DNA from: a virus
Lineage: Duplodnaviria; Caudoviricetes
IMG/VR virus record: IMGVR_UViG_3300032116_000256
Location: 1 to 55,148 of that record
DNA length: 55,148 nucleotides
Strand: one strand, 5' to 3'
Shown here: positions 1 to 55,148 of the stretch, in pieces
Layout of the letters: every line of letters begins with the position of its first letter
Numbering within the stretch: position 1 is the stretch's first letter
Position numbers and translations under genes: made by a program
Notes under the pieces: generated by a model
What the model was told of the DNA's origin: nothing
The model's database searches: none
Seen by the model: the letters and a program-made list of their open reading frames with translations, nothing else

Positions 1-119
1 CCCTTCGCCCCTGTCAGCAGGAGGAAGGGAAACTTCTGGGTCTTGGAGAAGGCGTCGAGGTAGAACCCCAACTTCTTCTTGACATCTTCTTGCCCGACTA
101 GTTCAGCAAAACGTTTCAT
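1..119 (-). CDS. N-terminal fragment of a RuvB-like AAA+ ATPase (runs off the window)
   Basis: Hand translation from ATG at 119: MKRFAELVGQEDVKKKLGFYLDAFSKTQKFPFLLLTGAKG. Matches the F..lvGQe.vk..L...llL.G..G pre-Walker A pattern of RuvB/clamp-loader AAA+ proteins. Confidence 0.6.
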   Translation of the reverse strand, partial: MKRFAELVGQEDVKKKLGFYLDAFSKTQKFPFLLLTGAK

Positions 120-133
120 TTTAGTATGTGGGT

Positions 134-373
134 TTAGAGCTTACTGATCTTGAACTCTACCTTGGGGGTCGAGTCCTCACCTTCAGCTTCTTGAATAGTG
201 CGGGTGATCGGCTGGATTGTCAAGCCCATCTTTTGAAGCCAGACACGCGACACAGGAATGGCACTAGCAGTGCCAACGAACTGGTCAAGGTCAGCGAGGC
301 TGACGTTAACGAAAGAGGTCGAACCCGCAGGGCGACCACGACCACGCTTGGTAACGGTAGATGTGTTATTCAT
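134..373 (-). CDS. Small AT-hook DNA-binding protein
   Basis: KRGRGRPAGS AT-hook motif. Start moved to MNNTS (373), just downstream of a TTGACG-16-TACATT promoter. Confidence 0.65.
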   Translation of the reverse strand: MNNTSTVTKRGRGRPAGSTSFVNVSLADLDQFVGTASAIPVSRVWLQKMGLTIQPITRTIQEAEGEDSTPKVEFKISKL

Positions 374-382
374 ACGAGGGAG

Positions 383-410
383 AATGTACCACATTTTAAT
401 CCACCGTCAA
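383..410 (-). promoter_or_regulatory. sigma70-type promoter with very short leader
   Basis: Minus strand TTGACG-N16-TACATT with extended TG, 9 nt before ATG 373. Confidence 0.6.
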
Positions 411-431
411 GCGATTTCTCGAATTTTTTTC

Positions 432-466
432 AAAAAAAAATCACCCTCAAGTTTCCAAGAGGGTGA
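432..466 (-). terminator. Intrinsic terminator
   Basis: TCACCCTC...GAGGGTGA hairpin followed by a 9-nt U tract on the minus strand. Confidence 0.7.
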
Positions 467-494
467 AGAAGGGGCGGCGATTTTTAATTAATTT

Positions 495-1139
495 TTAATC
501 CGCTTTGGCTTCAGGAGTTTTGTTGGCTGGATTTTCGGTTGCGGTTTCGGTTGCCACCTTGGGGGACTCTTGGGTTTGGGTTGGGGCTTCATTTTGAACC
601 TTCTTCTTAATGAAGAAGAAATATCCTACAGTTAAGATGAAGCCTAAGATAGCTAAGGTTGTCAAGATGAATGCAAAAACTGGGTGAATTGCCGGGGCAT
701 TAGATGGTTTTTCAGGTTCAACTACAGGAGCTAATTGTACAATCTTTGGCGTTAAATCAACTGATGTTGGCTCAACGATTTTTTTAATGTGGCTATCTAT
801 AGCTGCATCCAACTCCTTATTTGGTTGCTTCGCATTCGCGTTTGAATTTTTAATATTTAATAAAGCCTCATTCGTCTTTTGATTAACTAATATATTTAAA
901 TCTTTTTCTTTTACCATCACATAGTTTTCCGCATTGAATGAGACCTGCGCAGGTTTATTTGGCGTAACTGGATTCGTGTTTGGTTTATTTACCGGGTTCG
1001 CATTCGTGTTTGGAGTTACAAACATAGGGGCATTAGAGTTTATTCTTTCCCCTTTACTATCTGTTCTATTATTAGGAGTAAACATGTTGCAGCCAGATAA
1101 CAAAAGCACCAGGCATATATTTAGTCCGATCTTATTCAT
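495..1139 (-). CDS. Lipoprotein with a C-terminal transmembrane helix
   Basis: MNKIGLNICLVLLLSGC lipobox, Pro/Asn-rich linker and TM segment VFAFILTTLAILGFILTVGYFFFI. Start set by the upstream TTGACA-17-TAAAAT promoter. Confidence 0.7.
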   Translation of the reverse strand: MNKIGLNICLVLLLSGCNMFTPNNRTDSKGERINSNAPMFVTPNTNANPVNKPNTNPVTPNKPAQVSFNAENYVMVKEKDLNILVNQKTNEALLNIKNSNANAKQPNKELDAAIDSHIKKIVEPTSVDLTPKIVQLAPVVEPEKPSNAPAIHPVFAFILTTLAILGFILTVGYFFFIKKKVQNEAPTQTQESPKVATETATENPANKTPEAKAD

Positions 1140-1152
1140 GTTTGCCCCCTTT

Positions 1153-1181
1153 ATTTTACATGAGATTCTAGCCTTTGTCAA
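1153..1181 (-). promoter_or_regulatory. sigma70-type promoter
   Basis: TTGACA-aaggctagaatctcatg(17)-TAAAAT. Confidence 0.7.
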
Positions 1182-1292
1182 TCCTTTTAGAGAAAAAAGT
1201 GCCCGGTCCTTACCAGGAAAACACTTCACTTTATATAAACCTTACATCTTCAACGCTTTACAAAAAACGCATATTTGGCCCAGTTTCTCTGC

Positions 1293-1520
1293 TCAAATGT
1301 CAATCGTGTTCTTTTTGATATTTTCTTTTACAGTTTTAGTTAAGGAATGTATTGACAAGAGGTTCTCTCTGTGTTCTAATATGTTCCTTAACGTCCCATT
1401 ACAGTAGGCCACAAACACAACTACCGTTGTGATAAGGCTTAACACAACTGCTATTGGAACAATAACAAACAAAAACAAAACCATTATAAGGAGAAACGAT
1501 GAGAGTCTAGCTAATAGCAT
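1293..1520 (-). CDS. Small membrane protein
   Basis: Long hydrophobic N-terminus and basic C-terminus; same strand as neighbours. Confidence 0.5.
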   Translation of the reverse strand: MLLARLSSFLLIMVLFLFVIVPIAVVLSLITTVVVFVAYCNGTLRNILEHRENLLSIHSLTKTVKENIKKNTIDI

Positions 1521-1688
1521 AAAAGTTTATTTAAAATTGCGAGAATGAATTAAAATTAATAAAAAATGGGGCCGCGCACATATGTATTCCAACTATCAAG
1601 CTTCTCTTAACAGTTCAACTATCTCTTCTTCTTCCTTACTGTATCTCTCTATTATCCTTACCTTATCTCTCTTATATCTTATGAGAGA

Positions 1689-1717
1689 AACTTACCCCTA
1701 TTTTTCTTACTTGTCAA
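1689..1717 (-). promoter_or_regulatory. sigma70-type promoter
   Basis: TTGACA-17-TAAGTT. Confidence 0.55.
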
Positions 1718-1955
1718 GCCTCTTTTGGGCTTTTCTTTTGGTTTTGAAAGATTGGGGCTTTTTCACTGCTATTTCGACCTTAGATTCCTTCATTTTTCTT
1801 GATAAAATTTCGGCCTCGACGCGAGAGCATTCGTCCATCATTTTTTGGCGTGTTTTTTGGTCATATTCGAAGCTCTTTTTAAGCAGATAAACAGAGAATC
1901 CTATGACAAATAATAGGCCCGAAACTGGCAAAATAATGTCCATTAAAATATACAT
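1707..1955 (-). CDS. Small N-terminally membrane-anchored basic protein
   Basis: N-terminal TM helix followed by a Lys-rich tail. Confidence 0.55.
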   Translation of the reverse strand: MYILMDIILPVSGLLFVIGFSVYLLKKSFEYDQKTRQKMMDECSRVEAEILSRKMKESKVEIAVKKPQSFKTKRKAQKRLDK

Positions 1956-2012
1956 ACAGTTTAAATTAATAATAATTAAGTGCGCCCATCAATTCTTTAT
2001 TAAAATACAAAG

Positions 2013-2051
2013 AAAAACCCCCAAATTAGCGTTTGATTACCAATTTGGGGG
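2013..2051 (-). terminator. Intrinsic terminator
   Basis: CCCCCAAATT...AATTTGGGGG stem with U tract on the minus strand, downstream of ORF 2080-2382. Confidence 0.6.
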
Positions 2052-2079
2052 CGTTAATGGGAGGAATTTTAATTAAGTT

Positions 2080-2382
2080 TTAGCTTGCGGCAGGGGTCTC
2101 AGACTCCTTGGCAGCTTGAACCAAAGGAGCAATGACGCTGAAACTTGCCTTCAGCGCCTCATGCTCCTCAACGGTAACAGTGGCGCGAGTATAAACTTGA
2201 AAGAAGTTGTTAAGGGCAGTATCAGGAGCCAGCTTAGATTCAGTCTTGTTGGCTGGGTTTGCCAGACCACCAAGAACTTGGAGGCTTTCCTTCAGAGCTT
2301 CATGCTGCTCAGGAAGAAGGCGCGATTGACGATGAAGTGCGGCAAAGTTTGCCAATGCTTGATCGGGAGTGATGTTATTCAT
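2080..2382 (-). CDS. Hypothetical protein made of two helical repeats
   Basis: ITPDQALANF..HEALKESL and LAPDTALNNF..HEALKASF; has its own promoter and terminator. Confidence 0.75.
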   Translation of the reverse strand: MNNITPDQALANFAALHRQSRLLPEQHEALKESLQVLGGLANPANKTESKLAPDTALNNFFQVYTRATVTVEEHEALKASFSVIAPLVQAAKESETPAAS

Positions 2383-2391
2383 AGTTTGTAT

Positions 2392-2420
2392 ATATTATGT
2401 TTTTACGGAAAATTTGTCAA
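2392..2420 (-). promoter_or_regulatory. sigma70-type promoter with short leader
   Basis: TTGACA-17-TAATAT, 9 nt before ATG 2382. Confidence 0.65.
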
Positions 2421-2421
2421 T

Positions 2422-2973
2422 CTATTTCTTGAAGAATTTCAGCCCATTTCTTTGAATAGATCTGAAGATGAAATAGGGAAACCAGATGATTTTGGGAATT
2501 TTAATTATTCTAACATTAGGGGCGTTGATAAGCTGGGGTTTTTCTCCATGCCATATCCTGACCGTCACTTTGCCCCCGCCTTTAAGATTTACGTTTTCTA
2601 TGATACCATTGCGAGTGGGTGGAGTGGAAGGTGTCCAGTAGTTGTCGTACTGCCCGATTTCAATAGTGTATTCGGAACCTTCGCTATCAAATAAAATGTT
2701 TTTTAAATGCCAACCGTTGATGCTTCCTTTTAACGTGATGCCATTTTTTAATGGATAAAGGGTCAAATCTTGGAAAACATAGTTAGTTCCACGAACTGCA
2801 TCAATGCAATCTTCTTGCCCGCCAACTATCTCCACGCCTTTAACCAAAACATTTTCGCAATTGGAGAACTTCATAACGTCATCATAAATGCTTGGAACAT
2901 CAGGATTGCGCCAAGCATCTATAATTAAGTCCTTTTCAGCTACATAAGATTTAAAATTATTGTCTTTTTTCAT
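2422..2973 (-). CDS. Right-handed beta-helix (pectin lyase-like) protein
   Basis: CENVLVKGVEI, QEDCIDAVRGTNYVFQD and NGIIENV beta-helix rungs. Confidence 0.5.
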   Translation of the reverse strand: MKKDNNFKSYVAEKDLIIDAWRNPDVPSIYDDVMKFSNCENVLVKGVEIVGGQEDCIDAVRGTNYVFQDLTLYPLKNGITLKGSINGWHLKNILFDSEGSEYTIEIGQYDNYWTPSTPPTRNGIIENVNLKGGGKVTVRIWHGEKPQLINAPNVRIIKIPKIIWFPYFIFRSIQRNGLKFFKK

Positions 2974-3389
2974 AAAGAAATTTCGCCGCGCTCTTTTAGC
3001 TTTTTGGCGTTTGCTATGTGGAGTTCTTGAACCTTGTCCTTGTTCTCACCATTGTAAGGAACAGCATAGCATTTCTCTACCATCCAATCATTTACGTTAA
3101 TTCCGCTTTCTGTTTCTATCCTACCGAGAATGCGCCCATACTTTTCTTCTGGGTCGATTTCTGTTTCTACTGTCAGGTATTTGGAATTGCAAAGAAGTTC
3201 GTTTAATTTAGTCTTGGATATTAGACCGCGAGCCTTTTCTTCTTTATTGCTTGTTCTGCTTTCTGGAGTGTCTATACCATAAAGACGAATTCTTTGGTTT
3301 CTCAGCCAAACTCCAAAACCCAGATCAAAGTCAACTTCAATTGTATCTCCGTCGATAACTTTGATCAATTGGGCTTTGTATTGGTACAT
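2970..3389 (-). CDS. Thermonuclease (SNase-like) family nuclease
   Basis: VIDGDTI, IRLYGIDTPE and KYGRIL motifs. Confidence 0.9.
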   Translation of the reverse strand: MYQYKAQLIKVIDGDTIEVDFDLGFGVWLRNQRIRLYGIDTPESRTSNKEEKARGLISKTKLNELLCNSKYLTVETEIDPEEKYGRILGRIETESGINVNDWMVEKCYAVPYNGENKDKVQELHIANAKKLKERGEISL

Positions 3390-3401
3390 GGTAAATATAC
3401 T

Positions 3402-3500
3402 TTACATCAAAGCCGCTTCCATTTTGAACCTAAAAAGATTCTTGATTCCATACTTATTGGACAAAACTGTTAGTTCAGTTAAAAAATCTTTAATATTCAT
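3402..3500 (-). CDS. 32-aa small ORF below the ORF-track cutoff
   Basis: MNIKDFLTELTVLSNKYGIKNLFRFKMEAALM; ATGA overlap with the stop of 3497-3751 and fills the gap. Confidence 0.45.
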   Translation of the reverse strand: MNIKDFLTELTVLSNKYGIKNLFRFKMEAALM

Positions 3501-3751
3501 TTTAAAACGATTCGATCTATTTCTTTTTTCATCCAATCTGGTAAACAACTAGGAATGAATCCATGCGGCGCATCTCCTCTGGAGTTCAGCACAACCGCCG
3601 CACCAAGATATGCCAGCGATCTTACTCTTTCGGGATCAAGAGTTTCGCCGTCATTGTGCGGGAAAGTGCATAAACAACCAATATCGTCGTTCATTTCCGA
3701 GAACATCATTGGATAGTTTATGTCTCGTAGGTAGTATTTGTCGCAGCCCAT
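3497..3751 (-). CDS. Hypothetical protein
   Basis: Tightly packed minus-strand ORF. Confidence 0.6.
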   Translation of the reverse strand: MGCDKYYLRDINYPMMFSEMNDDIGCLCTFPHNDGETLDPERVRSLAYLGAAVVLNSRGDAPHGFIPSCLPDWMKKEIDRIVLK

Positions 3752-3753
3752 AA

Positions 3754-4245
3754 CTATTTCTCCTCCCCAATTAAAATCTTAATAATCTTTTCTGCATTCT
3801 CCTGCATAGAAGGATAATGCAAAGTATTGAAAGACTCTCCATGCTTCTTGATAAACTTATCCCAATCTTTTTTCTCTTCTGGGGAGAGCGGCGTTTTGTT
3901 GGGACTAGCCTCGCAAGCCTTTCGGATAATATTTATCAGTTTATCTTCCATTAAACGAGCCGCAGCATGAATAGCGGCTTTGTCAGGATAGATTTCTTGG
4001 CGAATAGAAGTGCAACCATCTTTGACTTGAATTAGCCAAAAGCCATTGCGGAGACCATCATAAGCATATGGATCATTAACTGGCACGAACTTCTTGCCAA
4101 TCTTACGGTAAAGACGTTGATCTTCCTTAATGGCAATACGACTGCGATTAAGATCATCTTCAGATGAGTAGAGGTCACTGAACCGCATACTAAACATTCT
4201 GCGATAGCGTTCAGCTTCGTTCTTGTAGTGTTCTAGTTCTTTCAT
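3754..4245 (-). CDS. Hypothetical phage protein
   Basis: ATGA-coupled to the upstream gene. Confidence 0.7.
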   Translation of the reverse strand: MKELEHYKNEAERYRRMFSMRFSDLYSSEDDLNRSRIAIKEDQRLYRKIGKKFVPVNDPYAYDGLRNGFWLIQVKDGCTSIRQEIYPDKAAIHAAARLMEDKLINIIRKACEASPNKTPLSPEEKKDWDKFIKKHGESFNTLHYPSMQENAEKIIKILIGEEK

Positions 4246-4829
4246 GCGTTTTGCTTGTTGGCTAATTTATATTCTTTATAATTCTCTCCCTTAGCAACTT
4301 CTTTGTTCAAAACTTTAAACCAACCTCTTCTTGAGTGCATTTGTCCCTCTGCGCCGCTCACTTCACAAGTTCTGCCAGATGCGATGTCGGCAAAGTGAAC
4401 TATTCCGTCAAAGTAATCAGCATACCGCTTATTGATAGCGTCAAGTTCTGGATACTTTTTCGTTTCAACTAGAGAAGTGTTACCCTCATCGTATTCAAGA
4501 TGGTAGTAAAAGCGAAGAGTACCAAACTTTTCTTTTACTTGGTCAGCTACTACTTGAGGAGGCTTTACATTAAAAAAATACCTATACCTAATCTCGCCGT
4601 CTTTATAAGAGTAAGGTTTAATACCTAAACGTTTGCCATCTTCTTCATCTACTTCAATAGCAGTAGTATAGGTATAGGTAAGAGCTTCGCAAAGCACATC
4701 GATAAGATTGTACCATCCGTCACCCACTTCCAAGCCGAAAGCCATGCAAGACTCTTGCGGAGACTTGTTGGCGTCTCCGAAAATTTTCGGATACTTGGCG
4801 AAAAGTTTTTGTTCTAGTTCTGTATTCAT
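4242..4829 (-). CDS. Conserved hypothetical phage protein
   Basis: GDGWY...QVKEKFGTLRFYY...TCEVSG pattern, common in large phages. Confidence 0.75.
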   Translation of the reverse strand: MNTELEQKLFAKYPKIFGDANKSPQESCMAFGLEVGDGWYNLIDVLCEALTYTYTTAIEVDEEDGKRLGIKPYSYKDGEIRYRYFFNVKPPQVVADQVKEKFGTLRFYYHLEYDEGNTSLVETKKYPELDAINKRYADYFDGIVHFADIASGRTCEVSGAEGQMHSRRGWFKVLNKEVAKGENYKEYKLANKQNA

Positions 4830-5035
4830 TTTAAATTTCCTCCATAAAAATCAAACGTTTTTTCTAAGTGATCTAGTGCCGAAACCACATCAGCAAACTC
4901 TTGCTTTTGACATTCGGTTAAACGCTTTTTCTTTTTAAGATACTTAATATCGTTACGAAGATAATTGATGGTTTCCCTTAAAGAACAAACCACAATACGA
5001 TCCGCTGTATCTCCATCGATTTCTACTTTATCCAT
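4826..5035 (-). CDS. Hypothetical protein
   Basis: Coupled ORF with coiled-coil character. Confidence 0.6.
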   Translation of the reverse strand: MDKVEIDGDTADRIVVCSLRETINYLRNDIKYLKKKKRLTECQKQEFADVVSALDHLEKTFDFYGGNLK

Positions 5036-5036
5036 T

Positions 5037-5252
5037 TTAAATTTCTCCTAAAAGTGTAAGGGCGTCGTTGATTTCTGAACGAATATCGGCCAACTCTTTC
5101 TCGTATGAACTATCTTTGTCAAGACCGTATTTCAAAATACTTCTCAATCTAGTATCAATGTCATACAGAGCAGACCAAGCTGCGCCAGCATTAACAGCGC
5201 GAAGATGTTCGCTATTGTCTTCTGGCAAATTAAATTCTAATGTGGCTTTCAT
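5037..5252 (-). CDS. Conserved small phage protein
   Basis: MKATLEFNLPED...LRSILKY pattern frequent in phages. Confidence 0.7.
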   Translation of the reverse strand: MKATLEFNLPEDNSEHLRAVNAGAAWSALYDIDTRLRSILKYGLDKDSSYEKELADIRSEINDALTLLGEI

Positions 5253-5446
5253 TACTTTTCGAGTTCAACTGTCCAATGAGTATCGTTATAAACGTGATCA
5301 AAAAGAATTTCTTCTTCTGAAGAAGTCAGCATCATCTTGGATGCCAGTGCGGCGAACAACCTATCTTCGATCTCTCTGTTTTTAACTACAATCTTTTTGA
5401 AGTTTTTGACTAGCTTTTGGTTTTGCTTGCTGATCTTAAGTTTCAT
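5252..5446 (-). CDS. Hypothetical protein
   Basis: TAATG/ATGA coupling on both sides. Confidence 0.6.
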   Translation of the reverse strand: MKLKISKQNQKLVKNFKKIVVKNREIEDRLFAALASKMMLTSSEEEILFDHVYNDTHWTVELEK

Positions 5447-5841
5447 GAATTTATAATGTTAAAAAATGATTCTGGCAGGATAACGTTTTCTGGAATGAAT
5501 TTACCTTTGAATAAATTTGCGATCTCCTCTTCTGAGTAACCAGCAAGACCGCAACCAATTTTCGTGACCAAGAACTCTGTGTCTGGGTATTCCATAACTT
5601 CACTGAGGAAAGAATAGATGTAGAATTCTATCTTGTCAAGAGAAAGTGTGCGAATAAACGTGTCTTTTGTAGGAATCGCAAAAGATTGGCCTTGTAAGCC
5701 ATAACCCATGCCCATTTTCGCTCCAAATTTTTCTACAGCTAATTTCGCTGCACCAGCACCGTGAATGCCAGCTTCATTGGAGCCAAACACAAATACTTGG
5801 TTTTTCTTGAGTTTTGTGATTTTATCTGGGGTGAATTTCAT
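5443..5841 (-). CDS. A1S_2505-like macrodomain-fold phage protein
   Basis: VFVFGSNEAGIHGAGAA, SFAIPT and VTKIGCGLAG motifs. Start reset to MKFTPD because the longer ORF runs into tRNA-Leu. Confidence 0.8.
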   Translation of the reverse strand: MKFTPDKITKLKKNQVFVFGSNEAGIHGAGAAKLAVEKFGAKMGMGYGLQGQSFAIPTKDTFIRTLSLDKIEFYIYSFLSEVMEYPDTEFLVTKIGCGLAGYSEEEIANLFKGKFIPENVILPESFFNIINS

Positions 5842-5848
5842 TGTAAAT

Positions 5849-5936
5849 TGGTAGCCGCAGTGGGATTCGAACCCACACGCTCTTACGAGCATTCGATTTT
5901 AAGTCGAATAGTGTCTGCCAGTTCCATCATGCGGCC
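5849..5936 (-). tRNA. tRNA-Leu(TAA)
   Basis: GGCCGCA/TGCGGCT acceptor, TTCGA-CTTAAAA-TCGAA anticodon arm, long variable arm, GGTTCGAATCC, ACCA end. Confidence 0.93.
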
Positions 5937-5941
5937 AAAAG

Positions 5942-6286
5942 TTATTCCAGAACTATAGTCTTACGGTTCAAATAGTCAATGGCTTTTTTCAAAATTCGCT
6001 CATCGTCATTGAATCTGCCAAGAGCAAGATTGCAGTTATTACATATATAACCGCGAAACTCATGAGAGAAATGGCAATGATCCAATATCCAATCATGCGT
6101 ATAATTTGAGCAAATTGGGCATTCGCCAGCTTGAGGCGGGGGATTTTCATCTTTTAATTTTTTTCTGAGAACTGATAGTTCTTTGCAGCAAACTGTGCAA
6201 GTGTTTTTTCTGCCGCCAGTTGACGAGGCGAAGAATGGGAATTGTTCAATTTCTTTTTTCTCTCCGCACTTGCGGCAGCACTTCAT
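5942..6286 (-). CDS. Endonuclease VII-like (HNH) nuclease, probable homing endonuclease
   Basis: CRKC..CTVC zinc finger, CPIC, LDHCH...FRGYICNNCNLALG. Confidence 0.85.
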   Translation of the reverse strand: MKCCRKCGEKKEIEQFPFFASSTGGRKNTCTVCCKELSVLRKKLKDENPPPQAGECPICSNYTHDWILDHCHFSHEFRGYICNNCNLALGRFNDDERILKKAIDYLNRKTIVLE

Positions 6287-6321
6287 TGAATCATGATAAT
6301 CTTTAGTTTGTAAATTTCAAT

Positions 6322-6432
6322 CGGTGGCGCGCAAGGAATTGAACCTTGATGGCAGTTGCCCTGCCTTGTCCATGTCGGCTGCTAAACATCGGCCAAGATG
6401 ACGACGGAATCGAACCGTCTTAGCCCTACGCC
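6322..6432 (-). ncRNA. tRNA-like structured RNA with two T-loops
   Basis: GGCGT...GCGCC-A-CCG ends; GACGG-TTCGATT-CCGTC and CAAGG-TTCAATT-CCTTG arms; lies in the tRNA array with the same short T-rich spacer. Confidence 0.65.
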
Positions 6433-6437
6433 AAAAT

Positions 6438-6512
6438 TGGTGGTTCCACTGGGATTCGAACCCAGAACCAACGACTTAAAAGGACGCTGCTCTACCATTG
6501 AGCTATAGAACC
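6438..6512 (-). tRNA. tRNA-Lys(TTT)
   Basis: GGTTCTA/TGGAACC acceptor, loop CTTTTAA, CCA end. Confidence 0.92.
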
Positions 6513-6520
6513 GAAAATTG

Positions 6521-6644
6521 ACCCTCTCTCAATAGCGTCGTTGTGTAGTCAGATTACAAGTGTCTATTCCACCATGAATCTGATTCCATTGCTACCAAAC
6601 GCCCAGCATTCAATAGATTCGTGAATGCAGCTAAGGGAGAGGGT
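6521..6644 (-). ncRNA. Unassigned structured RNA of about 125 nt
   Basis: ACCCTCTC/GAGAGGGT closing stem plus GCATTCA/TGAATGC, TCAGATT/AATCTGA and GTAG/CTAC helices; located between tRNAs. Confidence 0.55.
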
Positions 6645-6667
6645 TTCTGGGTAATTACTCCCAAAAG

Positions 6668-6678
6668 TGTAAAGAACA
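6668..6678 (-). promoter_or_regulatory. boxA-like antitermination element
   Basis: TGTTCTTTACA on the transcribed strand within the tRNA array; resembles rrn boxA TGCTCTTTAACA. Confidence 0.45.
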
Positions 6679-6683
6679 AAAAT

Positions 6684-6760
6684 TGGTCGTCCCGCTGGGA
6701 TTCGAACCCAGAACCTAGCCCTTATAAAGAGCTTGCTCTAACCAGTTAAGCTACGGGACA
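6684..6760 (-). tRNA. tRNA-Ile(TAT)
   Basis: AGCTC-TTTATAA-GGGCT anticodon arm, CTGGG-TTCGAAT-CCCAG T arm, ACCA end. Confidence 0.88.
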
Positions 6761-6764
6761 AAAT

Positions 6765-6841
6765 TGGTGGGCGATGAGGGATTCGAACCCCCGATCAAAG
6801 AATTATGAGTTCTCTGCTTTGAACCACTAAGCTAACCGCCC
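6765..6841 (-). tRNA. tRNA with CAT anticodon (Ile2 or elongator Met)
   Basis: GAGAA-CTCATAA-TTCTT; G1-C72 pair and no three G-C pairs in the anticodon stem, so not an initiator. Confidence 0.9.
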
Positions 6842-6843
6842 AT

Positions 6844-6920
6844 TGGCGCGAGGACCGAGAATCGAACTCGGAACCAACAGTTTAGAAAACTGTTGCTCTA
6901 TCCAGTTGAGCTATCCCCGC
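6844..6920 (-). tRNA. tRNA-Arg(TCT)
   Basis: ACAGT-TTTCTAA-ACTGT, D loop CTGGATA, GCCA end. Confidence 0.92.
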
Positions 6921-6925
6921 GAAAT

Positions 6926-7000
6926 TGGAGCAGCAGATGGGACTCGAACCCACAACATCCAGCTTGGAAGGATGGCGCTCTACCGTTGAGCTACTGCTGC
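6926..7000 (-). tRNA. tRNA-Gly(TCC)
   Basis: GCAGCAG/CTGCTGC acceptor, loop CTTCCAA, TCCA end (U73). Confidence 0.92.
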
Positions 7001-7009
7001 TAGTTTTAA

Positions 7010-7261
7010 TTAATTTAAAACCTGCTCTTGGGGTTGATTCTTTAGACGTTCACGCTCCCGATTAAGACGGCGCATTTGATTCTGATACTTGCGATCCTTC
7101 TTCTCGTCGTAATTAAGAGCAGCTTGAAACTCATCACGATACTTGGCAAGGATGAAGTTGTACGTCTTCATCGTGGAGGCGGCAACTGCCGCATCCGAAT
7201 ATCCGTTGAATGAATCAGCGGAACTACTAGGCAAGGGAGCGTTTTCGTCCATGTTAATCAA
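7010..7261 (-). CDS. Hypothetical protein
   Basis: ATGA-coupled to the upstream gene; basic C-terminal helix. Confidence 0.65.
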   Translation of the reverse strand: MINMDENAPLPSSSADSFNGYSDAAVAASTMKTYNFILAKYRDEFQAALNYDEKKDRKYQNQMRRLNRERERLKNQPQEQVLN

Positions 7262-7548
7262 ACAAAGGCTTGCTTGTCCTTGAAATACTTTTGGCAGCGG
7301 AATTTAAAAGCCTCGTAGCGTTCAAGCAACGACATTGGAATAGGAGCGGCACTGCACTTGCGAGACCGTTCATAAGCAATCTCGACTCCCCGCTTTGGAT
7401 CAAAACGATCTCCAAGTGAAAAATTGCAAAGCGACCAGCCTATGAAAACGGTCTCAGGCTGATGTTCATTAGCGACGGCGGCGAGAACGCCAATTCGCTG
7501 ATCCTTGTTGTCAAGGATGTAAACGTGGATTCCTTTTGGATTATTCAT
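7258..7548 (-). CDS. Conserved hypothetical phage protein
   Basis: IGWSLCN...DRFD..RGVEIAYER pattern; start reset to MNNPKG downstream of a TTGACG-17-TACCTT promoter. Confidence 0.7.
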   Translation of the reverse strand: MNNPKGIHVYILDNKDQRIGVLAAVANEHQPETVFIGWSLCNFSLGDRFDPKRGVEIAYERSRKCSAAPIPMSLLERYEAFKFRCQKYFKDKQAFV

Positions 7549-7600
7549 GATTGTGGTTGATGACTTGATGGCGGTAAGGTACTCGATGGTCAACGTTTCG

Positions 7601-8272
7601 TCAAGGGTTTTCTGTGAGAATTTTGTAGTCGAATTCAGTCAAATGATCATAATTACCAATTTTGTGACGAATCATGGAATTGAAAGCAAGACTAATTCTC
7701 TTTGTTGAGGCTTGATTTGATGGAACCGAATGAGGCAAGTAAGATGCAAACAACAACAAATCACCGTTTTTCAAAGAAACAGGATGAGAATTATCAGCGT
7801 ATTTTCTTTCAACTTTTGGATTAGGCTTAATGAACAATGGTGGCTGAATAATATTTTTTCCTGAACCAATATCTTGGTTCAGGCGATGAAAAAAAATAAT
7901 ATTATTTTTAAACTCTTCTACCTGTAAGTACAAAATTCCAGAAACAATTGAATTAGGATGCGTATGCAAGTGGGTGTGTTCTTTTGGGTGATTCCAATTT
8001 ACCCAGCTTTGAGTAATTCCGCATTCTCCATCAATAGCCATTTTACTTTCCATGAAATTCTGAGTCCGTTCACGAATGAAATCTTTTAAGTTTCTATAAC
8101 GCTCATCATTCAAGATGTACCTATTTGCACTAAAATGATGGGAGGCGCGATTATTTTTTTCGGATGGATTCAAGTCATCATTTTTTAATGAATTAAATTC
8201 ATCCATAAACGTTTCCCCAAGATTTATTTTAGATACGGGAACTGGGAAAAGATCAATAGTTTCAGCGGTCAT
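7601..8272 (-). CDS. 2OG-Fe(II) oxygenase (TIGR02466-like)
   Basis: SWVN, HTHPNSIVSGILYL, GDLLLFASYLPHSV and RISLAFN motifs. Confidence 0.85.
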   Translation of the reverse strand: MTAETIDLFPVPVSKINLGETFMDEFNSLKNDDLNPSEKNNRASHHFSANRYILNDERYRNLKDFIRERTQNFMESKMAIDGECGITQSWVNWNHPKEHTHLHTHPNSIVSGILYLQVEEFKNNIIFFHRLNQDIGSGKNIIQPPLFIKPNPKVERKYADNSHPVSLKNGDLLLFASYLPHSVPSNQASTKRISLAFNSMIRHKIGNYDHLTEFDYKILTENP

Positions 8273-8274
8273 AA

Positions 8275-8544
8275 TTAATTGTTTGTAAGTTTATTATACT
8301 TGTCTTCTGCATCTTGTCTAGCATTTGGCCCGCCATAATACCAGCCTTTTGTGCCGAAATCTTCATCCTTGGGCAAATATTCTGCGGGGTCAATTTTAAT
8401 TCCTTTAATTTCGTAACCGTTGTGTTTTTGAACCAACACAACTTCAAAGCCACCGCACTTGGAATACATTGCAACTTTGTCGGTGCGCTTGATCTGTTTC
8501 ATGGAATAACCATGATTTTTCATTTCAATTGGGAGCAGTTTCAT
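8275..8544 (-). CDS. Hypothetical phage protein
   Basis: Start reset to MKLLP (ATGA overlap); EYLP..EDFG..GW motif. Confidence 0.65.
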   Translation of the reverse strand: MKLLPIEMKNHGYSMKQIKRTDKVAMYSKCGGFEVVLVQKHNGYEIKGIKIDPAEYLPKDEDFGTKGWYYGGPNARQDAEDKYNKLTNN

Positions 8545-8741
8545 TTCAGTCGATTGTTGAATACTTTTGAACACTGTTTCAAGCCATTTACTTTGAGATG
8601 AGCGTAAGCCCACTTTAATTGAAAGTTACAATCTTTGCAAACGTAACCAACGTCAATGTCTTGGTAACATTCTTCTACGTTAGGATCAAACTGGTGCTCG
8701 CAGCACTGGCAAATAACGATTGCTGGCGCGCTCATTGCCAA
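8541..8741 (-). CDS. Small zinc-finger protein
   Basis: CQCC...VCKDC. Confidence 0.6.
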   Translation of the reverse strand: MAMSAPAIVICQCCEHQFDPNVEECYQDIDVGYVCKDCNFQLKWAYAHLKVNGLKQCSKVFNNRLK

Positions 8742-9085
8742 ATGCGATGCTTTTCAGCGATCCATTCATTGCCATCATATTCACACAAAATCCATTCTAC
8801 TTCAAATGGAATCTCAACCACTTTAACTGTGCAAAAGGTGCTGCTAAATCTTTCTGATCCAAGTTGCTCAAAAATTTCAATCATTATAGGATCGTCTCGC
8901 TTGAGATCGTGTTCGCTGAAGTATTCTCCATCAATATAAAAATAATACTTTTCATCGAAAAGGAATGAACGCCTTTCCTCTTTAGTGAAAGAGATCCCCT
9001 TTTTGGTAAGATAAAGCTCTTTAGCTTCATCACTAAGTCCAAAGCCACCGTAATCAGCGTTGATTAATATTTTGCGAGTTTTCAT
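8732..9085 (-). CDS. Conserved hypothetical phage protein
   Basis: YGGFGLS...RDDP...VVEIP...EYDGNEW pattern. Confidence 0.75.
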   Translation of the reverse strand: MKTRKILINADYGGFGLSDEAKELYLTKKGISFTKEERRSFLFDEKYYFYIDGEYFSEHDLKRDDPIMIEIFEQLGSERFSSTFCTVKVVEIPFEVEWILCEYDGNEWIAEKHRIWQ

Positions 9086-9089
9086 AATA

Positions 9090-9164
9090 TGGAGCCTCCA
9101 GTCGGATTCGAACCAACGACCTACAGTTTACAAAACTGTTGCACTACCACTGTGCTATAGAGGC
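9090..9164 (-). tRNA. tRNA-Thr(TGT)
   Basis: GCCTCTA/TGGAGGC acceptor, ACAGT-TTTGTAA-ACTGT, TCCA end. Confidence 0.92.
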
Positions 9165-9223
9165 GAGTTATTTTTTAATGAAATAATTTGGTTTGTTGAG
9201 CAAATGTATGGTCAGCAATATGA

Positions 9224-9252
9224 ATAATACGATGCTGAATAGCGACATTCAA
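9224..9252 (-). promoter_or_regulatory. sigma70-type promoter for tRNA-Thr and downstream genes
   Basis: TTGAAT-17-TATTAT. Confidence 0.55.
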
Positions 9253-9266
9253 GTGTAAAATAAAAC

Positions 9267-9530
9267 ATGGACAGTCCTCGTTTACTTCAAGCAGAGATTC
9301 ACAGTAATTTTAGCACAGTTTCTGGAGATTGGGCGGCGTACAAGACCCAAATAACTGGATTATATTCTGCAACTGGTTATGGTGCAAGTGGCAACGGAAC
9401 ATTCGGGGACTTCTCAGACCATTTGATTAGAGAATATAACGGAAAAATCATAGAGTTGGGTATGCCAACAGGACTGACAATCCAACCCTATGATGCCGGT
9501 TACAGATTAACTGGGATTAACCTGTCCTGA
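9267..9530 (+). CDS. Hypothetical, probably late or virion protein
   Basis: Lone plus-strand gene preceded by GTGTAA (9253-9258); rich in S/T-Gly. Confidence 0.65.
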   Translation: MDSPRLLQAEIHSNFSTVSGDWAAYKTQITGLYSATGYGASGNGTFGDFSDHLIREYNGKIIELGMPTGLTIQPYDAGYRLTGINLS

Positions 9531-9842
9531 TTCCTTGCTCTTGACGTAAGCTGACATAAGAACGCAGTAGTTCATAATATCAAGGATAGCGTCTTCGTAG
9601 CTTTCGTTTTTGACGGCGAGCTTGCCATCATTCGCGAAAGTTGAGAGTCGGGAAACCTTGTCAACGATCCTCACAAGGAACCCTTGCTCTGCGGAGCAAA
9701 CACCCATTGATTCGCATCGTTGGAAGTTTGCAAAGGGATTATCTCCCTTGCTGCCAGCATAATCATTGTTCTTCGCTCTCATAATGTCGAGTGCCTTGTT
9801 GGTCAACTCAGTATGGTGCGCGAACAGTTGCTCTCTGGTCAT
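9507..9842 (-). CDS. DUF1599 / nucleotide-modification-associated (MazG-like) protein
   Basis: KNNDYAG..DNPFANF...RIVDKVSRL...ESYEDAILDIMNY. Confidence 0.75.
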   Translation of the reverse strand: MTREQLFAHHTELTNKALDIMRAKNNDYAGSKGDNPFANFQRCESMGVCSAEQGFLVRIVDKVSRLSTFANDGKLAVKNESYEDAILDIMNYCVLMSAYVKSKESGQVNPS

Positions 9843-9850
9843 GTCGATTT

Positions 9851-10174
9851 TTAATTAATTGTTTTTAGTGCAGCGCGGAACTTATTCAGAACCGTATAGA
9901 ACTTAGTTTCCCTATCTGTAGGCTCTGGGATGATGGAGCGAACCATCTCTTTATCCTCACCAACAGTAGAGTGAACAATAACATAAGCGTCATCAGTGCG
10001 AGAACTCTCTTGAGAGAGGCATTGAAGCGCCCACGTTACTGAATTTTGCAGCGCAAGATCATAGAAGTTCACACAGCTTTTAAGTGAACCGTCTTGCTCA
10101 AGGCTCCAAATCTCAAACCAATTCAAGTTAGGCTTGATGTCTACGCTCAAAGGAGTAAATGTTTCTTCGTTCAT
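9851..10174 (-). CDS. Hypothetical protein
   Basis: TAATG-coupled ORF. Confidence 0.65.
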   Translation of the reverse strand: MNEETFTPLSVDIKPNLNWFEIWSLEQDGSLKSCVNFYDLALQNSVTWALQCLSQESSRTDDAYVIVHSTVGEDKEMVRSIIPEPTDRETKFYTVLNKFRAALKTIN

Positions 10175-10434
10175 TAGTTAGTGGGAGTGTGGAATTGCTT
10201 GGCGCGAGCCAGCATGAAATCGTGAATGAAGTGGCGAGTTTCCCTGTCGAGAAGTCGCCCATTCTCTTGAGGCAGTCCCTTGATGACCTCCTCAAAGTTC
10301 AGACCAAAAGCAAGGGCAAGACCCTTAATCTTTCGGTAGATACCGATTTCCTTGTACTTGAGTAGAGCAAATGCAACATCGAGTTCAGTCTCAGAAGCAT
10401 TCTCTAGCTTTTCAACGAGTGGATTTTTATTCAT
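10174..10434 (-). CDS. Hypothetical protein
   Basis: ORF directly downstream of rIIB. Confidence 0.65.
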   Translation of the reverse strand: MNKNPLVEKLENASETELDVAFALLKYKEIGIYRKIKGLALAFGLNFEEVIKGLPQENGRLLDRETRHFIHDFMLARAKQFHTPTN

Positions 10435-10440
10435 AATTAA

Positions 10441-11538
10441 TCAAAATGAGGGAACAATTGCTACCTGACTATAAGGAATTTCAGAACCATCTTCATTAGC
10501 AAGTTGGCTGTGATCGTAATTTAACTCTTCAACAGCAATTTGAAAAATTTGATCACTAGAAAGATCGTAGCCCTTCATGCGGCTCTGAATCTGCTTCACA
10601 GTAGGATATTCGCCAATTGAATGCTTGGTGTCGATGTAATTGCGAATCTTCAGCTTAATAAAGTCGTTTTCAACTTCATCGTCTGGAACTTCATCATCAG
10701 TTTCGGTATCGAAATTATAATCAGGACTATAGTCTGGATCATAATCATCACCAGCATTTTCATTGTAAATGGCATCAGGGATTTCCTTGCGCTCAGGAGT
10801 GATGTCGCTCAAGACACGATACTTTGAGACGCGCAGCTTCTGGAAATTACAATCAGTCGGCACGCTGACAGCATCAGCAGGGTCAACCTCAACCACAAGG
10901 AGACGCCCATCAGAACCAGCCCAATTATTTGCATAATCGTAGCTGCCAACGTGCAGACCAAAAGAGCAGTGATTTTCTTTGTTATCATCGACAGAGCGGC
11001 GAGCAACCTCAATCATTTCGCCAACACCATTATAAATGGAACCATTAGCGGCAACATTGCCGCGCACAACAACAGTATCCTTGTTGCCCTGCTTCGAATA
11101 AAAATCATTATTAACTCCCTTGTAGGCGAGGAACTTTCCATCAGCAGTGATGGGAAGACTCTTGTACGAAAGGAAAGTATAGAGTTCGTTGACTGAATTC
11201 GCAGAGGGATTCTGCATCAGACGGTCAATGAAGTTGAGCAGAGGCTCGGCATCCTTCGCCCCCTCCTTCAGCATGGCGAATAGCTTGTCCACCACAACGC
11301 CATGAACCTCAACGCCGCTGTGGAATAGCTTGCCATCATAAATGTCGATGGCTCCATGAGTCATGTTCTTGATCTTATTCTCAATCGTGATCAACTCAGG
11401 AATGAGATCGTACTGAGCGTCAAGGATAGCTTGGCGCAAGGAAGAGAAGTTCGGGTGCGAACTCTCAACGGTGTGCGGCTTGCCATCAACGAAAACGGTG
11501 ATGGAATTGTCGCGCATGATGTAGGCTGGCTTATTCAT
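10441..11538 (-). CDS. rIIB: rIIB-like protein
   Basis: NPS...ELY.FL....LPIT.DG.FLAYKGV...CSFGLHVG...V.VDP.D.VSVP.D...KLRV; adjacent to rIIA. Confidence 0.9.
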   Translation of the reverse strand: MNKPAYIMRDNSITVFVDGKPHTVESSHPNFSSLRQAILDAQYDLIPELITIENKIKNMTHGAIDIYDGKLFHSGVEVHGVVVDKLFAMLKEGAKDAEPLLNFIDRLMQNPSANSVNELYTFLSYKSLPITADGKFLAYKGVNNDFYSKQGNKDTVVVRGNVAANGSIYNGVGEMIEVARRSVDDNKENHCSFGLHVGSYDYANNWAGSDGRLLVVEVDPADAVSVPTDCNFQKLRVSKYRVLSDITPERKEIPDAIYNENAGDDYDPDYSPDYNFDTETDDEVPDDEVENDFIKLKIRNYIDTKHSIGEYPTVKQIQSRMKGYDLSSDQIFQIAVEELNYDHSQLANEDGSEIPYSQVAIVPSF

Positions 11539-11560
11539 AACTAGGATATATTATTGTGGT

Positions 11561-13672
11561 TTAGGACTTACGATTATCAACTAAATTAATGTAGTCAAGG
11601 AGAAGTTTAGCGGCACTTTTGACACCGTAGAAGGAACCGTAACGCCCCTCAAACAGTGCGAACATCATCGGATAAGACTGGTTGATTGTCAAGACTTCTT
11701 GCTTGATTTTTTCAGAAATTTTCGAGTCGAGAGTACAAATGTTACCATCGACGCAGTGGCGAGGAAAATCTCCCAAAACGTGAAACTCTTTGATTTGCTC
11801 TGGAGTGAAGCCATAGTCACCCATGTCGTCGCTTTTATTCCAAGCGTCGAAATAAACTGAAATCGGGTGATTGTCAGGCAAAGCTTTCCTCAGATCACTG
11901 AGGTGAGAAATCATAGGGAAAGAGCTTGTGCGAAATGACTTCTCCTCTTTGGCATTAAAAATTGATTTAAATTGAGCAATTGCCGCATTGAATTTGGGCA
12001 TGAGGGCATCATGCAAATTAATAGCGTGAGCGGGGAGATCAGTCCTATCCAAGACGCCATAAACATTGTCATAATTGATGCCAAAATGCTTTGCAATCTT
12101 CCAGATAGTTCTGAAGTCGTGCATCTGAAAGTTTTTGTGATCACCGAAAACAATATCGTAATTGTTGCCGCCGTTATGCTTGATGTCAACATAATAGAAA
12201 GGATCGCTAGGCATTGGAACCTTTTCCTTGAAACTGTAGCTGTAATGGCTGTTGGAAAAGATTTTGCGTACATTGTTGAACTCTTTACTCTTGGATGAAA
12301 CAGGAGTGAGTTTAGAAGCGAGGTGAATATGATCGCAAGAGTTATGCTTGTAAAGCAGTTTGCTTTCGGCGTCAGCAAGGGAAACTACATAGATTATCCC
12401 ATCGATTCCCTTGGAACTCATTAATCCATTAACGCGATCATGAATGTTTTTAACGTTATCATTGATAACGATACGCCAATTGTTTCCACCAGCATAAAAC
12501 ATCTTGGCACTGATAGTCTTTTGGACGTTCTGGGCCTTCTTTGACAACCGCACAAGATTGCGAGTGCTGCGAGACTTTTTGTAAATAGCCAACGGGACAA
12601 TCGGATCACCGTTGATTTTAATTACATTTTTATTGGCATCAGTGAAGTTATAATTAGCGTCGCAGCAAAGCGACTCAAGGTTATTGGAGCCGCTCAAAAG
12701 ATACAGCTTTTTGAAAAACTCTGCTGAGTCAGAAATCGCATCGATTTCTTTTTGAACTTGCGCTTTGATTTCCGTCTCCAACTTAGAGATGGCGCGAGCA
12801 ATGAAGTTCTTGGTCTGCGCGTTGTATTCTAGATTCTCGCGAGAGTGGTGCAGCGCAACCGAGCCAACTGGAAAGAAAAAGACGAAGAAATTAGAAAGGT
12901 AAGAGTTGGAGAATGCCTTGTAAATATTTGACGAGGCAATTGGATGATTCGCAAGATTGTCAAGATTCAGTGGGTAAGAAATGCCACCCATCACAATGAT
13001 AGGATCGGAGCGTCTGTTCCTCTCCATTCCCCAATCAGCGTTCTTAATCACCCACTCTGGGACCAAACGCGAAAAACCTTTGCAGACAAACCTCTCGTCA
13101 GAGAAGCGAATGACATTGTTGATTTCGCATTCGAAGTTGGAAATGTCCTCGCTTTTGATTGCAACAGAAATCTCAACGCCACTCGGCTCAGAAGTGGAAG
13201 TGTCAGAGAGCTTGGTGAAACGAGTGTCGCCATGCTCGTCAACATAAACAGAGATGACGATCTCAGTTCCATTGTGACGAGAACTAACCGTAAATGAATC
13301 AGTATACGACAGCGGAGCGAAACGACCAATGCCGAAACCGCCGATTGAATCGTTGTCGCTGCGCTTGGTTGAGCGACCATACTTGGTGTAGAGACCAAAG
13401 AGGTCAGACTCGGAAAGACCCGCGCCAAAGTCACGCACAACGAAAGTGGGACTCAGGCGAGTGGGAGCAGTGATCTCAACGTGACGGGACGAACCCTTGT
13501 TCGCGTCAACCGCATTGGCGATAGTTTCGCGTGCAGTTGCCAAGATGACATTGGAATAATTATTCCGCAAAAGCGACGAGATGTAGCGCATCTCATTCGC
13601 ATCAATGGTCGCGATTTCAGATTTGAAATCGTGAGATTCAACAACGTTTCGCTGGATGGATTTGACAATCAT
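11561..13672 (-). CDS. rIIA: rIIA-like protein (GHKL ATPase N-terminus)
   Basis: RETIANAVDA, VRDFGAGL, YGRSTK, IGGFGIG and SRENLEY motifs; start reset to MIVKS. Confidence 0.9.
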   Translation of the reverse strand: MIVKSIQRNVVESHDFKSEIATIDANEMRYISSLLRNNYSNVILATARETIANAVDANKGSSRHVEITAPTRLSPTFVVRDFGAGLSESDLFGLYTKYGRSTKRSDNDSIGGFGIGRFAPLSYTDSFTVSSRHNGTEIVISVYVDEHGDTRFTKLSDTSTSEPSGVEISVAIKSEDISNFECEINNVIRFSDERFVCKGFSRLVPEWVIKNADWGMERNRRSDPIIVMGGISYPLNLDNLANHPIASSNIYKAFSNSYLSNFFVFFFPVGSVALHHSRENLEYNAQTKNFIARAISKLETEIKAQVQKEIDAISDSAEFFKKLYLLSGSNNLESLCCDANYNFTDANKNVIKINGDPIVPLAIYKKSRSTRNLVRLSKKAQNVQKTISAKMFYAGGNNWRIVINDNVKNIHDRVNGLMSSKGIDGIIYVVSLADAESKLLYKHNSCDHIHLASKLTPVSSKSKEFNNVRKIFSNSHYSYSFKEKVPMPSDPFYYVDIKHNGGNNYDIVFGDHKNFQMHDFRTIWKIAKHFGINYDNVYGVLDRTDLPAHAINLHDALMPKFNAAIAQFKSIFNAKEEKSFRTSSFPMISHLSDLRKALPDNHPISVYFDAWNKSDDMGDYGFTPEQIKEFHVLGDFPRHCVDGNICTLDSKISEKIKQEVLTINQSYPMMFALFEGRYGSFYGVKSAAKLLLDYINLVDNRKS

Positions 13673-13696
13673 GGGAGCAATTTGATTTACAGGCAA

Positions 13697-13725
13697 AGAA
13701 TGCCACAGGGATCACTGTTCGTCAA
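13697..13725 (-). promoter_or_regulatory. sigma70-type promoter of rIIA
   Basis: TTGACG-17-CATTCT with extended TG. Confidence 0.5.
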
Positions 13726-13957
13726 CTACTTTTTCAAACTTTCTTTCGACAATTTTTAAAGTCTCTTCCCTCAACCAGTTACGCTCTTCTTCAGAAGCGT
13801 CGTCCACAGAGAGAGAAAACTCTCGCGAAGAAGAGAAAGTGGTGATTCGGAATTCTGCGGCAAACTTGAATTTCTTCAAGAACTCGCCATTCAAAATTTC
13901 GTAGAGCTTGTAAACTTCTGTTACGTTGATTGAAGAAAACAAAAGGATGCGATTCAT
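13712..13957 (-). CDS. Hypothetical protein
   Basis: Packed minus-strand ORF. Confidence 0.55.
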   Translation of the reverse strand: MNRILLFSSINVTEVYKLYEILNGEFLKKFKFAAEFRITTFSSSREFSLSVDDASEEERNWLREETLKIVERKFEKVVDEQ

Positions 13958-13967
13958 TTTAATTAAT

Positions 13968-14303
13968 TTAAATTGCGTGGGACTGCTTGAATACTTCCAC
14001 GAAGTTAGACTGTTTCAACAAGTGAATCCAGATTTTTCCATGCTCTTCGATGTAAGCGTCATCGTGACCTTCAGAGATGAGATGAGAAACCAGCTTGTCG
14101 TTGAAGATTAAATATTCTGGGCGCTTGTTTTTAAAATTAGGAACAATGCAGCCTATTAGATTACTTGCAACGATTTTATATCCGGTCAACTTTGTGGAAA
14201 GATCCTCCTTTTCAATATCCATGTCTTCTACGGAGAATTCGATGCCGAGTTCATTGAGCTTACTGACAATTTGGTCTCTAACCTTATTGATTTTTGTTTG
14301 CAT
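13968..14303 (-). CDS. Hypothetical protein
   Basis: Packed ORF; start at MQTKIN chosen to minimise overlap with uvsE. Confidence 0.55.
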   Translation of the reverse strand: MQTKINKVRDQIVSKLNELGIEFSVEDMDIEKEDLSTKLTGYKIVASNLIGCIVPNFKNKRPEYLIFNDKLVSHLISEGHDDAYIEEHGKIWIHLLKQSNFVEVFKQSHAI

Positions 14304-15189
14304 TGTTGAGGATGTGATAAATTGCATGGTCTTTGCCTTTGAGTTCTACGTCGAAGAATACAGGCTTGCCATAGTTATTGGGTGAATTGACGGGCATCAT
14401 AGCGTGTTTGCGCGTGTTGTCAATACCTTCTGAGTAATGAAACAAAGGAATTGTGGGCCAAGTGGAGTAGGCAAGGTGAAAATCTGCGGCGTCATCGTTA
14501 CCGTGATTGCAGAACTGACGATGCAGAGAATCGTAGGTAATTGGAATGCCAGCAGGGACAAAAAAATATTTGTGCAAGTTGGAGACGGACCAAGTGCCAC
14601 TGACGTTATCGTTCACCTCTAGAACAAGACGAGAGCGAACATTGGCTGGCAAGCGATTGAAGTTAGAAAGAAAACGGGCAGAGATAACAGCAGGGTCGCC
14701 GTCTTGACGGCAATGAATGTTGAGCGGTGAACGATAGTCAAGCGGAAGGTCGAGCAAGTCGAAAAGATCAGCGTGAGCAGTAAGGTCACGAATGCTGTTG
14801 GTGATGGCGGCGTCGTCGGTGCTGGTAAGAGTGATGAATTCTGAAGGATGCGCGGAGATGCGAACACCAGTGCGCTTGACGGTGGCGGCGATAGTGTCGA
14901 GAGCAGCGCGGAGGTCAGACCAATTGGGCAACTGGTCGAGACGAAGATTAACGTCAGGATGGTCGATGACAGGAGTAAGAGTGGACGACAAACGATAACC
15001 AGCAATGCCAGTGTCGGCACAGTGCTGAATGATGCGGTTGGTAACAACGAAGTTGTTGAGGATGCGGTCACTGAGAATGCGAATAGCGTCGGCACGAGGC
15101 AGCGACAAGAAACGAGTCAAGGTCATGGTCTGGAACTTGTGACCTTGCTCGGCAAGAACGTTGGAGATGCAGCAGAGTGCGAGTTGCAT
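14284..15189 (-). CDS. uvsE: UV damage endonuclease UvsE/UVDE
   Basis: YRLSS, RISAHPSEF, NIH, RLVLEVND, PITYDSLH, HYSE, HA and VELKGKD motifs. Confidence 0.92.
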   Translation of the reverse strand: MQLALCCISNVLAEQGHKFQTMTLTRFLSLPRADAIRILSDRILNNFVVTNRIIQHCADTGIAGYRLSSTLTPVIDHPDVNLRLDQLPNWSDLRAALDTIAATVKRTGVRISAHPSEFITLTSTDDAAITNSIRDLTAHADLFDLLDLPLDYRSPLNIHCRQDGDPAVISARFLSNFNRLPANVRSRLVLEVNDNVSGTWSVSNLHKYFFVPAGIPITYDSLHRQFCNHGNDDAADFHLAYSTWPTIPLFHYSEGIDNTRKHAMMPVNSPNNYGKPVFFDVELKGKDHAIYHILNNANKNQ

Positions 15190-15195
15190 GGTTCT

Positions 15196-15223
15196 ACTGT
15201 GACACAGAATGCACAGGCGTCAA
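15196..15223 (-). promoter_or_regulatory. Leaderless sigma70-type promoter of uvsE
   Basis: TTGACG-16-CACAGT, 6 nt before ATG. Confidence 0.5.
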
Positions 15224-15230
15224 GAGTTTT

Positions 15231-15755
15231 TTAAGATTTAAAATCTTTCATCCCAAACTTACCGTCTTTGAAGAAAGCAAGCGTCTTTGACATTTGATCT
15301 GCATTAACGCACCAATTATCCACTTGAGTATGTTTTTTATGATATTTTAATTGATCAAATTTTTTTCTTGAGATTGACCCAACGAATTCAACGGTAGTGT
15401 AATTCTTGTCGATTCTTGCCAGAATGTAAACCAAGGGATTTTTCTTTTGGTATTCTTCAAAAGGAATTTTTAATTCAATATCTTTATGGGGCCAAGTAGA
15501 AGCCTTAATCTCAACCCCATCAAAATCAATTTGATCTCCAAGATCATAGATATTGGTATCGATTTCTTGATCTGTTAAATCTGCGTAAGCGATTTCGACA
15601 GAGATACCGAGAATATGCCAATAACAGCGTTCTTTTTTAATTTTGAACCTGTCTCTATTGCGAAACGATTCGTGTTTTGCGTTGTTGCGAGTCATGCCAA
15701 GTTTTTCAGCAAGTTCACGCTGCTCCTTGGACAACTTATAAATATTATTAATCAT
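15231..15755 (-). CDS. Hypothetical protein, possible PD-(D/E)xK nuclease fold
   Basis: G...E.A...D..D.DF..VEIKAS pattern. Confidence 0.5.
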   Translation of the reverse strand: MINNIYKLSKEQRELAEKLGMTRNNAKHESFRNRDRFKIKKERCYWHILGISVEIAYADLTDQEIDTNIYDLGDQIDFDGVEIKASTWPHKDIELKIPFEEYQKKNPLVYILARIDKNYTTVEFVGSISRKKFDQLKYHKKHTQVDNWCVNADQMSKTLAFFKDGKFGMKDFKS

Positions 15756-16007
15756 TTAAATAGTAATGATTGTTTTGCTCACTGAATCGCCGCATTGACC
15801 GCACTTTGGCCCAACTTCATGCGAATCGTATTGAAAATGCTCCATGATTCCTTCAAACGCCATATGATTATTAAGGACATGCTCTTTCACCTTTGCGAGA
15901 ACATAATCAATAATTTTTGCTTTTTCTTCAGCAGGAAGATCGTGATATCGCTTCCCGTCCACAGAAAAATCATATGCGGTACACCCCTGACTGATCTCAA
16001 ATTTCAT
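15756..16007 (-). CDS. Hypothetical protein
   Basis: C-terminal CGQCGD; packed ORF. Confidence 0.6.
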   Translation of the reverse strand: MKFEISQGCTAYDFSVDGKRYHDLPAEEKAKIIDYVLAKVKEHVLNNHMAFEGIMEHFQYDSHEVGPKCGQCGDSVSKTIITI

Positions 16008-16029
16008 ACTTATTTGCGGTTAAGTTGTT

Positions 16030-18087
16030 CTACTTTGAAGTAGCAACATATACCCCATCCCAATTTTTTGTCAAGCCTTTTTCGCGCAATTCGCCGATTC
16101 TTTCTATCATCATGTCGTAATATTTTTTCAGTTCTGGGTTATTCTTCTTGAGGCTTTCGGCTAAGGTAATCGCATTGTCCCAGTTTTGGGCGCGGTAATC
16201 ACAAATGAATCCATCGTGCATTCTGTAAATATGTTTTATTTTATCTTCATCGTGCTTGTTTTCAAGCACTGTGAATATTTTAACGCCTTCTTTCTTGCCC
16301 TTAACCGCAATCAAATCTAATTCAAGTGTCTGGTAATCATTTTTGATATGCTCTGCGGTTCTGGGGCCAACTATGATTCTAACACCGTAAGGCTTAGATT
16401 GCCCTTCTAATCTAGAGGCGAGATTAACATGATCACCCAAGCAAGTGTAATCGAAACGCTGAGTGCTACCCATATTGCCAACGACAACGCTCCCAGTATT
16501 GATTCCGAGTCCCATGCCGAATGGCGGGACACCTTCTTTTGAGATTTCTTCATTGAAAGAGTCGAGACGTTTAAGCATCTCTAATGCTGTCTTTACAGCA
16601 TTTTTCGCGTGATTAGCGTCATCAAGCGGCGCATTCCAGAACGCCATTTGAGCATCGCCAATGTACTTATCCAAAGTGCCATCGTTTTTCAATATCGATT
16701 CGGTCATTGCTGTCATGTAGCGATTCATAATCATTGTTAAGCCTTGTACATTTTTACCATAGTGTTCTGAGATTGTAGTAAAGCCACGAACATCTGTGAA
16801 CATGATAGAAAGCTCGCGTTCATCTCCACCTAAACGAAGCAAACCTGGGTTTTTTTGCAACTTCTCTACGAGTGCTGGCGCAAGATAAGTGCCGAATTGT
16901 TTTTTAATTAATTGTTTTTGTTTGAATTCGCTAATGAATCTCAAGAACGCGGATAACATGAACATCACTGATATTGCAATAATTATCCAACTGTAATCGA
17001 ATAATTGCCCCTTGGAAAACGATACGAATCCGAATTTAATTGGCGCAGCCACCAAAGCAATATAAAAAAGCCCAGTCAACCAATAAGGGCCACTAATGAG
17101 TATTAATATTACGGCTAATCCTGCTAATGATCCATAAAGCAATTCATATAAATTAAATTGGCTAGGTCTTTCTAACCTAGCCTCATCTGCCAACATCTGA
17201 GCGGCGAACAATGGAATTTCATATCCATATCTTATATTTACGGAGGTCGCAACAGTGTTTGATAACCCTTCAGCAGTCGGCGCAATCATAACAACTTTAT
17301 CTTTAACTTTGCTCCAGTTGTGGTCGGCAAAAGATAATGAACTGAATTCATATTTAAAATTAATCCAGACGCGCCCATGCTCATCTGTTTTTATTGTTTT
17401 AAATTGCGGAATTCTAACCGCATCTATTCCAGCTTGATTTATTCTTGCTTGATAGCTTGGGTCGCCAGCTAAAACACGAAGCATTTCAAGCGGTATAGTT
17501 GGATATATTTCTTTGTTTATTTGTACGATTAGCGGTAGCCTTCTAACTACACCGTCAACTTCTGGCGCAGTCAAAAGCATTCCAACGCCAGCCGCAGCTT
17601 CACCGAGTTGTTTCGTCGGACCAATCGCCGCATTATATTCAAATAACCATTCATTTATGCCCTCTCCAATTGTTGCGACGCCTCTTGGAACTGGTTGGCC
17701 TTTTCCTTTATTTGCCGCAGACTGACTCAAGATTACAGGGTAAGTTTTTAACACTTCTGTTAGTTCATCATCTCCATTGAATCGATCTTTCTCCGCAAAG
17801 ATCACTGGCAGCACAACTAACTGAGCTTGGTTATCGAATGCTTTTTTGATTGCTTTTGCAATAACTTGTCTTGGAAAGGGCCATTGACCTTCTTTCTCCA
17901 AAGTTTTTTCGTCTATTTCCACTACAATAATATTTTCACTTATTTGCTTTGGTTGAGTTCGTTGATAATAATCAATAGTCTTGAGTCTGGCGGTCTCAAT
18001 AAAAAATGGATCGTTTATGCGCAGCACAACAAGTCCAATCAGCACAGCGAATGAAAATAAAAAAGAATATAATTTATATTTGCTCAT
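16030..18087 (-). CDS. CHASE2-domain class III adenylate cyclase
   Basis: CHASE2 motifs (VEIDEKTL..GQWPFPR, DGVVRRLPL), about 3 TM helices, cyclase core MFTDVRGFT / DKYIGDA / YTCLGDHVNLASRLE with Lys and Thr ATP-specifying residues. Confidence 0.93.
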   Translation of the reverse strand: MSKYKLYSFLFSFAVLIGLVVLRINDPFFIETARLKTIDYYQRTQPKQISENIIVVEIDEKTLEKEGQWPFPRQVIAKAIKKAFDNQAQLVVLPVIFAEKDRFNGDDELTEVLKTYPVILSQSAANKGKGQPVPRGVATIGEGINEWLFEYNAAIGPTKQLGEAAAGVGMLLTAPEVDGVVRRLPLIVQINKEIYPTIPLEMLRVLAGDPSYQARINQAGIDAVRIPQFKTIKTDEHGRVWINFKYEFSSLSFADHNWSKVKDKVVMIAPTAEGLSNTVATSVNIRYGYEIPLFAAQMLADEARLERPSQFNLYELLYGSLAGLAVILILISGPYWLTGLFYIALVAAPIKFGFVSFSKGQLFDYSWIIIAISVMFMLSAFLRFISEFKQKQLIKKQFGTYLAPALVEKLQKNPGLLRLGGDERELSIMFTDVRGFTTISEHYGKNVQGLTMIMNRYMTAMTESILKNDGTLDKYIGDAQMAFWNAPLDDANHAKNAVKTALEMLKRLDSFNEEISKEGVPPFGMGLGINTGSVVVGNMGSTQRFDYTCLGDHVNLASRLEGQSKPYGVRIIVGPRTAEHIKNDYQTLELDLIAVKGKKEGVKIFTVLENKHDEDKIKHIYRMHDGFICDYRAQNWDNAITLAESLKKNNPELKKYYDMMIERIGELREKGLTKNWDGVYVATSK

Positions 18088-19226
18088 TTTTGAATAATGT
18101 TTACTTTTGATTTCTCTCCAAAATTTAATACATAAGGTTCGCCGTTTACATTGACGCTCACGTTGTCGCCAAGTCTAGCGGTATAAACTATTACGCTTTT
18201 TTCTGTTCGTAATTCAAGTGTGGCAGTTTTGCCATCATTTGACTTAAATCCTTTGCTAACTGCTACATTAGGAGTTAATGTTGCTGTGGGCTGAACAATA
18301 GCTGGGGCAGTTTGATTTGATTTAGCTATTGCTTCCTCTGCCGCAGCTTGAACAACTTGGGGCTGGATTGCATTGATATCCAGTTTAGTTTCTGGAACTT
18401 GCACTGGCGTTTCAGTTGTTGCGGTTTGTGCAACTACTGCTTCTGCTGGAGCTTCACTAGGCTTATCTACTTGAGCAACTTCAGTTTTGCCCTCTTTCTT
18501 TTTATTTGGCTCGTCATCTTTCTTTCCGTCATCAGTTTTTTCTTTGCCTTCTTTCTTTGTAGTTTTGCTGCCTTGAGTAACTGATTTTGGGGACTCAAGC
18601 AAAATCATATTATTGATTTTTGATTCATCTTGGAAATTTAAAATAACAGGTTGAGTGGGGGCATTGAATCCAGAGCTAACAAATGTTGCTTGGTAAGGTT
18701 GGTTCATGACAACTTTGCCCCCAGCATTCTCCACTTCAATAGATCCTACAACTGGCTTTATGCCAGATGCTAGTGGGATGGACGGCAAAAGAACAATTAA
18801 ACTCTTGCCGTCCTCCGATACTGTCATTGAAAAGTCCGTGCCTCTTACAGAAACAACTGCTGTAGGAGTTTGAACTTTTATGTTTTCTCTGCTATTCTTT
18901 GCTATTAATCCTGACGCATATCTAACTGTGCCAGATGTTGCTTTCATGTTCAGTTTGCCTTTACCACTGGCAGGGTCATAGACAAACTCGTCTATCCTCA
19001 ACTTGGAAAACTCTGTAATTTGAACTTTGGTATTGTCTTCAAAGGTAATGCCAGCGCGACCTCGCAATGTTTCTATAACGTCATTCATTTCGACGCCAAC
19101 GCTGACTTTACCTTCAATCTTTTCGGTCTTTCTGGTTATTTGTGTCGGCCCAGTTATTTCAGTAAGTTGACCAGAAGAGGCGAAGCAAGATAAAGCCGCT
19201 AATAAAAATATAGCGGCTATTCTCAT
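18084..19226 (-). CDS. Secreted FecR-domain protein
   Basis: Signal peptide; NDVIET..GRAGITFED.T.V.I.E.SKL.IDEFVYD and TPTAVVSVRGTDF; low-complexity linker; small C-terminal beta domain. Confidence 0.85.
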   Translation of the reverse strand: MRIAAIFLLAALSCFASSGQLTEITGPTQITRKTEKIEGKVSVGVEMNDVIETLRGRAGITFEDNTKVQITEFSKLRIDEFVYDPASGKGKLNMKATSGTVRYASGLIAKNSRENIKVQTPTAVVSVRGTDFSMTVSEDGKSLIVLLPSIPLASGIKPVVGSIEVENAGGKVVMNQPYQATFVSSGFNAPTQPVILNFQDESKINNMILLESPKSVTQGSKTTKKEGKEKTDDGKKDDEPNKKKEGKTEVAQVDKPSEAPAEAVVAQTATTETPVQVPETKLDINAIQPQVVQAAAEEAIAKSNQTAPAIVQPTATLTPNVAVSKGFKSNDGKTATLELRTEKSVIVYTARLGDNVSVNVNGEPYVLNFGEKSKVNIIQK

Positions 19227-20032
19227 TAATTAGTCGGTGGGGCAATTGTTGCTGTTGTTTGAGCCGCTCCAGCGACACCGTTTTGGTTATTGCTATTCAA
19301 TGTCATCAATGGTGAAAAAGCTGTAGTGGTCTGAACAATGCGAACAGTATTGTTGCTACCAGTTAAATTATAATTAAAAAGCTGTTTCTCTAAGCCAGCT
19401 TGGTAAATAGTCAAATCATTAGATCCACCTGTGATTGTAACAGTTTGTTCATGACCATCTTTAGTCGCTGTACCACCAGCCACTAAACCAATTTGGGTAG
19501 ACTTAATTGTATTTGAACTGCCAGTTACTTCGTAATCAATATAATTATATTTACCATTCTCGATGCCGAATTTAAATACGTTTGAGTTGCCAGTTACATT
19601 GAACTTAAAGTCGCTGTAACTAACGGTGGCTTTTGACGTATCTGTATCAGATGTATGGTCAACGGTAACATCTTTATTGAGCAGGAATGAATTATTGTTT
19701 CCGTTAAAAAGCAAGTTCATATTGTTGTTTGATCCGCTCATAAAAATCTTTTGAGTATTCGCGTTGCCATTAAATACCGAAACTAATTTTAGATTGTTTG
19801 CATCGATAATTGAGAAATCCGTATTGTTGTTATTTCCCATTTGTCTCATTTCAAAAAGGATGTTATCTCCAGTGATATTACTGGGTGTTTGAGACGAACC
19901 TACTTTATTGAGAGATCCAACCTGTACAAAGGTTGTATTTCCCGAGGTTGTAATCTGATTAACGTAAAGCTGGTTCTGCCCGAAGGCGAGGGAAACCAAC
20001 GTTACGAATAACGCGATCAGTTTAATCTTCAT
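19226..20032 (-). CDS. Secreted curlin-like beta-solenoid protein
   Basis: Signal peptide; repeated (Q/x)xGxxN turns about 11 aa apart (QVGSLN, QMGNNN, FNGNAN, MSGSNN, VTGNSN, VTGSSN, ITGGSN, LTGSNN); directly after csgG. Confidence 0.7.
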   Translation of the reverse strand: MKIKLIALFVTLVSLAFGQNQLYVNQITTSGNTTFVQVGSLNKVGSSQTPSNITGDNILFEMRQMGNNNNTDFSIIDANNLKLVSVFNGNANTQKIFMSGSNNNMNLLFNGNNNSFLLNKDVTVDHTSDTDTSKATVSYSDFKFNVTGNSNVFKFGIENGKYNYIDYEVTGSSNTIKSTQIGLVAGGTATKDGHEQTVTITGGSNDLTIYQAGLEKQLFNYNLTGSNNTVRIVQTTTAFSPLMTLNSNNQNGVAGAAQTTATIAPPTN

Positions 20033-20825
20033 TGTTTTGGGGTTGAGGTTTTAGTTTCCAAAGTTTACACTCTTGGCCTTGTTTAATGATTTCTATTACT
20101 GCTTGTTCTATCGCACTTCTAACCGCAATAGTATTAGGTTCGTTTGCAGTGAAACCAAGCTCTGATTCTGCTGGTGTTACTCCGTGTTCGTAAAATTTAA
20201 ACAAGTTGCCCGAAGCTGCCACACTGGAAATTGTTTTTGTAACTGCAACACTCAGAATGATTTCGCCAGTTTGTACACTGACAAATCGTAATGAAACAGT
20301 TACAACATCTTTGCGATATTGGGTGCTGCCAGATATACCAAGAAGGCTGGCACCGGCACCACCAGTTAAGATATTAGTATCGTAGCCAATAATTCCTCCT
20401 TCTGCAATTATGCCCGCAAATAACATTGGCATCAGTTTTTCTGCGTCTTTGCCTTGAAATGACTCTCTGGTTTGATTTATAAGTTGACGCTCTCTTATAA
20501 CATTATCTAAATTAGAGCGTTCCAAAACTTGGAACCATTTGCCATCTCCTGCAATTCGCAAAGCATCTATGAGCCAACTTTCTGCGCCTTGAGTTACTGC
20601 TGACGAAAAGGAGGCGTAGGCGTCAACTGTTTTACGTTGTCCAGTTTTATCGGCAAACGCATAAACTGCGATTGTCATTCTGGGGTTGTCTGGCTCAGGT
20701 AAATTTTTAAGCTGCTCTTCAAGCGGAGAAGTCTGCAACTTGGGCAAAGTTATGATAGCTGGCTTCTCTGGCAGAGAGGCGCATCCAACTAGACTAAGCA
20801 ATAAAAGGCTTGCCAGCCATTTCAT
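20022..20825 (-). CDS. csgG: CsgG curli secretion channel lipoprotein
   Basis: LVGC lipobox; AVYAFADKTGQ, SSAVTQGA, WFQVLER..LDNVIRERQLI, EGGIIGYD and NEP...AVRSAIE motifs. Confidence 0.92.
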   Translation of the reverse strand: MKWLASLLLLSLVGCASLPEKPAIITLPKLQTSPLEEQLKNLPEPDNPRMTIAVYAFADKTGQRKTVDAYASFSSAVTQGAESWLIDALRIAGDGKWFQVLERSNLDNVIRERQLINQTRESFQGKDAEKLMPMLFAGIIAEGGIIGYDTNILTGGAGASLLGISGSTQYRKDVVTVSLRFVSVQTGEIILSVAVTKTISSVAASGNLFKFYEHGVTPAESELGFTANEPNTIAVRSAIEQAVIEIIKQGQECKLWKLKPQPQNNED

Positions 20826-21277
20826 TAAGGAGTTGGAGCTAAGACGCCAACAGGAACTTGTATTTGAGTTGTGTTTCCTGTGGCGGGGTCAACAATAAAA
20901 AGAGTAACCATATCTCCGTTTTTCTGCCATGTAACAGTCGCTCCTCCTTGTAAATTAATTATCCCAAAATTTGCGCCTCCTGCGTTAAAAATTTGATCGG
21001 TAACTTGAGAAGCAAGCTGAGAGTAAATTCTTGCCTGTAAGTTGTTTATAAAATTATTTAATGGAGTGTTTTGAGATTGTATTTTTTCTTGTTCAAGCTC
21101 TGCTTTGGCAATATCTTTTATCGATTGTTTTCTGGTTCTAGCTAAATTTTCAATCGTAATAATGTGACCAGAAAAATTTACTCCATTAAACGCTGGAGAT
21201 TTAAAAGAATAAACCATGTCACTGCCAAATGCGTTGGTAGCGCAAACTAAAAAGAGTAATATTTTAGCGAGATTCAC
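20825..21277 (-). CDS. csgF: CsgF-like curli assembly protein
   Basis: Signal peptide then MVYSFKSPAFNG (CsgF N-terminal CsgG-binding motif), FINNLQARIYSQL, C-terminal TTQIQVP; GTG start. Confidence 0.85.
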   Translation of the reverse strand: MNLAKILLFLVCATNAFGSDMVYSFKSPAFNGVNFSGHIITIENLARTRKQSIKDIAKAELEQEKIQSQNTPLNNFINNLQARIYSQLASQVTDQIFNAGGANFGIINLQGGATVTWQKNGDMVTLFIVDPATGNTTQIQVPVGVLAPTP

Positions 21278-21286
21278 TAAAAGATA

Positions 21287-21292
21287 TTACAC
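21287..21292 (-). promoter_or_regulatory. GTGTAA putative late-promoter motif
   Basis: 9 nt upstream of the csgF start; recurs before 9267, 26203 and 47256. Confidence 0.4.
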
Positions 21293-21293
21293 T

Positions 21294-21944
21294 TTATTCT
21301 TTTTTAAATTGATAAAAGTAATCCCAATTGTCACCGGCAATCCATTTGCCTTCTCCTTCGCAGGTAAACTCTTGAGTAAAGACTTGCCAATCAGGTTTCT
21401 CTAACTTTTTAGAGATAAAAGCCCCACCATCTTTCCATACAACTCTGTTATTTGGTTGCAAAAACAATTGGTTTACAGGCTTGCCATCTTTATCTTTCAG
21501 CCCCCAAATAACATGACCACACTTATGACCGCCAGCCATTTCAGAGTATCCGTAAGAAGCGTCTGGATTGTCGCGCCAGTCAATAGTAAAAAGATATTTA
21601 CCCTCGACCCACTCATGGTTCTTTAGCTGAATATTAACTCTCGCATTTTTATGATACTCCCATCGGGTAACTGAAATGTCATAAGAGAAACAGTCCCACA
21701 ACTGCAACCAATCTAAGGGTAAATTAGAATGTTGTGGCTCGTTTACCAAAAAATGAATTGGAACACGATCATGACGCGAGCCATATTCCGTCATGACTTG
21801 AAACGTTAAACATCTTCTGGTTAAGCTGGTAACCCCAAAAACTTCACAAAGAACGTATTCTGTTTTTTTGTTCTCGTTGTTATAGAGGAAGTCGCTTTTT
21901 AAATAAGCTGGAAATACAGGGATGTTTGCATTAAGGTGAGGCAT
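21294..21944 (-). CDS. Conserved hypothetical phage protein
   Basis: LNANIP...LQLWDCFSY...GKYLFTIDW...HKCGH...QPNNRV.W pattern. Confidence 0.75.
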   Translation of the reverse strand: MPHLNANIPVFPAYLKSDFLYNNENKKTEYVLCEVFGVTSLTRRCLTFQVMTEYGSRHDRVPIHFLVNEPQHSNLPLDWLQLWDCFSYDISVTRWEYHKNARVNIQLKNHEWVEGKYLFTIDWRDNPDASYGYSEMAGGHKCGHVIWGLKDKDGKPVNQLFLQPNNRVVWKDGGAFISKKLEKPDWQVFTQEFTCEGEGKWIAGDNWDYFYQFKKE

Positions 21945-22132
21945 TATTGTTCGTCGTAATATTCGTTTAATTGTTCATTAGCAGAACGCTTTCTTTTTTT
22001 ATTGGAATATGATCTATTATTTTCGCAATACTTGCAAGAACCATGATTCCTGCAACTCCGATCAAAACTTTTTGATCCTTGATACGGTTTTCTTTTTTCC
22101 TTGCCGTGCTTTATTGCTTTTTCTAGGCTCAT
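21944..22132 (-). CDS. Small basic Cys/His (Zn-binding) phage protein
   Basis: GKEKRKPY.GSK.FDRSCRNHGSCKYCENNR. Confidence 0.75.
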   Translation of the reverse strand: MSLEKAIKHGKEKRKPYQGSKSFDRSCRNHGSCKYCENNRSYSNKKRKRSANEQLNEYYDEQ

Positions 22133-22745
22133 TTTTATTATTAATAAACTCTTCCATATTCTCGACTGTCATTACGTCAAGTTTAGTAGTAATATGTTGA
22201 TAAAAATCAGGGAAATTTTCTTTTAGCATAATTAAATTATTTAAAGATGATTGCATCGATGGGCGACTGAATGAGTGATACAATGCTTTAACCGCAACTT
22301 CATCGCCATCAATAACGGCTTGCCTTAAAGCTGGAGACATAAAATAAGCCGAGAAACAATCTGATAAACTTTTAGCCATCATGGCGACAGATAACTGATA
22401 AGCCTCTTCTTTGGAGCAGAAGACATCTATTGGTATGTTCCACGCAGTCAAAGGTTTGTCTTTGTACGAAATGCAAATTTTAATATTTTTGTCGGTAATA
22501 CTCTGCCAAATGACTTCTCCGAGAAATTGCTGACAAACAGAAAAGAAATTTTGAATCTTTTCTTGAGAGTCTATCGAAAGCTGAGATAAGACATCTCCCT
22601 TGTTAGCGGCTCTCTTGGTCATTTCTATAATAGCTTTTTTATAGTTCGTCTTTGTTACTTTGAAACCGACGATGGTTTCCATTTCAGATTTGACTTTTAC
22701 TATTTCTTCAAAAACTTTATCTTCTTGCTCTTTTAAAGTCATCAT
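22062..22745 (-). CDS. Hypothetical protein
   Basis: 227-aa ORF, ATGA-coupled. Confidence 0.65.
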   Translation of the reverse strand: MMTLKEQEDKVFEEIVKVKSEMETIVGFKVTKTNYKKAIIEMTKRAANKGDVLSQLSIDSQEKIQNFFSVCQQFLGEVIWQSITDKNIKICISYKDKPLTAWNIPIDVFCSKEEAYQLSVAMMAKSLSDCFSAYFMSPALRQAVIDGDEVAVKALYHSFSRPSMQSSLNNLIMLKENFPDFYQHITTKLDVMTVENMEEFINNKNEPRKSNKARQGKKKTVSRIKKF

Positions 22746-22972
22746 AAATCATTCACCTCCACAAGATGCGCTAAATGTTTTTTTTCTATTTTTAGTAACC
22801 ATCCATCATGAGTGGCCCAATATTCACAATCCGCATCGAACAAATCTTTCTGCTTGTTCCATACAGAGAACTCTTCATCTTCATGAAGATAAATAGACTG
22901 TGATCTTGCATTAGGATAATAATAATTATCAGCAATTACTTCAAAAGTGCATAAAGGCTTGTACCATTTCAT
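22742..22972 (-). CDS. Hypothetical protein
   Basis: Coupled ORF. Confidence 0.6.
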   Translation of the reverse strand: MKWYKPLCTFEVIADNYYYPNARSQSIYLHEDEEFSVWNKQKDLFDADCEYWATHDGWLLKIEKKHLAHLVEVNDL

Positions 22973-23760
22973 CAGTAAAATTTTTTGAAGATTTTTGAAA
23001 AAAATTCTCTCATGCTACCGTTATCTCTACCAGCATCAGTTCGATAATTATGCATAAGATTCCGTGCCGCATCAAATAGATATTGATCTTCCATATACAA
23101 ACACTCAATCTCTGGTTGAATTAAATTTCTTGGAATAGGAATATATTGGGCTATAGGAGTTCCAGCTTTAACTAATTCGCGTCCTTCAAGGACGTTCCAA
23201 TATAAAAATACATTAACCTGATTTGAAATCAATGGATCTAATATTCCAGATGGAGATGTGAATCTCGGTTCATTGTTGTAATATACAGAAGTTACCAAAA
23301 ATAAATAATCTTTTGGACAAACCATATTCCATCCAGTAGTAATTTTTAATGCTTTTTTTACAGAATTTAAAGGCATGGCTGAATATGGGTCCATCTGTGA
23401 TTCTGGATGGACGGAAACTTTAAATTTATCTCCTTCAACTGGAGGATTTATAGCAGCGACTTCAATTCTAGAGCGATCTCCATAAGTTTCAACATAAAAA
23501 TCTACTGGATTTGTAATGATGTATCCAGTATTCATAAACTGTCGAATACCAGGACACCTTGAGATAAACGCTGAATTTCCCACTACATCACGCAATTTAG
23601 AAATAGGACATTTCTTTACATTATCTAAGAATTCGCCCAAATCTTTTCCATTTTTTTCAAGCCAAGGTCTTTTAACATTTTTCGCTTCAATAATTGGATA
23701 TGTTTCAGCTATGCTTGGTATCCTATTATAAAATTTAATTTTATTTTTTTTAGAAAACAT
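22972..23760 (-). CDS. Conserved phage protein, possible dUTPase-like beta-clip fold
   Basis: CPGIRQFMNTGYII...SGILD...VKAGTPIAQYIP. Confidence 0.6.
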   Translation of the reverse strand: MFSKKNKIKFYNRIPSIAETYPIIEAKNVKRPWLEKNGKDLGEFLDNVKKCPISKLRDVVGNSAFISRCPGIRQFMNTGYIITNPVDFYVETYGDRSRIEVAAINPPVEGDKFKVSVHPESQMDPYSAMPLNSVKKALKITTGWNMVCPKDYLFLVTSVYYNNEPRFTSPSGILDPLISNQVNVFLYWNVLEGRELVKAGTPIAQYIPIPRNLIQPEIECLYMEDQYLFDAARNLMHNYRTDAGRDNGSMREFFSKIFKKFY

Positions 23761-23764
23761 ATTC

Positions 23765-24028
23765 TTAATCGTTATAAAGTTCAGCTACACATTGGCACAA
23801 ATATTCAGAATTATAATTTAACCAGCCATGAAATACCATTCTGTTATTAATAAAGTTAATTTCCTTTACCTCCATGACAAAAATTGAATTAAATTCGACA
23901 ACGTATATTGATACAAAATTTTGTAGAGAAGCCTGACTTTGAACACTGCATAAATAACGTTTTTTTAAATCTATCCCGATTTTTTTGGCGGAAGCCTCAG
24001 TAACTGAAAATTGGATAAAAAATTTCAT
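23765..24028 (-). CDS. Hypothetical protein
   Basis: ATGA-coupled ORF. Confidence 0.55.
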   Translation of the reverse strand: MKFFIQFSVTEASAKKIGIDLKKRYLCSVQSQASLQNFVSIYVVEFNSIFVMEVKEINFINNRMVFHGWLNYNSEYLCQCVAELYND

Positions 24029-25017
24029 TTGATAAATTCCTTTATTTGGTTAATTGCCGTTAGTTTTTCGTCCATTGCCTGATCGAAGAACGTTTGTTGA
24101 TACATCAGATTCGTTTGAAAAGCAAGAGATTCCGCGTAATTAACCACTCCATTTTTGAGTTTTTTGTCATCAAGGATGAGGCATTCTGGAATAACATAGC
24201 CACATTGCTTTATGGTATTGGAGCAATCAGCATCAAACAACATCACAACATCAGACATTAAAGACTCATAGAAACGATTGGCAAGGAAAGCGTAGTGGGT
24301 ATGAGTATGTTCATCTTCAATATAAATTGAATATTTAAACTTTCTCAAATCTTCATTGTTCTTTTGCCACTCAAGTTTAGGTATGTAGTTGCACTTACAG
24401 CCGAGAGCCTCAAACTTCTTCCAATTTTTATTAGAAGCAGAAAGAAATACTCCTTCAATTAGAAATTTTTTGAATGATTCTGCGCGCCACTTACGGTAAG
24501 TCCCATAATAAATAACTCCATTCTTTTGTGAAATGTCAACTGGAGTTCTGGCATCATCCATAATTAATGAATTTAAATTAACAGTAAGCCACTTGTTAAT
24601 AAAATCATTAAGTTTCTTATTTGCGATGTTCTTGTTCAGTATCCAGTGCCTGTAGCCCTCTCTGGGGTTGTTACAGATCATGTCATAGCTGAGATTCATG
24701 TTCTGAATGCCCCAACGCAAAAGTTGATTGTCTTCAACATCGTGATCATTTACTAGCCAAATGTAGCGAGCCTTGGGATTCTTTTCTAGAATCTGACGAT
24801 ACGGTACATGAGGCATGTACGGCGAAGCGTAGCAACAAATGATAACGTCATACTGCTTCTTCAAGACTTCTGGCAGGAAGTATTCGCCGTCAAGAAGGTC
24901 TGCGCCCAAAGCCTTCTTTAAGATCAAGCTATTTCGACAGTGAACAATTGATGTGTCACTATAGTCTTCTGCAAGAGGCTTTCGCTTACTGGTCGCTTCG
25001 ATTATCAGAATGTTCAT
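24025..25017 (-). CDS. GT-B glycosyltransferase, T4 beta-glucosyltransferase-like
   Basis: VIYYGTYRKWR and LANRFYESLMSDVVMLFD resemble the UDP-Glc-binding motifs of T4 BGT, as recalled from memory. Confidence 0.65.
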   Translation of the reverse strand: MNILIIEATSKRKPLAEDYSDTSIVHCRNSLILKKALGADLLDGEYFLPEVLKKQYDVIICCYASPYMPHVPYRQILEKNPKARYIWLVNDHDVEDNQLLRWGIQNMNLSYDMICNNPREGYRHWILNKNIANKKLNDFINKWLTVNLNSLIMDDARTPVDISQKNGVIYYGTYRKWRAESFKKFLIEGVFLSASNKNWKKFEALGCKCNYIPKLEWQKNNEDLRKFKYSIYIEDEHTHTHYAFLANRFYESLMSDVVMLFDADCSNTIKQCGYVIPECLILDDKKLKNGVVNYAESLAFQTNLMYQQTFFDQAMDEKLTAINQIKEFIK

Positions 25018-25312
25018 TGTCTAGTAATTTTAAATGGTTAAGAAATTGACGTTTTGCGCGCTCTTCACTTGAGTAAGGCCCATAACAATTATTTCTGGTT
25101 ACATTCCAGAAATACCAACCAGCACCAGCCCAACCAAAACGCTCAAGATCAGAATCGTGATCTGATAGCATTTCGATTGAATCGCACCAGCATTGCGATT
25201 TACCGGGCCGTACAATATGCAAGCCACAATCTTCATTAAAATTGCATTTGTACCAGATATTTCCGAAACCATCATCTAGTTTATTTGGATCTTTCGAATT
25301 CGCCTTGCTCAT
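24986..25312 (-). CDS. Hypothetical protein
   Basis: Cys-rich N-half; AGWYFW...GPY.S motif. Confidence 0.6.
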   Translation of the reverse strand: MSKANSKDPNKLDDGFGNIWYKCNFNEDCGLHIVRPGKSQCWCDSIEMLSDHDSDLERFGWAGAGWYFWNVTRNNCYGPYSSEERAKRQFLNHLKLLDNEHSDNRSDQ

Positions 25313-25658
25313 TAGAATAGAATATTTCTTTAAAGTCTACGTCTTTCAATAGTTTTTGACAGTGCTTGCATGGCTTACCCATAGCGATTTTATCATTTCT
25401 GTCAATACGAAATGTGACCAAAGTGTGTCTTGAGTGGTCAATGCGACCAGATTTAATTATCGCACAAGCTTCCGCGTGTAAGCCGCTGCCATCAAAATAA
25501 CCGTATTTTTGATTAATTGGATGAGACTTCTTGGAGTTTTTGCCAATCGAAACGATTTTATTCTTATTTAAGATAAAAGCGAAGTGTCGGCAGCGCAACT
25601 CAATATCGTCATAAATGATGAGATTTCTGGCAAGCTGGATAAGCCTTTCAAATTTCAT
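25281..25658 (-). CDS. Zn-dependent cytidine/dCMP deaminase-like protein
   Basis: HAE...KPCKHC deaminase motif. Confidence 0.85.
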   Translation of the reverse strand: MKFERLIQLARNLIIYDDIELRCRHFAFILNKNKIVSIGKNSKKSHPINQKYGYFDGSGLHAEACAIIKSGRIDHSRHTLVTFRIDRNDKIAMGKPCKHCQKLLKDVDFKEIFYSNEQGEFERSK

Positions 25659-25664
25659 TAACTA

Positions 25665-25693
25665 AACTTACTTGGGTTTTTTTATCCTGTCAA
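25665..25693 (-). promoter_or_regulatory. Leaderless sigma70-type promoter
   Basis: TTGACA-17-TAAGTT, 6 nt before ATG 25658. Confidence 0.65.
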
Positions 25694-26172
25694 GTCTTTT
25701 TGTACCTTAATTTCCAAAAAACATCATTTTCTTCTACAAGTTCAATGAATCCGTACATTTTCATTAATTTTAAATACCTATCGCTGTTCTTTCTGCTTTT
25801 TAAAATCTTAGTATAAAACTCATTAAATTTTGTTTTCTTTAATTCCGCATGAAAAGCTTTTAACATTTCTTGAGTTAAAACATAATTAGAATCAAAATAG
25901 GATGTAACTACATAGGCGCTAACATTGGTTATTTCTTTAATAATAGTTGCCCCAAAGACAGTTCCGTCTGTGGTTTTAAGAACAAATGAATTTTTAATGT
26001 TTTGATCTATCATTTGCCCTATTTTATTAAAAAAAATAGTTGGACTTTGTATAGATGCAACTTTATGATTAAGGTGGGCCTTTAATGCTATTTTCAATAC
26101 TGCGTTCTTATCTAACTTGGACATTTTATGTATTTCAAACGAATCTATTTTTATTTTGTTTTTAATGTCCAT
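25690..26172 (-). CDS. Possible GNAT-fold protein
   Basis: SFVL...G.VFG strands and C-terminal RKN...YLKLMKMYGF resembling GNAT motif B. Confidence 0.45.
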   Translation of the reverse strand: MDIKNKIKIDSFEIHKMSKLDKNAVLKIALKAHLNHKVASIQSPTIFFNKIGQMIDQNIKNSFVLKTTDGTVFGATIIKEITNVSAYVVTSYFDSNYVLTQEMLKAFHAELKKTKFNEFYTKILKSRKNSDRYLKLMKMYGFIELVEENDVFWKLRYKKT

Positions 26173-26202
26173 GAGTGTAAATATAATCTGAGGTAAAAGG
26201 AA

Positions 26203-27735
26203 ATGTCAAGGGAATCTAATCATAAAGTAAATGCGGAGCTTTTTTCGCTTGAGCCTACGGCCTTGCTTGAATTCTTCGTGATTTATTATGATTATGTTAA
26301 TAGACCAGACGAAAAACTCTACATTCATGGTGGCACAAACGGCATAAATGGCTCAGTTTGGTGGCAAGGTCAGGAATATTCTCCATTTCCCATACAGAGT
26401 TCTGGTTTCGAATCAAAGGGGGATGGTTCTTTACCTAGACCAAAGTTAATGGTATCAAACCAAGACTTTTTCATGTCGAACTTGATTCGTCGATATGATA
26501 ACCTTATTGGTGCCAAGATAGTTAGAAAAAGAACTTTCGTCAAATTTTTAGATAACAAAAACTTTTCTGGGTCAGTTCATCCTTATGGATCTGCTGATCC
26601 AAGTGCAGGTTTGGAAGATCAGGTATTTTATATCTTAAGAAAATCTTCTGAGAACAGATCAATTGTGGAGTTTGAGTTAGCTTCGCCGTTAGAGCTTGAT
26701 AATGTCACTTTCCCTAAAAGAATTGTAATGGCGAGATATTGTTCATTTCATTACAGAGGTATAGGTTGCAGGTACTCTGGCCCACCAATAGCAGATGAAA
26801 ATGACGTTAAAATATCTTCTCCTACCGATGTTAGAAACGGCTTAATTAAACGTAGATATGATAAAGCTGGCCTTGTACTGCCAACAAATACAGCGACCTT
26901 TATATCTGGCATTAGTTCAGTAACAACAGCAACAGAATCTGTTGTGTCAAATATATCTGTAGATAACGAAGATAATTTCTATCTTGAGTTTCTTGGGTTT
27001 TTCAAAGTTGGTAAAGGACAAGCAGGAGAATACATATTTGGAGTTAATAATGACGAATCTGTAGAGTTCATTTTAAATAATAATATCATTGTAAAAGATT
27101 ATGGACCCGGCCCGCAAGACCCTGCGTCAAAGCCAAAATGGTCTGGCAGAGTAGAATATTTAAGCGAAGGGTATCATAGATTATTAATTAGATATGCGGA
27201 ATCAACTGGTGCTCAAGGACTTGCATTATATTACAAAACTCCAAATTCAGCTAATATGTCTCTCGCTGTTGATTCAGCTTCTTGGGTAGCATTGCCAGCG
27301 TCGAGACTTTATTACGACATAGATGAAGTTGGCAAGTTGGCAGCAAATCAAAACTTCAGTTCTAATATCTCTTTGAGCAGAACAGTGTCATTAAATCAAA
27401 GCTCTCTTGGAGATGGAGTAACAATTGATCGTGGAAGATGGGTAACTAAAAGTAATTATAAGGTAGGCGACTTTGTTTATGTCGAAAACCATAACGTAAA
27501 AATTCCTAAAGACAATATAAATGCAATTCCAAATTGGGAGCCGTTACAAAAGATTTATATATGCCTTAAAGATCATACCAGTTCGCCAACCAATGCGCCT
27601 TATTTAAATAAAACATTATGGGTGGCAGATCAATGCTCTAAAACTTTAAGTGGATGTAAATTAAGATTTGGGCGCGAAGCATCTTTACCTTTTGGTGGAT
27701 TCCCAGGAACAGAAGAATACTCAATAAACGGATAA
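26203..27735 (+). CDS. Minor tail protein L-like (Fe-S) with PA14-like insertion
   Basis: YSPFPIQSSGFE..GDGSLPRP, KRTFVKFLD, EFELAS, CSFHYRGIGC...CSKTLSGC..RF..LPFGGFPG. Confidence 0.9.
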   Translation: MSRESNHKVNAELFSLEPTALLEFFVIYYDYVNRPDEKLYIHGGTNGINGSVWWQGQEYSPFPIQSSGFESKGDGSLPRPKLMVSNQDFFMSNLIRRYDNLIGAKIVRKRTFVKFLDNKNFSGSVHPYGSADPSAGLEDQVFYILRKSSENRSIVEFELASPLELDNVTFPKRIVMARYCSFHYRGIGCRYSGPPIADENDVKISSPTDVRNGLIKRRYDKAGLVLPTNTATFISGISSVTTATESVVSNISVDNEDNFYLEFLGFFKVGKGQAGEYIFGVNNDESVEFILNNNIIVKDYGPGPQDPASKPKWSGRVEYLSEGYHRLLIRYAESTGAQGLALYYKTPNSANMSLAVDSASWVALPASRLYYDIDEVGKLAANQNFSSNISLSRTVSLNQSSLGDGVTIDRGRWVTKSNYKVGDFVYVENHNVKIPKDNINAIPNWEPLQKIYICLKDHTSSPTNAPYLNKTLWVADQCSKTLSGCKLRFGREASLPFGGFPGTEEYSING

Positions 27736-27736
27736 T

Positions 27737-28099
27737 ATGAAATCAATTGTAGAACACGCATCAACATCTAATCTTGAAGTTTGTGGATTTGTATTTGTGG
27801 AAAATGGAGAATTAAAAACTGAACCTGCAAAGAACATCGCAGTTTATCAAAATGATTTGTTTGAGATACATCCATTAGAAATACTGCGCCATATGAAAAG
27901 TGGTAAATTAGCCGCTATTTACCACACTCATCCAGAGACAGGCGATAATGAATCAGAGTTTGACAAGTTTAATTGCGAGAATTCTTGTATTCCTTATGTC
28001 ATTTATAGCAAAAAAACAGAATCATTTAATCTTTTAGTGCCAAGAAAACCTCATGTAAATAAACAGTATATAGAATTATTAAAACAAAAATATGACTAA
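27737..28099 (+). CDS. Tail assembly protein K-like, JAB/MPN domain only
   Basis: EVCGF...IYHTHP......SEFD; no NlpC/P60 domain. Confidence 0.85.
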   Translation: MKSIVEHASTSNLEVCGFVFVENGELKTEPAKNIAVYQNDLFEIHPLEILRHMKSGKLAAIYHTHPETGDNESEFDKFNCENSCIPYVIYSKKTESFNLLVPRKPHVNKQYIELLKQKYD

Positions 28100-30581
28100 T
28101 GTTTATCTATATGGTGAGTTGCGAAACAAATTTGGATCAGAATTTAAATTTCACATAAATTCTGGCAAAGAAGTTTTTTTGGCGATTAATGCCAATAGAA
28201 AAGGATTTTTTGATGAAGTAAAAAAATTAGCCGCAAAAAATATTCATTATAGAATAGTTGTTGACGATCAAGTTGTAGAAAACCCAAATGAATTTTTAAT
28301 AACAAAAGCTCCTAAAGAAGTTCATATAATTCCTGCTGTATGGGGGGCTGGCGGCAATGGTGTTGTTCAAACGGTAGTAGGCGCTTTATTAATCGCCGCA
28401 TCATTTTTACCTATTCCTGGTGCTCAATTTTTAGCTTATATCGGAAGTGCATTACTGGTTCAAGGCGTAATGACGCTTCTTTTCCCTCCTCCAAAACCAG
28501 ACTTTAATCAAGAAGTTGCGGCAGGAGGCAAATCTTATCTCTTCGGACAAAAACCGCCAAACACATCACAAGGGCAAGCTGTGCCAGTTGGATATGGAAG
28601 ACTACTAGTAGAGTCTTCGCAAATTAGCTTTGGCATTAATCATTATCCTCTAAAGACTGACATTAAAACTTTGATGGCCCCAGTTGATAGACCAATTGAT
28701 GATTTTCTTGAACTTGAATATAAGAATGAAGATTCGCCAAGTATCACTCTTGACAGTTTTTATACTAATCAGGCAATGGGAATGGATGAGCCACTTTCAT
28801 TTGCTTCCGTAAATATATTAAATTCTTATATTAATATTGTTACAAATGCAACATCAAAAGTAACTACTGAGCCAGTAGAAGTAGTAGTCAAGAGAGATGG
28901 AGAAGTAGTATCTAATCCAAACTTAACTACTTTTGACGAAGACATTGAATATCAATGGTCAAACATGAATGCTGATGGAGGCAAGCCAAAGATAAGAATT
29001 GAGAATCCATATTCGTTTGATGCTGGATTAGTTTATAGATCTTATCAAGCTCCCGATTTCGCGCTCAACCCAGATTTGAATGTTAAAAATACTGACGCTT
29101 CATTCTTTGCGAGCTACAAACAAAATCAATATGTTAAATATGGTCCAATGCAATTTAAAAATCTTAAATTCGCTATATGGGATTCAACTTATACATATGT
29201 AAGCGGCGAACTTATTTCTTTTAATGATAAGTATTATCAATCGATAGCAGGCAATTCAAATCAATTACCAACTGGAGTTGGAGGTATAACAAATACAACA
29301 TATTGGCAGCAGGTAACATCTCCAGATACTGAAAGTTTATATTATGCTTTGTCTGATAATTCTAGATTTCTTCCTACGGATGTTGTTAAATGGCAAAGAA
29401 TAGCAACTTCTCCACAAACCAGCGGAGATATGAATGAAAGATTTGATCGTTTTGGCGCTCCCAAAAATCTTGATGATAAAATTTATCTTGGTGATTTTAA
29501 AAATATAAATGAAAATAGTGTCGGCGATAGTAATGCAAATGTTGATAACTATGGAATGGAATTTTTAGGTTATTTCCATGTGCCATTAGTGAGAGATAGA
29601 TTAATTAGCGTAATGGATGCTACAGCAGATGTAATGTATGAGATAGTAAAAGTTGGTACTTTTAATCAATGGGCTAGTATAGGATTAACCGGAGAAAATG
29701 GCGCGGCAATAGCTCCAGTACCGGGTATGACATTCAAAAAGAATTCTACGGTGGTAGTTGGAGATGGTCAAGTTTATCCAGTTGTTAAATATAGATTTAA
29801 ATTAGATTCGGATGACGCTTCTGATTTCTTTATTGATGGTTGGACTGGAAGTTCATACTACGGCAATCACGGAATGTATTCTGGATTTGCGAATCCCAAT
29901 AATCCAACTCAATCCGAGATTGCAGCTTTACCATCTCTGGTAACAGAAGCTTTATTAACAGTTGGCTATCATAGAATGTATGCAAGATTTCAGGATGATC
30001 TGGGCGGGGAAGGCATAACGGTTTATTATCAATATGATAGTAATTGGGATGGAACTTATTCAAATTATGCTCCAATACCATCATCTGCACTTTTCCATAA
30101 AAAATCTACAGATTTGATTATACCCAAGAACCAGAAGTTTATGTCCAAAACCCAACTTATTCCTGCAACAAGTATGGTCACGGGCAAAAAATATAAAATT
30201 GTTAAATTGGGAACTGTAAACTGGGGCAAGTTAGGAGCAAGTTCTCCTGTAGTTGGTTCAGTATTTATTAAGATAGCAACTCCTGGTGGTTATACAATTC
30301 CCGCAGATGGATTTGTTTACGAGGATACTTTCAGTTATTACGAAGGTAAATCCGCCAATTCAAATAGAATTATTAGATTTGTCGCTGACAGACCAACAGA
30401 TATAGATAAGGTTGACGAAGGTTTATCGTTCTATCAGGTAAAATATAAATGCAATGTCAAACTTGATAGAGTAACTTTAAACACATCGCCTGTAAAGGTT
30501 AATATTAAATTCCTCCCAACAGAAACTAAATTTAATGGAACTGTTGGCATAGCACTTCCACCGCAGGTAAACTCAATCTAA
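28092..30581 (+). CDS. Tail assembly protein I-like, extended with PA14-like and repeat modules
   Basis: VYLYGEL...FG ubiquitin-like N-terminus ending IIPAVWGAGG, hydrophobic hairpin, SYLF...QGQAVPVGYGRL, then SDD-containing PA14-like domain. Confidence 0.85.
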   Translation: MTNVYLYGELRNKFGSEFKFHINSGKEVFLAINANRKGFFDEVKKLAAKNIHYRIVVDDQVVENPNEFLITKAPKEVHIIPAVWGAGGNGVVQTVVGALLIAASFLPIPGAQFLAYIGSALLVQGVMTLLFPPPKPDFNQEVAAGGKSYLFGQKPPNTSQGQAVPVGYGRLLVESSQISFGINHYPLKTDIKTLMAPVDRPIDDFLELEYKNEDSPSITLDSFYTNQAMGMDEPLSFASVNILNSYINIVTNATSKVTTEPVEVVVKRDGEVVSNPNLTTFDEDIEYQWSNMNADGGKPKIRIENPYSFDAGLVYRSYQAPDFALNPDLNVKNTDASFFASYKQNQYVKYGPMQFKNLKFAIWDSTYTYVSGELISFNDKYYQSIAGNSNQLPTGVGGITNTTYWQQVTSPDTESLYYALSDNSRFLPTDVVKWQRIATSPQTSGDMNERFDRFGAPKNLDDKIYLGDFKNINENSVGDSNANVDNYGMEFLGYFHVPLVRDRLISVMDATADVMYEIVKVGTFNQWASIGLTGENGAAIAPVPGMTFKKNSTVVVGDGQVYPVVKYRFKLDSDDASDFFIDGWTGSSYYGNHGMYSGFANPNNPTQSEIAALPSLVTEALLTVGYHRMYARFQDDLGGEGITVYYQYDSNWDGTYSNYAPIPSSALFHKKSTDLIIPKNQKFMSKTQLIPATSMVTGKKYKIVKLGTVNWGKLGASSPVVGSVFIKIATPGGYTIPADGFVYEDTFSYYEGKSANSNRIIRFVADRPTDIDKVDEGLSFYQVKYKCNVKLDRVTLNTSPVKVNIKFLPTETKFNGTVGIALPPQVNSI

Positions 30582-30582
30582 A

Positions 30583-31515
30583 ATGAAAATATTGAATTCA
30601 TATAGATTCGGCAAAGGCGCAAAAGATGACGAATCACAAATTCCTGCTTTGATTCCGCCCAAAGACCAGAAGTTAAACAAATCTATATCTATTGCCGAAA
30701 GCATTGATATTATATGCGAAGGCCCGATCTATGGCTTGGTAGATCAATTCGGCAAAAAGGTTTATGGCTTGGATATGTTGAAAGGAATTTATTTAAATGG
30801 AAATGCGGTAATGAATTCAAAGGGTGAATATAACTATAGAAACATATTGATGGAGATTAATCTAGGTACAGAGAATCAAAAACCACTTCCAAGTTTTAAA
30901 TATGTAAGTATACCGAAAGCCGTTAATTTTAAATTATTAGGTCCAATTAAAAATTCATACGCTAGTGGTCAAAACCCAGATGTAAAAACAGGCCCAAATC
31001 CAGACCAAGTAAGAGACTTTGTTCGTTGGGGAAGAGCGCCAAAAGGCGACTGGCCTAGTGAAGACAAAGATCCATTTGTATTTATTCATAAGATAAGAAA
31101 CCGAGATGTTTCAAAAGTTAAAATAAGTCTTTTAGTAGAAAAATTAAATGACACTGTAGATATAGGCGAAAAAGGTAAAGCTGGAAGTATTGGCACGATT
31201 GCACAAACATCAATTACTTTAAGAATAAAGCATGGTTTAGAAAGTTCTAATATAGTAACTTGCCAAGATGTTACAATATGGGGAAGTGCAACAAGCCCAT
31301 TTGCTTATATGTTAGGAGAAAATGAAGAAACCTATTCTGCTCCTTGGGTGACCGATTTGGGAAGATCTTCTTCGGTTGGAGGTATGGGACCAATCGGAGG
31401 AACAACATCTTCAGCTTCTGCATCTGCTACAAGATCATTGCCATCATCAATTGGAAGCGATGCTGATTGGTTATCTAGACTGCCACAAGCTCCAACAATA
31501 GGTCAATACGTTTAA
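30583..31515 (+). CDS. Tail tip protein J, N-terminal part
   Basis: IDIICEGPIYGL...GIYLNG..V....G.YNY...LGTENQ. Confidence 0.8.
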   Translation: MKILNSYRFGKGAKDDESQIPALIPPKDQKLNKSISIAESIDIICEGPIYGLVDQFGKKVYGLDMLKGIYLNGNAVMNSKGEYNYRNILMEINLGTENQKPLPSFKYVSIPKAVNFKLLGPIKNSYASGQNPDVKTGPNPDQVRDFVRWGRAPKGDWPSEDKDPFVFIHKIRNRDVSKVKISLLVEKLNDTVDIGEKGKAGSIGTIAQTSITLRIKHGLESSNIVTCQDVTIWGSATSPFAYMLGENEETYSAPWVTDLGRSSSVGGMGPIGGTTSSASASATRSLPSSIGSDADWLSRLPQAPTIGQYV

Positions 31516-31519
31516 TAAA

Positions 31520-32083
31520 ATGCCAATATTAAAAACACAAGAGGAGATATTAGCTTCTAAAATAAATCCAAGAAATAATACTTCGGCTCTTGGAGTCATT
31601 TATTATTTAAAAAATAGAAGCTTTGCTGATTATGTTCCGTCGTCGCCAGACAGAATAGTTTGGGGATTTAGTTTACCTGGTTATGGCGCTGGAACTGTTA
31701 AAACATTTACTGGCATATATAATACAAGTAACGTAGAAACATCTACATTTGCTAGAGGGGCAACAATAGTTTTAAAAGGGCAAGCTACATATTTATTAAG
31801 TAGCGCCAATTCTAATATAATTAAACCTGTTTTGGGGATAACTGCCCAAATAGATATAGATGGCACAACAACATCTTTTCCGAGCAAACAAGTTTTAGCG
31901 GCTGCTACAGAAATTCAAAGTGACGGTCAGTTTGCTTTTAATATACCGTCTTCAATTACTTCTTTAATGGCGGTTGGTAGACATTCTGTTTATTTAGACG
32001 GCTTTTCGCCAAAAGGAACTGTAAGATTAGCTGTCGCGAATTCAACTGATGACGTAAGATATTTTAATATAACGGCATCTTAA
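31520..32083 (+). CDS. Hypothetical Ig-like tail protein between the J halves
   Basis: Beta-rich; DGQFAFNIP...GRHSVYL Ig-like pattern. Confidence 0.6.
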   Translation: MPILKTQEEILASKINPRNNTSALGVIYYLKNRSFADYVPSSPDRIVWGFSLPGYGAGTVKTFTGIYNTSNVETSTFARGATIVLKGQATYLLSSANSNIIKPVLGITAQIDIDGTTTSFPSKQVLAAATEIQSDGQFAFNIPSSITSLMAVGRHSVYLDGFSPKGTVRLAVANSTDDVRYFNITAS

Positions 32084-32093
32084 TTTATAATAA

Positions 32094-35000
32094 ATGATGA
32101 AAATTTTAAATCCAAATAGATTTGCCAAGGGAGCAGAAGACCCAGGTGAAGGCAGCAACTCTGATCCCACAGTTGATTTGACAAATCAGTCAACAAAGAT
32201 TGGCGAGATTGTATTGCCGCCATCTGTTGATGGGAAAGATAGATTTATATCGATTGAGAAATTAACCCCAGAAACAATATCTCCATTAGTGTCTAAAGAT
32301 GTTAGCGTTGAAGGTATAATTGAAGTTGTAGACAGATCATTTTCATATCCATTGACTGCTCACGTTGGATTAAAAATTGATTCAAGAACATTTTCGAATA
32401 TTCCAGAAAAGAAATTCGATGTTAAGATGAAGAAGGTAAAAGTACCTTCAAATTATTTTGGTATTGGCGGTAATGGATTAGACAGAAGATATGTATATTC
32501 AAATCCGAATTATGATGGCGATCCCAATAATTTAGATTTGGTATTTGTTATTGATCAGAACTTAAATTTAGCAAATAGAAGGCTGATTAAAAGAAATTTA
32601 AAAGAGATGTTGGGTAAACTTTGTTCTGGATATACTTATATCAGAGCATCGATATGGCAAACATCAGCGGATAAAAATACAGTAATAAATCAAAAAACTG
32701 GTGAAACTATAACTAATTTCACCCATTACGAAACATATGAATTTTTTGAGGTTGAGACGCCAGATTCATCTGGAAATAATAATACAAATCTTTATACAAA
32801 ATTAAATGCTGCTCTTGATGACGCCAACAAAATTAGCATAAATGAAAGTTTAGTAAACGATGCCGTTATTGCATCTTTCTTTTTAAGAAGAAGCCAATTT
32901 GGTCTTTCTGATGAGGCGGGAGTTGTTTCAGAAGAGAAGGTTTTAAAAACAATCTGGAACAATACTGTAAGAAAAGTTATATATATATCTGGCACAAATC
33001 CAGATCAAGTTATTTCTGGTTATAATACTATGCTTAATTTTGCCAGAGAAAACGCCATTCAGTTTTACTTTTTATTCTCTGACGCACAAGACTCTAACAC
33101 AAATACTTTAAGAGAATTCGCGATTGATACTGGTGGCGGTAAATTCAATATGATGCACAAATCGGATATTGAATTGCAGCAATTTTTCGACGAGCAGTTT
33201 TACGACAACAATAGAATCTATTATGGAGATTGGGATGGAACATTTAAAATTGCATGGACAGATAATCCAGCTTGGATTCTTTATGATATTCTCACTAACG
33301 CAAACTATGGTTTAGGAAATCATATTGATCAATCTTCCATAGATAAATGGACTCTTTATGATGTTGGTAGATACTGCGACGCAGTAGATGATAAAGGCAG
33401 ATTCCAAGGAGTGCCAGATGGCAAAGGCGGTCTTGAGCCAAGATATACATGTAATATCATTTTCTACAATAAGGACGAAGCTTATAAGGTAATAAAAGAC
33501 ATAAGCGCAATTTTTAAAGGCATAACTTATTGGAATACAGAAGGATTCTCATTCTTTGCCGATAGGCCAAAAGATCCTGTAATGTTTTTTGGAAATGCCG
33601 ATGTGCTTGATGGAGCTTTCAATTATAGTGAGACGGCTAAAAATACAAGACATACGAGTGTCGAAGTTGTATATAATGATAAATACGACGGCTATAAAAC
33701 AAAAATAGAGTTCATCGAAGATGTCGATGGCATTAAAAAGTTTGGACTCAATCCATTTAAAATTAATGCGGCTGGATGCACATCAAGATCAGAAGCTAGA
33801 AGAATAGGGCGATATGTTCTTTATTCTTCAATGTTTGAAGCTGATACCGTTGCGTTTACCGCTGGATTAAATGCGGCTTATCTGCAACCTGGTGATGTAT
33901 TTGGAGTTAGCGACGAAGTTAAAAATGTTGCGAGAACATTTGGAAGAGTATTGAATGTCGATGAAGTAGCAAATCAAATTAGAATTGATAGTGAGTTTGC
34001 TCAAGGATTATCTTCTGGTATTTTCTTGCACGTTCCATCTGGAAATTTTGCAGTTTCAGATTTAAATTCAATGACTGGAAGCAATGGAGGCTTCACTGGC
34101 AACATAGAAACTATTCGCGCAAGAAGACAATCTCAGGTAAGAAAATTTAATATTCATACTGTAGAAGAAGAAGTCGGCAATTCATATGGAGCATTATTAA
34201 CTGTAACAGGAGATTTTCTTTTAAAGTCAGGAGTCATTGACGTTTACGTTGAAGAGGGAAGAGTTTCAGGTTCCAATCAAATTACTGGAGAGAGCGAATT
34301 GACTGGCTTGGTATATACATTCCCACAAAATACAGTTATAGAGGGAAATCCTCGTTGGGATGTTGCAAAATTCTCAAGCTTGTCTGGCGTTTTAAATGAT
34401 CTTAAAATTGAATTTGATGTTTCTGGAACCGCTGGTACTGGTCAATTGATAGCAAACGAAACTAATTGGGAGTGTTTATTGTCTTATGGTATATCTACTC
34501 CATCTACAATTTCGGTTAATAATGTTCAAGTTCAGACCGTAACTACAAATAAAATTAAGGTATCATTTTTTAATACTCTTGGAGTTCACCAGCAATCTAC
34601 AGAAGTAGACGACCTCAATGATATATGGTCTGGTTCTGCATTTAGTGCAGCCAATGCAGATGGCGTAATAACAGTGGTGTCTAATGGAGCGAAAATCTCT
34701 AATAGTTTTGTACCAAATTCTAACTGGAATAATTATGCGGCAACGGAGGTATTTAAAATAGGCAAAGATGTAAGTTCAACAACTACATCTTTTGGCTACA
34801 CTGCCGCATTTATAAAAGGTGGAAGCAGAATAATTGAAAGAGCTTCCAAGGGAATGAACGATTACGGTAGATTAAAATTTAGATATAGAGACTTACTAGC
34901 TTTAAGTAAATTAAGACCTTATTATACTTTCCTTCAGGCTGACATAGGAAACAGAAGGGAATCGTTTTACGAAAACTGGACAAGCAATAGATATTACGAA

Positions 35001-37952
35001 GTAGGTAATATTGTTAAAAAGGATGATGTAGTTTACACATGCAGAGTAAACCATTATTCAAGCGATACTTTTACTAATGATTATTTATCGGCAGATGCGA
35101 CGAGAACAAAGTGGGCGCTTGGAGCTAACTTTGGGTATTCTACAATAGCGTTTCCAAAGAACTTTTTCGGATCAGATAAAGTTCCAGTTACAACCGCATT
35201 GACTTCAACTCATGTCGCTAACGCATTAAAGTCTCTAGGTATAGAGGCTTATGTAGGTGGTGGAACTTTAGGTCAAAGCGATGTTAAAACATTAGCTTCT
35301 TCAAATGGAGTCGGATATAGCGGTCTAGTTTATGGAACTGGATATGAAAAAGGATTTTATTCTTTATCAGTAGATACTTTACCAAAAAATCTTGATTTAA
35401 TAAATGAGGGAAGCCTTTATGTGTTAAGCGGATCTGGAGTTGAACCAAAGCTATATAAAACAATATCGACAAAAGAGGAAGAGGCAAATCAATACTCTGT
35501 AATGGGTATTGAATATATAAAGAATAAAGAAGACTTCATTGAGAAGGATATGATCGATACATCGCCAGATTTATATGTTAAATCTGTTTATGATGTTGTT
35601 TTGAAGCCAGATGCCCCATCAACATTATTATCCATTGGCACGCTTTTGAATGGAAGCAATAAACCAACTGGCATTTATGCAACTTGGTCGCCTGTTACAA
35701 CAACTCCGATCACTGGATATAAAATATATCTTAGCAGACCAGACTATTCTTCTTCAAGTGTCTCATCTTTAACTGAGGCGTTATTTGTAGAATCTGGCGC
35801 TGCTCAAAAATATATTCAAGCAGCCGTTAATGATAATTGGGGCCAATATGATATTAATATTTATTCTCAAGGCCCATCCCCTTATAAATTCTTATCTGAA
35901 GATAACTTAGGAGCATCAATCCAAGTGTTGCCACCAGCAAGTTTATCTGTTGGTGGGCAAACTATGCAATCTGTTTTCGTAAGCGGAATGTACGTTGAAA
36001 CAGCAGATACTGATAGTCTTAAGTATTCCGTTTCTCATAATGGCACAACTCATGTTGGAGCAGGAAATGGTAACTTTACTTCAAGGGATTTAGTTTTCAG
36101 ATGGGCTTATATGGACCCAACTGGAGGAGTTATTAATTCAGTCGAGTCTATGCGTAAAAATCCTTTCTTGAATTTTACGCCAAAAGTAAAGATTTCTGTT
36201 CTAGATATTGGCGGAAATGTTTTACATCAAGAACAAAATTATCAGGGCTTTTCTTATAAGATAGATATCAATGATAATAAAAAGTTTATAAATAGAGAAG
36301 ACAGCAATTGGGAAACTGTTGAAGATTCAAGAAACTTTGGTTTAAGAGTTGAAGTGACAGATATAAATAATAAAACTTTTACTGGAACCTATAATGCGTA
36401 CAACATTCCGCCAGAGTATTCTGATATTGAAGTTGTAGATTGCTTCCAAAATTCACCTTACTATATACTGACAGGGATATATGGCAATCAAACATTTGCA
36501 AGAACAGCGGTTTGGAATAGTGGAACTGATGGTATTGTAACTGGTTCTGGTTTAAGAAATTATTCAAACGGAGCATTACTCAGAAGCGAAGATGAAACAA
36601 GAATTCCCATCTATGAAGATATTGTAGCTGCTTTCGCTTATGCTAAAGGATTGGCTGGCAATGGATCTGTTGTTGATAACGGCATAACCATTAACAAAAA
36701 GGGAGTTGGAACTGATAATGATTATGCCGCCTATGTCTTTTCTTATGAAGATCTAACTAATTATTATTATGACGATGTTTTAAAGAGAGATAAAAATGCA
36801 ACGCCAGAGAGCTTTGGTAAAGAACATTATCAAGCTTTTGGTCAAACTGAAGGCAGAATTATACCAAAAACAAAAGGTAATATATTAGGTATATCTGACT
36901 TATCAACAATTCCATCTAATCAAACTGGCTTTTCTGGATTAGCTTTTACTATCTTCCCAGAAAAAGTAGCTGATGGTAGAATAGAATTTAATTGTTATTC
37001 AGCGGCTTCAAACAAAGATGTTCTATCTGTAGAATTATATACTGGAGTAGGTTATCCAGATATTATAACTATCGTTAATGGTCAATCCATGACATTAGGC
37101 CAAACTTATGAAATAACAAGTTTAGGCGCAACAGTAAACTGGACTGCAATGGGAGCGCCAATAGCAGAACTTGGAGTTGAATTTATTTACAATGGGACAA
37201 CTCCAGCGGGGTCAAATGGTAAAGTAAAAAGAGTTTTTGATGTCGATTTGACCTCTCAGGCTGGCAAGTCAAAGACATTCTTTAAAAATATTCAATTGCA
37301 AAACACAAGATCATATGTTAATTCGTTTTCGGTTGACGAATTAGATGGATTAGAATCTCCAGAAACAGGAAATTGGTATTATTTTAGATTGCTTGCAAAA
37401 GATGATTTCGGCTACGGCCCAATTTCAAATGTTGTAAGTGGCTTCCTAAAGCCATCTCCAAAAGAAATTGCTGGCGTACTACATACAAGAGTTACGCTTG
37501 ATGGCGGCGCTGATGAAGAAACAATCCAGATAGACCCAGATGATATGACAAAGAATTACAATTATAAAATTGTAAGTCTTGGGCAATCTGTAAACTGGAC
37601 TGCAATTGGCGCTGGAGATGCGGCATTAAATACAGTATTTCAATATAATGGTGTTACGACAATTGGCACAAATGGCAAAGTTGTTCGTATAGAAAGTCCA
37701 TATTATGTTACTGAAAATGACTTAGGCAGAAGAATAATTGTATTCGATACTCAAAGCAACTCAACGGTAATCTTGCCAAGTTCAGTTCCAACAAACTTAA
37801 CTTATACCTTTATTAACAAGGGCCAGCACTTAATCTATATAAAATATAAGGATGGAGAATTGATCTCCATCCTTAGAAAAGATGAGCGCGTAACTCTTAT
37901 TAACGATGAAAACGGTTGGACAGATCCAAGAGGAAGTGTCCTGAGCGTTTAA
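32094..37952 (+). CDS. Tail tip / host-specificity protein J, main part
   Basis: SYPLTA, KVKVPSNY, WDGTFKIAWTDNPAWILYD..T...YGLG, EPRYTCN, GCTSRSEARR.GR, LQPGD; FN3-like and vWA-like inserts. Confidence 0.92.
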   Translation: MMKILNPNRFAKGAEDPGEGSNSDPTVDLTNQSTKIGEIVLPPSVDGKDRFISIEKLTPETISPLVSKDVSVEGIIEVVDRSFSYPLTAHVGLKIDSRTFSNIPEKKFDVKMKKVKVPSNYFGIGGNGLDRRYVYSNPNYDGDPNNLDLVFVIDQNLNLANRRLIKRNLKEMLGKLCSGYTYIRASIWQTSADKNTVINQKTGETITNFTHYETYEFFEVETPDSSGNNNTNLYTKLNAALDDANKISINESLVNDAVIASFFLRRSQFGLSDEAGVVSEEKVLKTIWNNTVRKVIYISGTNPDQVISGYNTMLNFARENAIQFYFLFSDAQDSNTNTLREFAIDTGGGKFNMMHKSDIELQQFFDEQFYDNNRIYYGDWDGTFKIAWTDNPAWILYDILTNANYGLGNHIDQSSIDKWTLYDVGRYCDAVDDKGRFQGVPDGKGGLEPRYTCNIIFYNKDEAYKVIKDISAIFKGITYWNTEGFSFFADRPKDPVMFFGNADVLDGAFNYSETAKNTRHTSVEVVYNDKYDGYKTKIEFIEDVDGIKKFGLNPFKINAAGCTSRSEARRIGRYVLYSSMFEADTVAFTAGLNAAYLQPGDVFGVSDEVKNVARTFGRVLNVDEVANQIRIDSEFAQGLSSGIFLHVPSGNFAVSDLNSMTGSNGGFTGNIETIRARRQSQVRKFNIHTVEEEVGNSYGALLTVTGDFLLKSGVIDVYVEEGRVSGSNQITGESELTGLVYTFPQNTVIEGNPRWDVAKFSSLSGVLNDLKIEFDVSGTAGTGQLIANETNWECLLSYGISTPSTISVNNVQVQTVTTNKIKVSFFNTLGVHQQSTEVDDLNDIWSGSAFSAANADGVITVVSNGAKISNSFVPNSNWNNYAATEVFKIGKDVSSTTTSFGYTAAFIKGGSRIIERASKGMNDYGRLKFRYRDLLALSKLRPYYTFLQADIGNRRESFYENWTSNRYYEVGNIVKKDDVVYTCRVNHYSSDTFTNDYLSADATRTKWALGANFGYSTIAFPKNFFGSDKVPVTTALTSTHVANALKSLGIEAYVGGGTLGQSDVKTLASSNGVGYSGLVYGTGYEKGFYSLSVDTLPKNLDLINEGSLYVLSGSGVEPKLYKTISTKEEEANQYSVMGIEYIKNKEDFIEKDMIDTSPDLYVKSVYDVVLKPDAPSTLLSIGTLLNGSNKPTGIYATWSPVTTTPITGYKIYLSRPDYSSSSVSSLTEALFVESGAAQKYIQAAVNDNWGQYDINIYSQGPSPYKFLSEDNLGASIQVLPPASLSVGGQTMQSVFVSGMYVETADTDSLKYSVSHNGTTHVGAGNGNFTSRDLVFRWAYMDPTGGVINSVESMRKNPFLNFTPKVKISVLDIGGNVLHQEQNYQGFSYKIDINDNKKFINREDSNWETVEDSRNFGLRVEVTDINNKTFTGTYNAYNIPPEYSDIEVVDCFQNSPYYILTGIYGNQTFARTAVWNSGTDGIVTGSGLRNYSNGALLRSEDETRIPIYEDIVAAFAYAKGLAGNGSVVDNGITINKKGVGTDNDYAAYVFSYEDLTNYYYDDVLKRDKNATPESFGKEHYQAFGQTEGRIIPKTKGNILGISDLSTIPSNQTGFSGLAFTIFPEKVADGRIEFNCYSAASNKDVLSVELYTGVGYPDIITIVNGQSMTLGQTYEITSLGATVNWTAMGAPIAELGVEFIYNGTTPAGSNGKVKRVFDVDLTSQAGKSKTFFKNIQLQNTRSYVNSFSVDELDGLESPETGNWYYFRLLAKDDFGYGPISNVVSGFLKPSPKEIAGVLHTRVTLDGGADEETIQIDPDDMTKNYNYKIVSLGQSVNWTAIGAGDAALNTVFQYNGVTTIGTNGKVVRIESPYYVTENDLGRRIIVFDTQSNSTVILPSSVPTNLTYTFINKGQHLIYIKYKDGELISILRKDERVTLINDENGWTDPRGSVLSV

Positions 37953-39004
37953 AACTTAATATCGAATACGGATTCGTCAATCTTACTGTCTACGCCTTTT
38001 ACATAAGAAGAGATTTCAGTCTCTTGTGGAGCAACTTGAATCTTCTTGCTGTCATAGAAGCTGTCCAACCATCCAGCAATAGGATTACCTTTAGCGTTGT
38101 AAAGCTTCTTGTATCCCATTGAAGTAAGGCGATTATCAGCAAGCCATTCAACATAATGTTTGAGGGAATCAGCAGTAAGACCGATCAAGCTTCCCTTTGA
38201 GAACAAGTAATCGGCCCAGTCTTTTTCTGCATCTACGGCCATACGATAAGCTTCATAGATACGATCTTCATTCTTTTTAAAGATATCTTGGAAGCCTTCC
38301 TTTGGCTGATCACGAAGAATCTTCATGATGTTCTGAGTGATCGCAACGTGAAGATTTTCATCACGCGAAATTAAATTAATAATTTTAGCGTTCCCTTCCA
38401 TCTTTCCGCGATACCCAAAGTAAAATGAGCAAGCGAATGAAACATAAAAGGTTACCCCTTCGGTGATCTGGGTTGAAAGAAGCGCATCGAAGATTTGCTG
38501 CCTTGGATCATTGCTCTTGGTATTAAGCAAAGCGTCGTATTTATTGGAGATAAACTGCGCCCTCTTGACGATCTCCTTATCATCCAAAATAGAGTCGAAG
38601 AACTTTGTGGCGTCAGGATGAACGTTCTGCAAGATATATGTATAACTATTGCTGTGAATAGTTTCAAAGAATGACCAAACATTCATGCAGATCTCAAGTT
38701 CTGGATTGCTGACGTAATCAGAAAGAGAGTTAATGCTACGGGATAGCATTGAATCTGTCATAGTTTGGAAGCGCAGATTGCTGTCGAAAACAAACTTCTC
38801 TTCTGGAGAAAGGTTCTTGTAATCAGCCGCATCCTTTGTAAGATTAACTTCTTGTGGTCGCCAGAAGAAATTAATCTGTTGATCATAAAGATCATAGAAC
38901 TTGGGATACTTTAAGCGATCATACCTTTGAATCGCCAAGTCTTCGCCAAGGAAGAGCGGTTGTTTAAGTGAGTCCACGTTTACAGTGTTAAGTACGGTTT
39001 TCAT
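37949..39004 (-). CDS. nrdB: Ribonucleotide reductase class Ia beta subunit
   Basis: FFWRPQEV, ETIHSNSY, EGVTFYVSF, RDENLH and APQETEISSY motifs. Confidence 0.95.
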   Translation of the reverse strand: MKTVLNTVNVDSLKQPLFLGEDLAIQRYDRLKYPKFYDLYDQQINFFWRPQEVNLTKDAADYKNLSPEEKFVFDSNLRFQTMTDSMLSRSINSLSDYVSNPELEICMNVWSFFETIHSNSYTYILQNVHPDATKFFDSILDDKEIVKRAQFISNKYDALLNTKSNDPRQQIFDALLSTQITEGVTFYVSFACSFYFGYRGKMEGNAKIINLISRDENLHVAITQNIMKILRDQPKEGFQDIFKKNEDRIYEAYRMAVDAEKDWADYLFSKGSLIGLTADSLKHYVEWLADNRLTSMGYKKLYNAKGNPIAGWLDSFYDSKKIQVAPQETEISSYVKGVDSKIDESVFDIKF

Positions 39005-39006
39005 TT

Positions 39007-41307
39007 TTATAGGGTGCAAGCTCCACCCGCGCAGCCTTGGGTGTCATCTTGCGGTTCTTCGATTTTTACTTCTTGTTTAACTTCTTGTTTCGTATGTAAT
39101 GCGGTCTGCGTGTCGCCGTCAAACGTATTTGTGTAGTAAAGATTTTTAATACCATACTTATAAGCCAACATTAAGTCTCCAACAAGTTCTCCTTGGCTTG
39201 GAATTTTATTTGGATAGCGAGTGGCGTTGTAATAAAGGTTAGTTGAAATGCTCATGTCAACAAACTTTTGAAGAGCAGCAACTACTTTTAAATATCCTTG
39301 ATTGTTCGGCATTTCAAATGCAAGAGTATAATTATCCTTGTTATTTTTGATATGAGGAACAACAACAGGAATAACACCAGCCTTTGAACGCTTATAAGAA
39401 ATCAATGAGCGTGGAGGCTCAATGCCATTAGTTGATGATTGAATTACAGAACTAGATTCGACAGGCATCAAAGCAGTCAAAGTGCTGTGACGCATACCGT
39501 GAGCTTTGATTTCCTTTCGCAGATCTTCCCAATCGCAATGAAGCTTTTCAGTAACGAACTCATCAATATTCTTGCAATAAGTGTCAATTGGCAGAACGCC
39601 CTTTGAGAACTTTGTTTCAGAGAACAAAGCGCATGGACCCTTTTCTTGAGCCATCTTAACTGAAGCCTTGATGAGATTATAACTCACAAGTTCCATGATA
39701 GCGGCAGCTTTGTTGGCAGCATTCTTATCGGTATACTTAACTCCAATATTAGCAAGATAGCCAGCGAGATTACTGACGCCAACTCCAAGACTGCGACGAT
39801 TCTTGGCAAAATTAGCAGCGGCAGGAACGAAATAATTTTGATGATCGATTAGGGCGTCAAGCATACGAACAATAATTTCGCATACAGATTCCATCTCATC
39901 CTTAACTACTTCAAGAAGATTAACGGCAGATAAAATACAAACGCCGATTTCTCCATTAGGATCATTCAAATCTTTGATTGGCTTGAGCGGATGATTAACC
40001 TCAAGGCAAAGATTGCTGGTATCTACTTGGGCATTCCAAGAGCCATGTGAATTTGCATGGTCAACATTCATCAAATAAATGCGGCCAGTTTCTACACGCT
40101 CCTTAGAGAACAAGAAGAACAGATCGCGAGCATTTACTATCTTTTTAAACTTGAGAGACTTATTCTTTTCTGCCGCTTCGTAAAGCTCTTTAAACTCGGG
40201 CATACCAAAGCTATTCCAAAGTTCTGGAACCTCATGATAAGAGAAAAGAGTGATGCTTTCGTTTTTAATTAGACGATCATAAAATGTACGATCAAACCCA
40301 ATGCAGTAATCAAGCTTACGAACTCGGTTATCATCAGTGCCAGCGTTATTCTTTAGAACAAGAATGTCTTCAATATCATGATGGAACCAAGCCATATTCA
40401 CTGTTGCCGAGCCACCACGAATGCCGTTCTGATGGCAAGACTTCACGGTAGACTCAAACATCTTAAGGAATGGAACTGGTCCAGTATGACTAACCATGCC
40501 ACCCTTAACTGGCGCATTGACGGCGCGAAGACGACTTGCGTTAATACCGATGCCATAACGATTTGCAGTAGCAAAACCAATGGCGCTATTATTAGCGAAG
40601 ATAGAATCCAACGAATCATCTACGCTGAACAAGGCACAAGAAGCATAAGACTTTAGAGTTGTTCTAACTCCAGCCATGATTGGCGTGGGAAGATTAATCT
40701 TATGTTGGCTAAAATAATTGTAAGCCTTCTTGATATAATTAGTCCGATCACCCTTATAATCCTTGAACAAGGTCATTGCAATAAGCATATAGGCGAATTG
40801 CGGGGTTTCGTATAGCTTCTTGGTAGTTCTGTTCTGAACTAGATACTTTTCACAAAGCTGCTTAATGCCAGCGTATGTAAAAATAAAATCACGATCATGA
40901 CGAAGGCATTCATCGAACTTATGAAACTCACGCTCATCATACCATTCAAGAATGGCGGGATCATAAACTTTATTTTTAATATTATCTTTTACGAAATCAA
41001 TAAGCTTGGGGGCATTTTTGCCGCCCCAAACTTCTTTGCGTAATTGATAATTTAAAAGACGAGAAGCAACATATTGATACTGAGGCTTTTCTTCAGAAAT
41101 TAATCCAGCAGCAGCTTCAATCAATGTGTTGTGGATATCTCTAGATGAGATTCCATCAAAGAAAGAAAGGTTTGCATTCATAGCAACTTCCTCAAAAGAG
41201 GTATCGTTGATGCCAGTGCAAGCCCATTCAAGAACTTTATTGATTTTATCGGCGTCGAACTTCTCAATTTCTCCGCTTCTCTTCTTTACTGTCATTAATT
41301 TTTTCAT
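39007..41307 (-). CDS. nrdA: Ribonucleotide reductase class Ia alpha subunit with ATP cone
   Basis: VKKRSG ATP cone, SCAL, SNLCLEV, LYY, C-terminal CAGGAC. Confidence 0.95.
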   Translation of the reverse strand: MKKLMTVKKRSGEIEKFDADKINKVLEWACTGINDTSFEEVAMNANLSFFDGISSRDIHNTLIEAAAGLISEEKPQYQYVASRLLNYQLRKEVWGGKNAPKLIDFVKDNIKNKVYDPAILEWYDEREFHKFDECLRHDRDFIFTYAGIKQLCEKYLVQNRTTKKLYETPQFAYMLIAMTLFKDYKGDRTNYIKKAYNYFSQHKINLPTPIMAGVRTTLKSYASCALFSVDDSLDSIFANNSAIGFATANRYGIGINASRLRAVNAPVKGGMVSHTGPVPFLKMFESTVKSCHQNGIRGGSATVNMAWFHHDIEDILVLKNNAGTDDNRVRKLDYCIGFDRTFYDRLIKNESITLFSYHEVPELWNSFGMPEFKELYEAAEKNKSLKFKKIVNARDLFFLFSKERVETGRIYLMNVDHANSHGSWNAQVDTSNLCLEVNHPLKPIKDLNDPNGEIGVCILSAVNLLEVVKDEMESVCEIIVRMLDALIDHQNYFVPAAANFAKNRRSLGVGVSNLAGYLANIGVKYTDKNAANKAAAIMELVSYNLIKASVKMAQEKGPCALFSETKFSKGVLPIDTYCKNIDEFVTEKLHCDWEDLRKEIKAHGMRHSTLTALMPVESSSVIQSSTNGIEPPRSLISYKRSKAGVIPVVVPHIKNNKDNYTLAFEMPNNQGYLKVVAALQKFVDMSISTNLYYNATRYPNKIPSQGELVGDLMLAYKYGIKNLYYTNTFDGDTQTALHTKQEVKQEVKIEEPQDDTQGCAGGACTL

Positions 41308-41379
41308 AAAAAGTAAAATAGGGTAAATGGTTTTACATGAAAACCACAATCAGCCATGAAAGAAAATTTCTGGCTAGAA

Positions 41380-41850
41380 TTATTTGTAACGCTTAACAAA
41401 AGTTAGTGTATCCAAACTAAATCCGTTGTTCATATAAAACATTTGGATTCTTGGATCACCGCCATTAGACATATAATGGCACGACAAAAAGTCAATACCT
41501 TTTGCAACGATATGTTTTTCAACAGCTTCAATTACTCTGAAGCCTCCAATGCCTGACTTGCTAGTTGAGACCCAAATGATTTCATTTAGACCCATTTTAC
41601 CGCAAGCCCAATCTTGGGTAATTATACCTACAAAAATAGATGTAGGTTTGTCATTTTCAAAATGAACAAAGACAACAGCATTTTCCTTGAAAGATAAAAG
41701 GATCTGATATATCTGATCTTTCAGATGATCGATGTTCCAATCCCCAGCAACATGACGCTGCTTTTTAAGAACCTTTTGCAGAAGATCACCCTGCTCCATC
41801 TCAGTTAAGATGGAGCGGAGTTCCTTGATATCCATTATTCTCTTAACCAT
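41380..41850 (-). CDS. GNAT-family acetyltransferase-like protein
   Basis: EIIWV.....IGGFRVIEAVEK...FYMNNGF. Confidence 0.6.
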   Translation of the reverse strand: MVKRIMDIKELRSILTEMEQGDLLQKVLKKQRHVAGDWNIDHLKDQIYQILLSFKENAVVFVHFENDKPTSIFVGIITQDWACGKMGLNEIIWVSTSKSGIGGFRVIEAVEKHIVAKGIDFLSCHYMSNGGDPRIQMFYMNNGFSLDTLTFVKRYK

Positions 41851-42611
41851 TATTTAATGAATTTAAGAAGTGCGCGAGCTTCTTTCGAAGGGATATCTGA
41901 CCAAGACTTCCAATTGGCTGCATCTTCATTTCGATAAGATTCGTCTTTCCAAAGTTCACGAAGCCACTTTTTGAAGTCTGAGAATTCGCCTCCAGTTTCA
42001 GCAAATTTTTTGCTAAGAATTCCTTGCGGAGAAACATCAGCAGATCCATCTACAGTTAGAGCGGAGGCTTTGGCTCCATTGCCTTTGGCAATTTCATCTT
42101 CACCAACGATATGAATTCCAAGATAATTTCTTACTGTGCGAACAAAGGAACGGTTTGCCGCAATAGTCTCAAGAAACTTTTGCCCAAAGCCATCTGTATT
42201 TTCAAAAGTTGCATTTGCAACATCCATAGACGAAATCGTAGTCCATTCATCTTCTGAGCTATTAACATTAGTTTCGAAATTATTGATCCAATCAATAGAA
42301 CATGAAGCTACGACATAATCACGCTCCAGCTTTGGAAACTGGAATTGAACGCGAGAATAGCCACGAAGCTTTGCGACCTCCTTGATTCCCCCCAGCTTAA
42401 TCAGAAGCTGTTCGTCGCGAAGACCATCGCCTGTCTCTGGAACAGGTTGGTTTCTACGATTGAACCAATCTTTATTTGGGTAAAGGTGCGTAGGGTTGAC
42501 CATTGCGCGCCAATTTACTGTACCATCTTTATTAAAGATGTAGTTTACATTGTTGATAAGTCCGCGTTCATCACGAACTGATGGCCTGTCGATTTTTGGT
42601 GTTTCGCTCAT
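41850..42611 (-). CDS. Putative ssDNA-annealing (Rad52/Sak-like) protein
   Basis: ANAT..N....FLETIAANRSFVRTVRNYLGI resembles the Rad52-fold helix motif; replication-gene context. Confidence 0.4.
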   Translation of the reverse strand: MSETPKIDRPSVRDERGLINNVNYIFNKDGTVNWRAMVNPTHLYPNKDWFNRRNQPVPETGDGLRDEQLLIKLGGIKEVAKLRGYSRVQFQFPKLERDYVVASCSIDWINNFETNVNSSEDEWTTISSMDVANATFENTDGFGQKFLETIAANRSFVRTVRNYLGIHIVGEDEIAKGNGAKASALTVDGSADVSPQGILSKKFAETGGEFSDFKKWLRELWKDESYRNEDAANWKSWSDIPSKEARALLKFIK

Positions 42612-43767
42612 CTTTAAGAATATAGAAGTGTTCTGCCTCTTCCCAGAAGTCAGGATGATCAACTACTTTTGAATATCTGTCAACCTTTGGTTGATCATTT
42701 TTCCATGATAGTTTTGAAGCGTAAATTTTTCCATCCGAAATAACAATTTTTTCTGATGAGAAAATGCAGTCTTCATTTACCTGATCTGAGTTTTCTATAT
42801 CCTTTTTACCAAAAAAATCTTCTTTGTCAAGCCCAAAGTCAAAGAATTTTTCAGCAAGCCGTCCCCAATCTTGATTATCTTCTGCAATTAAAATTAATTT
42901 AATACCCAAAGATTTGATTTCTTCTAGGTAAGAAACGGAAATCTTGTCTGAAGCGATGATTGTGAGCGCAGCGATTTTTGTTTTTATCTTGCTGATGATG
43001 TCAAGAGAAATTTCTTGATCAGTAATTAAATTTAAAAAGCAAACAGTAGCTAACGATGGGATGAATTTTTCATTAAAAAATAAATCCATTCTAATATTGC
43101 AAATCTTATCTTTGATCACTGCTGGCAGCGGCCCACCATTTGGAATGATTTCTATAACTGGAGTGTGATAACTGTCACCAATAAAAAGAGTTTTTACTTT
43201 TTCTAAGTCATTAATAACTCCTAGCTTATCCAGTGCAGCTTTTGCTATCGCTTCTGGCATGATCGTATTTATCTTTTTATCTTTTTCCTTCAAAGAGAAA
43301 GATGGTTTGCCATGTTTCTCCCAATCAACTTCAATCAAAGATTTGTTTTCCTCGCTGCCCCAAATTGGATAACAGTTTTGAGCGTAGCAGTAAGAATAAA
43401 GAGTTACCATTTTTCGATCAAAAAATCCAGCAAAATGCGCAGACAAGCTATCAACTCCAAGATAAAGAGACGAATTTTTAATCACAAACGCAAGTTGTTT
43501 GATGTTTGTCTTGCCTCTTATGTCTAAGTCTACATTTGCCACAGATTGATCCTCTGGCAATCCCACATGAACGATTTTATATTCAGGAGCGTATTCCTTA
43601 ATAAAAGCAAAGACTTTAGGCCAATAGTCATATTGCCGAGAGTTTCCTTTGCCGCTGGTTTGAAACACTATGTATTTATCCAGTGGGATTGGATAATAAG
43701 CCTCAAAAATAAACGGCTTTGTTATTTTTACCCCGCATGAAAGAGCGTACCTGTCTAATAAATGCAT
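42571..43767 (-). CDS. GT9-like glycosyltransferase
   Basis: RQYDYW..V...IVHVG...DIRGKT.IKQLA..IKNS.LYLGVDSLSAHFA. Confidence 0.8.
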   Translation of the reverse strand: MHLLDRYALSCGVKITKPFIFEAYYPIPLDKYIVFQTSGKGNSRQYDYWPKVFAFIKEYAPEYKIVHVGLPEDQSVANVDLDIRGKTNIKQLAFVIKNSSLYLGVDSLSAHFAGFFDRKMVTLYSYCYAQNCYPIWGSEENKSLIEVDWEKHGKPSFSLKEKDKKINTIMPEAIAKAALDKLGVINDLEKVKTLFIGDSYHTPVIEIIPNGGPLPAVIKDKICNIRMDLFFNEKFIPSLATVCFLNLITDQEISLDIISKIKTKIAALTIIASDKISVSYLEEIKSLGIKLILIAEDNQDWGRLAEKFFDFGLDKEDFFGKKDIENSDQVNEDCIFSSEKIVISDGKIYASKLSWKNDQPKVDRYSKVVDHPDFWEEAEHFYILKDERNTKNRQAISS

Positions 43768-43768
43768 T

Positions 43769-45670
43769 TTAGTTTCTTGTGTTAAGTTCTATTACGTCCT
43801 TGCCGTTATGTTGATAATCAAATATCTTTTGAGTTCCGATGTAAGGTAAGTAAGCGATATCGAAATATCCGTCTCCATTGGCGTGACCTTCCATAGTCAA
43901 AAGATTTTCCATGAAAGAATTAAAAACAAGTTTCTTATGGACAAATGGATTAAAGTCTAGGATGTCGAAATATTCTTGCTTGGTGGCAAAATAAATATTA
44001 TAGTCTGGATAAAGTTTTTTAATTGATGGCAGCAATGAGGTTGACATGAAAACGTCTCCTGCACTTTGCGGCATCACAAATAATATTCTTTTACCTTTGT
44101 CGTCTTTATCAAGTAAGTCGGAAAATTCAACTTTAGCGTTTTCATTATTCTCCTTAATGGCGACCTTTTTAAAATACTCAAGCACTTGATCTCTAGTTCT
44201 TCCATTTTTAATTTGATCAAGCCAGCCTTTCACACCGTCATCATTGGCATCCACTGTCATAAGCAATATGTTTTTATATATATTTATGAGCCAGTCTGTA
44301 TCTGATTCGATTTCGGGTGGATTATAATTAGCGTTTCTCTGTTGGAATTCTGAATTATAATTCCATTCAACGCTTGGGGCATTATCAATAATCTCTTCCA
44401 GCTTCTTGCCTATGACCTCCGCTGATAGATTATCCAGAACAAACTGTCTTGCAGTTTTGCCCATATCCTTTCTTTTGGAAGCTGGCATCTTATAAACTCT
44501 TTCCAGCTTTTCGCAAATTGATTCTGGCAAGGTTGTAGCTTTAATGAAATTAGTTCCTGGTTCGTAGTAGGGTTTCCAATTAAGAGCCAAGCCGCCGCTT
44601 TCTTCAGTGCAGAAATCTTCTCCGCATGAATAATTTGTTACCAAAGTAATTAATTCAGTTAGCTTCGCTTCAGTGACTGGAATCTCTTGACCACCACTTG
44701 TGAATGGGTGGCAGTAAACGTCCATCAAATTATAAACTTCATTAAGTTGGGCTTCGCTTACGCCATTAGTTACATTCGTAGTTTCTACGGTATCTTTACC
44801 TCCACAAAATTTGCAAGAGATCTTTTGCCCTTCGAATGGCTTGATTTCAAACTGTTTGCACTTTTTGCAAAAATACGTTGTTAAAATATCCTCATTTTTT
44901 AAACCATTGTCCTTTATGAGTTTTTGAATATCCCAGCCTTCAGACCAATGGGTGTGCAATAGCAACTTGGCTTTTGATTTTGGATTTTTTTCCTTAAAGA
45001 GCTTGAACCCCTGCAAGAGATTAGGGACGCTTTTTCTCAATTGATTTCTGAAAACGAAACCAATAATGAATTCATCTGTCAGTTTAAACTCTGACCTTAA
45101 AGCTTTTCTAGCTTCATCTGGCAGTCTATAAAACGACGATGTTTCAGTTGCACCTCTTAATGTTTTAATAGATCCTGCTGGATAACCTAGACGCTCAACC
45201 TCTTTTGATGCGAAAGAGGCCCAAGCATAATAATGATTAACCTTTGGAATGATTTTCACCGCATCTTGATAGAGCGGCAAAGAATCTAAAGTAGTCCAAA
45301 TCATGCAATTTTTATTCCACCATTTCTTTTCAACCAATGGTGACAACGCCCAAATGTCTTCTATGCCAATATAAAAATCAGGTCGGAACTCTTTGATGAG
45401 AGAATCTATCTCCATCAATCCATAGGTAGCGGTTCTAAGTTTACCCTGATCAGAGGAAAATTCTTGAAGCTTTGAAGATTCTGGTAGTGTTCCAACAGCT
45501 TTCCACGGTAGAGTTTCAAGCTCTGGAGCTTCTTTTTCTCTGGTGTTAGCGAATTCAATTAAGTTATATTTCCCAGTTCTATAAAGATACCTGAGAATAT
45601 TTTTCATATTCTTACCGAATCCAGTAAAGATTCGGCTATGATTACTGTGGAAAACTACGGTCTTTTTCAT
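43769..45670 (-). CDS. GT4-like glycosyltransferase with Zn ribbon and a C-terminal GT9-type domain
   Basis: TGFG, FRNQLRK, YNLMDVYCHPFTSGGQEIP, CKKC..CKFC, SAGDVFMSTSLLPSIKKLYP. Confidence 0.8.
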   Translation of the reverse strand: MKKTVVFHSNHSRIFTGFGKNMKNILRYLYRTGKYNLIEFANTREKEAPELETLPWKAVGTLPESSKLQEFSSDQGKLRTATYGLMEIDSLIKEFRPDFYIGIEDIWALSPLVEKKWWNKNCMIWTTLDSLPLYQDAVKIIPKVNHYYAWASFASKEVERLGYPAGSIKTLRGATETSSFYRLPDEARKALRSEFKLTDEFIIGFVFRNQLRKSVPNLLQGFKLFKEKNPKSKAKLLLHTHWSEGWDIQKLIKDNGLKNEDILTTYFCKKCKQFEIKPFEGQKISCKFCGGKDTVETTNVTNGVSEAQLNEVYNLMDVYCHPFTSGGQEIPVTEAKLTELITLVTNYSCGEDFCTEESGGLALNWKPYYEPGTNFIKATTLPESICEKLERVYKMPASKRKDMGKTARQFVLDNLSAEVIGKKLEEIIDNAPSVEWNYNSEFQQRNANYNPPEIESDTDWLINIYKNILLMTVDANDDGVKGWLDQIKNGRTRDQVLEYFKKVAIKENNENAKVEFSDLLDKDDKGKRILFVMPQSAGDVFMSTSLLPSIKKLYPDYNIYFATKQEYFDILDFNPFVHKKLVFNSFMENLLTMEGHANGDGYFDIAYLPYIGTQKIFDYQHNGKDVIELNTRN

Positions 45671-46128
45671 TCTGAAACTTCGAAGCTTTTGCGAAGATAA
45701 TTTTCCAGATACTGAGCTACGAGTTCAGCTTCTCCAAGTTCAAAGCCAATAAGAAAAGACTGTTCGCCCTTTTTAATAGAAAAAGAAAATGCATTATCGC
45801 CACTCTTCTTAACGTAAGGGCCGAACATGATTGATGTAGTAGATCCTTGATAAGCATGAACAGTGGAGAACTTTGCAGACTCTCTTACTGCACGAATCAT
45901 TGACGCAGCCTCAACTTGATTAAGTTTCAACGCCGCAGTCTTCTCTGGATTTTTAGCGTTCTCGGAAAAAGACCCCTTCTTTGTCTCGTCATTCCATCCA
46001 GCTTGCTTCACGAAACTTACATAAAGATCTGGGGTCTCGCCTTTTGTTTGATCCTTTGGAGGCGCAACATTGAAAGAAAGAGCAGTTCCTGTATTTGACT
46101 TATTGGGTTTATAAAAGTTAAGGCGCAT
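45667..46128 (-). CDS. Putative ssDNA-binding protein (Whirly/PC4-like)
   Basis: Two beta-beta-beta-alpha units (ALKLNQVEAA and IGFELGEAEL); replication context. Confidence 0.4.
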   Translation of the reverse strand: MRLNFYKPNKSNTGTALSFNVAPPKDQTKGETPDLYVSFVKQAGWNDETKKGSFSENAKNPEKTAALKLNQVEAASMIRAVRESAKFSTVHAYQGSTTSIMFGPYVKKSGDNAFSFSIKKGEQSFLIGFELGEAELVAQYLENYLRKSFEVSE

Positions 46129-46177
46129 GTTAGTCAAAATTATAAACTAACAGCTATAAAATTAAACTTAAATAAAC

Positions 46178-46204
46178 AAAAAAGGCGCACTAAAGTGCGC
46201 CTTT
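46178..46204 (-). terminator. Intrinsic terminator
   Basis: AAAGGCGCAC-TAAA-GTGCGCCTTT with U tract on the minus strand. Confidence 0.8.
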
Positions 46205-46225
46205 AAAGTCTATTTAGATTTTGTA

Positions 46226-46606
46226 TTAAACAGGGAATGAACCAGAAACACCAATTTGTTTACGGACAATTGGAGGATTCTTTTGACGCTCAATCTCTGC
46301 GACAAGGCCAGACTGAAGGCCAAATTCGCCAGTTACATTAATCTTTGAAGAGACCCATTCTGCGGCCATTCCAGTAGTAACTGCATCAAATGCAACGAAG
46401 GCTCCAGAGTCGGTTACGGGATCAAGAGATACAGTGCCAATGCTGGAAGCGAAATAATATTCGGGAGATTCGCCACTAGCGAGTTCTCCGGTATTCTTTG
46501 GCTCAATGGCAGTGATTCTCCAGTGAATTGTTTTAATTACATCAGCTAATCCACTCTCAAGTGGAGCGCAGTCTAAAGCGGGGAATTCCCATCTATAAGT
46601 AATCAT
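46226..46606 (-). CDS. Small putative tail-fibre-associated protein (paralog 2)
   Basis: VIKTIHWR...IERQKNP pattern; paralog of 46629-47000. Confidence 0.7.
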   Translation of the reverse strand: MITYRWEFPALDCAPLESGLADVIKTIHWRITAIEPKNTGELASGESPEYYFASSIGTVSLDPVTDSGAFVAFDAVTTGMAAEWVSSKINVTGEFGLQSGLVAEIERQKNPPIVRKQIGVSGSFPV

Positions 46607-46628
46607 GGTAGTTTAAATTTTTTATATA

Positions 46629-47000
46629 TTAACTAATTGCTTCGTATCCAGTAACGCCAATTTGTTTACGAATAATTGAAGGATTTTTTTGTTTTTCTAT
46701 TCGATCCGAAAGGCCAGAATAAATGCCACCAACTCCAGAAATATTTAATTTTGCTTCTAGCCAATTAAAAACTATTCCAGTATTGAGTAAATCAAATGGG
46801 ATAAATGTTCCAGAAGGAGATATAGGATCAATTTGAGTTGCTCCTGCCTCTATGGCGGTGTAATAGCCAAGATCAGGATCTTCGAAGTTTTTAAGTTCAG
46901 ACGCTTTAATTTGCCAATGAATCGTTTGCACAACATTAGAAAATTCATTTTGCAATGGAATACAATCTAAACTGGAAATTTTTATTTTAAAATCAATCAT
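46629..47000 (-). CDS. Small putative tail-fibre-associated protein (paralog 1)
   Basis: VVQTIHWQ...IEKQKNP. Confidence 0.7.
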   Translation of the reverse strand: MIDFKIKISSLDCIPLQNEFSNVVQTIHWQIKASELKNFEDPDLGYYTAIEAGATQIDPISPSGTFIPFDLLNTGIVFNWLEAKLNISGVGGIYSGLSDRIEKQKNPSIIRKQIGVTGYEAIS

Positions 47001-47043
47001 TGTTGATTTGAATTAAGATTTACCTATATTATTGTCTACTTAC

Positions 47044-47256
47044 TCACTCTATGATAACTTTAGAAACATCATTTTCATCCCATTTTGTTTCGTCCATAGA
47101 ACCTTCGGTCTTTTTCTTTTTACGACGGAACTGAGAATAGCAGATAGCTGCTCTTTGTTTTTGATTTGGGTATTCTTTCAGCATTGTCTCAGAAGACATG
47201 CATGAAGCAATAAACTCATCCTCTTCTTGGTTCTTTTTCGGTGTTGGGATTGGCAT
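47044..47256 (-). CDS. Conserved small phage protein
   Basis: MPIPTP.......FI..CM.....KEYP..KQR.AICYSQF; GTGTAA 8 nt upstream. Confidence 0.75.
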   Translation of the reverse strand: MPIPTPKKNQEEDEFIASCMSSETMLKEYPNQKQRAAICYSQFRRKKKKTEGSMDETKWDENDVSKVIIE

Positions 47257-47281
47257 ATTTATATTTACACAAATATTTAAT

Positions 47282-47307
47282 AAAAAACCCCCGATTTCTC
47301 GGGGGTT
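47282..47307 (-). terminator. Intrinsic terminator
   Basis: AACCCCCGA-TTTC-TCGGGGGTT with U tract. Confidence 0.8.
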
Positions 47308-47311
47308 ATTG

Positions 47312-47536
47312 TTATCGGGAGCTTGTATACCTTGATCCTCGAAAGGTCACAGCCTTTACCTGATTCTTTGCGAATCGACGATTGCGGCCAGTATTGCGGT
47401 CCTCTACGGTGAGGAAAGAGGAGCCAAAGTTGACAAGACGAGCATTGATGACCTCGGTAGAGGTCTCAAGGCCAAAGAAACGTCCACTAGTGAGACGAAT
47501 CGTGTTAAGTGCGCGATTAGAACGTGTATTATTCAT
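47312..47536 (-). CDS. Small basic hypothetical protein
   Basis: Own consensus promoter and terminator; Arg-rich, beta-rich. Confidence 0.7.
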   Translation of the reverse strand: MNNTRSNRALNTIRLTSGRFFGLETSTEVINARLVNFGSSFLTVEDRNTGRNRRFAKNQVKAVTFRGSRYTSSR

Positions 47537-48522
47537 AATTTCCAAGCATTATAGATGTAGGTAATATTTTTGTCAAGCGTTTTTGAAACAAAAAGCTTAT
47601 CCTTTACTCTTTCGTACATCTCCCCTGCTTTATTAATTAATAATTTTAATTTAATTGTATCTCTTAATCCAAAGGTCATATATTCAGCTACGATTTTTGA
47701 ATTGAAGTAGGCAAAGTTAAACATATCTGCGGCATCAAGATAATCTTTGATTTCTTCCTTACTTATACCGTAAAATTGAGTAAAAAGATCAAACGAAGCA
47801 TCTGATGCGTTCAAAGTCTCTTTGGCGAGTAATAAATCAATTATATAGTTACCATTTGCAGAGTATTCAAAATCAATGAATTTAAATTCGTCAACGGTAT
47901 CAATTATACTGTCACCAGTTAAATTAAAATGGCAAAGACCTAATCTATCTGTAGAAGGTTTATAAGCTTGAGCAAAGGCGACCTTAACTTCAGAAAAAAG
48001 CTCAACTGTAGGATATTTATTCCATATCATCGAAGACTCAATTGGCAACATACTATTTAATATATCTGCTGTGCAATCAACGTCTTTTAACTTTACTGAA
48101 TGCATCTTTTTTAAAGACGACGCAAACTTTCTTTGAAGATTTAACTTGGGAGCTAAAATATAATTAGATATATCAGACGCAAACATTCCTTTGGGCATTT
48201 CATAACAAATATATTTATACTCGTCCTCTTCTTTTGAATAAGAAACTATCTTAGGATGGAACTCAAAGTTATTTGAGCATAGTTCTTTCCAGAAGTTTGG
48301 CAGGTCTGGAGAAAGATTTATTTTTAATAAATATGGCTTATCGTTAGCCACGATAAGATACGAGTCATATAAAGGTTGGGCATCGACCTTTTCTTTATAC
48401 GAAACCTTTACTTTGCCATCCCTCTCTATTCTTTCGCAAACGAAGCAGAGCATTTCATGCTCTATGGGTAAAATAGTATTATCTTTTACCGCATGTCGCA
48501 AAAGATTTCTTTGTCTTTCCAT
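47533..48522 (-). CDS. Choline/aminoglycoside phosphotransferase-fold protein with a degenerate catalytic loop
   Basis: YLLKI, LKKMHS, LCHFNLTGDSII, FIDFEYS..G...DL. Confidence 0.7.
   Translation of the reverse strand: MERQRNLLRHAVKDNTILPIEHEMLCFVCERIERDGKVKVSYKEKVDAQPLYDSYLIVANDKPYLLKINLSPDLPNFWKELCSNNFEFHPKIVSYSKEEDEYKYICYEMPKGMFASDISNYILAPKLNLQRKFASSLKKMHSVKLKDVDCTADILNSMLPIESSMIWNKYPTVELFSEVKVAFAQAYKPSTDRLGLCHFNLTGDSIIDTVDEFKFIDFEYSANGNYIIDLLLAKETLNASDASFDLFTQFYGISKEEIKDYLDAADMFNFAYFNSKIVAEYMTFGLRDTIKLKLLINKAGEMYERVKDKLFVSKTLDKNITYIYNAWKL
47548..47576 (-). promoter_or_regulatory. Perfect consensus sigma70 promoter
   Basis: TTGACA-aaaatattacctacatc(17)-TATAAT. Confidence 0.85.
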
Positions 48523-50893
48523 CGATATGAATTTGATTATTTTTAACTGATACTCTAATTTGATTATAATTATTAATTGATAGAATATCAACTATCTTGG
48601 TTTTTAGTTCGTTTTCGATGAAAAAGATAATCTTTCTGGCGCCAGTATTGCTGTCTTTTGTATTATTAATAATAAAGTCAATCAAATCAGCGGAATAAGA
48701 AATAGATGTTTCGTTTTGTTTTAAAGAGTCCTTGATCAAACTAAACTCAGTCTCAGCAATTTTAATTAAAGATTCTTTCTTCAGTTCATCAAATATAACA
48801 ATATCATTAAGTCTGGCTAGGAATTCTGGTCTAAAAAATCTTTTCAGATTTTCCATTACAGTTTCTTTGCTTGGCTTTTCGTTGGGTGTGGCTCCAAATC
48901 CAATCTTTTTATTGTCATTGACTTGGAACCCAACATTGCCAGTCATAATAATGATAGAATTTTTGAAACTCATCTTTCTACCAGTAGAGTCTGTAAGTTG
49001 ACCGCTATCCATGATTTGCAAAAGAACATTAACTACATCAGGATGCGCCTTTTCAATTTCATCAAATAAGAATACTGAAGATGGATGCTTATCAAGATGC
49101 GACCATAAAATGCTTGACTCTCCATGACCGACATAACCTGGAGGTGAACCAATAAGCTTAGAAACAGAATGCTGCTCCATGAATTCAGACATATCAATCA
49201 CGCAAAGATTAGCCTCGTCTCCAAACCCTTGTTTAGCTAACGTTCTTGCCAAGTGGGTCTTGCCAGATCCAGTTGGGCCAATGAACATAAAGTTACCAAG
49301 CGGTTTAGTTGTCTTGGCTAGGCCGAATGAACTTCTAAGAACGCAGTCAGAAATCTTTTTAAGAGCTTCGTCCTGACCAAAGACATGCTTTTTTAGATTG
49401 GACAGAATGTTTTTGATTCCGTCATTGTCTGACTTGTTGTCGATGAACTTGCCAATCTTATCGGATAAAGCCTCATAAACGTCTTTAGTCTTAGCCTTAA
49501 AGACCTTTCCTTTTACTGACTCTACCCAAGTATCATACTTGGCTTCATAATCATGAATAATGTTAGTAAGGTGATTTTCTTTAACATCGTCTGGGGCCAG
49601 TTTTTCAAACTCAACAATTAATTTCTCAACGTCCTTAATTTCCTTGGGGCGAGAAAACGATCTGATCTTTACCTTAGATCCTACTTGATCCATCAAATCA
49701 ATAGCCTTGTCTGGAAACCTACGAGACGGAATATACTTTTCGCAAACATTAACGATATCGGTGATCACGTTATCGCTATAATGAATCATATGAAACTTCT
49801 CATAAAATCCCTTTAGCGACTTTAAGATTTTAAAAGTTTCTTCCTTAGAAGGTTCTGACACGAAGATGGGTTCAAAGCGGCGATTCATTGCACCATCTTT
49901 AACAAAGTATTTCTCGTATTCGGTTTGAGTTGTGGCGGCAATAAAAGCTAACTCATCAGCAGTTAAGTACTGCTTGAGAATATTAGCGGCATCCATAGAA
50001 CCAGCATCATTACCCATGCCTATGACATTGTGAACCTCGTCAATAAACACGATTACATTGCCCATGTTTTTGATCTCGTTCATCGTCTTAACTAATCTTT
50101 CCTCAAACTCGCCGCGTAATTTAGTACCAGCAATAAGATTAGATAGATTGAGAGATATGATCTTTTTATTCAGCAAGAACTCTGTGCATTCGCAAGAAAC
50201 AATCTTCTTAGCCAAAAGACCAACAACGGCGCTTTTGCCAACACCGGGTTCTCCAATTAAAATTACATTCTTTTTCTGTTTTCTGCAAAGAACCTCTGAC
50301 ATTTTTGCAACTTCCTTTTCCCTGAAGAAAATATTATCAAACCCATTGTCTACCGCCATCTGATTATAGTCAGAACAAAAAGCAGAAATTAAATTATCTT
50401 GTTGAGATTGGCCTCTTTGTTGGACTGGTTTCTTAACAGGATTAGAAAGCATCTTGCATTCTTTCTCTACTTTCTCGGAAATAAATCCGACATCGACGCC
50501 ATTCTTTTTAAAGAACTTCTTTATGTTGTCTGAATTTCTCAATAGAGCAAGAAACACATGCTCTATTCCAGTATAGTTCTGCTTAAAACTTTGAGATATA
50601 GCGTAAGACTCGTTGACAATTTTAATTACGTTTTGGCTATACTTGATCGAAGTTGCAGATATCTTCTTCTTGTTTGAAGGAAGAGTTTTAGATAAGGCGA
50701 AGATAACGTCTTTGATTTCAATCGAAAGCGATTGAAATACCATGTTGACGATCATCGATTCTGAAAAAAGAATCGCGTGTAGCAAAAACTCGTCAGTAAT
50801 TTCTTGCTGATTATTTTCTGCACAACGCTGCTTGGCGACATCTAAAGCTCTTCTTACTTTAGGAGTGAAGTTAATATCTTGCACTGTATTCAT
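48479..50893 (-). CDS. Hsp100/Clp ATPase, ClpC/ClpA type
   Basis: Clp-N repeats, GEPGVGKS, FIDEVH, GPTGSGKT, FDEIEKAHPDV and IGF ClpP-docking loop. Confidence 0.92.
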   Translation of the reverse strand: MNTVQDINFTPKVRRALDVAKQRCAENNQQEITDEFLLHAILFSESMIVNMVFQSLSIEIKDVIFALSKTLPSNKKKISATSIKYSQNVIKIVNESYAISQSFKQNYTGIEHVFLALLRNSDNIKKFFKKNGVDVGFISEKVEKECKMLSNPVKKPVQQRGQSQQDNLISAFCSDYNQMAVDNGFDNIFFREKEVAKMSEVLCRKQKKNVILIGEPGVGKSAVVGLLAKKIVSCECTEFLLNKKIISLNLSNLIAGTKLRGEFEERLVKTMNEIKNMGNVIVFIDEVHNVIGMGNDAGSMDAANILKQYLTADELAFIAATTQTEYEKYFVKDGAMNRRFEPIFVSEPSKEETFKILKSLKGFYEKFHMIHYSDNVITDIVNVCEKYIPSRRFPDKAIDLMDQVGSKVKIRSFSRPKEIKDVEKLIVEFEKLAPDDVKENHLTNIIHDYEAKYDTWVESVKGKVFKAKTKDVYEALSDKIGKFIDNKSDNDGIKNILSNLKKHVFGQDEALKKISDCVLRSSFGLAKTTKPLGNFMFIGPTGSGKTHLARTLAKQGFGDEANLCVIDMSEFMEQHSVSKLIGSPPGYVGHGESSILWSHLDKHPSSVFLFDEIEKAHPDVVNVLLQIMDSGQLTDSTGRKMSFKNSIIIMTGNVGFQVNDNKKIGFGATPNEKPSKETVMENLKRFFRPEFLARLNDIVIFDELKKESLIKIAETEFSLIKDSLKQNETSISYSADLIDFIINNTKDSNTGARKIIFFIENELKTKIVDILSINNYNQIRVSVKNNQIHIDGKTKKSFATCGKR

Positions 50894-50901
50894 TTTTACA
50901 C

Positions 50902-53466
50902 TTAAGTTTCGATCTGTGATAACTTTGTGTATATCTTTTCTGTGAGGATTGTCAAGCCATTTAGGAAAATTGAGTCATCGGCTTTTGAGCCGTAAACCAC
51001 AACGATATCATCTTCCTTTGGAGTTTTGCCTCCACCTTCATAGTACTGGGTAAACTTATCGTCTCTGCCGCCATCAGTCAAGCGGCAGGTCATTTGACCA
51101 TACTCATCTGAAATTTTAACCAATAAATATGGACGACCAGCCCTACTAACTTTTTTACGAGACTCTTTGACGACGCCTACCATTTTAACATTTTGGCGAA
51201 CTTCTACTTGGGAAGCCTCGTAGGTATTGTGAAGTCTATCCTCTCCGTCATTAAAAACTTCTTTTAATTTATGAGTGTAGCTATAGCCAAGAAGACGCTT
51301 TTCAAAAAACCAATTAGCGAACTTCTCGTATTTTTTATTCATGTCGTAAATCTTTTTGTACGGCTCATACTTATTTTTAAATGTTTCATAACGACTTTCC
51401 TTCATGAATGGCTTACCGTCATCTCCAACTGATTTGTTTTTAACTAAATCAGCGATAGAGTTGAGAACATCGTAATTATATTTTGACCCCACTAGCTTAA
51501 CATTACGCTTTTCTCTGTCTGTTAGAATATTATAAGTCTGAGCTTCAAGAACCAAACGGCATCGTTTTTCGCTGAAGCTAGAAAGCGTACCAGCTTGAAT
51601 CAACGACGAAAGAACACCGATATTGACACCAGCTTCTTTTGCTCCATCAAAACAGTCGATTTTATTGGCAAACTCTTCTTGTCTAAACTCAAGAAGATGG
51701 GTCAATACTTTATCAGATACGCCTTTGATTGCATTAAGACCAAAGCGAATATTATCTCCCTCAATTTCAAAGTCTGCCTTGGACTTAGAAAGATCTGGTG
51801 GCAGAAGTCTGATATTAAAGAAAGATAGTTCCTGAGAAATCGACTCAATCTCTTCGTGTGGATTTGGCTCATGCTTGGAAGACCTAAGCAAAGCGAGAAA
51901 GAATTCTTTTGGATGATTAAACTTAAGATAAGTAGTTAATGCAGAAAGAGTAGCATAAGATACGGCGTGAGAAGCATTGAATGAATAGTTGGCGCTGTCT
52001 TCTGCCACCTTCCAAAGTACATCTGCAACACTAGCTTCAAGATTATTGGTGGCGACTTTTTCTCTGATCTTCTGCTGCCACGCTGGCATCTCACTTACTT
52101 TCTTTTTGCCTACAATACGACGAACAGTTTCAGCCTCATCAAGAGTAAAACCTACCTTTACAATCATCTTCATCAACTGCTCTTGGAAGATAGGAATGCC
52201 GCCAGTGATACCTAGAATATCATCAAAGAATGGATGAACAGATTGGAATTGTCCAGTAGCAATATATCGGGCATATTGATCCAAGAAATCCAATGCGCCA
52301 GGTCGGGCTAGAGACAAAACGCATGCAAGTTCAAGCATGTTTCTTGGCTTTACCTTTTTACAAACATGGAAGTTGGTATTAGCCTCAATCTGAAACAAGC
52401 CCTTGGGATTAGACAAATCCTGCAAGAATTTATATGTTGAACCATTATCAAAATCAAGATTCTTGAAGTCTAACCCAAGTCTTTGACAAGTATCATAAAC
52501 AACAGTTAATGTTCTCAGTCCAAGAATATCGAACTTAACAGTAATCTCCGACACGTTATTCATATCATAAGCGGAGACGATCTCGCCGTCACCTGTCTTT
52601 TGCAACGGCATGATTTCTTCATTATTGTAATAAGAAATAGAAATACCAGATGGGTGAACGCCAGTATTTTTATTTAGACCTTCGATCTTCTTGGCGATCT
52701 TATAAATCTTTGGGTTCTTATCGCAAAACGCCCTGAATTGTTCACTTTCTTCATAAGCATCTTTAAGGGCAAAGACCTTACCAAATTGCTTTGGGATAAT
52801 ATCGCTTACGGCATTAACTTCATCTTCTGACATTTCGCCAACAATCTTGCCGCACTCCTTAATGCAAAGTTTGCCAGTAAGAGTATTCATTGTAAGAATC
52901 TTACAAGTCTTACCTGAGTACTTTGTTTTAATATAATTAATAACTTCCTGACGCTTTGAAAACTCAATATCGTTATCAACATCAGGCATCAGCGACCCAT
53001 CAAGATAAGTAATTCCATCTACAATGATCTTCTTGGCGCGACTCTTTGAGACGAATCGCTCAAAAAACAATCCGTTCTTGATAGGGTCTACATTCGTGAC
53101 GCCGATTAAAAAAAGAATGAGAGAGCCAGCCGCAGAACCACGCCCATAACCAGTAGGAATATTATGCTCATGAGCATAATTAAGAATGTCCCAGTTAAGC
53201 AGAACGTAATCAACGAAACCAAGTTCTTCAAAGATTGCCAATTCGTATTTTGCTCGTTCATAATAGTCTTTTTTATTAGGTAGTTTATCTATGCCCTTTG
53301 TTCTTACGGCCCTCAAGCAAAGCTGCCGCAAAAACTCTACGTTTGAAACTGATGGATCGATGCCAAGCTCTTGATAATAGCGAGCATCGATCTTAATCTC
53401 TGGGAGACGAACACCAGGGGGAACAGGATGCTCGTACTTTTGAAACGAATTTAATAAGTTGTTCAT
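50902..53466 (-). CDS. dnaE: DNA polymerase III alpha (DnaE) catalytic part, lacking the PHP N-terminus
   Basis: GRGSAAGS, FERF, MPDVDND, HPSG, KFDILGL, FQEQ, YSFNASHA, C-terminal OB fold. Confidence 0.93.
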   Translation of the reverse strand: MNNLLNSFQKYEHPVPPGVRLPEIKIDARYYQELGIDPSVSNVEFLRQLCLRAVRTKGIDKLPNKKDYYERAKYELAIFEELGFVDYVLLNWDILNYAHEHNIPTGYGRGSAAGSLILFLIGVTNVDPIKNGLFFERFVSKSRAKKIIVDGITYLDGSLMPDVDNDIEFSKRQEVINYIKTKYSGKTCKILTMNTLTGKLCIKECGKIVGEMSEDEVNAVSDIIPKQFGKVFALKDAYEESEQFRAFCDKNPKIYKIAKKIEGLNKNTGVHPSGISISYYNNEEIMPLQKTGDGEIVSAYDMNNVSEITVKFDILGLRTLTVVYDTCQRLGLDFKNLDFDNGSTYKFLQDLSNPKGLFQIEANTNFHVCKKVKPRNMLELACVLSLARPGALDFLDQYARYIATGQFQSVHPFFDDILGITGGIPIFQEQLMKMIVKVGFTLDEAETVRRIVGKKKVSEMPAWQQKIREKVATNNLEASVADVLWKVAEDSANYSFNASHAVSYATLSALTTYLKFNHPKEFFLALLRSSKHEPNPHEEIESISQELSFFNIRLLPPDLSKSKADFEIEGDNIRFGLNAIKGVSDKVLTHLLEFRQEEFANKIDCFDGAKEAGVNIGVLSSLIQAGTLSSFSEKRCRLVLEAQTYNILTDREKRNVKLVGSKYNYDVLNSIADLVKNKSVGDDGKPFMKESRYETFKNKYEPYKKIYDMNKKYEKFANWFFEKRLLGYSYTHKLKEVFNDGEDRLHNTYEASQVEVRQNVKMVGVVKESRKKVSRAGRPYLLVKISDEYGQMTCRLTDGGRDDKFTQYYEGGGKTPKEDDIVVVYGSKADDSIFLNGLTILTEKIYTKLSQIET

Positions 53467-54089
53467 ACGTCAACCTGCATGATTAGCTTGCGGAAAATCT
53501 TATAATTCATTTGGATATCATACAAAGCATCGTGGAGCTTTGAAGGATCATGGTCAATACTAAACTGCTTAAGCAAAAAGCCCTGACTTGTTTTAAGTCC
53601 TTTCTCTCTATGGTTCATCAGTTTCATTTGCCAAGGCAGCAAGTCTCCAGACGGCTTTATGTCCTTGAATAATGCAGTGGCTAAAGCCTTGGTGTCAAGC
53701 ATCCTTTCAACGAAACTCCAATCATTCTGGATGCCAATGCCACGCATCATAGTATTTAAAATATAAATATCGTAGCCAAGAATATTCTGCCCAACTAAAA
53801 TATTATCTTTGTCGTACAGGTAATTAGCAAACCTTTTCCAAACCTCCATAGGTGGCTTTGCTCTGGAAAGATATTTCTCTTTGTTGAATCCAGTTATCTT
53901 GGCGGCGTCTTCAGATACGTTCAAATCATCATACAGAACAAACTCATCATGCTCTTCAAGAATCTCTTCTCCTTTACAAACGATCCAAGACAATTGCCAA
54001 GGACGAGAGTCGGTCAAAGACAAGCCTTCTGTTTCAGTATCAAACACTACGAACTTTTGATTAATTTTTTGTTTTAAAAGGTTGTTCAT
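53463..54089 (-). CDS. DEDDh 3'-5' exonuclease (epsilon-like)
   Basis: VFDTETEG, GQNILGYD, LDT, HDALYD; ATGA overlaps on both sides. Confidence 0.9.
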   Translation of the reverse strand: MNNLLKQKINQKFVVFDTETEGLSLTDSRPWQLSWIVCKGEEILEEHDEFVLYDDLNVSEDAAKITGFNKEKYLSRAKPPMEVWKRFANYLYDKDNILVGQNILGYDIYILNTMMRGIGIQNDWSFVERMLDTKALATALFKDIKPSGDLLPWQMKLMNHREKGLKTSQGFLLKQFSIDHDPSKLHDALYDIQMNYKIFRKLIMQVDV

Positions 54090-54823
54090 GATGCTTCCTT
54101 CCAAGATTGGAAACTGAATTCTTTGCTGCCACATCCTCCAAGCTCTGGAGCCGAAAGGCTTTGGTTTTTACCCATATTTCTATTACAAGCTATCTTGTAA
54201 GTTACCCAAGCAGGAAAGTCGTCGCGATTTTTGTAATAAATACTTTTAGCTTCAGCGATATTTTCTTTACCGCTAGACTCAATAAACTGCTTGGTAATTT
54301 TATCAAATGGCAATTTATTGTCTTCAGTAAAATAAACTACATCTTTTTTATCAAGAAAATCAGGCATACAATTAGAGAATGTATATCTGTTCTTCCAAAC
54401 ATACGAGTCATAAAACGGAACGCCAATTAAAATATTATCTGTTAGGCGCTCTACTAAATCAAAATTAGCAATTACCGAGTTTTTTTCAGTATTTGTAAAA
54501 GTATAGATTTTATTAATATCCTTAAACCCACAATCATTTAAGGCAAAAAGAATAAGCTTGCTAGTAGAGGAGTCAATAGACTCATAACTATTACAGATAT
54601 TAATCCTGAGACCAAACTTTAGCTGGATATTATACTTATTGCAATTCTTAAAAGCGGTCAAGAATCCAGTTAAAGAGTCTTCGACAAGATAAAGCTGTTT
54701 CAATCCATTTTCAATGGCAATTGAAATGATGCTGTCTGGACCGTCTTGTTTCTGCTTCTCTGGTTCATTTAGAGTAAGAATGCTTTTCCCAAAGGAAAAG
54801 TGAGACTTGAATAGCGGGATCAT
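54086..54823 (-). CDS. Stand-alone PHP domain of DnaE
   Basis: PLFKSHFSFGKSIL...LVEDSLTGF...KFGLRI...LILFALNDCGFKDINKI corresponds to the DnaE N-terminal PHP. Confidence 0.8.
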   Translation of the reverse strand: MIPLFKSHFSFGKSILTLNEPEKQKQDGPDSIISIAIENGLKQLYLVEDSLTGFLTAFKNCNKYNIQLKFGLRINICNSYESIDSSTSKLILFALNDCGFKDINKIYTFTNTEKNSVIANFDLVERLTDNILIGVPFYDSYVWKNRYTFSNCMPDFLDKKDVVYFTEDNKLPFDKITKQFIESSGKENIAEAKSIYYKNRDDFPAWVTYKIACNRNMGKNQSLSAPELGGCGSKEFSFQSWKEAS

Positions 54824-54829
54824 ACCCCA

Positions 54830-54857
54830 ATCCTAACACTTCTGTCTAGGATGTCAA
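54830..54857 (-). promoter_or_regulatory. Leaderless sigma70-type promoter of the PHP-exo-dnaE operon
   Basis: TTGACA-16-TAGGAT with extended TG, 6 nt before ATG 54823. Confidence 0.65.
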
Positions 54858-55148
54858 GTGCTTTGGGCATCCTAAGTAAGCTTCTTTGGTAACTTTTTCT
54901 TCTGTTTTGGCAATTTTAAACGCCTCATTCATGTCTTCCTCTAGGAAAGTTTTAATTATTTTATTATCCTTATCTCTTAAGGCATAATAATTAAATCCAA
55001 ATTTATATGGACAATGCCACATTGGATTACCGTCTTTCTTCAACTGGCCCTTATATTTGGCGAAACCACAAGCCAGTTTGCCGCTAAATGAACCATCTGA
55101 AGGCATCGGTTTATCTGCTGCAAAATTAGAATAAGCGTCAGGTTCAGA
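54846..55148 (-). CDS. C-terminal part of a gene entering from the right edge (possible Cas4/RecB-like Fe-S nuclease tail)
   Basis: Frame open to the window end (SEPDAYSNFAADKPMPS...); LACG...WHCPY...GCPKH Cys cluster. Confidence 0.55.
   Translation of the reverse strand, partial: SEPDAYSNFAADKPMPSDGSFSGKLACGFAKYKGQLKKDGNPMWHCPYKFGFNYYALRDKDNKIIKTFLEEDMNEAFKIAKTEEKVTKEAYLGCPKHLTS

What the first reader, a model, noticed from the sequence alone, without database searches (positions are those of the whole stretch)
6322..6432. tRNA-like RNA with two T-loops and no D arm or standard anticodon arm
Seen on the minus strand: GGCGTAG acceptor-like start; GACGG-TTCGATT-CCGTC (a perfect T arm in the D-arm position); a long imperfect hairpin CTTGGCCGATGTT...GACATGGACAAG; GGCAG-GGCAA-CTGCC variable-arm-like hairpin; CAAGG-TTCAATT-CCTTG T arm; CGCGCC-A-CCG end. 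It follows tRNA-Lys with the same short T-rich spacer as the real tRNAs. Known: interdigitated double T-loops bind tRNA elbows in RNase P and T-boxes; T4 makes non-tRNA stable RNAs in its tRNA cluster; bacterial Y RNAs mimic tRNA. Inference: a processed tRNA mimic or decoy (for example against anticodon nucleases) or a tRNA-binding RNA.
Basis: partly seen in the sequence, partly recalled or inferred. Interest (0 to 1): 0.75.

Follow-up and report, generated by a model that had tools for sequence, protein, structure and literature searches.

The report
Phage tRNA-like RNA with two T arms
A freshwater phage carries, at the end of a run of tRNA genes, a well-conserved 111-base gene for a tRNA-shaped RNA that has two copies of the tRNA "T arm" but no anticodon arm, so it probably imitates a tRNA rather than decoding, much like the still unexplained small RNAs of phage T4.

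Summary
Window 6432..6322 (minus strand) has a 5-bp acceptor-like closing stem and two perfect T arms. A U-rich spacer separates it from tRNA-Lys. ARAGORN at its default and slightly lowered thresholds finds no tRNA or tmRNA there, and Rfam has no family matching it.

It is not a decaying pseudogene. Thirteen other contigs carry it, as 5 sequence variants. These are 93.5-100% identical to the window. Where the neighbouring endonuclease gene has fallen to 70.5% nucleotide identity, the true tRNAs are 89-96%. Changes sit mostly in loops. Three of six variants end in a true N-CCA.

Covariation is uninformative: no double compensatory change was seen. Close relatives lack the gene precisely.

The closest known things are T4 species 1 and 2 RNAs (rnaC, rnaD), which have the same position and a tRNA-like frame, and whose role is unknown. 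They are not homologous by my model.

Unrelated viral contigs hold other closed RNAs with two T arms.

Best reading: a processed, non-decoding tRNA mimic. Its target is inferred only. Interest 0.6.

The parts
6322..6432 (-). Whole tRNA-like RNA gene. RNA position p corresponds to window coordinate 6433-p. Positions 1-107 are the body and 108-111 the 3' tail.
   Evidence: Sequence. The boundaries of conservation in 5 variants begin at TTTT-GGCG and end after GCGCGCC-N-CCA/CCG/TCA-ATT.
6433..6437 (-). AUUUU spacer or 5' leader between the CCA of tRNA-Lys and G1. This is the presumed RNase P leader (inferred).
   Evidence: TTTT before G1 is kept even where the upstream neighbour is an ORF (L162) or another RNA (L159).
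6428..6432 (-). 5' strand of the acceptor-like closing stem P1 (GGCGU, positions 1-5).
   Evidence: Pair probability 0.91-0.98. U5.G103 becomes U5-A103 in L162.
6326..6330 (-). 3' strand of P1 (GCGCC, positions 103-107).
6403..6419 (-). First T arm (T1): GACGG-UUCGAUU-CCGUC, positions 14-30. It sits where a D arm would be.
   Evidence: Invariant in all 5 variants.
6391..6425 (-). Favoured 35-nt hairpin (positions 8-42): helix GGCUAA/UUGGCC carrying T1, with a 6-nt 3' bulge.
   Evidence: Pair probability about 0.72 against about 0.01. Present in the MFE. No sequence variation is available to test it.
6372..6389 (-). Short hairpin AUGU-(10-nt variable loop)-ACAU, positions 44-61.
   Evidence: G46-C59 becomes G.U in 2 of the 5 variants. 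Loop positions 49, 51 and 52 vary. Pair probability is only about 0.24.
6351..6365 (-). Variable-arm-like hairpin GGCAG-GGCAA-CUGCC, positions 68-82.
   Evidence: Pair probability 0.98-0.99. Positions 72, 73 and 77 vary, and position 75 varies in the RNA-library contig.
6332..6348 (-). Second T arm (T2): CAAGG-UUCAAUU-CCUUG, positions 85-101, next to the 3' acceptor strand.
   Evidence: Pair probability 0.91-0.95. A93G (purine 57 of a T-loop) in 4 of the 5 variants.
6322..6325 (-). 3' tail A-CCG. It reads G-CCA in L159, L162 and the RNA-library contig, and A-UCA in the L212 and L133 groups.
6438..6512 (-). Upstream tRNA-Lys(UUU).
   Evidence: ARAGORN. Rfam tRNA 71.7 bits.

Best explanation
It is a functional gene for a stable, non-decoding, tRNA-derived RNA of about 108-111 nt, carried as one unit of the phage's tRNA array.

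Shown:
- It has an acceptor-like closing stem stacked next to a canonical T arm.
- It has a second canonical T arm near the 5' end, two further hairpins, and no anticodon arm.
- It has a U-rich leader, and an N-CCA end in three of six variants (including a sixth variant seen only in an RNA-library contig).
- It is kept at tRNA-like sequence identity in phages whose flanking genes have diverged.

Inferred:
- It is transcribed with the tRNAs.
- It is cut out by RNase P at G1 and by the tRNA 3'-end machinery, with CCA trimmed to or rebuilt by the CCA-adding enzyme where the gene reads CCG or TCA.
- It then acts as a tRNA mimic that occupies a tRNA-binding factor. The most likely target is a host tRNA-directed nuclease or other defence protein, or a T-arm/acceptor-recognising enzyme.

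In kind it corresponds to the T4 species 1 and 2 RNAs, whose role is also unknown.
For: - Two T-arm motifs are present where 0.24 per window are expected. Closing stem, T2 and the GGCAG hairpin have pair probability above 0.9.
- It is not a tRNA, tmRNA or Rfam family.
- Thirteen other loci carry it (2 viral contigs seen as L133/L153 and L134/L154, plus 10 of the 60 metagenome pattern hits), giving 5 variants.
- Against the L133 group the element is 93.5% identical, tRNA-Lys 96.0% and tRNA-Ile 89.5%, while EndoVII DNA is 70.5%. In the L183 group the element is 95.4% identical, and of three loci one (L204) keeps a 94.7% tRNA-Lys while two (L183, L212) carry a tRNA-Lys that BLAST does not align. 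Against L162 the element is 93.6% while tRNA-Lys is 89.5% and tRNA-Leu 79.5%.
- Only 10 of 107 columns vary. Six or seven of them are unpaired, depending on the model. Two of the three changes in the core helices keep the pair (U.G to U-A; G-C to G.U). The T-loop change is purine to purine.
- The first 40 columns are invariant (p = 0.007 under uniform spread, post hoc).
- Conservation starts at TTTT-GGCG whatever lies upstream, and N-CCA is present in L159 and L162 and in the RNA-library contig.
- One contig of a metatranscriptome library (1 of 4 runs laid) covers 6244-6458.
- The T4 parallel: rnaD and rnaC lie directly after tRNA-Arg, and rnaC has a T arm plus an acceptor-like stem.
Against: - There is no compensatory double substitution in any of 31 tested pairs. 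The shuffle controls equal the observed values, so structure is not proven by covariation.
- Enrichment of changes in unpaired columns is not significant (Fisher p = 0.09 to 0.51, depending on the model).
- The MFE z-score is only -1.40.
- The encoded 3' end is not CCA in the window (CCG) or in 2 of the 5 DNA variants (TCA), and the discriminator varies between A and G. This suggests the 3' end is under loose constraint.
- The gene is dispensable. It is absent, with a clean junction, from L124/L131, and my model did not find it in 5 relatives' records, one of them 88% complete.
- The RNA-library contig runs through both ends and could be precursor or DNA carry-over.
- No binding partner or target was identified. 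No antisense match of 12 nt or more exists in the window.
- High identity could partly reflect recent exchange between phages.
Confidence: 0.55

Rival explanations
1. It is a cis-acting processing or punctuation element, like a plant-mitochondrial t-element. Its tRNA-like shape only recruits RNase P and RNase Z to define the 3' end of tRNA-Lys and the 5' end of the downstream mRNA. The excised RNA itself has no role.
For: - It always lies at the downstream edge of a tRNA sub-array, directly before protein genes: EndoVII in the window, L159 and L162, and small ORFs in the L133 and L212 groups.
- The CCA end and the discriminator are loosely kept.
- The RNA-library contig joins it to both flanks.
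Against: - In L124 tRNA-Lys itself abuts the same EndoVII upstream region, so no extra element is needed.
- A promoter-like site (TTGAAA-16-TATCAT) lies between the element and EndoVII.
- A processing signal would need only an acceptor stem and one T arm. It would not need 47 invariant 5' nucleotides including a second T arm.
Confidence: 0.12
2. It is a non-functional remnant: two tRNA genes fused and partly deleted. It looks conserved only because it spread recently between related phages, for example by co-conversion with the adjacent homing-type endonuclease gene.
For: - It is patchily present and cleanly absent in relatives.
- The CCA has decayed to CCG or TCA in 3 of the 5 DNA variants.
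- There is no covariation.
- My model's next-best hits are simply the T arm of one tRNA plus the following tRNA.
- An EndoVII-family gene is adjacent.
- Homing endonucleases do reshuffle phage tRNA regions (PMC13096335, abstract and outline read).
Against: - The element is 93.5-95.4% identical where the endonuclease gene itself is only 70.5-70.8% identical, so it did not arrive together with that gene.
- The downstream spacer is unalignable between variant groups while the element's edges are sharp.
- Changes avoid the stems, or keep the pair where they fall in one.
- Its T stems (GACGG, CAAGG) match none of the array's own tRNAs, so it is not a recent local duplication.
Confidence: 0.1
3. It is an aminoacylatable tRNA-like molecule. 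It would be either a very aberrant decoding tRNA or a carrier that is charged and used off the ribosome.
For: - It has an acceptor stem, a T arm, a discriminator and CCA in 3 of 6 variants.
- The outline resembles a class II tRNA with a variable-arm-like hairpin.
- ARAGORN forced to an 80% threshold with introns allowed draws a 'tRNA-Ala(agc)' with a 15-nt intron.
Against: - That ARAGORN call appears only at the 80% threshold and needs an intron type not known in bacteria or phages. Default, -ps and -ps90 settings give nothing.
- The Rfam tRNA model gives no hit even at E<=10.
- There is no 5-bp stem with a 7-nt loop and U33. Both candidate loops vary freely.
- The discriminator varies A/G, and the acceptor stem has only 5 pairs.
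- The window's long ORFs read normally in code 11, so no suppressor is called for.
Confidence: 0.07
4. It is a tRNA-binding RNA. The two T-loops interdigitate as in RNase P, T-box stem I and the L1 stalk, giving a flat surface that stacks on the elbow of another tRNA, for instance the neighbouring tRNA-Lys.
For: - Two complete T-loop motifs are invariant or change only purine to purine.
- In a cloverleaf-like fold, T1 takes the place of the D arm, whose loop normally meets the T-loop.
- The review of the motif expects further examples (PMC4810234, passages read).
Against: - Known interdigitated modules are built from bulges or loops within one compact domain. They are not two standard 5-bp/7-nt tRNA T arms about 64 nt apart (PMC4810234 passages).
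- In the favoured fold T1 caps an 11-bp helix and may not reach T2.
- No specifier-like or NCCA-pairing sequence is conserved (my reading).
- No three-dimensional test was possible.
Confidence: 0.07

Closest known systems
Bacteriophage T4 species 1 and species 2 RNAs (rnaC, 139 nt; rnaD, 119 nt)
   Same: - They are encoded on the tRNA strand at the end of a phage tRNA cluster, a few nt after a tRNA (tRNA-Arg, rnaD, rnaC). A homing endonuclease gene lies in the same cluster.
- They are of similar size.
- rnaC has an acceptor-like closing stem, long internal hairpins and a canonical T arm (CCGGG-UUCGAAU-CCCGG) next to the 3' strand.
- rnaD ends in ..CACC(A).
- They are absent from Rfam.
- Their role is unknown (PMC3014915 passage; PMC12685909 passages).
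   Different: - No homology is detectable. Model R1 does not hit rnaC or rnaD; its only hit in the T4 locus is a tRNA pair at E = 0.22.
- T4 rnaC has one T arm, not two.
- The host and phage lineage differ (a freshwater uncultured phage of roughly 145 kb, if 55 kb is 38% of it).
Canonical (class II) tRNA, Rfam RF00005
   Same: A closing acceptor-type stem, a 2-nt linker after it, four hairpins around one junction, a variable-arm-like hairpin, a perfect T arm, a discriminator plus CCA in some variants, and the same gene punctuation as the array's tRNAs.
   Different: There is no D arm, because a T arm takes its place. There is no anticodon arm. The acceptor stem has 5 bp. It is 111 nt long. ARAGORN at default, -ps and -ps90 settings and the Rfam tRNA model do not detect it.
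Bacterial Y-RNA-like YrlA (RF02553) and other tRNA mimics (tmRNA tRNA-like domain, mascRNA)
   Same: A non-coding RNA that contains a tRNA-like module with a canonical T arm.
   Different: The Rfam YrlA, tmRNA and mascRNA models give no match on the element. Their weak sub-threshold rows all lie on true tRNAs. ARAGORN's tmRNA mode is negative. The element lacks a Ro-binding stem and has no tag reading frame.
Interdigitated double T-loop module (RNase P, T-box stem I, L1 stalk)
   Same: Two T-loop motifs in one RNA.
   Different: Here both are full tRNA-type T arms on separate hairpins. Interdigitation and elbow binding were not tested (for the definition).
Other closed RNAs with two T arms found here in unrelated viral contigs (L077/L240; L229/L235/L239; the L230 group; L232; L315/L361/L297)
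   Same: - Each is about 100-120 nt and closed by a stem that abuts the 3' T arm.
- Each has a second T arm nearer the 5' end.
- ARAGORN does not call them.
- No Rfam gathering-score hit was found in the 6 loci scanned (L230, L229, L239, L077, L232, L241); L315, L361 and L297 were not scanned.
- Several lie in tRNA arrays.
- L229 and L239 differ by compensatory changes in both T stems and in a central hairpin.
   Different: - No sequence similarity exists beyond the T arms. R1 gives 19-24 bits, the same as for tandem tRNAs.
- The central parts differ. L315, L361 and L297 keep a canonical D arm.
- One of them lies beside integrase genes.
- They may be a mixed bag.

Membership tests
tRNA (RF00005 / ARAGORN) | Detected by tRNA covariance or heuristic models | tested here: not met
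   ARAGORN default, -ps, -ps90 and -i: 0 genes on the element. Rfam tRNA: no row on the element at gathering score or at E<=10.
tRNA (RF00005 / ARAGORN) | Anticodon arm: 5-bp stem, 7-nt loop with U33 | tested here: not met
   No such arm exists in any register I tried by hand on the sequence. The candidate loops are 10 nt and 5-7 nt long and vary between variants.
tRNA (RF00005 / ARAGORN) | D arm with conserved GG that pairs with the T-loop | tested here: not met
   The D-arm position is taken by GACGG-UUCGAUU-CCGUC.
tRNA (RF00005 / ARAGORN) | T arm (G53, U54 U55 C56 R57 A58, C61) next to the 3' acceptor strand | tested here: met
   CAAGG-UUCAAUU-CCUUG at positions 85-101. A93G keeps the purine.
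tRNA (RF00005 / ARAGORN) | 7-bp acceptor stem, discriminator, CCA | tested here: inconclusive
   5 bp plus A.C and G.G mismatches. The tail is A-CCG in the window, G-CCA in L159, L162 and the X17 contig, and A-UCA in two groups.
tmRNA | tRNA-like domain with a tag reading frame; detected by ARAGORN -m or Rfam | tested here: not met
T4-type tRNA-cluster stable RNAs (rnaC/rnaD) | Encoded in or at the end of a phage tRNA cluster, on the same strand, a few nt from a tRNA | tested here: met
   5 nt after tRNA-Lys.
T4-type tRNA-cluster stable RNAs (rnaC/rnaD) | About 120-140 nt, acceptor-like closing stem plus T arm (rnaC), non-tRNA centre | tested here: met
   111 nt.
T4-type tRNA-cluster stable RNAs (rnaC/rnaD) | Sequence or structure homology to T4 rnaC or rnaD | tested here: not met
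   R1 finds nothing on rnaC or rnaD in L215 at E<=1. This is why I file the element as the same kind, not the same family.
T4-type tRNA-cluster stable RNAs (rnaC/rnaD) | Accumulates as a stable RNA processed from the tRNA precursor | not testable with these tools
   Only one RNA-library contig spans it. Contigs cannot show ends.
Interdigitated T-loop tRNA-elbow binder | Two T-loop pentanucleotide motifs | tested here: met
Interdigitated T-loop tRNA-elbow binder | Head-to-tail reciprocal intercalation of the two loops, and stacking on a tRNA elbow | not testable with these tools
   The definition comes from PMC4810234 passages. No RNA 3D tool was available.
YrlA / bacterial Y RNA (RF02553) | Match to the family model | tested here: not met
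   The YrlA rows (23.7 and 18 bits, against a gathering score of 69) lie on true tRNAs at 6895-6957 and 6705-6817, not on the element.

The most novel reading that the evidence does not exclude
The element is one member of an undescribed, recurrent class of phage RNAs: closed tRNA-like molecules of about 100-120 nt that have lost the anticodon arm and gained a second T arm. The two T-loops would build an elbow-like or elbow-binding module. Such RNAs would serve as counter-defence decoys or tRNA-handling factors, for example against nucleases that recognise the T arm, elbow or acceptor end of tRNA-Lys. That reading might also bear on the role of T4 RNAs C and D.
Probability: 0.15. Interest if true: 0.85.

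Novelty: new variant of a known kind. Interest (0 to 1): 0.6.

Why it matters
Phage tRNA arrays are now seen as weapons against tRNA-cutting host defences. Examples are the T5 tRNA-Lys against PARIS (PMC11455837, passages read) and T6 tRNA-Tyr against Septu (PMC13096335, abstract). [quoted passage not shown]

This report adds a conserved, clearly delimited example with an unusual anatomy of two T arms. It comes with natural presence/absence variants. There are also signs that similar RNAs, which tRNA finders and Rfam do not pick up, occur in many other viral contigs.

That gives a concrete set of RNAs in which to test whether phages use tRNA-shaped decoys.

If the element is only a processing signal or a remnant, it is a minor annotation note.

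Tried and rejected
BLAST of the 118 fetched loci gave only T-arm matches, no homolog. An exact two-arm pattern gave 0 hits because relatives carry G, not A, in T-loop 2.
- Two exact stretches of 20-24 nt found only the two viral contigs already known.
- Genome-contig scan: 13 hits, none a homolog, so there is no host clue.
- Model R1 on 36, 51 and 22 held sources found only the known copies at about 140 bits. Everything else was 30 bits or less and lay on tandem tRNAs or other double-T RNAs. In 5 relatives' whole records it found 0 matches.
- ARAGORN at an 80% threshold with introns gave a forced tRNA-Ala with a 15-nt intron, and the -mt -ps setting gave an 'mtRNA-Ser'. I rejected both as artefacts of lowered thresholds.
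- Pseudoknot GCUAA(9-13)/UUAGC(48-52): broken in 4 of the 5 variants (my reading).
- A T-box-like pairing of UGGC(38-41) with the RNA's own GCCA tail works only in 2 variants.
- Antisense targets: no complement of 12 nt or more in the window. Only 38% of the genome is held.
- The paired-versus-unpaired substitution test was not significant.
- RNA runs X15, X16 and X18: no contig on the element. Their tRNA-Lys pieces continue into unrelated flanks, so they come from other genomes. This is no evidence of silence.
- L062, L017 and L011 double-T candidates had no convincing fold.
- Earlier-findings look-ups returned nothing.
- Literature searches turned up no paper describing a phage tRNA-like RNA with two T arms. 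They cover only the held open-access library, and supplements were not consulted.

Full report
**What is there**

Read on the minus strand, window 6432..6322 is a 111-nt unit that begins 5 nt (AUUUU) after the encoded CCA of tRNA-Lys(UUU).

I number the RNA from G1 (window 6432).
- G1-U5 pair with G103-C107.
- G14-C30 is GACGG-UUCGAUU-CCGUC (T1).
- G68-C82 is GGCAG-GGCAA-CUGCC.
- C85-G101 is CAAGG-UUCAAUU-CCUUG (T2).
- The tail is A-CCG.

The T-loop motif GGTTCRANYCC occurs 9 times in 55 kb, against 0.24 expected. Six hits are in the ARAGORN tRNAs, two are in this unit, and one lies elsewhere.

**What it is not**

- ARAGORN tRNAs in the window and nothing here.
- Rfam at gathering score finds only those 7 tRNAs.
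- At E<=10 on 5700-7200, the only row overlapping the element is a chance-level snoTBR5 match (16.1 bits against a gathering score of 44).
- Lowered ARAGORN thresholds (-ps, -ps90), intron mode and tmRNA mode give nothing. Only the -mt -ps setting and an 80% threshold give forced, implausible calls.
- No arm with a 5-bp stem and a 7-nt U33 loop can be drawn.
- The window's ORFs read normally in code 11.

It is therefore not a decoding tRNA, a tmRNA or a member of any curated RNA family.

**Relatives**

The window is a 55-kb IMG/VR record, judged 38% complete. No deposited phage is close.

Using neighbouring proteins and DNA patterns I found the element in 13 other loci.
- Two viral contigs carry it (L133/L153 and L134/L154).
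- Ten of the 60 metagenome contigs that matched a two-T-loop pattern carry it.

These collapse to 5 variants. A sixth was seen only as differences in an RNA-library contig.

Identity to the window is 93.5-100%. The comparison with the flanks is the key result.

| Comparison | Element | tRNA-Lys | Other tRNAs | EndoVII gene |
|---|---|---|---|---|
| L133 group | 93.5% | 96.0% | tRNA-Ile 89.5% | 70.5% |
| L183 group | 95.4% | 94.7% in L204; not aligned by BLAST in L183 and L212 | tRNA-Leu 75.0% | 70.8% |
| L162 | 93.6% | 89.5% | tRNA-Leu 79.5% | 91.0% |

The downstream spacer is unalignable between variant groups. Conservation starts at TTTT-GGCG whatever lies upstream: a tRNA, an ORF in L162, or other RNAs in L159. 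A decaying fused pseudogene would not behave like this.

**Pattern of change**

Ten of 107 columns vary.
- Positions 49, 51 and 52 lie in a hairpin loop.
- Positions 73 and 77 lie in the GGCAA loop. Position 75 also varies there in the RNA-library contig.
- Position 93 is the purine-57 position of T-loop 2, changing A to G.
- Position 41 is a one-base deletion.
- C59U keeps the pair as G.U.
- G103A turns U.G into U-A.
- G72A breaks one pair.

The first 40 columns never vary (p = 0.007 under a uniform spread, a post-hoc test).

There is no compensatory double change in any of 31 pairs, and the shuffle controls equal the observed values. The excess of changes in unpaired columns is not significant (p = 0.09 to 0.51). 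Selection on the sequence is therefore clear, but the fold is not proven by covariation. The family as sampled is too shallow.

**Fold**

P1, the GGCAG hairpin and T2 have pair probabilities of 0.91-0.99. The 5' half is ambiguous.
- The ensemble favours a helix GGCUAA(8-13)/UUGGCC(37-42) that carries T1 on top. This gives a 35-nt, minihelix-like hairpin with pair probability about 0.72.
- RNAalifold instead prefers the long hairpin plus a 3-bp extension of T1, and it disrupts T2.

In either case the outline is cloverleaf-like. P1 is followed by a 2-nt linker, a T-loop-capped arm in the D-arm position, a central hairpin with a variable loop, a variable-arm-like hairpin, and then T2 next to the 3' strand. 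The whole-sequence MFE z-score is only -1.40.

**Ends and dispensability**

L159, L162 and the RNA-library contig read G-CCA. The window reads A-CCG. Two groups read A-UCA. The ancestral unit therefore had a tRNA-type N-CCA end. Today the encoded CCA is only loosely kept, which is tolerable if the CCA-adding enzyme completes the end (inference).

L124/L131, a relative with 89% rIIB-like identity, lacks the unit exactly. There the CCA-ATT of tRNA-Lys joins the same EndoVII upstream sequence. My model finds no copy in 5 relatives' records, one of them 88% complete. One-per-species bacterial genomes have none. The gene is an accessory cassette of one group of freshwater phages; the runs that hold the stretch are mostly freshwater metagenomes.

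**Expression**

Four metatranscriptome runs were laid on the region. In one (X17), a 215-nt contig covers 6244-6458. It spans the element, the end of tRNA-Lys and the start of EndoVII. This fits co-transcription, but it could also be DNA carry-over, and contigs cannot show ends.

**Closest known**

In T4, tRNA-Arg is followed within 1-6 nt by rnaD (119 nt) and rnaC (139 nt). A homing endonuclease gene sits in the same cluster.

rnaC has an acceptor-like closing stem, long central hairpins and a canonical T arm next to its 3' strand. Its fold z-score is -4.57. rnaD ends in ..CACC(A).

Rfam has no family for these RNAs, so Rfam's silence on my element says little about this kind of RNA. Their roles are unknown (PMC3014915 passage). 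A T4-like phage evolved on a semi-permissive host acquired the same rnaD SNP in all lines (PMC12685909 passages).

My model does not match rnaC or rnaD. I therefore treat the element as the same kind of thing, not the same family. Its distinguishing feature is the second T arm.

**A wider pattern, partly followed**

Short-gap two-T-loop patterns picked up other closed RNAs in unrelated viral contigs.
- L077/L240 lies directly after tRNA-Ala, with fold z = -2.75.
- L229/L235 and L239 differ by compensatory changes in both T stems and in a central hairpin.
- The L230 group comprises 5 contigs, with a fold of -66.7 kcal/mol.
- L232 is a further example.

In the 6 loci scanned, none of these RNAs has a gathering-score Rfam hit.

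| Class | Matches |
|---|---|
| Both T-loops inside called tRNAs | 11 |
| Only the first T-loop inside a called tRNA (a tRNA followed by a T-arm-bearing fragment) | 61 |
| Neither T-loop inside a called tRNA | 49 |

Of the 49, 16 have two good T stems plus a closing stem next to T2. In 7 loci that closing stem is 7 bp or longer. A 5-bp stem is expected by chance.

L315, L361 and L297 show an acceptor strand, T1, a small hairpin, a canonical D arm, a short linker, T2 and the second acceptor strand.

R1 scores on all of these (19-24 bits) equal those for tandem tRNAs, so no homology is implied. The set may be mixed; one member lies beside integrase genes.

**Mechanism**

*Shown:* a tRNA-framed, anticodon-less RNA gene under purifying selection, with tRNA-type punctuation.

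*Inferred:* it is excised by RNase P and the 3' machinery. It then acts by tRNA mimicry on a factor that reads the acceptor/T-arm or elbow region.

I rank a decoy role against tRNA-directed host defences first, for these reasons.
- Such defences are a main known reason for phages to carry tRNAs.
- The unit usually rides with tRNA-Lys.
- In relatives, tRNA-Lys itself shows unusual T and D loops.

No partner was identified, and this step is a guess. The rival readings are a cis-processing element, a remnant, a chargeable tRNA-like molecule and an elbow binder. They are weighed in their own sections.

Noticed in passing
window 6513-6683 (-), between tRNA-Ile and tRNA-Lys: A second non-tRNA RNA candidate of 171 nt. 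It folds at -49.7 kcal/mol (z = -3.43) and is closed by CCCUCUCCC/GAGAGAGGG. It is 96.5% conserved in L162, and present in L121 within a 657-nt match at 99.7%. There is no Rfam hit. In RNA run X16 a contig reads adapter, window 6537-6627, adapter, which indicates a short RNA insert. An X18 contig covers 6521-6657. In other relatives the slot holds a roughly 70-aa ORF instead.
   Followed up: partly
L159, about 250 nt upstream of its copy of the element: A tRNA-Lys(UUU)-like gene with a non-canonical T-loop (AGCGUUA) and a short D-loop, which ARAGORN misses. It is followed by a short CCA-ended tRNA-like hairpin RNA. The L183 and L212 loci carry yet another tRNA-Lys, with T-loop GAUCGUA.
   Followed up: no
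L077 522-642 (-), L240; L229/L235/L239; L230/L231/L238/L242/L244; L232; L315/L361/L297: Other closed RNAs of about 100-120 nt with two T arms, in unrelated viral contigs. ARAGORN does not call them. In the 6 loci scanned they have no gathering-score Rfam hit. L229 and L239 show compensatory changes. L315, L361 and L297 keep a canonical D arm after an inserted T arm.
   Followed up: partly
120 viral loci L247-L366: In 61 of 121 short-gap double-T-loop matches, a called tRNA is followed within 46-60 nt by a second T-arm-like motif that belongs to no called tRNA. These could be tRNA gene fragments or mini tRNA-like units.
   Followed up: no
window 5942-6286 (-): An Endonuclease VII family gene (PF02945, E = 3e-15) is embedded in the tRNA array, with a promoter-like TTGAAA-16-TATCAT just after the element (6320-6293). 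This recalls segB in the T4 array and the reported role of SegB in amplifying tRNA segments.
   Followed up: partly
L129 about 2508-2628: After tRNA-Ile, a stretch of roughly 120 nt is closed by AGAAUCGUAU/AUACGAUUCU. It may be another array-borne structured RNA.
   Followed up: no
L141 about 4189-4273: A jumbo-phage contig (256 kb) has a tRNA-like unit GGGUGUUG...CAACAUCCA with a canonical T arm but a non-tRNA centre, lying between tRNA-Lys and tRNA-Gln.
   Followed up: no
window 10441-13696 (-): A 711-aa protein with a GHKL-type ATPase domain (PF13589) lies next to a 365-aa protein with no Pfam hit. From memory the pair resembles rIIA/rIIB; that name comes from no call. The 365-aa protein served to find relatives.
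   Followed up: no

Follow-up and report, generated by a model that had tools for sequence, protein, structure and literature searches.

The closest described system is a region conserved in pelagiphages in which CsgF, CsgG, CsgA/B, FecR and an adenylate cyclase are encoded together (Wittmers et al. 2022, mSystems, PMC9599517). Parts of this viral curli region had been described earlier (PMC7029224, PMC9004378). Not all such regions include FecR and the cyclase, and in podoviruses the cyclase is found less often (PMC9599517). In S. meliloti, the CHASE2 cyclases CyaK and CyaD1/CyaD2 require the outer-membrane barrel NsrA for their response to an extracellular protein, and the resulting cAMP acts through Clr (PMC7529298, PMC13001267). 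A FecR-domain protein of the same S. meliloti regulon, SMc02177, is reported not to be required for signal perception (PMC5498481).

We have analysed a 55-kb stretch of viral DNA (55,148 nucleotides, called the window throughout) from a record that is about 38% complete. Judged by sequence, its cassette is the five-gene form of the one already published from pelagiphages, in which viral T8SS (curli) genes are joined by those for FecR and an adenylate cyclase. The genes csgF, csgG, a curlin-repeat gene, fecR and a CHASE2 cyclase gene occur in identical order, an order also annotated in HTVC008M (KC465899) and Melnitz (MZ577097), and CsgC, CsgD and CsgE are lacking in both cases. Identity between the HTVC008M/Melnitz-type proteins and those of the window is 41-44% for the cyclase, 46-50% for CsgG and 43-47% for FecR. 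HTVC008M and Melnitz differ in carrying a second curlin-like gene between fecR and the cyclase gene, and the podovirus version in a histidine kinase that precedes the cassette; the window has neither.

The initial annotation cited as known from phages only csgF and csgG, in marine T4-like ones, and so overstated the novelty: the complete set, including FecR and the cyclase, has been in print since 2022 (PMC9599517). What is new here is the carrier, which has a lambda-type tail and a DnaE polymerase and is not T4-like, together with an apparent two-module bacterial origin of the cassette and a predicted PupR/plug-like FecR fold. The window encodes Phage_tail_L, a K-like JAB protein, a 1952-aa J-like protein and DnaE. 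Among the five large cassette contigs compared, four carry a T4-type Gp23 capsid and none a tail L gene.

Gene layout and predicted products

All five ORFs are found on the minus strand. The features discussed below, with the evidence for each, are:

16030-18087, minus strand: cyclase gene (685 aa)
16273-16815, minus strand: class III adenylate cyclase catalytic domain, cytoplasmic (residues 425-605; Pfam, PDB alignment)
16924-17157, minus strand: hydrophobic cluster of the cyclase (residues 311-388; hydropathy)
17152-18039, minus strand: CHASE2 periplasmic sensor domain (residues 17-312, after TM1 at residues 4-31; Pfam, hydropathy)
18084-19226, minus strand: fecR (380 aa)
18087-18251, minus strand: small conserved C-terminal beta module of FecR (about residues 326-380; AF2, invariant Gln379)
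18252-18581, minus strand: K/E/P/A-rich variable linker of FecR (about residues 216-325; low pLDDT, alignment A3)
18582-19172, minus strand: N-terminal FecR/PupR-fold domain, periplasmic (residues 19-215; Pfam, AF2, superposition)
19226-20032, minus strand: gene for a curlin-type repeat protein, CsgA/B-like (268 aa; profile-level PDB match, structure model)
20022-20825, minus strand: csgG, outer-membrane lipoprotein secretion channel (267 aa; Pfam, PDB, lipobox)
20825-21277, minus strand: csgF, T8SS accessory/cap protein (150 aa, GTG start; Pfam, PHROG)
21287-21292, minus strand: GTGTAA motif, no evidence of function

Each of the four cassette junctions in the window is a stop/start overlap (TAATG at 20825 and 19226, an 11-nt overlap at 20022-20032 and ATGA at 18084-18087). 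ORF coordinates and junction sequences thus bear out the overlapping arrangement initially described, but not the proposal of one operon behind the GTGTAA motif. The 16 nt that separate the upstream ORF's stop (21294-21296) from the csgF GTG (21277) contain this motif, which is not enriched in the window: with one mismatch allowed, its extended 10-mer was counted 9 times where 5.07 were expected, and 8 of 100 shuffles reached that count. Between 13500 and 26500, promoter-like sites (36 against 36.5 expected) and terminator-like sites (10 against 9.3 expected) are at chance. The cassette is embedded in a long minus-strand array of co-directional genes and cannot be claimed as a separate operon.

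The identities first proposed (CsgF, CsgG, curlin-type, FecR-fold and CHASE2 cyclase) are supported by Pfam, profile or PDB matches. The HMM check suggested with them was positive for CsgG, CsgF, FecR, CHASE2 and Guanylate_cyc; the curlin-like protein by itself has no Pfam match. No CsgE, CsgC, CsgD or cNMP-binding protein was found among ORFs of at least 50 aa in the window, in agreement with the absence of the first three noted earlier. The envelope-spanning topology suggested at the outset is also supported, by a lipobox on CsgG, signal peptides on CsgF, the curlin-like protein and FecR, and the TM/CHASE2/cytoplasmic layout of the cyclase.

CsgF (signal peptide; N-terminus MNLAKILLFLVCATNAFG) matches Pfam CsgF at 9.7e-19 (residues 8-142 against profile positions 9-132 of 132) and phrog_35372 at 1.2e-30; a single-sequence phmmer search of the PDB gave no match. 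CsgG matches Pfam CsgG at 1.9e-51 and, over residues 9-264, E. coli CsgG (3x2r/4q79/6l7a) at 5e-44. Its lipobox is LVGC with Cys15, and both G14 and C15 are invariant across 15 phage homologues.

The curlin-like protein is N/T/S/G-rich and contains no Cys or Trp. A profile of 13 syntenic homologues (A2) finds two curli subunits in the PDB, 8c50 (1.5e-12) and CsgA of E. coli (8enq, 0.011). The Curlin_rpt cut-off of 20.7 bits is exceeded by two homologues, L136 with 29.8 and gene 101 of Melnitz with 26. The AF2 model (pLDDT 74.7, about 18 short strands) was superposed with VIA-align on 8c50_A (Z 17.2, rmsd 9.2, 195 aligned, 20% identity), a result tied by SufD-like solenoids, and on 8enq_A (Z 11.3, 24% identity).

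The FecR protein (Pfam FecR 2.3e-10) begins with the signal peptide MRIAAIFLLAALSCFASSG. Its N-domain, modelled at pLDDT of about 95, superposes on the PupR CCSSD 6ovk_R (Z 15.2, rmsd 2.6, 134 aligned; Foldseek E 3.5e-4) and on 4m0n (Z 14.2). The 6ovk entry title describes the PupR domain in complex with an outer-membrane transducer domain. Residues 15-109 of the model also superpose on the RIN plug 5ix9 (Z 6.8, rmsd 2.2, 73/76 aligned), a middling match that covers half of the FecR domain. As modelled, the N-domain is similar to the signalling domain of PupR and, to a lesser degree, to the plug that a type I secreted adhesin has in the periplasm. FecR/PupR anti-sigma regulators share this periplasmic fold and the Pfam family, but where they have a cytoplasmic anti-sigma domain and a TM helix, the phage protein carries a signal peptide of the cleavable type, and the window contains neither an ECF sigma factor nor a TonB-dependent transducer. 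The family label 'iron regulator' is an inherited name; an iron function is not indicated.

The linker (pLDDT below 50 at 218-287 and 304-322) is conserved in neither sequence nor length. In the C-terminal module, five strands are predicted across 334-377 (pLDDT 62-77) and Q379 is invariant in 17 sequences. We considered whether this module could be curlin-like and ruled this out (hhalign probability 0.5%). A PDB sequence search with it returned nothing below E 0.26 and Atlas gave nothing usable.

The N-terminal part of the cyclase matches Pfam CHASE2 at 2.3e-39. In the hydrophobic cluster, Kyte-Doolittle 19-mers reach at least 1.6 at 311-335, 319-358 and 362-388, which we read as three TM helices (our own reading of the hydropathy, not predictor output). 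The catalytic domain matches Pfam Guanylate_cyc at 9.6e-22 and aligns with 6fht (5.2e-33) and CyaB 3r5g (6.9e-30), including FTDVRGFT, DKYIGD, GINTG and NLASRLE. D432, K474, D478, T531 and R559 are invariant, and N555 nearly so, among 15 phage cyclases; the catalytic set is, as first stated, intact.

Viral and bacterial relatives

The co-conservation on which the initial annotation had staked its proposal was found: all five genes are present in 49/49 CsgG-anchored and 49/49 cyclase-anchored viral loci with enough flank, in a sample biased by taking the best 80 matches per scan. The five-gene form is the commonest in this sample (53/102 unique loci). The order curlin-fecR-cyclase is fixed, and fecR invariably separates the cyclase gene from those of the T8SS. 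The fecR-cyclase junction is the tightest of the cassette: of 68 unique viral loci, 52 have the two genes overlapping and 14 have more than 150 nt between them. The cyclase is on the opposite strand in five architectures.

In an exploratory comparison of 61 loci, the divergences of CsgF, CsgG, curlin, FecR and CHASE2 co-vary (r 0.85-0.97), whereas that of the cyclase catalytic domain is almost uncorrelated with the other parts (r 0.19-0.40). With CsgG controlled, divergence of the FecR N-domain follows that of CHASE2 (0.39) and the TM cluster (0.47) against 0.26 for CsgF; the pairs are non-independent and no probability can be attached. This tracking lends weak support to a FecR/CHASE2 sensing pair.

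Compared with bacterial curli systems (E. coli csgBAC-csgDEFG; alphaproteobacterial csgG-csgF-curlin), the window shares a full-length CsgG, the CsgF family and, at profile level, a curlin-repeat subunit. It differs in having no CsgE, CsgC or CsgD and in adding FecR and the CHASE2 cyclase, and its fibres are only predicted. Curlin genes are present in the seven alphaproteobacterial csgG loci, and profile A2 matches csgG-adjacent genes in six, but profile HMMs detected FecR or a CHASE2 cyclase in 0/7. Similarly, tblastn found no CsgG, CsgF or curlin-like gene at the 80 closest bacterial CHASE2-cyclase loci. These best 80 cyclases adjoin instead FecR-domain proteins and type I or Slam-type secretion genes. 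Among the 54 loci with at least 8 kb on each side, a FecR-like gene occurs in 32, an HlyD-type gene also in 32 (within 700 nt in 23), a gene for a BTLCP/LapG-like protease in 23 and one for a SlipAM/TPR barrel in two; 47 loci contain one or more of the four. In locus L196, a 1692-aa protein (FecR, cadherin-like repeats, serralysin-type C-terminus) lies directly upstream of the cyclase. Over 228 residues, the FecR protein encoded in the window shares 33% identity with its counterpart in the SlipAM trio of L235.

These neighbourhoods recall Lap-type adhesins (LapA/LapG/LapEBC; MpIBP RIN plug 5IX9). The nearest bacterial cyclase loci likewise include an ABC/HlyD pair, a BTLCP (LapG-family) protease and a giant repeat protein with a FecR domain near its N-terminus. 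However, the phage has no T1SS, BTLCP or giant adhesin, and Lap systems use c-di-GMP and LapD rather than a CHASE2 cyclase. None of the papers listed in our literature search links FecR with LapG, BTLCP or retention modules.

These comparisons suggest that the cassette is chimeric and combines two bacterial modules, T8SS and FecR/CHASE2, the second of them an older bacterial pair tied to secretion. The S. meliloti NsrA pathway, in which CHASE2 class III cyclase signalling also depends on an outer-membrane protein and the regulon also includes a FecR-domain protein, is the nearest model with experimental support for how the cassette may work. The differences are that the outer-membrane partner is NsrA rather than CsgG, that SMc02177 is reported as dispensable for perception and that no Clr-type receptor was found in the window.

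Possible roles in the infected cell

We tentatively favour, at a little under an even chance, a trans-envelope sensor in which T8SS export is coupled to a FecR/CHASE2 pair that sets cAMP. In the infected Gram-negative cell, all four envelope proteins would be exported via Sec, with lipoprotein CsgG forming the outer-membrane channel and CsgF sitting on it. The curlin-type beta-solenoid subunit would be secreted through CsgG and polymerise at the cell surface. Periplasmic FecR and the inner-membrane cyclase would respond to the state of the exporter or of what it has placed on the surface, and so set cytoplasmic cAMP synthesis. Documented here are what the genes encode, their topology signals, the complete catalytic set, the linkage conserved among loci and the distinct bacterial ancestries of the T8SS and FecR/CHASE2 halves; fibre formation, contact between FecR and CHASE2, the direction of signalling and any cAMP effect are what we infer. 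Such a relay is favoured by the secretion systems beside bacterial FecR and CHASE2, the PupR fold, the frequent fecR-cyclase overlap and the NsrA precedent. Against it stand the reported dispensability of SMc02177, the viral curli regions that lack FecR or the cyclase (PMC9599517), the separation of T8SS and FecR/CHASE2 in the sampled bacteria, the decoupled catalytic domain, the curlin-like protein without a Pfam match of its own, and the lack of a cAMP receptor gene in the window. The downstream uses suggested in the initial annotation, namely superinfection sensing, lysis timing and reprogramming of CRP, find no support here.

The authors of the 2022 study proposed adhesive curli-like fibres built by CsgG, CsgF and curlin, for 'sibling capture' aggregation or as a coat on the infected cell, with FecR and the cyclase merely regulating the T8SS through cAMP (and iron) and no sensing of fibres (PMC9599517; see also PMC7029224). 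The homology of the subunit to bacterial CsgA (profile A2 against csgG neighbours and 8c50), the adhesin-like PA14 domain (2.7e-06) in the second curlin-like gene of HTVC008M and the existence of cyclase-free T8SS regions (PMC9599517) agree with this. We nevertheless consider it unlikely. The window encodes no CsgD, CRP or other cAMP-responsive regulator, and the five overlapping genes are probably made together, so that transcriptional control of them by the cyclase has little scope. With a signal peptide only, and neither cytoplasmic anti-sigma domain nor TM anchor, this FecR cannot act like that of E. coli, and no feature found indicates a role for iron. Melnitz infections showed no clumping (PMC9004378), an observation that also counts against the sensor. 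The linkage could also join two independently useful modules, since T8SS and FecR/CHASE2 never occur together in the sampled bacteria. FecR/CHASE2 would then sense an unrelated periplasmic or external cue and reprogram host metabolism through cAMP, independently of a T8SS/curlin surface module. The loci with separated or opposite-strand cyclases and the decoupled catalytic domain point the same way. Presence of the five genes in every adequately flanked viral locus, the fixed order with fecR overlapping both neighbours in the window, and the secretion system (though a different one) beside the bacterial pair make such co-travelling quite unlikely.

From structural modelling and synteny, the Melnitz authors proposed that CsgG/CsgF is a gated, secretin/pinholin-like outer-membrane pore for lysis timing or uptake, the other genes being accessory (PMC9004378). 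The lack of the periplasmic gate CsgE among window ORFs of at least 50 aa is consistent with this, but the same text states that csgA/csgB are lacking, whereas a curlin-repeat gene is conserved directly after csgG. In addition, the lipobox marks CsgG as an outer-membrane lipoprotein, and no lysis genes were recognised beside the cassette in the window by Pfam or PHROG. To our knowledge, opening CsgG in the outer membrane cannot depolarise the inner membrane. We regard a pore-only device as very improbable.

Considering the apparent chimeric origin of the cassette, its new carrier and the fold of its FecR protein, the role predicted here from the genes alone, trans-envelope sensing in the infected cell, is an unproven but reasonable one.

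Layout and products of the five genes

Five ORFs on the minus strand, between positions 16030 and 21277, form the cassette. They are transcribed in the order csgF, csgG, curlin-like gene, fecR, cyclase gene, and a further gene precedes them.

20825-21277, minus strand: csgF, 150 aa, GTG start
20022-20825, minus strand: csgG, 267 aa
19226-20032, minus strand: curlin-like gene, 268 aa
18084-19226, minus strand: fecR, 380 aa
16030-18087, minus strand: CHASE2 cyclase gene, 685 aa
21294-21944: gene directly upstream of csgF, matching phrog_3704 'ferredoxin' (3.1e-50), no Pfam match

The five genes proposed in the initial annotation are borne out by the minus-strand ORFs and by Pfam matches to CsgF, CsgG, FecR, CHASE2 and Guanylate_cyc, and the junctions it described are exact in the sequence (TAATG twice, an 11-nt overlap and ATGA). 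Ribosome-binding stretches rich in purines are missing ahead of csgG, the curlin-like gene and fecR, so these three genes are likely to be translationally coupled. The GTGTAA motif said to stand in front of the genes is present (21287-21292), but it falls between csgF and the stop codon of the gene before it, in a gap of 16 nt, and shows no enrichment in the window; it was rejected as a recurrent signal. Sites resembling sigma-70 promoters and terminators occur at chance level around the cassette, which is embedded in a long minus-strand gene array. The sequence does not support the description as an operon with a promoter of its own, as had been suggested. An expression search listed no RNA data set for 16030-21292; four runs of one study contain 0.07-0.08 of the sequence words. 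The phrog_3704-matching gene adjoins the cassette in its closest relatives only.

The cyclase matches Pfam CHASE2 (2.3e-39, residues 17-312) and Guanylate_cyc (9.6e-22). A hydrophobic segment (residues 4-31), the CHASE2 domain, a hydrophobic cluster (residues 311-388) and the catalytic domain follow one another, which is the architecture of a CHASE2 sensor: an extracytoplasmic CHASE2 domain between an N-terminal transmembrane segment and a transmembrane cluster, with a cytoplasmic output domain. The catalytic set was predicted to be intact, and it is: D432, D478, K474, T531 and R559 are invariant and N555 nearly invariant in 15 phage homologues, and the catalytic residues align with those of CyaB (3r5g) and 6fht. 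The protein has the metal Asp pair, the Lys with Thr/Asp and the Asn with Arg of class III adenylate cyclases. We take D432 and D478 to be metal-binding, K474 and T531 to specify adenine, and N555 and R559 to be transition-state residues. To our knowledge no signal has been assigned to CHASE2, an orphan sensor domain. One earlier study still describes the signal sensed by CHASE2 domains as unknown (PMC5192318).

On the secretion side, the csgG product matches Pfam CsgG (1.9e-51), aligns over its full length with Escherichia coli CsgG (5e-44) and carries a lipobox whose Cys15 is invariant in 15 phage homologues. These are the features of the CsgG outer-membrane lipoprotein channel of curli systems (T8SS). 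The T8SS protein CsgF is also represented, by a match that covers nearly the entire Pfam profile (9.7e-19); a single-sequence search of its product against the PDB gave no match. Neither csgE, csgC nor csgD had been noticed, and Pfam finds none of them among ORFs of at least 50 aa in the 55-kb window, a record that is about 38% complete. Alphaproteobacterial curli systems are also described as being without CsgE, CsgC and CsgD (PMC9599517).

The third product is a curlin-repeat (CsgA/CsgB) subunit at profile level only. By itself, the window protein gives no match to Curlin_rpt or to any other Pfam family, even at E values up to 1. Its family consists of syntenic phage proteins. The family profile, built from 13 such homologues, matches the curli subunit 8c50 (1.5e-12) and E. 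coli CsgA (8enq, 0.011), and members from one viral locus (L136, 29.8 bits) and from Methylophilales phage Melnitz (gene 101, 26 bits) exceed the Curlin_rpt cut-off of 20.7 bits. The expected Curlin_rpt match is seen in these family members but not in the window protein alone. In an AF2 model (pLDDT 74.7), some 18 short strands are stacked on one another. Foldseek retrieves nothing for it from the PDB at E ≤0.001. A different aligner groups it with beta-solenoids (8c50: Z 17.2, rmsd 9.2, 195 residues aligned, 20% identity), a score tied with those of unrelated SufD-like solenoids.

The fecR product (Pfam FecR, 2.3e-10) has a periplasmic FecR-type domain directly behind a signal-peptide-like segment, followed by a disordered linker rich in K, E, P and A and, at the C-terminus, by a small conserved module in which one Gln is invariant. 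Its N-domain (residues 19-200) is a beta domain modelled at pLDDT of about 95, and superposes on the C-terminal cell-surface signalling domain of PupR (6ovk_R: Z 15.2, rmsd 2.6, 134 aligned). The first half of this domain also superposes, with a middling score, on 5ix9 (Z 6.8, rmsd 2.2, 73 of 76 aligned; Foldseek E 0.036, TMt 0.72). 5IX9 is described as the periplasmic RIN 'plug' of the type I secreted adhesin MpIBP, and has served as the template for modelling the LapA retention module (PMC5550230, bioRxiv 10.1101/198937). The C-terminal module matches nothing among PDB sequences below E 0.26. The phage protein has the periplasmic FecR-type domain in common with FecR/PupR anti-sigma regulators, but lacks their cytoplasmic N-terminal anti-sigma domain and single transmembrane anchor. 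The partners of such regulators are an ECF sigma factor and a TonB-dependent transducer; no sigma factor or TonB-dependent receptor family is found in the window.

Previous descriptions, distribution and carrier phages

The window contains the viral T8SS-FecR-cyclase cassette, with its five genes co-oriented and in order. The cassette is not new. Megablast of the cassette against GenBank phages gives no match. The cyclase is 44% identical to that of Melnitz (MZ577097) and 41% identical to that of Pelagibacter phage HTVC008M (KC465899). In both genomes the annotation runs csgF, csgG, curlin, then a product labelled FecR-domain or hypothetical, another labelled curlin-like (the second of its kind) or hypothetical, and finally the cyclase. 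A 'curli operon' of pelagimyophages was described by Zaragoza-Solas et al. in 2020, in a main text which uses neither the word cyclase nor FecR (PMC7029224), and Buchholz et al. (2022) proposed a lysis-timing pore (PMC9004378). The entire region (CsgF, CsgG, CsgA/B, FecR, frequently a second CsgA/B, and adenylate cyclase) is presented by Wittmers et al. (2022), together with its transcripts, global distribution and alphaproteobacterial affinities; FecR and the cyclase are read there as putative regulators and, according to the same survey, are not universal in viral curli regions (PMC9599517). The novelty that the initial annotation attached to the cassette is thus not justified.

Cassettes of this kind are abundant. 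Scans of IMG/VR gave at least 591 cyclase-anchored and 301 CsgG-anchored relatives, of which the best 80 of each (102 unique loci, a sample biased towards close relatives of the window) were compared. A survey of synteny had been proposed as a check, and among these best matches all five genes occur together in 49/49 CsgG-anchored loci whose flanks reach 600 nt or more upstream and 6500 nt or more downstream, and in 49/49 cyclase-anchored loci with 5000 nt or more upstream. The gene order of the window is found in 53 of the 102 loci. A second curlin-like gene lies between fecR and the cyclase gene in five viral loci, and the cyclase is on the opposite strand in five. The fecR/cyclase stop-start overlap is present in 52/68 unique loci, more than any other junction. 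In L137, L139, L142, L153 and L154, very large T4-like viral records (up to 364 kb, one with terminal repeats), fecR is followed, after 1-2.3 kb, by the cyclase gene on the other strand; the product of this cyclase gene is only 38-49% identical to the window cyclase.

Distance matrices from 61 viral loci were compared in an exploratory manner (locus pairs are not independent and no probability attaches to the values): the envelope parts co-diverge (r 0.85-0.97) and, when CsgG is controlled for, FecR tracks CHASE2 and the transmembrane cluster (0.39-0.47) more closely than CsgF (0.26). The catalytic domain (cyclase residues 420-610) is nearly uncorrelated with the other cassette proteins over the same loci (r 0.19-0.40), and likewise with the CHASE2 domain to which it is joined (r 0.26). 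This decoupling could be due to strong constraint, saturation or domain exchange.

The carrier is a phage: the window, a complete IMG/VR record representing about 38% of a genome, includes genes for tail L, a J-like tail protein, ribonucleotide reductase and DnaE. Genes outside the cassette include the following.

5849-9164, minus strand: seven tRNA genes (Leu-taa, Lys-ttt, Ile-tat, Met-cat, Arg-tct, Gly-tcc, Thr-tgt)
11561-13696: 711-aa protein with N-terminal HATPase_c_3 (GHKL ATPase), 2.3 kb downstream of the cassette
26203-27735: tail-tip protein L with PA14, a glycan-binding type of domain (Phage_tail_L 3.1e-56, PA14 6.4e-05)
46226-47000: two tandem DUF7936 paralogues, 126 and 123 aa
48479-50893: ClpB/Hsp104-like double AAA+ ATPase with Clp_N
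50902-53466: DnaE core, part of a split replicative polymerase
53463-54134: RNase_T/epsilon-like exonuclease, part of the split polymerase
54086-54823: PHP domain protein, part of the split polymerase

Besides the Phage_tail_L-PA14 fusion, the tail genes specify a JAB/K-like protein and a 1952-aa J-like protein. With these lambda-type tail-tip genes and DnaE, the carrier does not match a SAR11/OM43 myovirus or an HTVC023P-type podovirus, a difference that lies in the carrier and not in the cassette; identity to cultured phages does not exceed 31% for DnaE and 43% for tail L. Large cassette-bearing contigs have the T4-type Gp23 capsid in 4/5 and tail L in 0/5. The cassette has therefore reached a further phage backbone, and the carrier lineage is new here. 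Among the closest mid-sized contigs, four fragments (17-33% complete) show neither tail L nor DnaE. The presence of the cassette in several unrelated backbones argues for a strong selective benefit.

Several other features were seen. A PA14 domain also occurs in the second curlin-like protein of HTVC008M (L002:5658-6983). The replicative polymerase is split over three overlapping or adjacent ORFs (50902-54823), and all seven tRNAs decode A/T-ending codons. As regards the GHKL ATPase, Wittmers et al. describe histidine kinases as an addition to the podovirus version of the region, with a 'histidine kinase' beside the podovirus curli genes (PMC9599517).

Bacterial relatives of the two halves

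We used the cyclase alignment as a query against one genome per bacterial species and examined the best 80 loci. These are mostly from Hyphomicrobiales, with 32-52% identity in the best segment. In tblastn searches, CsgG, CsgF and the curlin-like gene are found within 10 kb in 0/80 of these loci, and a FecR-like match in 34/80. Context was obtained with Pfam for four example loci, and counts from the 54 loci whose flanks span 8 kb or more on each side. In 23/54 an HlyD-type gene is no further than 700 nt from the cyclase, and in 32/54 it is within 10 kb; FecR-like genes accompany 32, BTLCP (LapG-family) protease genes 23 and SlipAM genes 2 of the 54. At least one of the four is present in 47/54 loci and none in 7/54.

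The examples illustrate different arrangements. In L196, the gene directly upstream of the cyclase specifies a 1692-aa protein that combines a FecR domain and cadherin-like repeats with a serralysin-type C-terminus, and a BTLCP protease gene is nearby. In L179, an ABC/HlyD type I secretion pair is followed by the cyclase gene, which faces a gene for a FecR-FG-GAP protein. In L235, the cyclase faces a FecR protein (33% identity to phage FecR over 228 residues) and a TPR/SlipAM outer-membrane barrel. The FecR/CHASE2 module in bacteria accompanies secretion systems other than the T8SS.

Among L196 (3458-12184) and 53 further bacterial loci within L156-L235, Hyphomicrobiales and other bacteria have the CHASE2 cyclase inside a Lap-like type I secretion locus, where it is joined by an ABC and HlyD pair, a BTLCP protease and a giant repeat protein that bears a FecR domain. 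Such a locus resembles a cAMP-wired counterpart of the Lap adhesin system, which is controlled by c-di-GMP. The Bradyrhizobium giant protein has an AAAA stretch just upstream of its FecR domain, a candidate LapG-type cleavage site, although the start codon is uncertain. The ABC/MFP genes, BTLCP protease and giant RTX-type adhesin of Lap-type systems are missing from the phage window, whereas ABC/MFP genes, BTLCP and a giant adhesin occur around bacterial relatives of the phage cyclase. A literature search found no paper treating CHASE2 together with LapG. Among the matches listed, there was none for FecR with LapG, BTLCP or a retention module, and those for a link of CHASE2 to type I secretion, adenylate cyclases and adhesins were unrelated and did not involve CHASE2.

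The other half was approached through csgG. A CsgG match is present in 19 of the 401 Alphaproteobacteria sampled and is a close one in 7; using profile HMMs, curlin-like genes are found around 6/7 of the close csgG loci, and FecR or cyclase genes near 0/7. With csgG loci devoid of FecR and cyclase, and cyclase loci devoid of T8SS genes, the phage cassette looks, from its sequence relatives, as if a T8SS/curlin module and a FecR/CHASE2 module, both of bacterial origin, had been fused. New here is the evidence that its ancestry lies in two bacterial modules, one of them a FecR/CHASE2 pair linked to secretion.

Possible function in the infected cell

The initial annotation was correct in observation and gene assignment, and its interpretation of the cassette as a trans-envelope sensing device is plausible from the sequence. 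The version that we favour, with no more than moderate confidence, is as follows. CsgG and CsgF would export a curlin-type subunit to the infected cell's surface, and the periplasmic FecR-fold protein and the CHASE2 cyclase would make cAMP respond to the state of this exporter or of its product. Such coupling is favoured by the placement of fecR, which is fixed between the genes for secretion and the one for the cyclase, by its tight junction with the latter, by the signalling fold of the FecR N-domain and by the repeated occurrence of the FecR/CHASE2 pair beside bacterial secretion systems. There is also a precedent in Sinorhizobium meliloti, whose CHASE2 cyclases are reported to need the outer-membrane protein NsrA (PMC7529298, PMC13001267). 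However, the FecR-domain protein of S. meliloti is reported to be dispensable for signal perception (PMC5498481), and the T8SS and FecR/CHASE2 halves are separate in the bacteria sampled. Moreover, cAMP in the NsrA-CHASE2 system is read by a Clr/CRP-type receptor, whereas no cNMP-binding protein or cAMP receptor is found in the 55-kb window.

A more specific proposal, which we consider unlikely, is that the FecR protein spans the outer membrane as a tether and is read by CHASE2. The folded FecR/RIN-like N-domain would be held in the periplasm as a stopper, the disordered linker of about 100 residues would thread through the CsgG channel, and the C-terminal beta module would take up its fold on the outer side, at CsgF or the curlin fibre. 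The CHASE2 domain would then sense tension, occupancy or loss of this tether and convert it to cAMP. This proposal draws on a common layout. In the type I case the FecR domain is near the N-terminus of a giant protein secreted C-terminus first; in the Slam-type locus (L235) it is followed by a linker and a C-terminal domain; in the phage, by the disordered linker and the small module. Together with the middling likeness to the RIN plug, this suggests by analogy that the FecR domain may be a periplasmic stopper read by CHASE2, with the tail of the protein passing through an outer-membrane pore. The tether also predicted a curlin-like C-terminal module, and here it failed: alignment of the module with the curlin-like family (hhalign, probability 0.5%, E 0.11) led us to reject a curlin-like repeat.

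Bacterial neighbourhoods in which FecR-domain cargo and secretion genes lie together with a CHASE2 cyclase point to a specific input for CHASE2 that can be tested, and the five-gene phage cassette is compact enough for reconstitution in E. coli. Its chimeric appearance makes it an example of phages building new envelope devices from bacterial parts. If the tether logic were true, it would explain why bacterial FecR and CHASE2 occur beside type I, Slam-type and other secretion systems, and why the FecR domain consistently sits at the N-terminal end of the cargo, which is exported last. CHASE2 would then be a monitor of pore-tethered surface proteins, and the phage cassette its smallest self-contained example.
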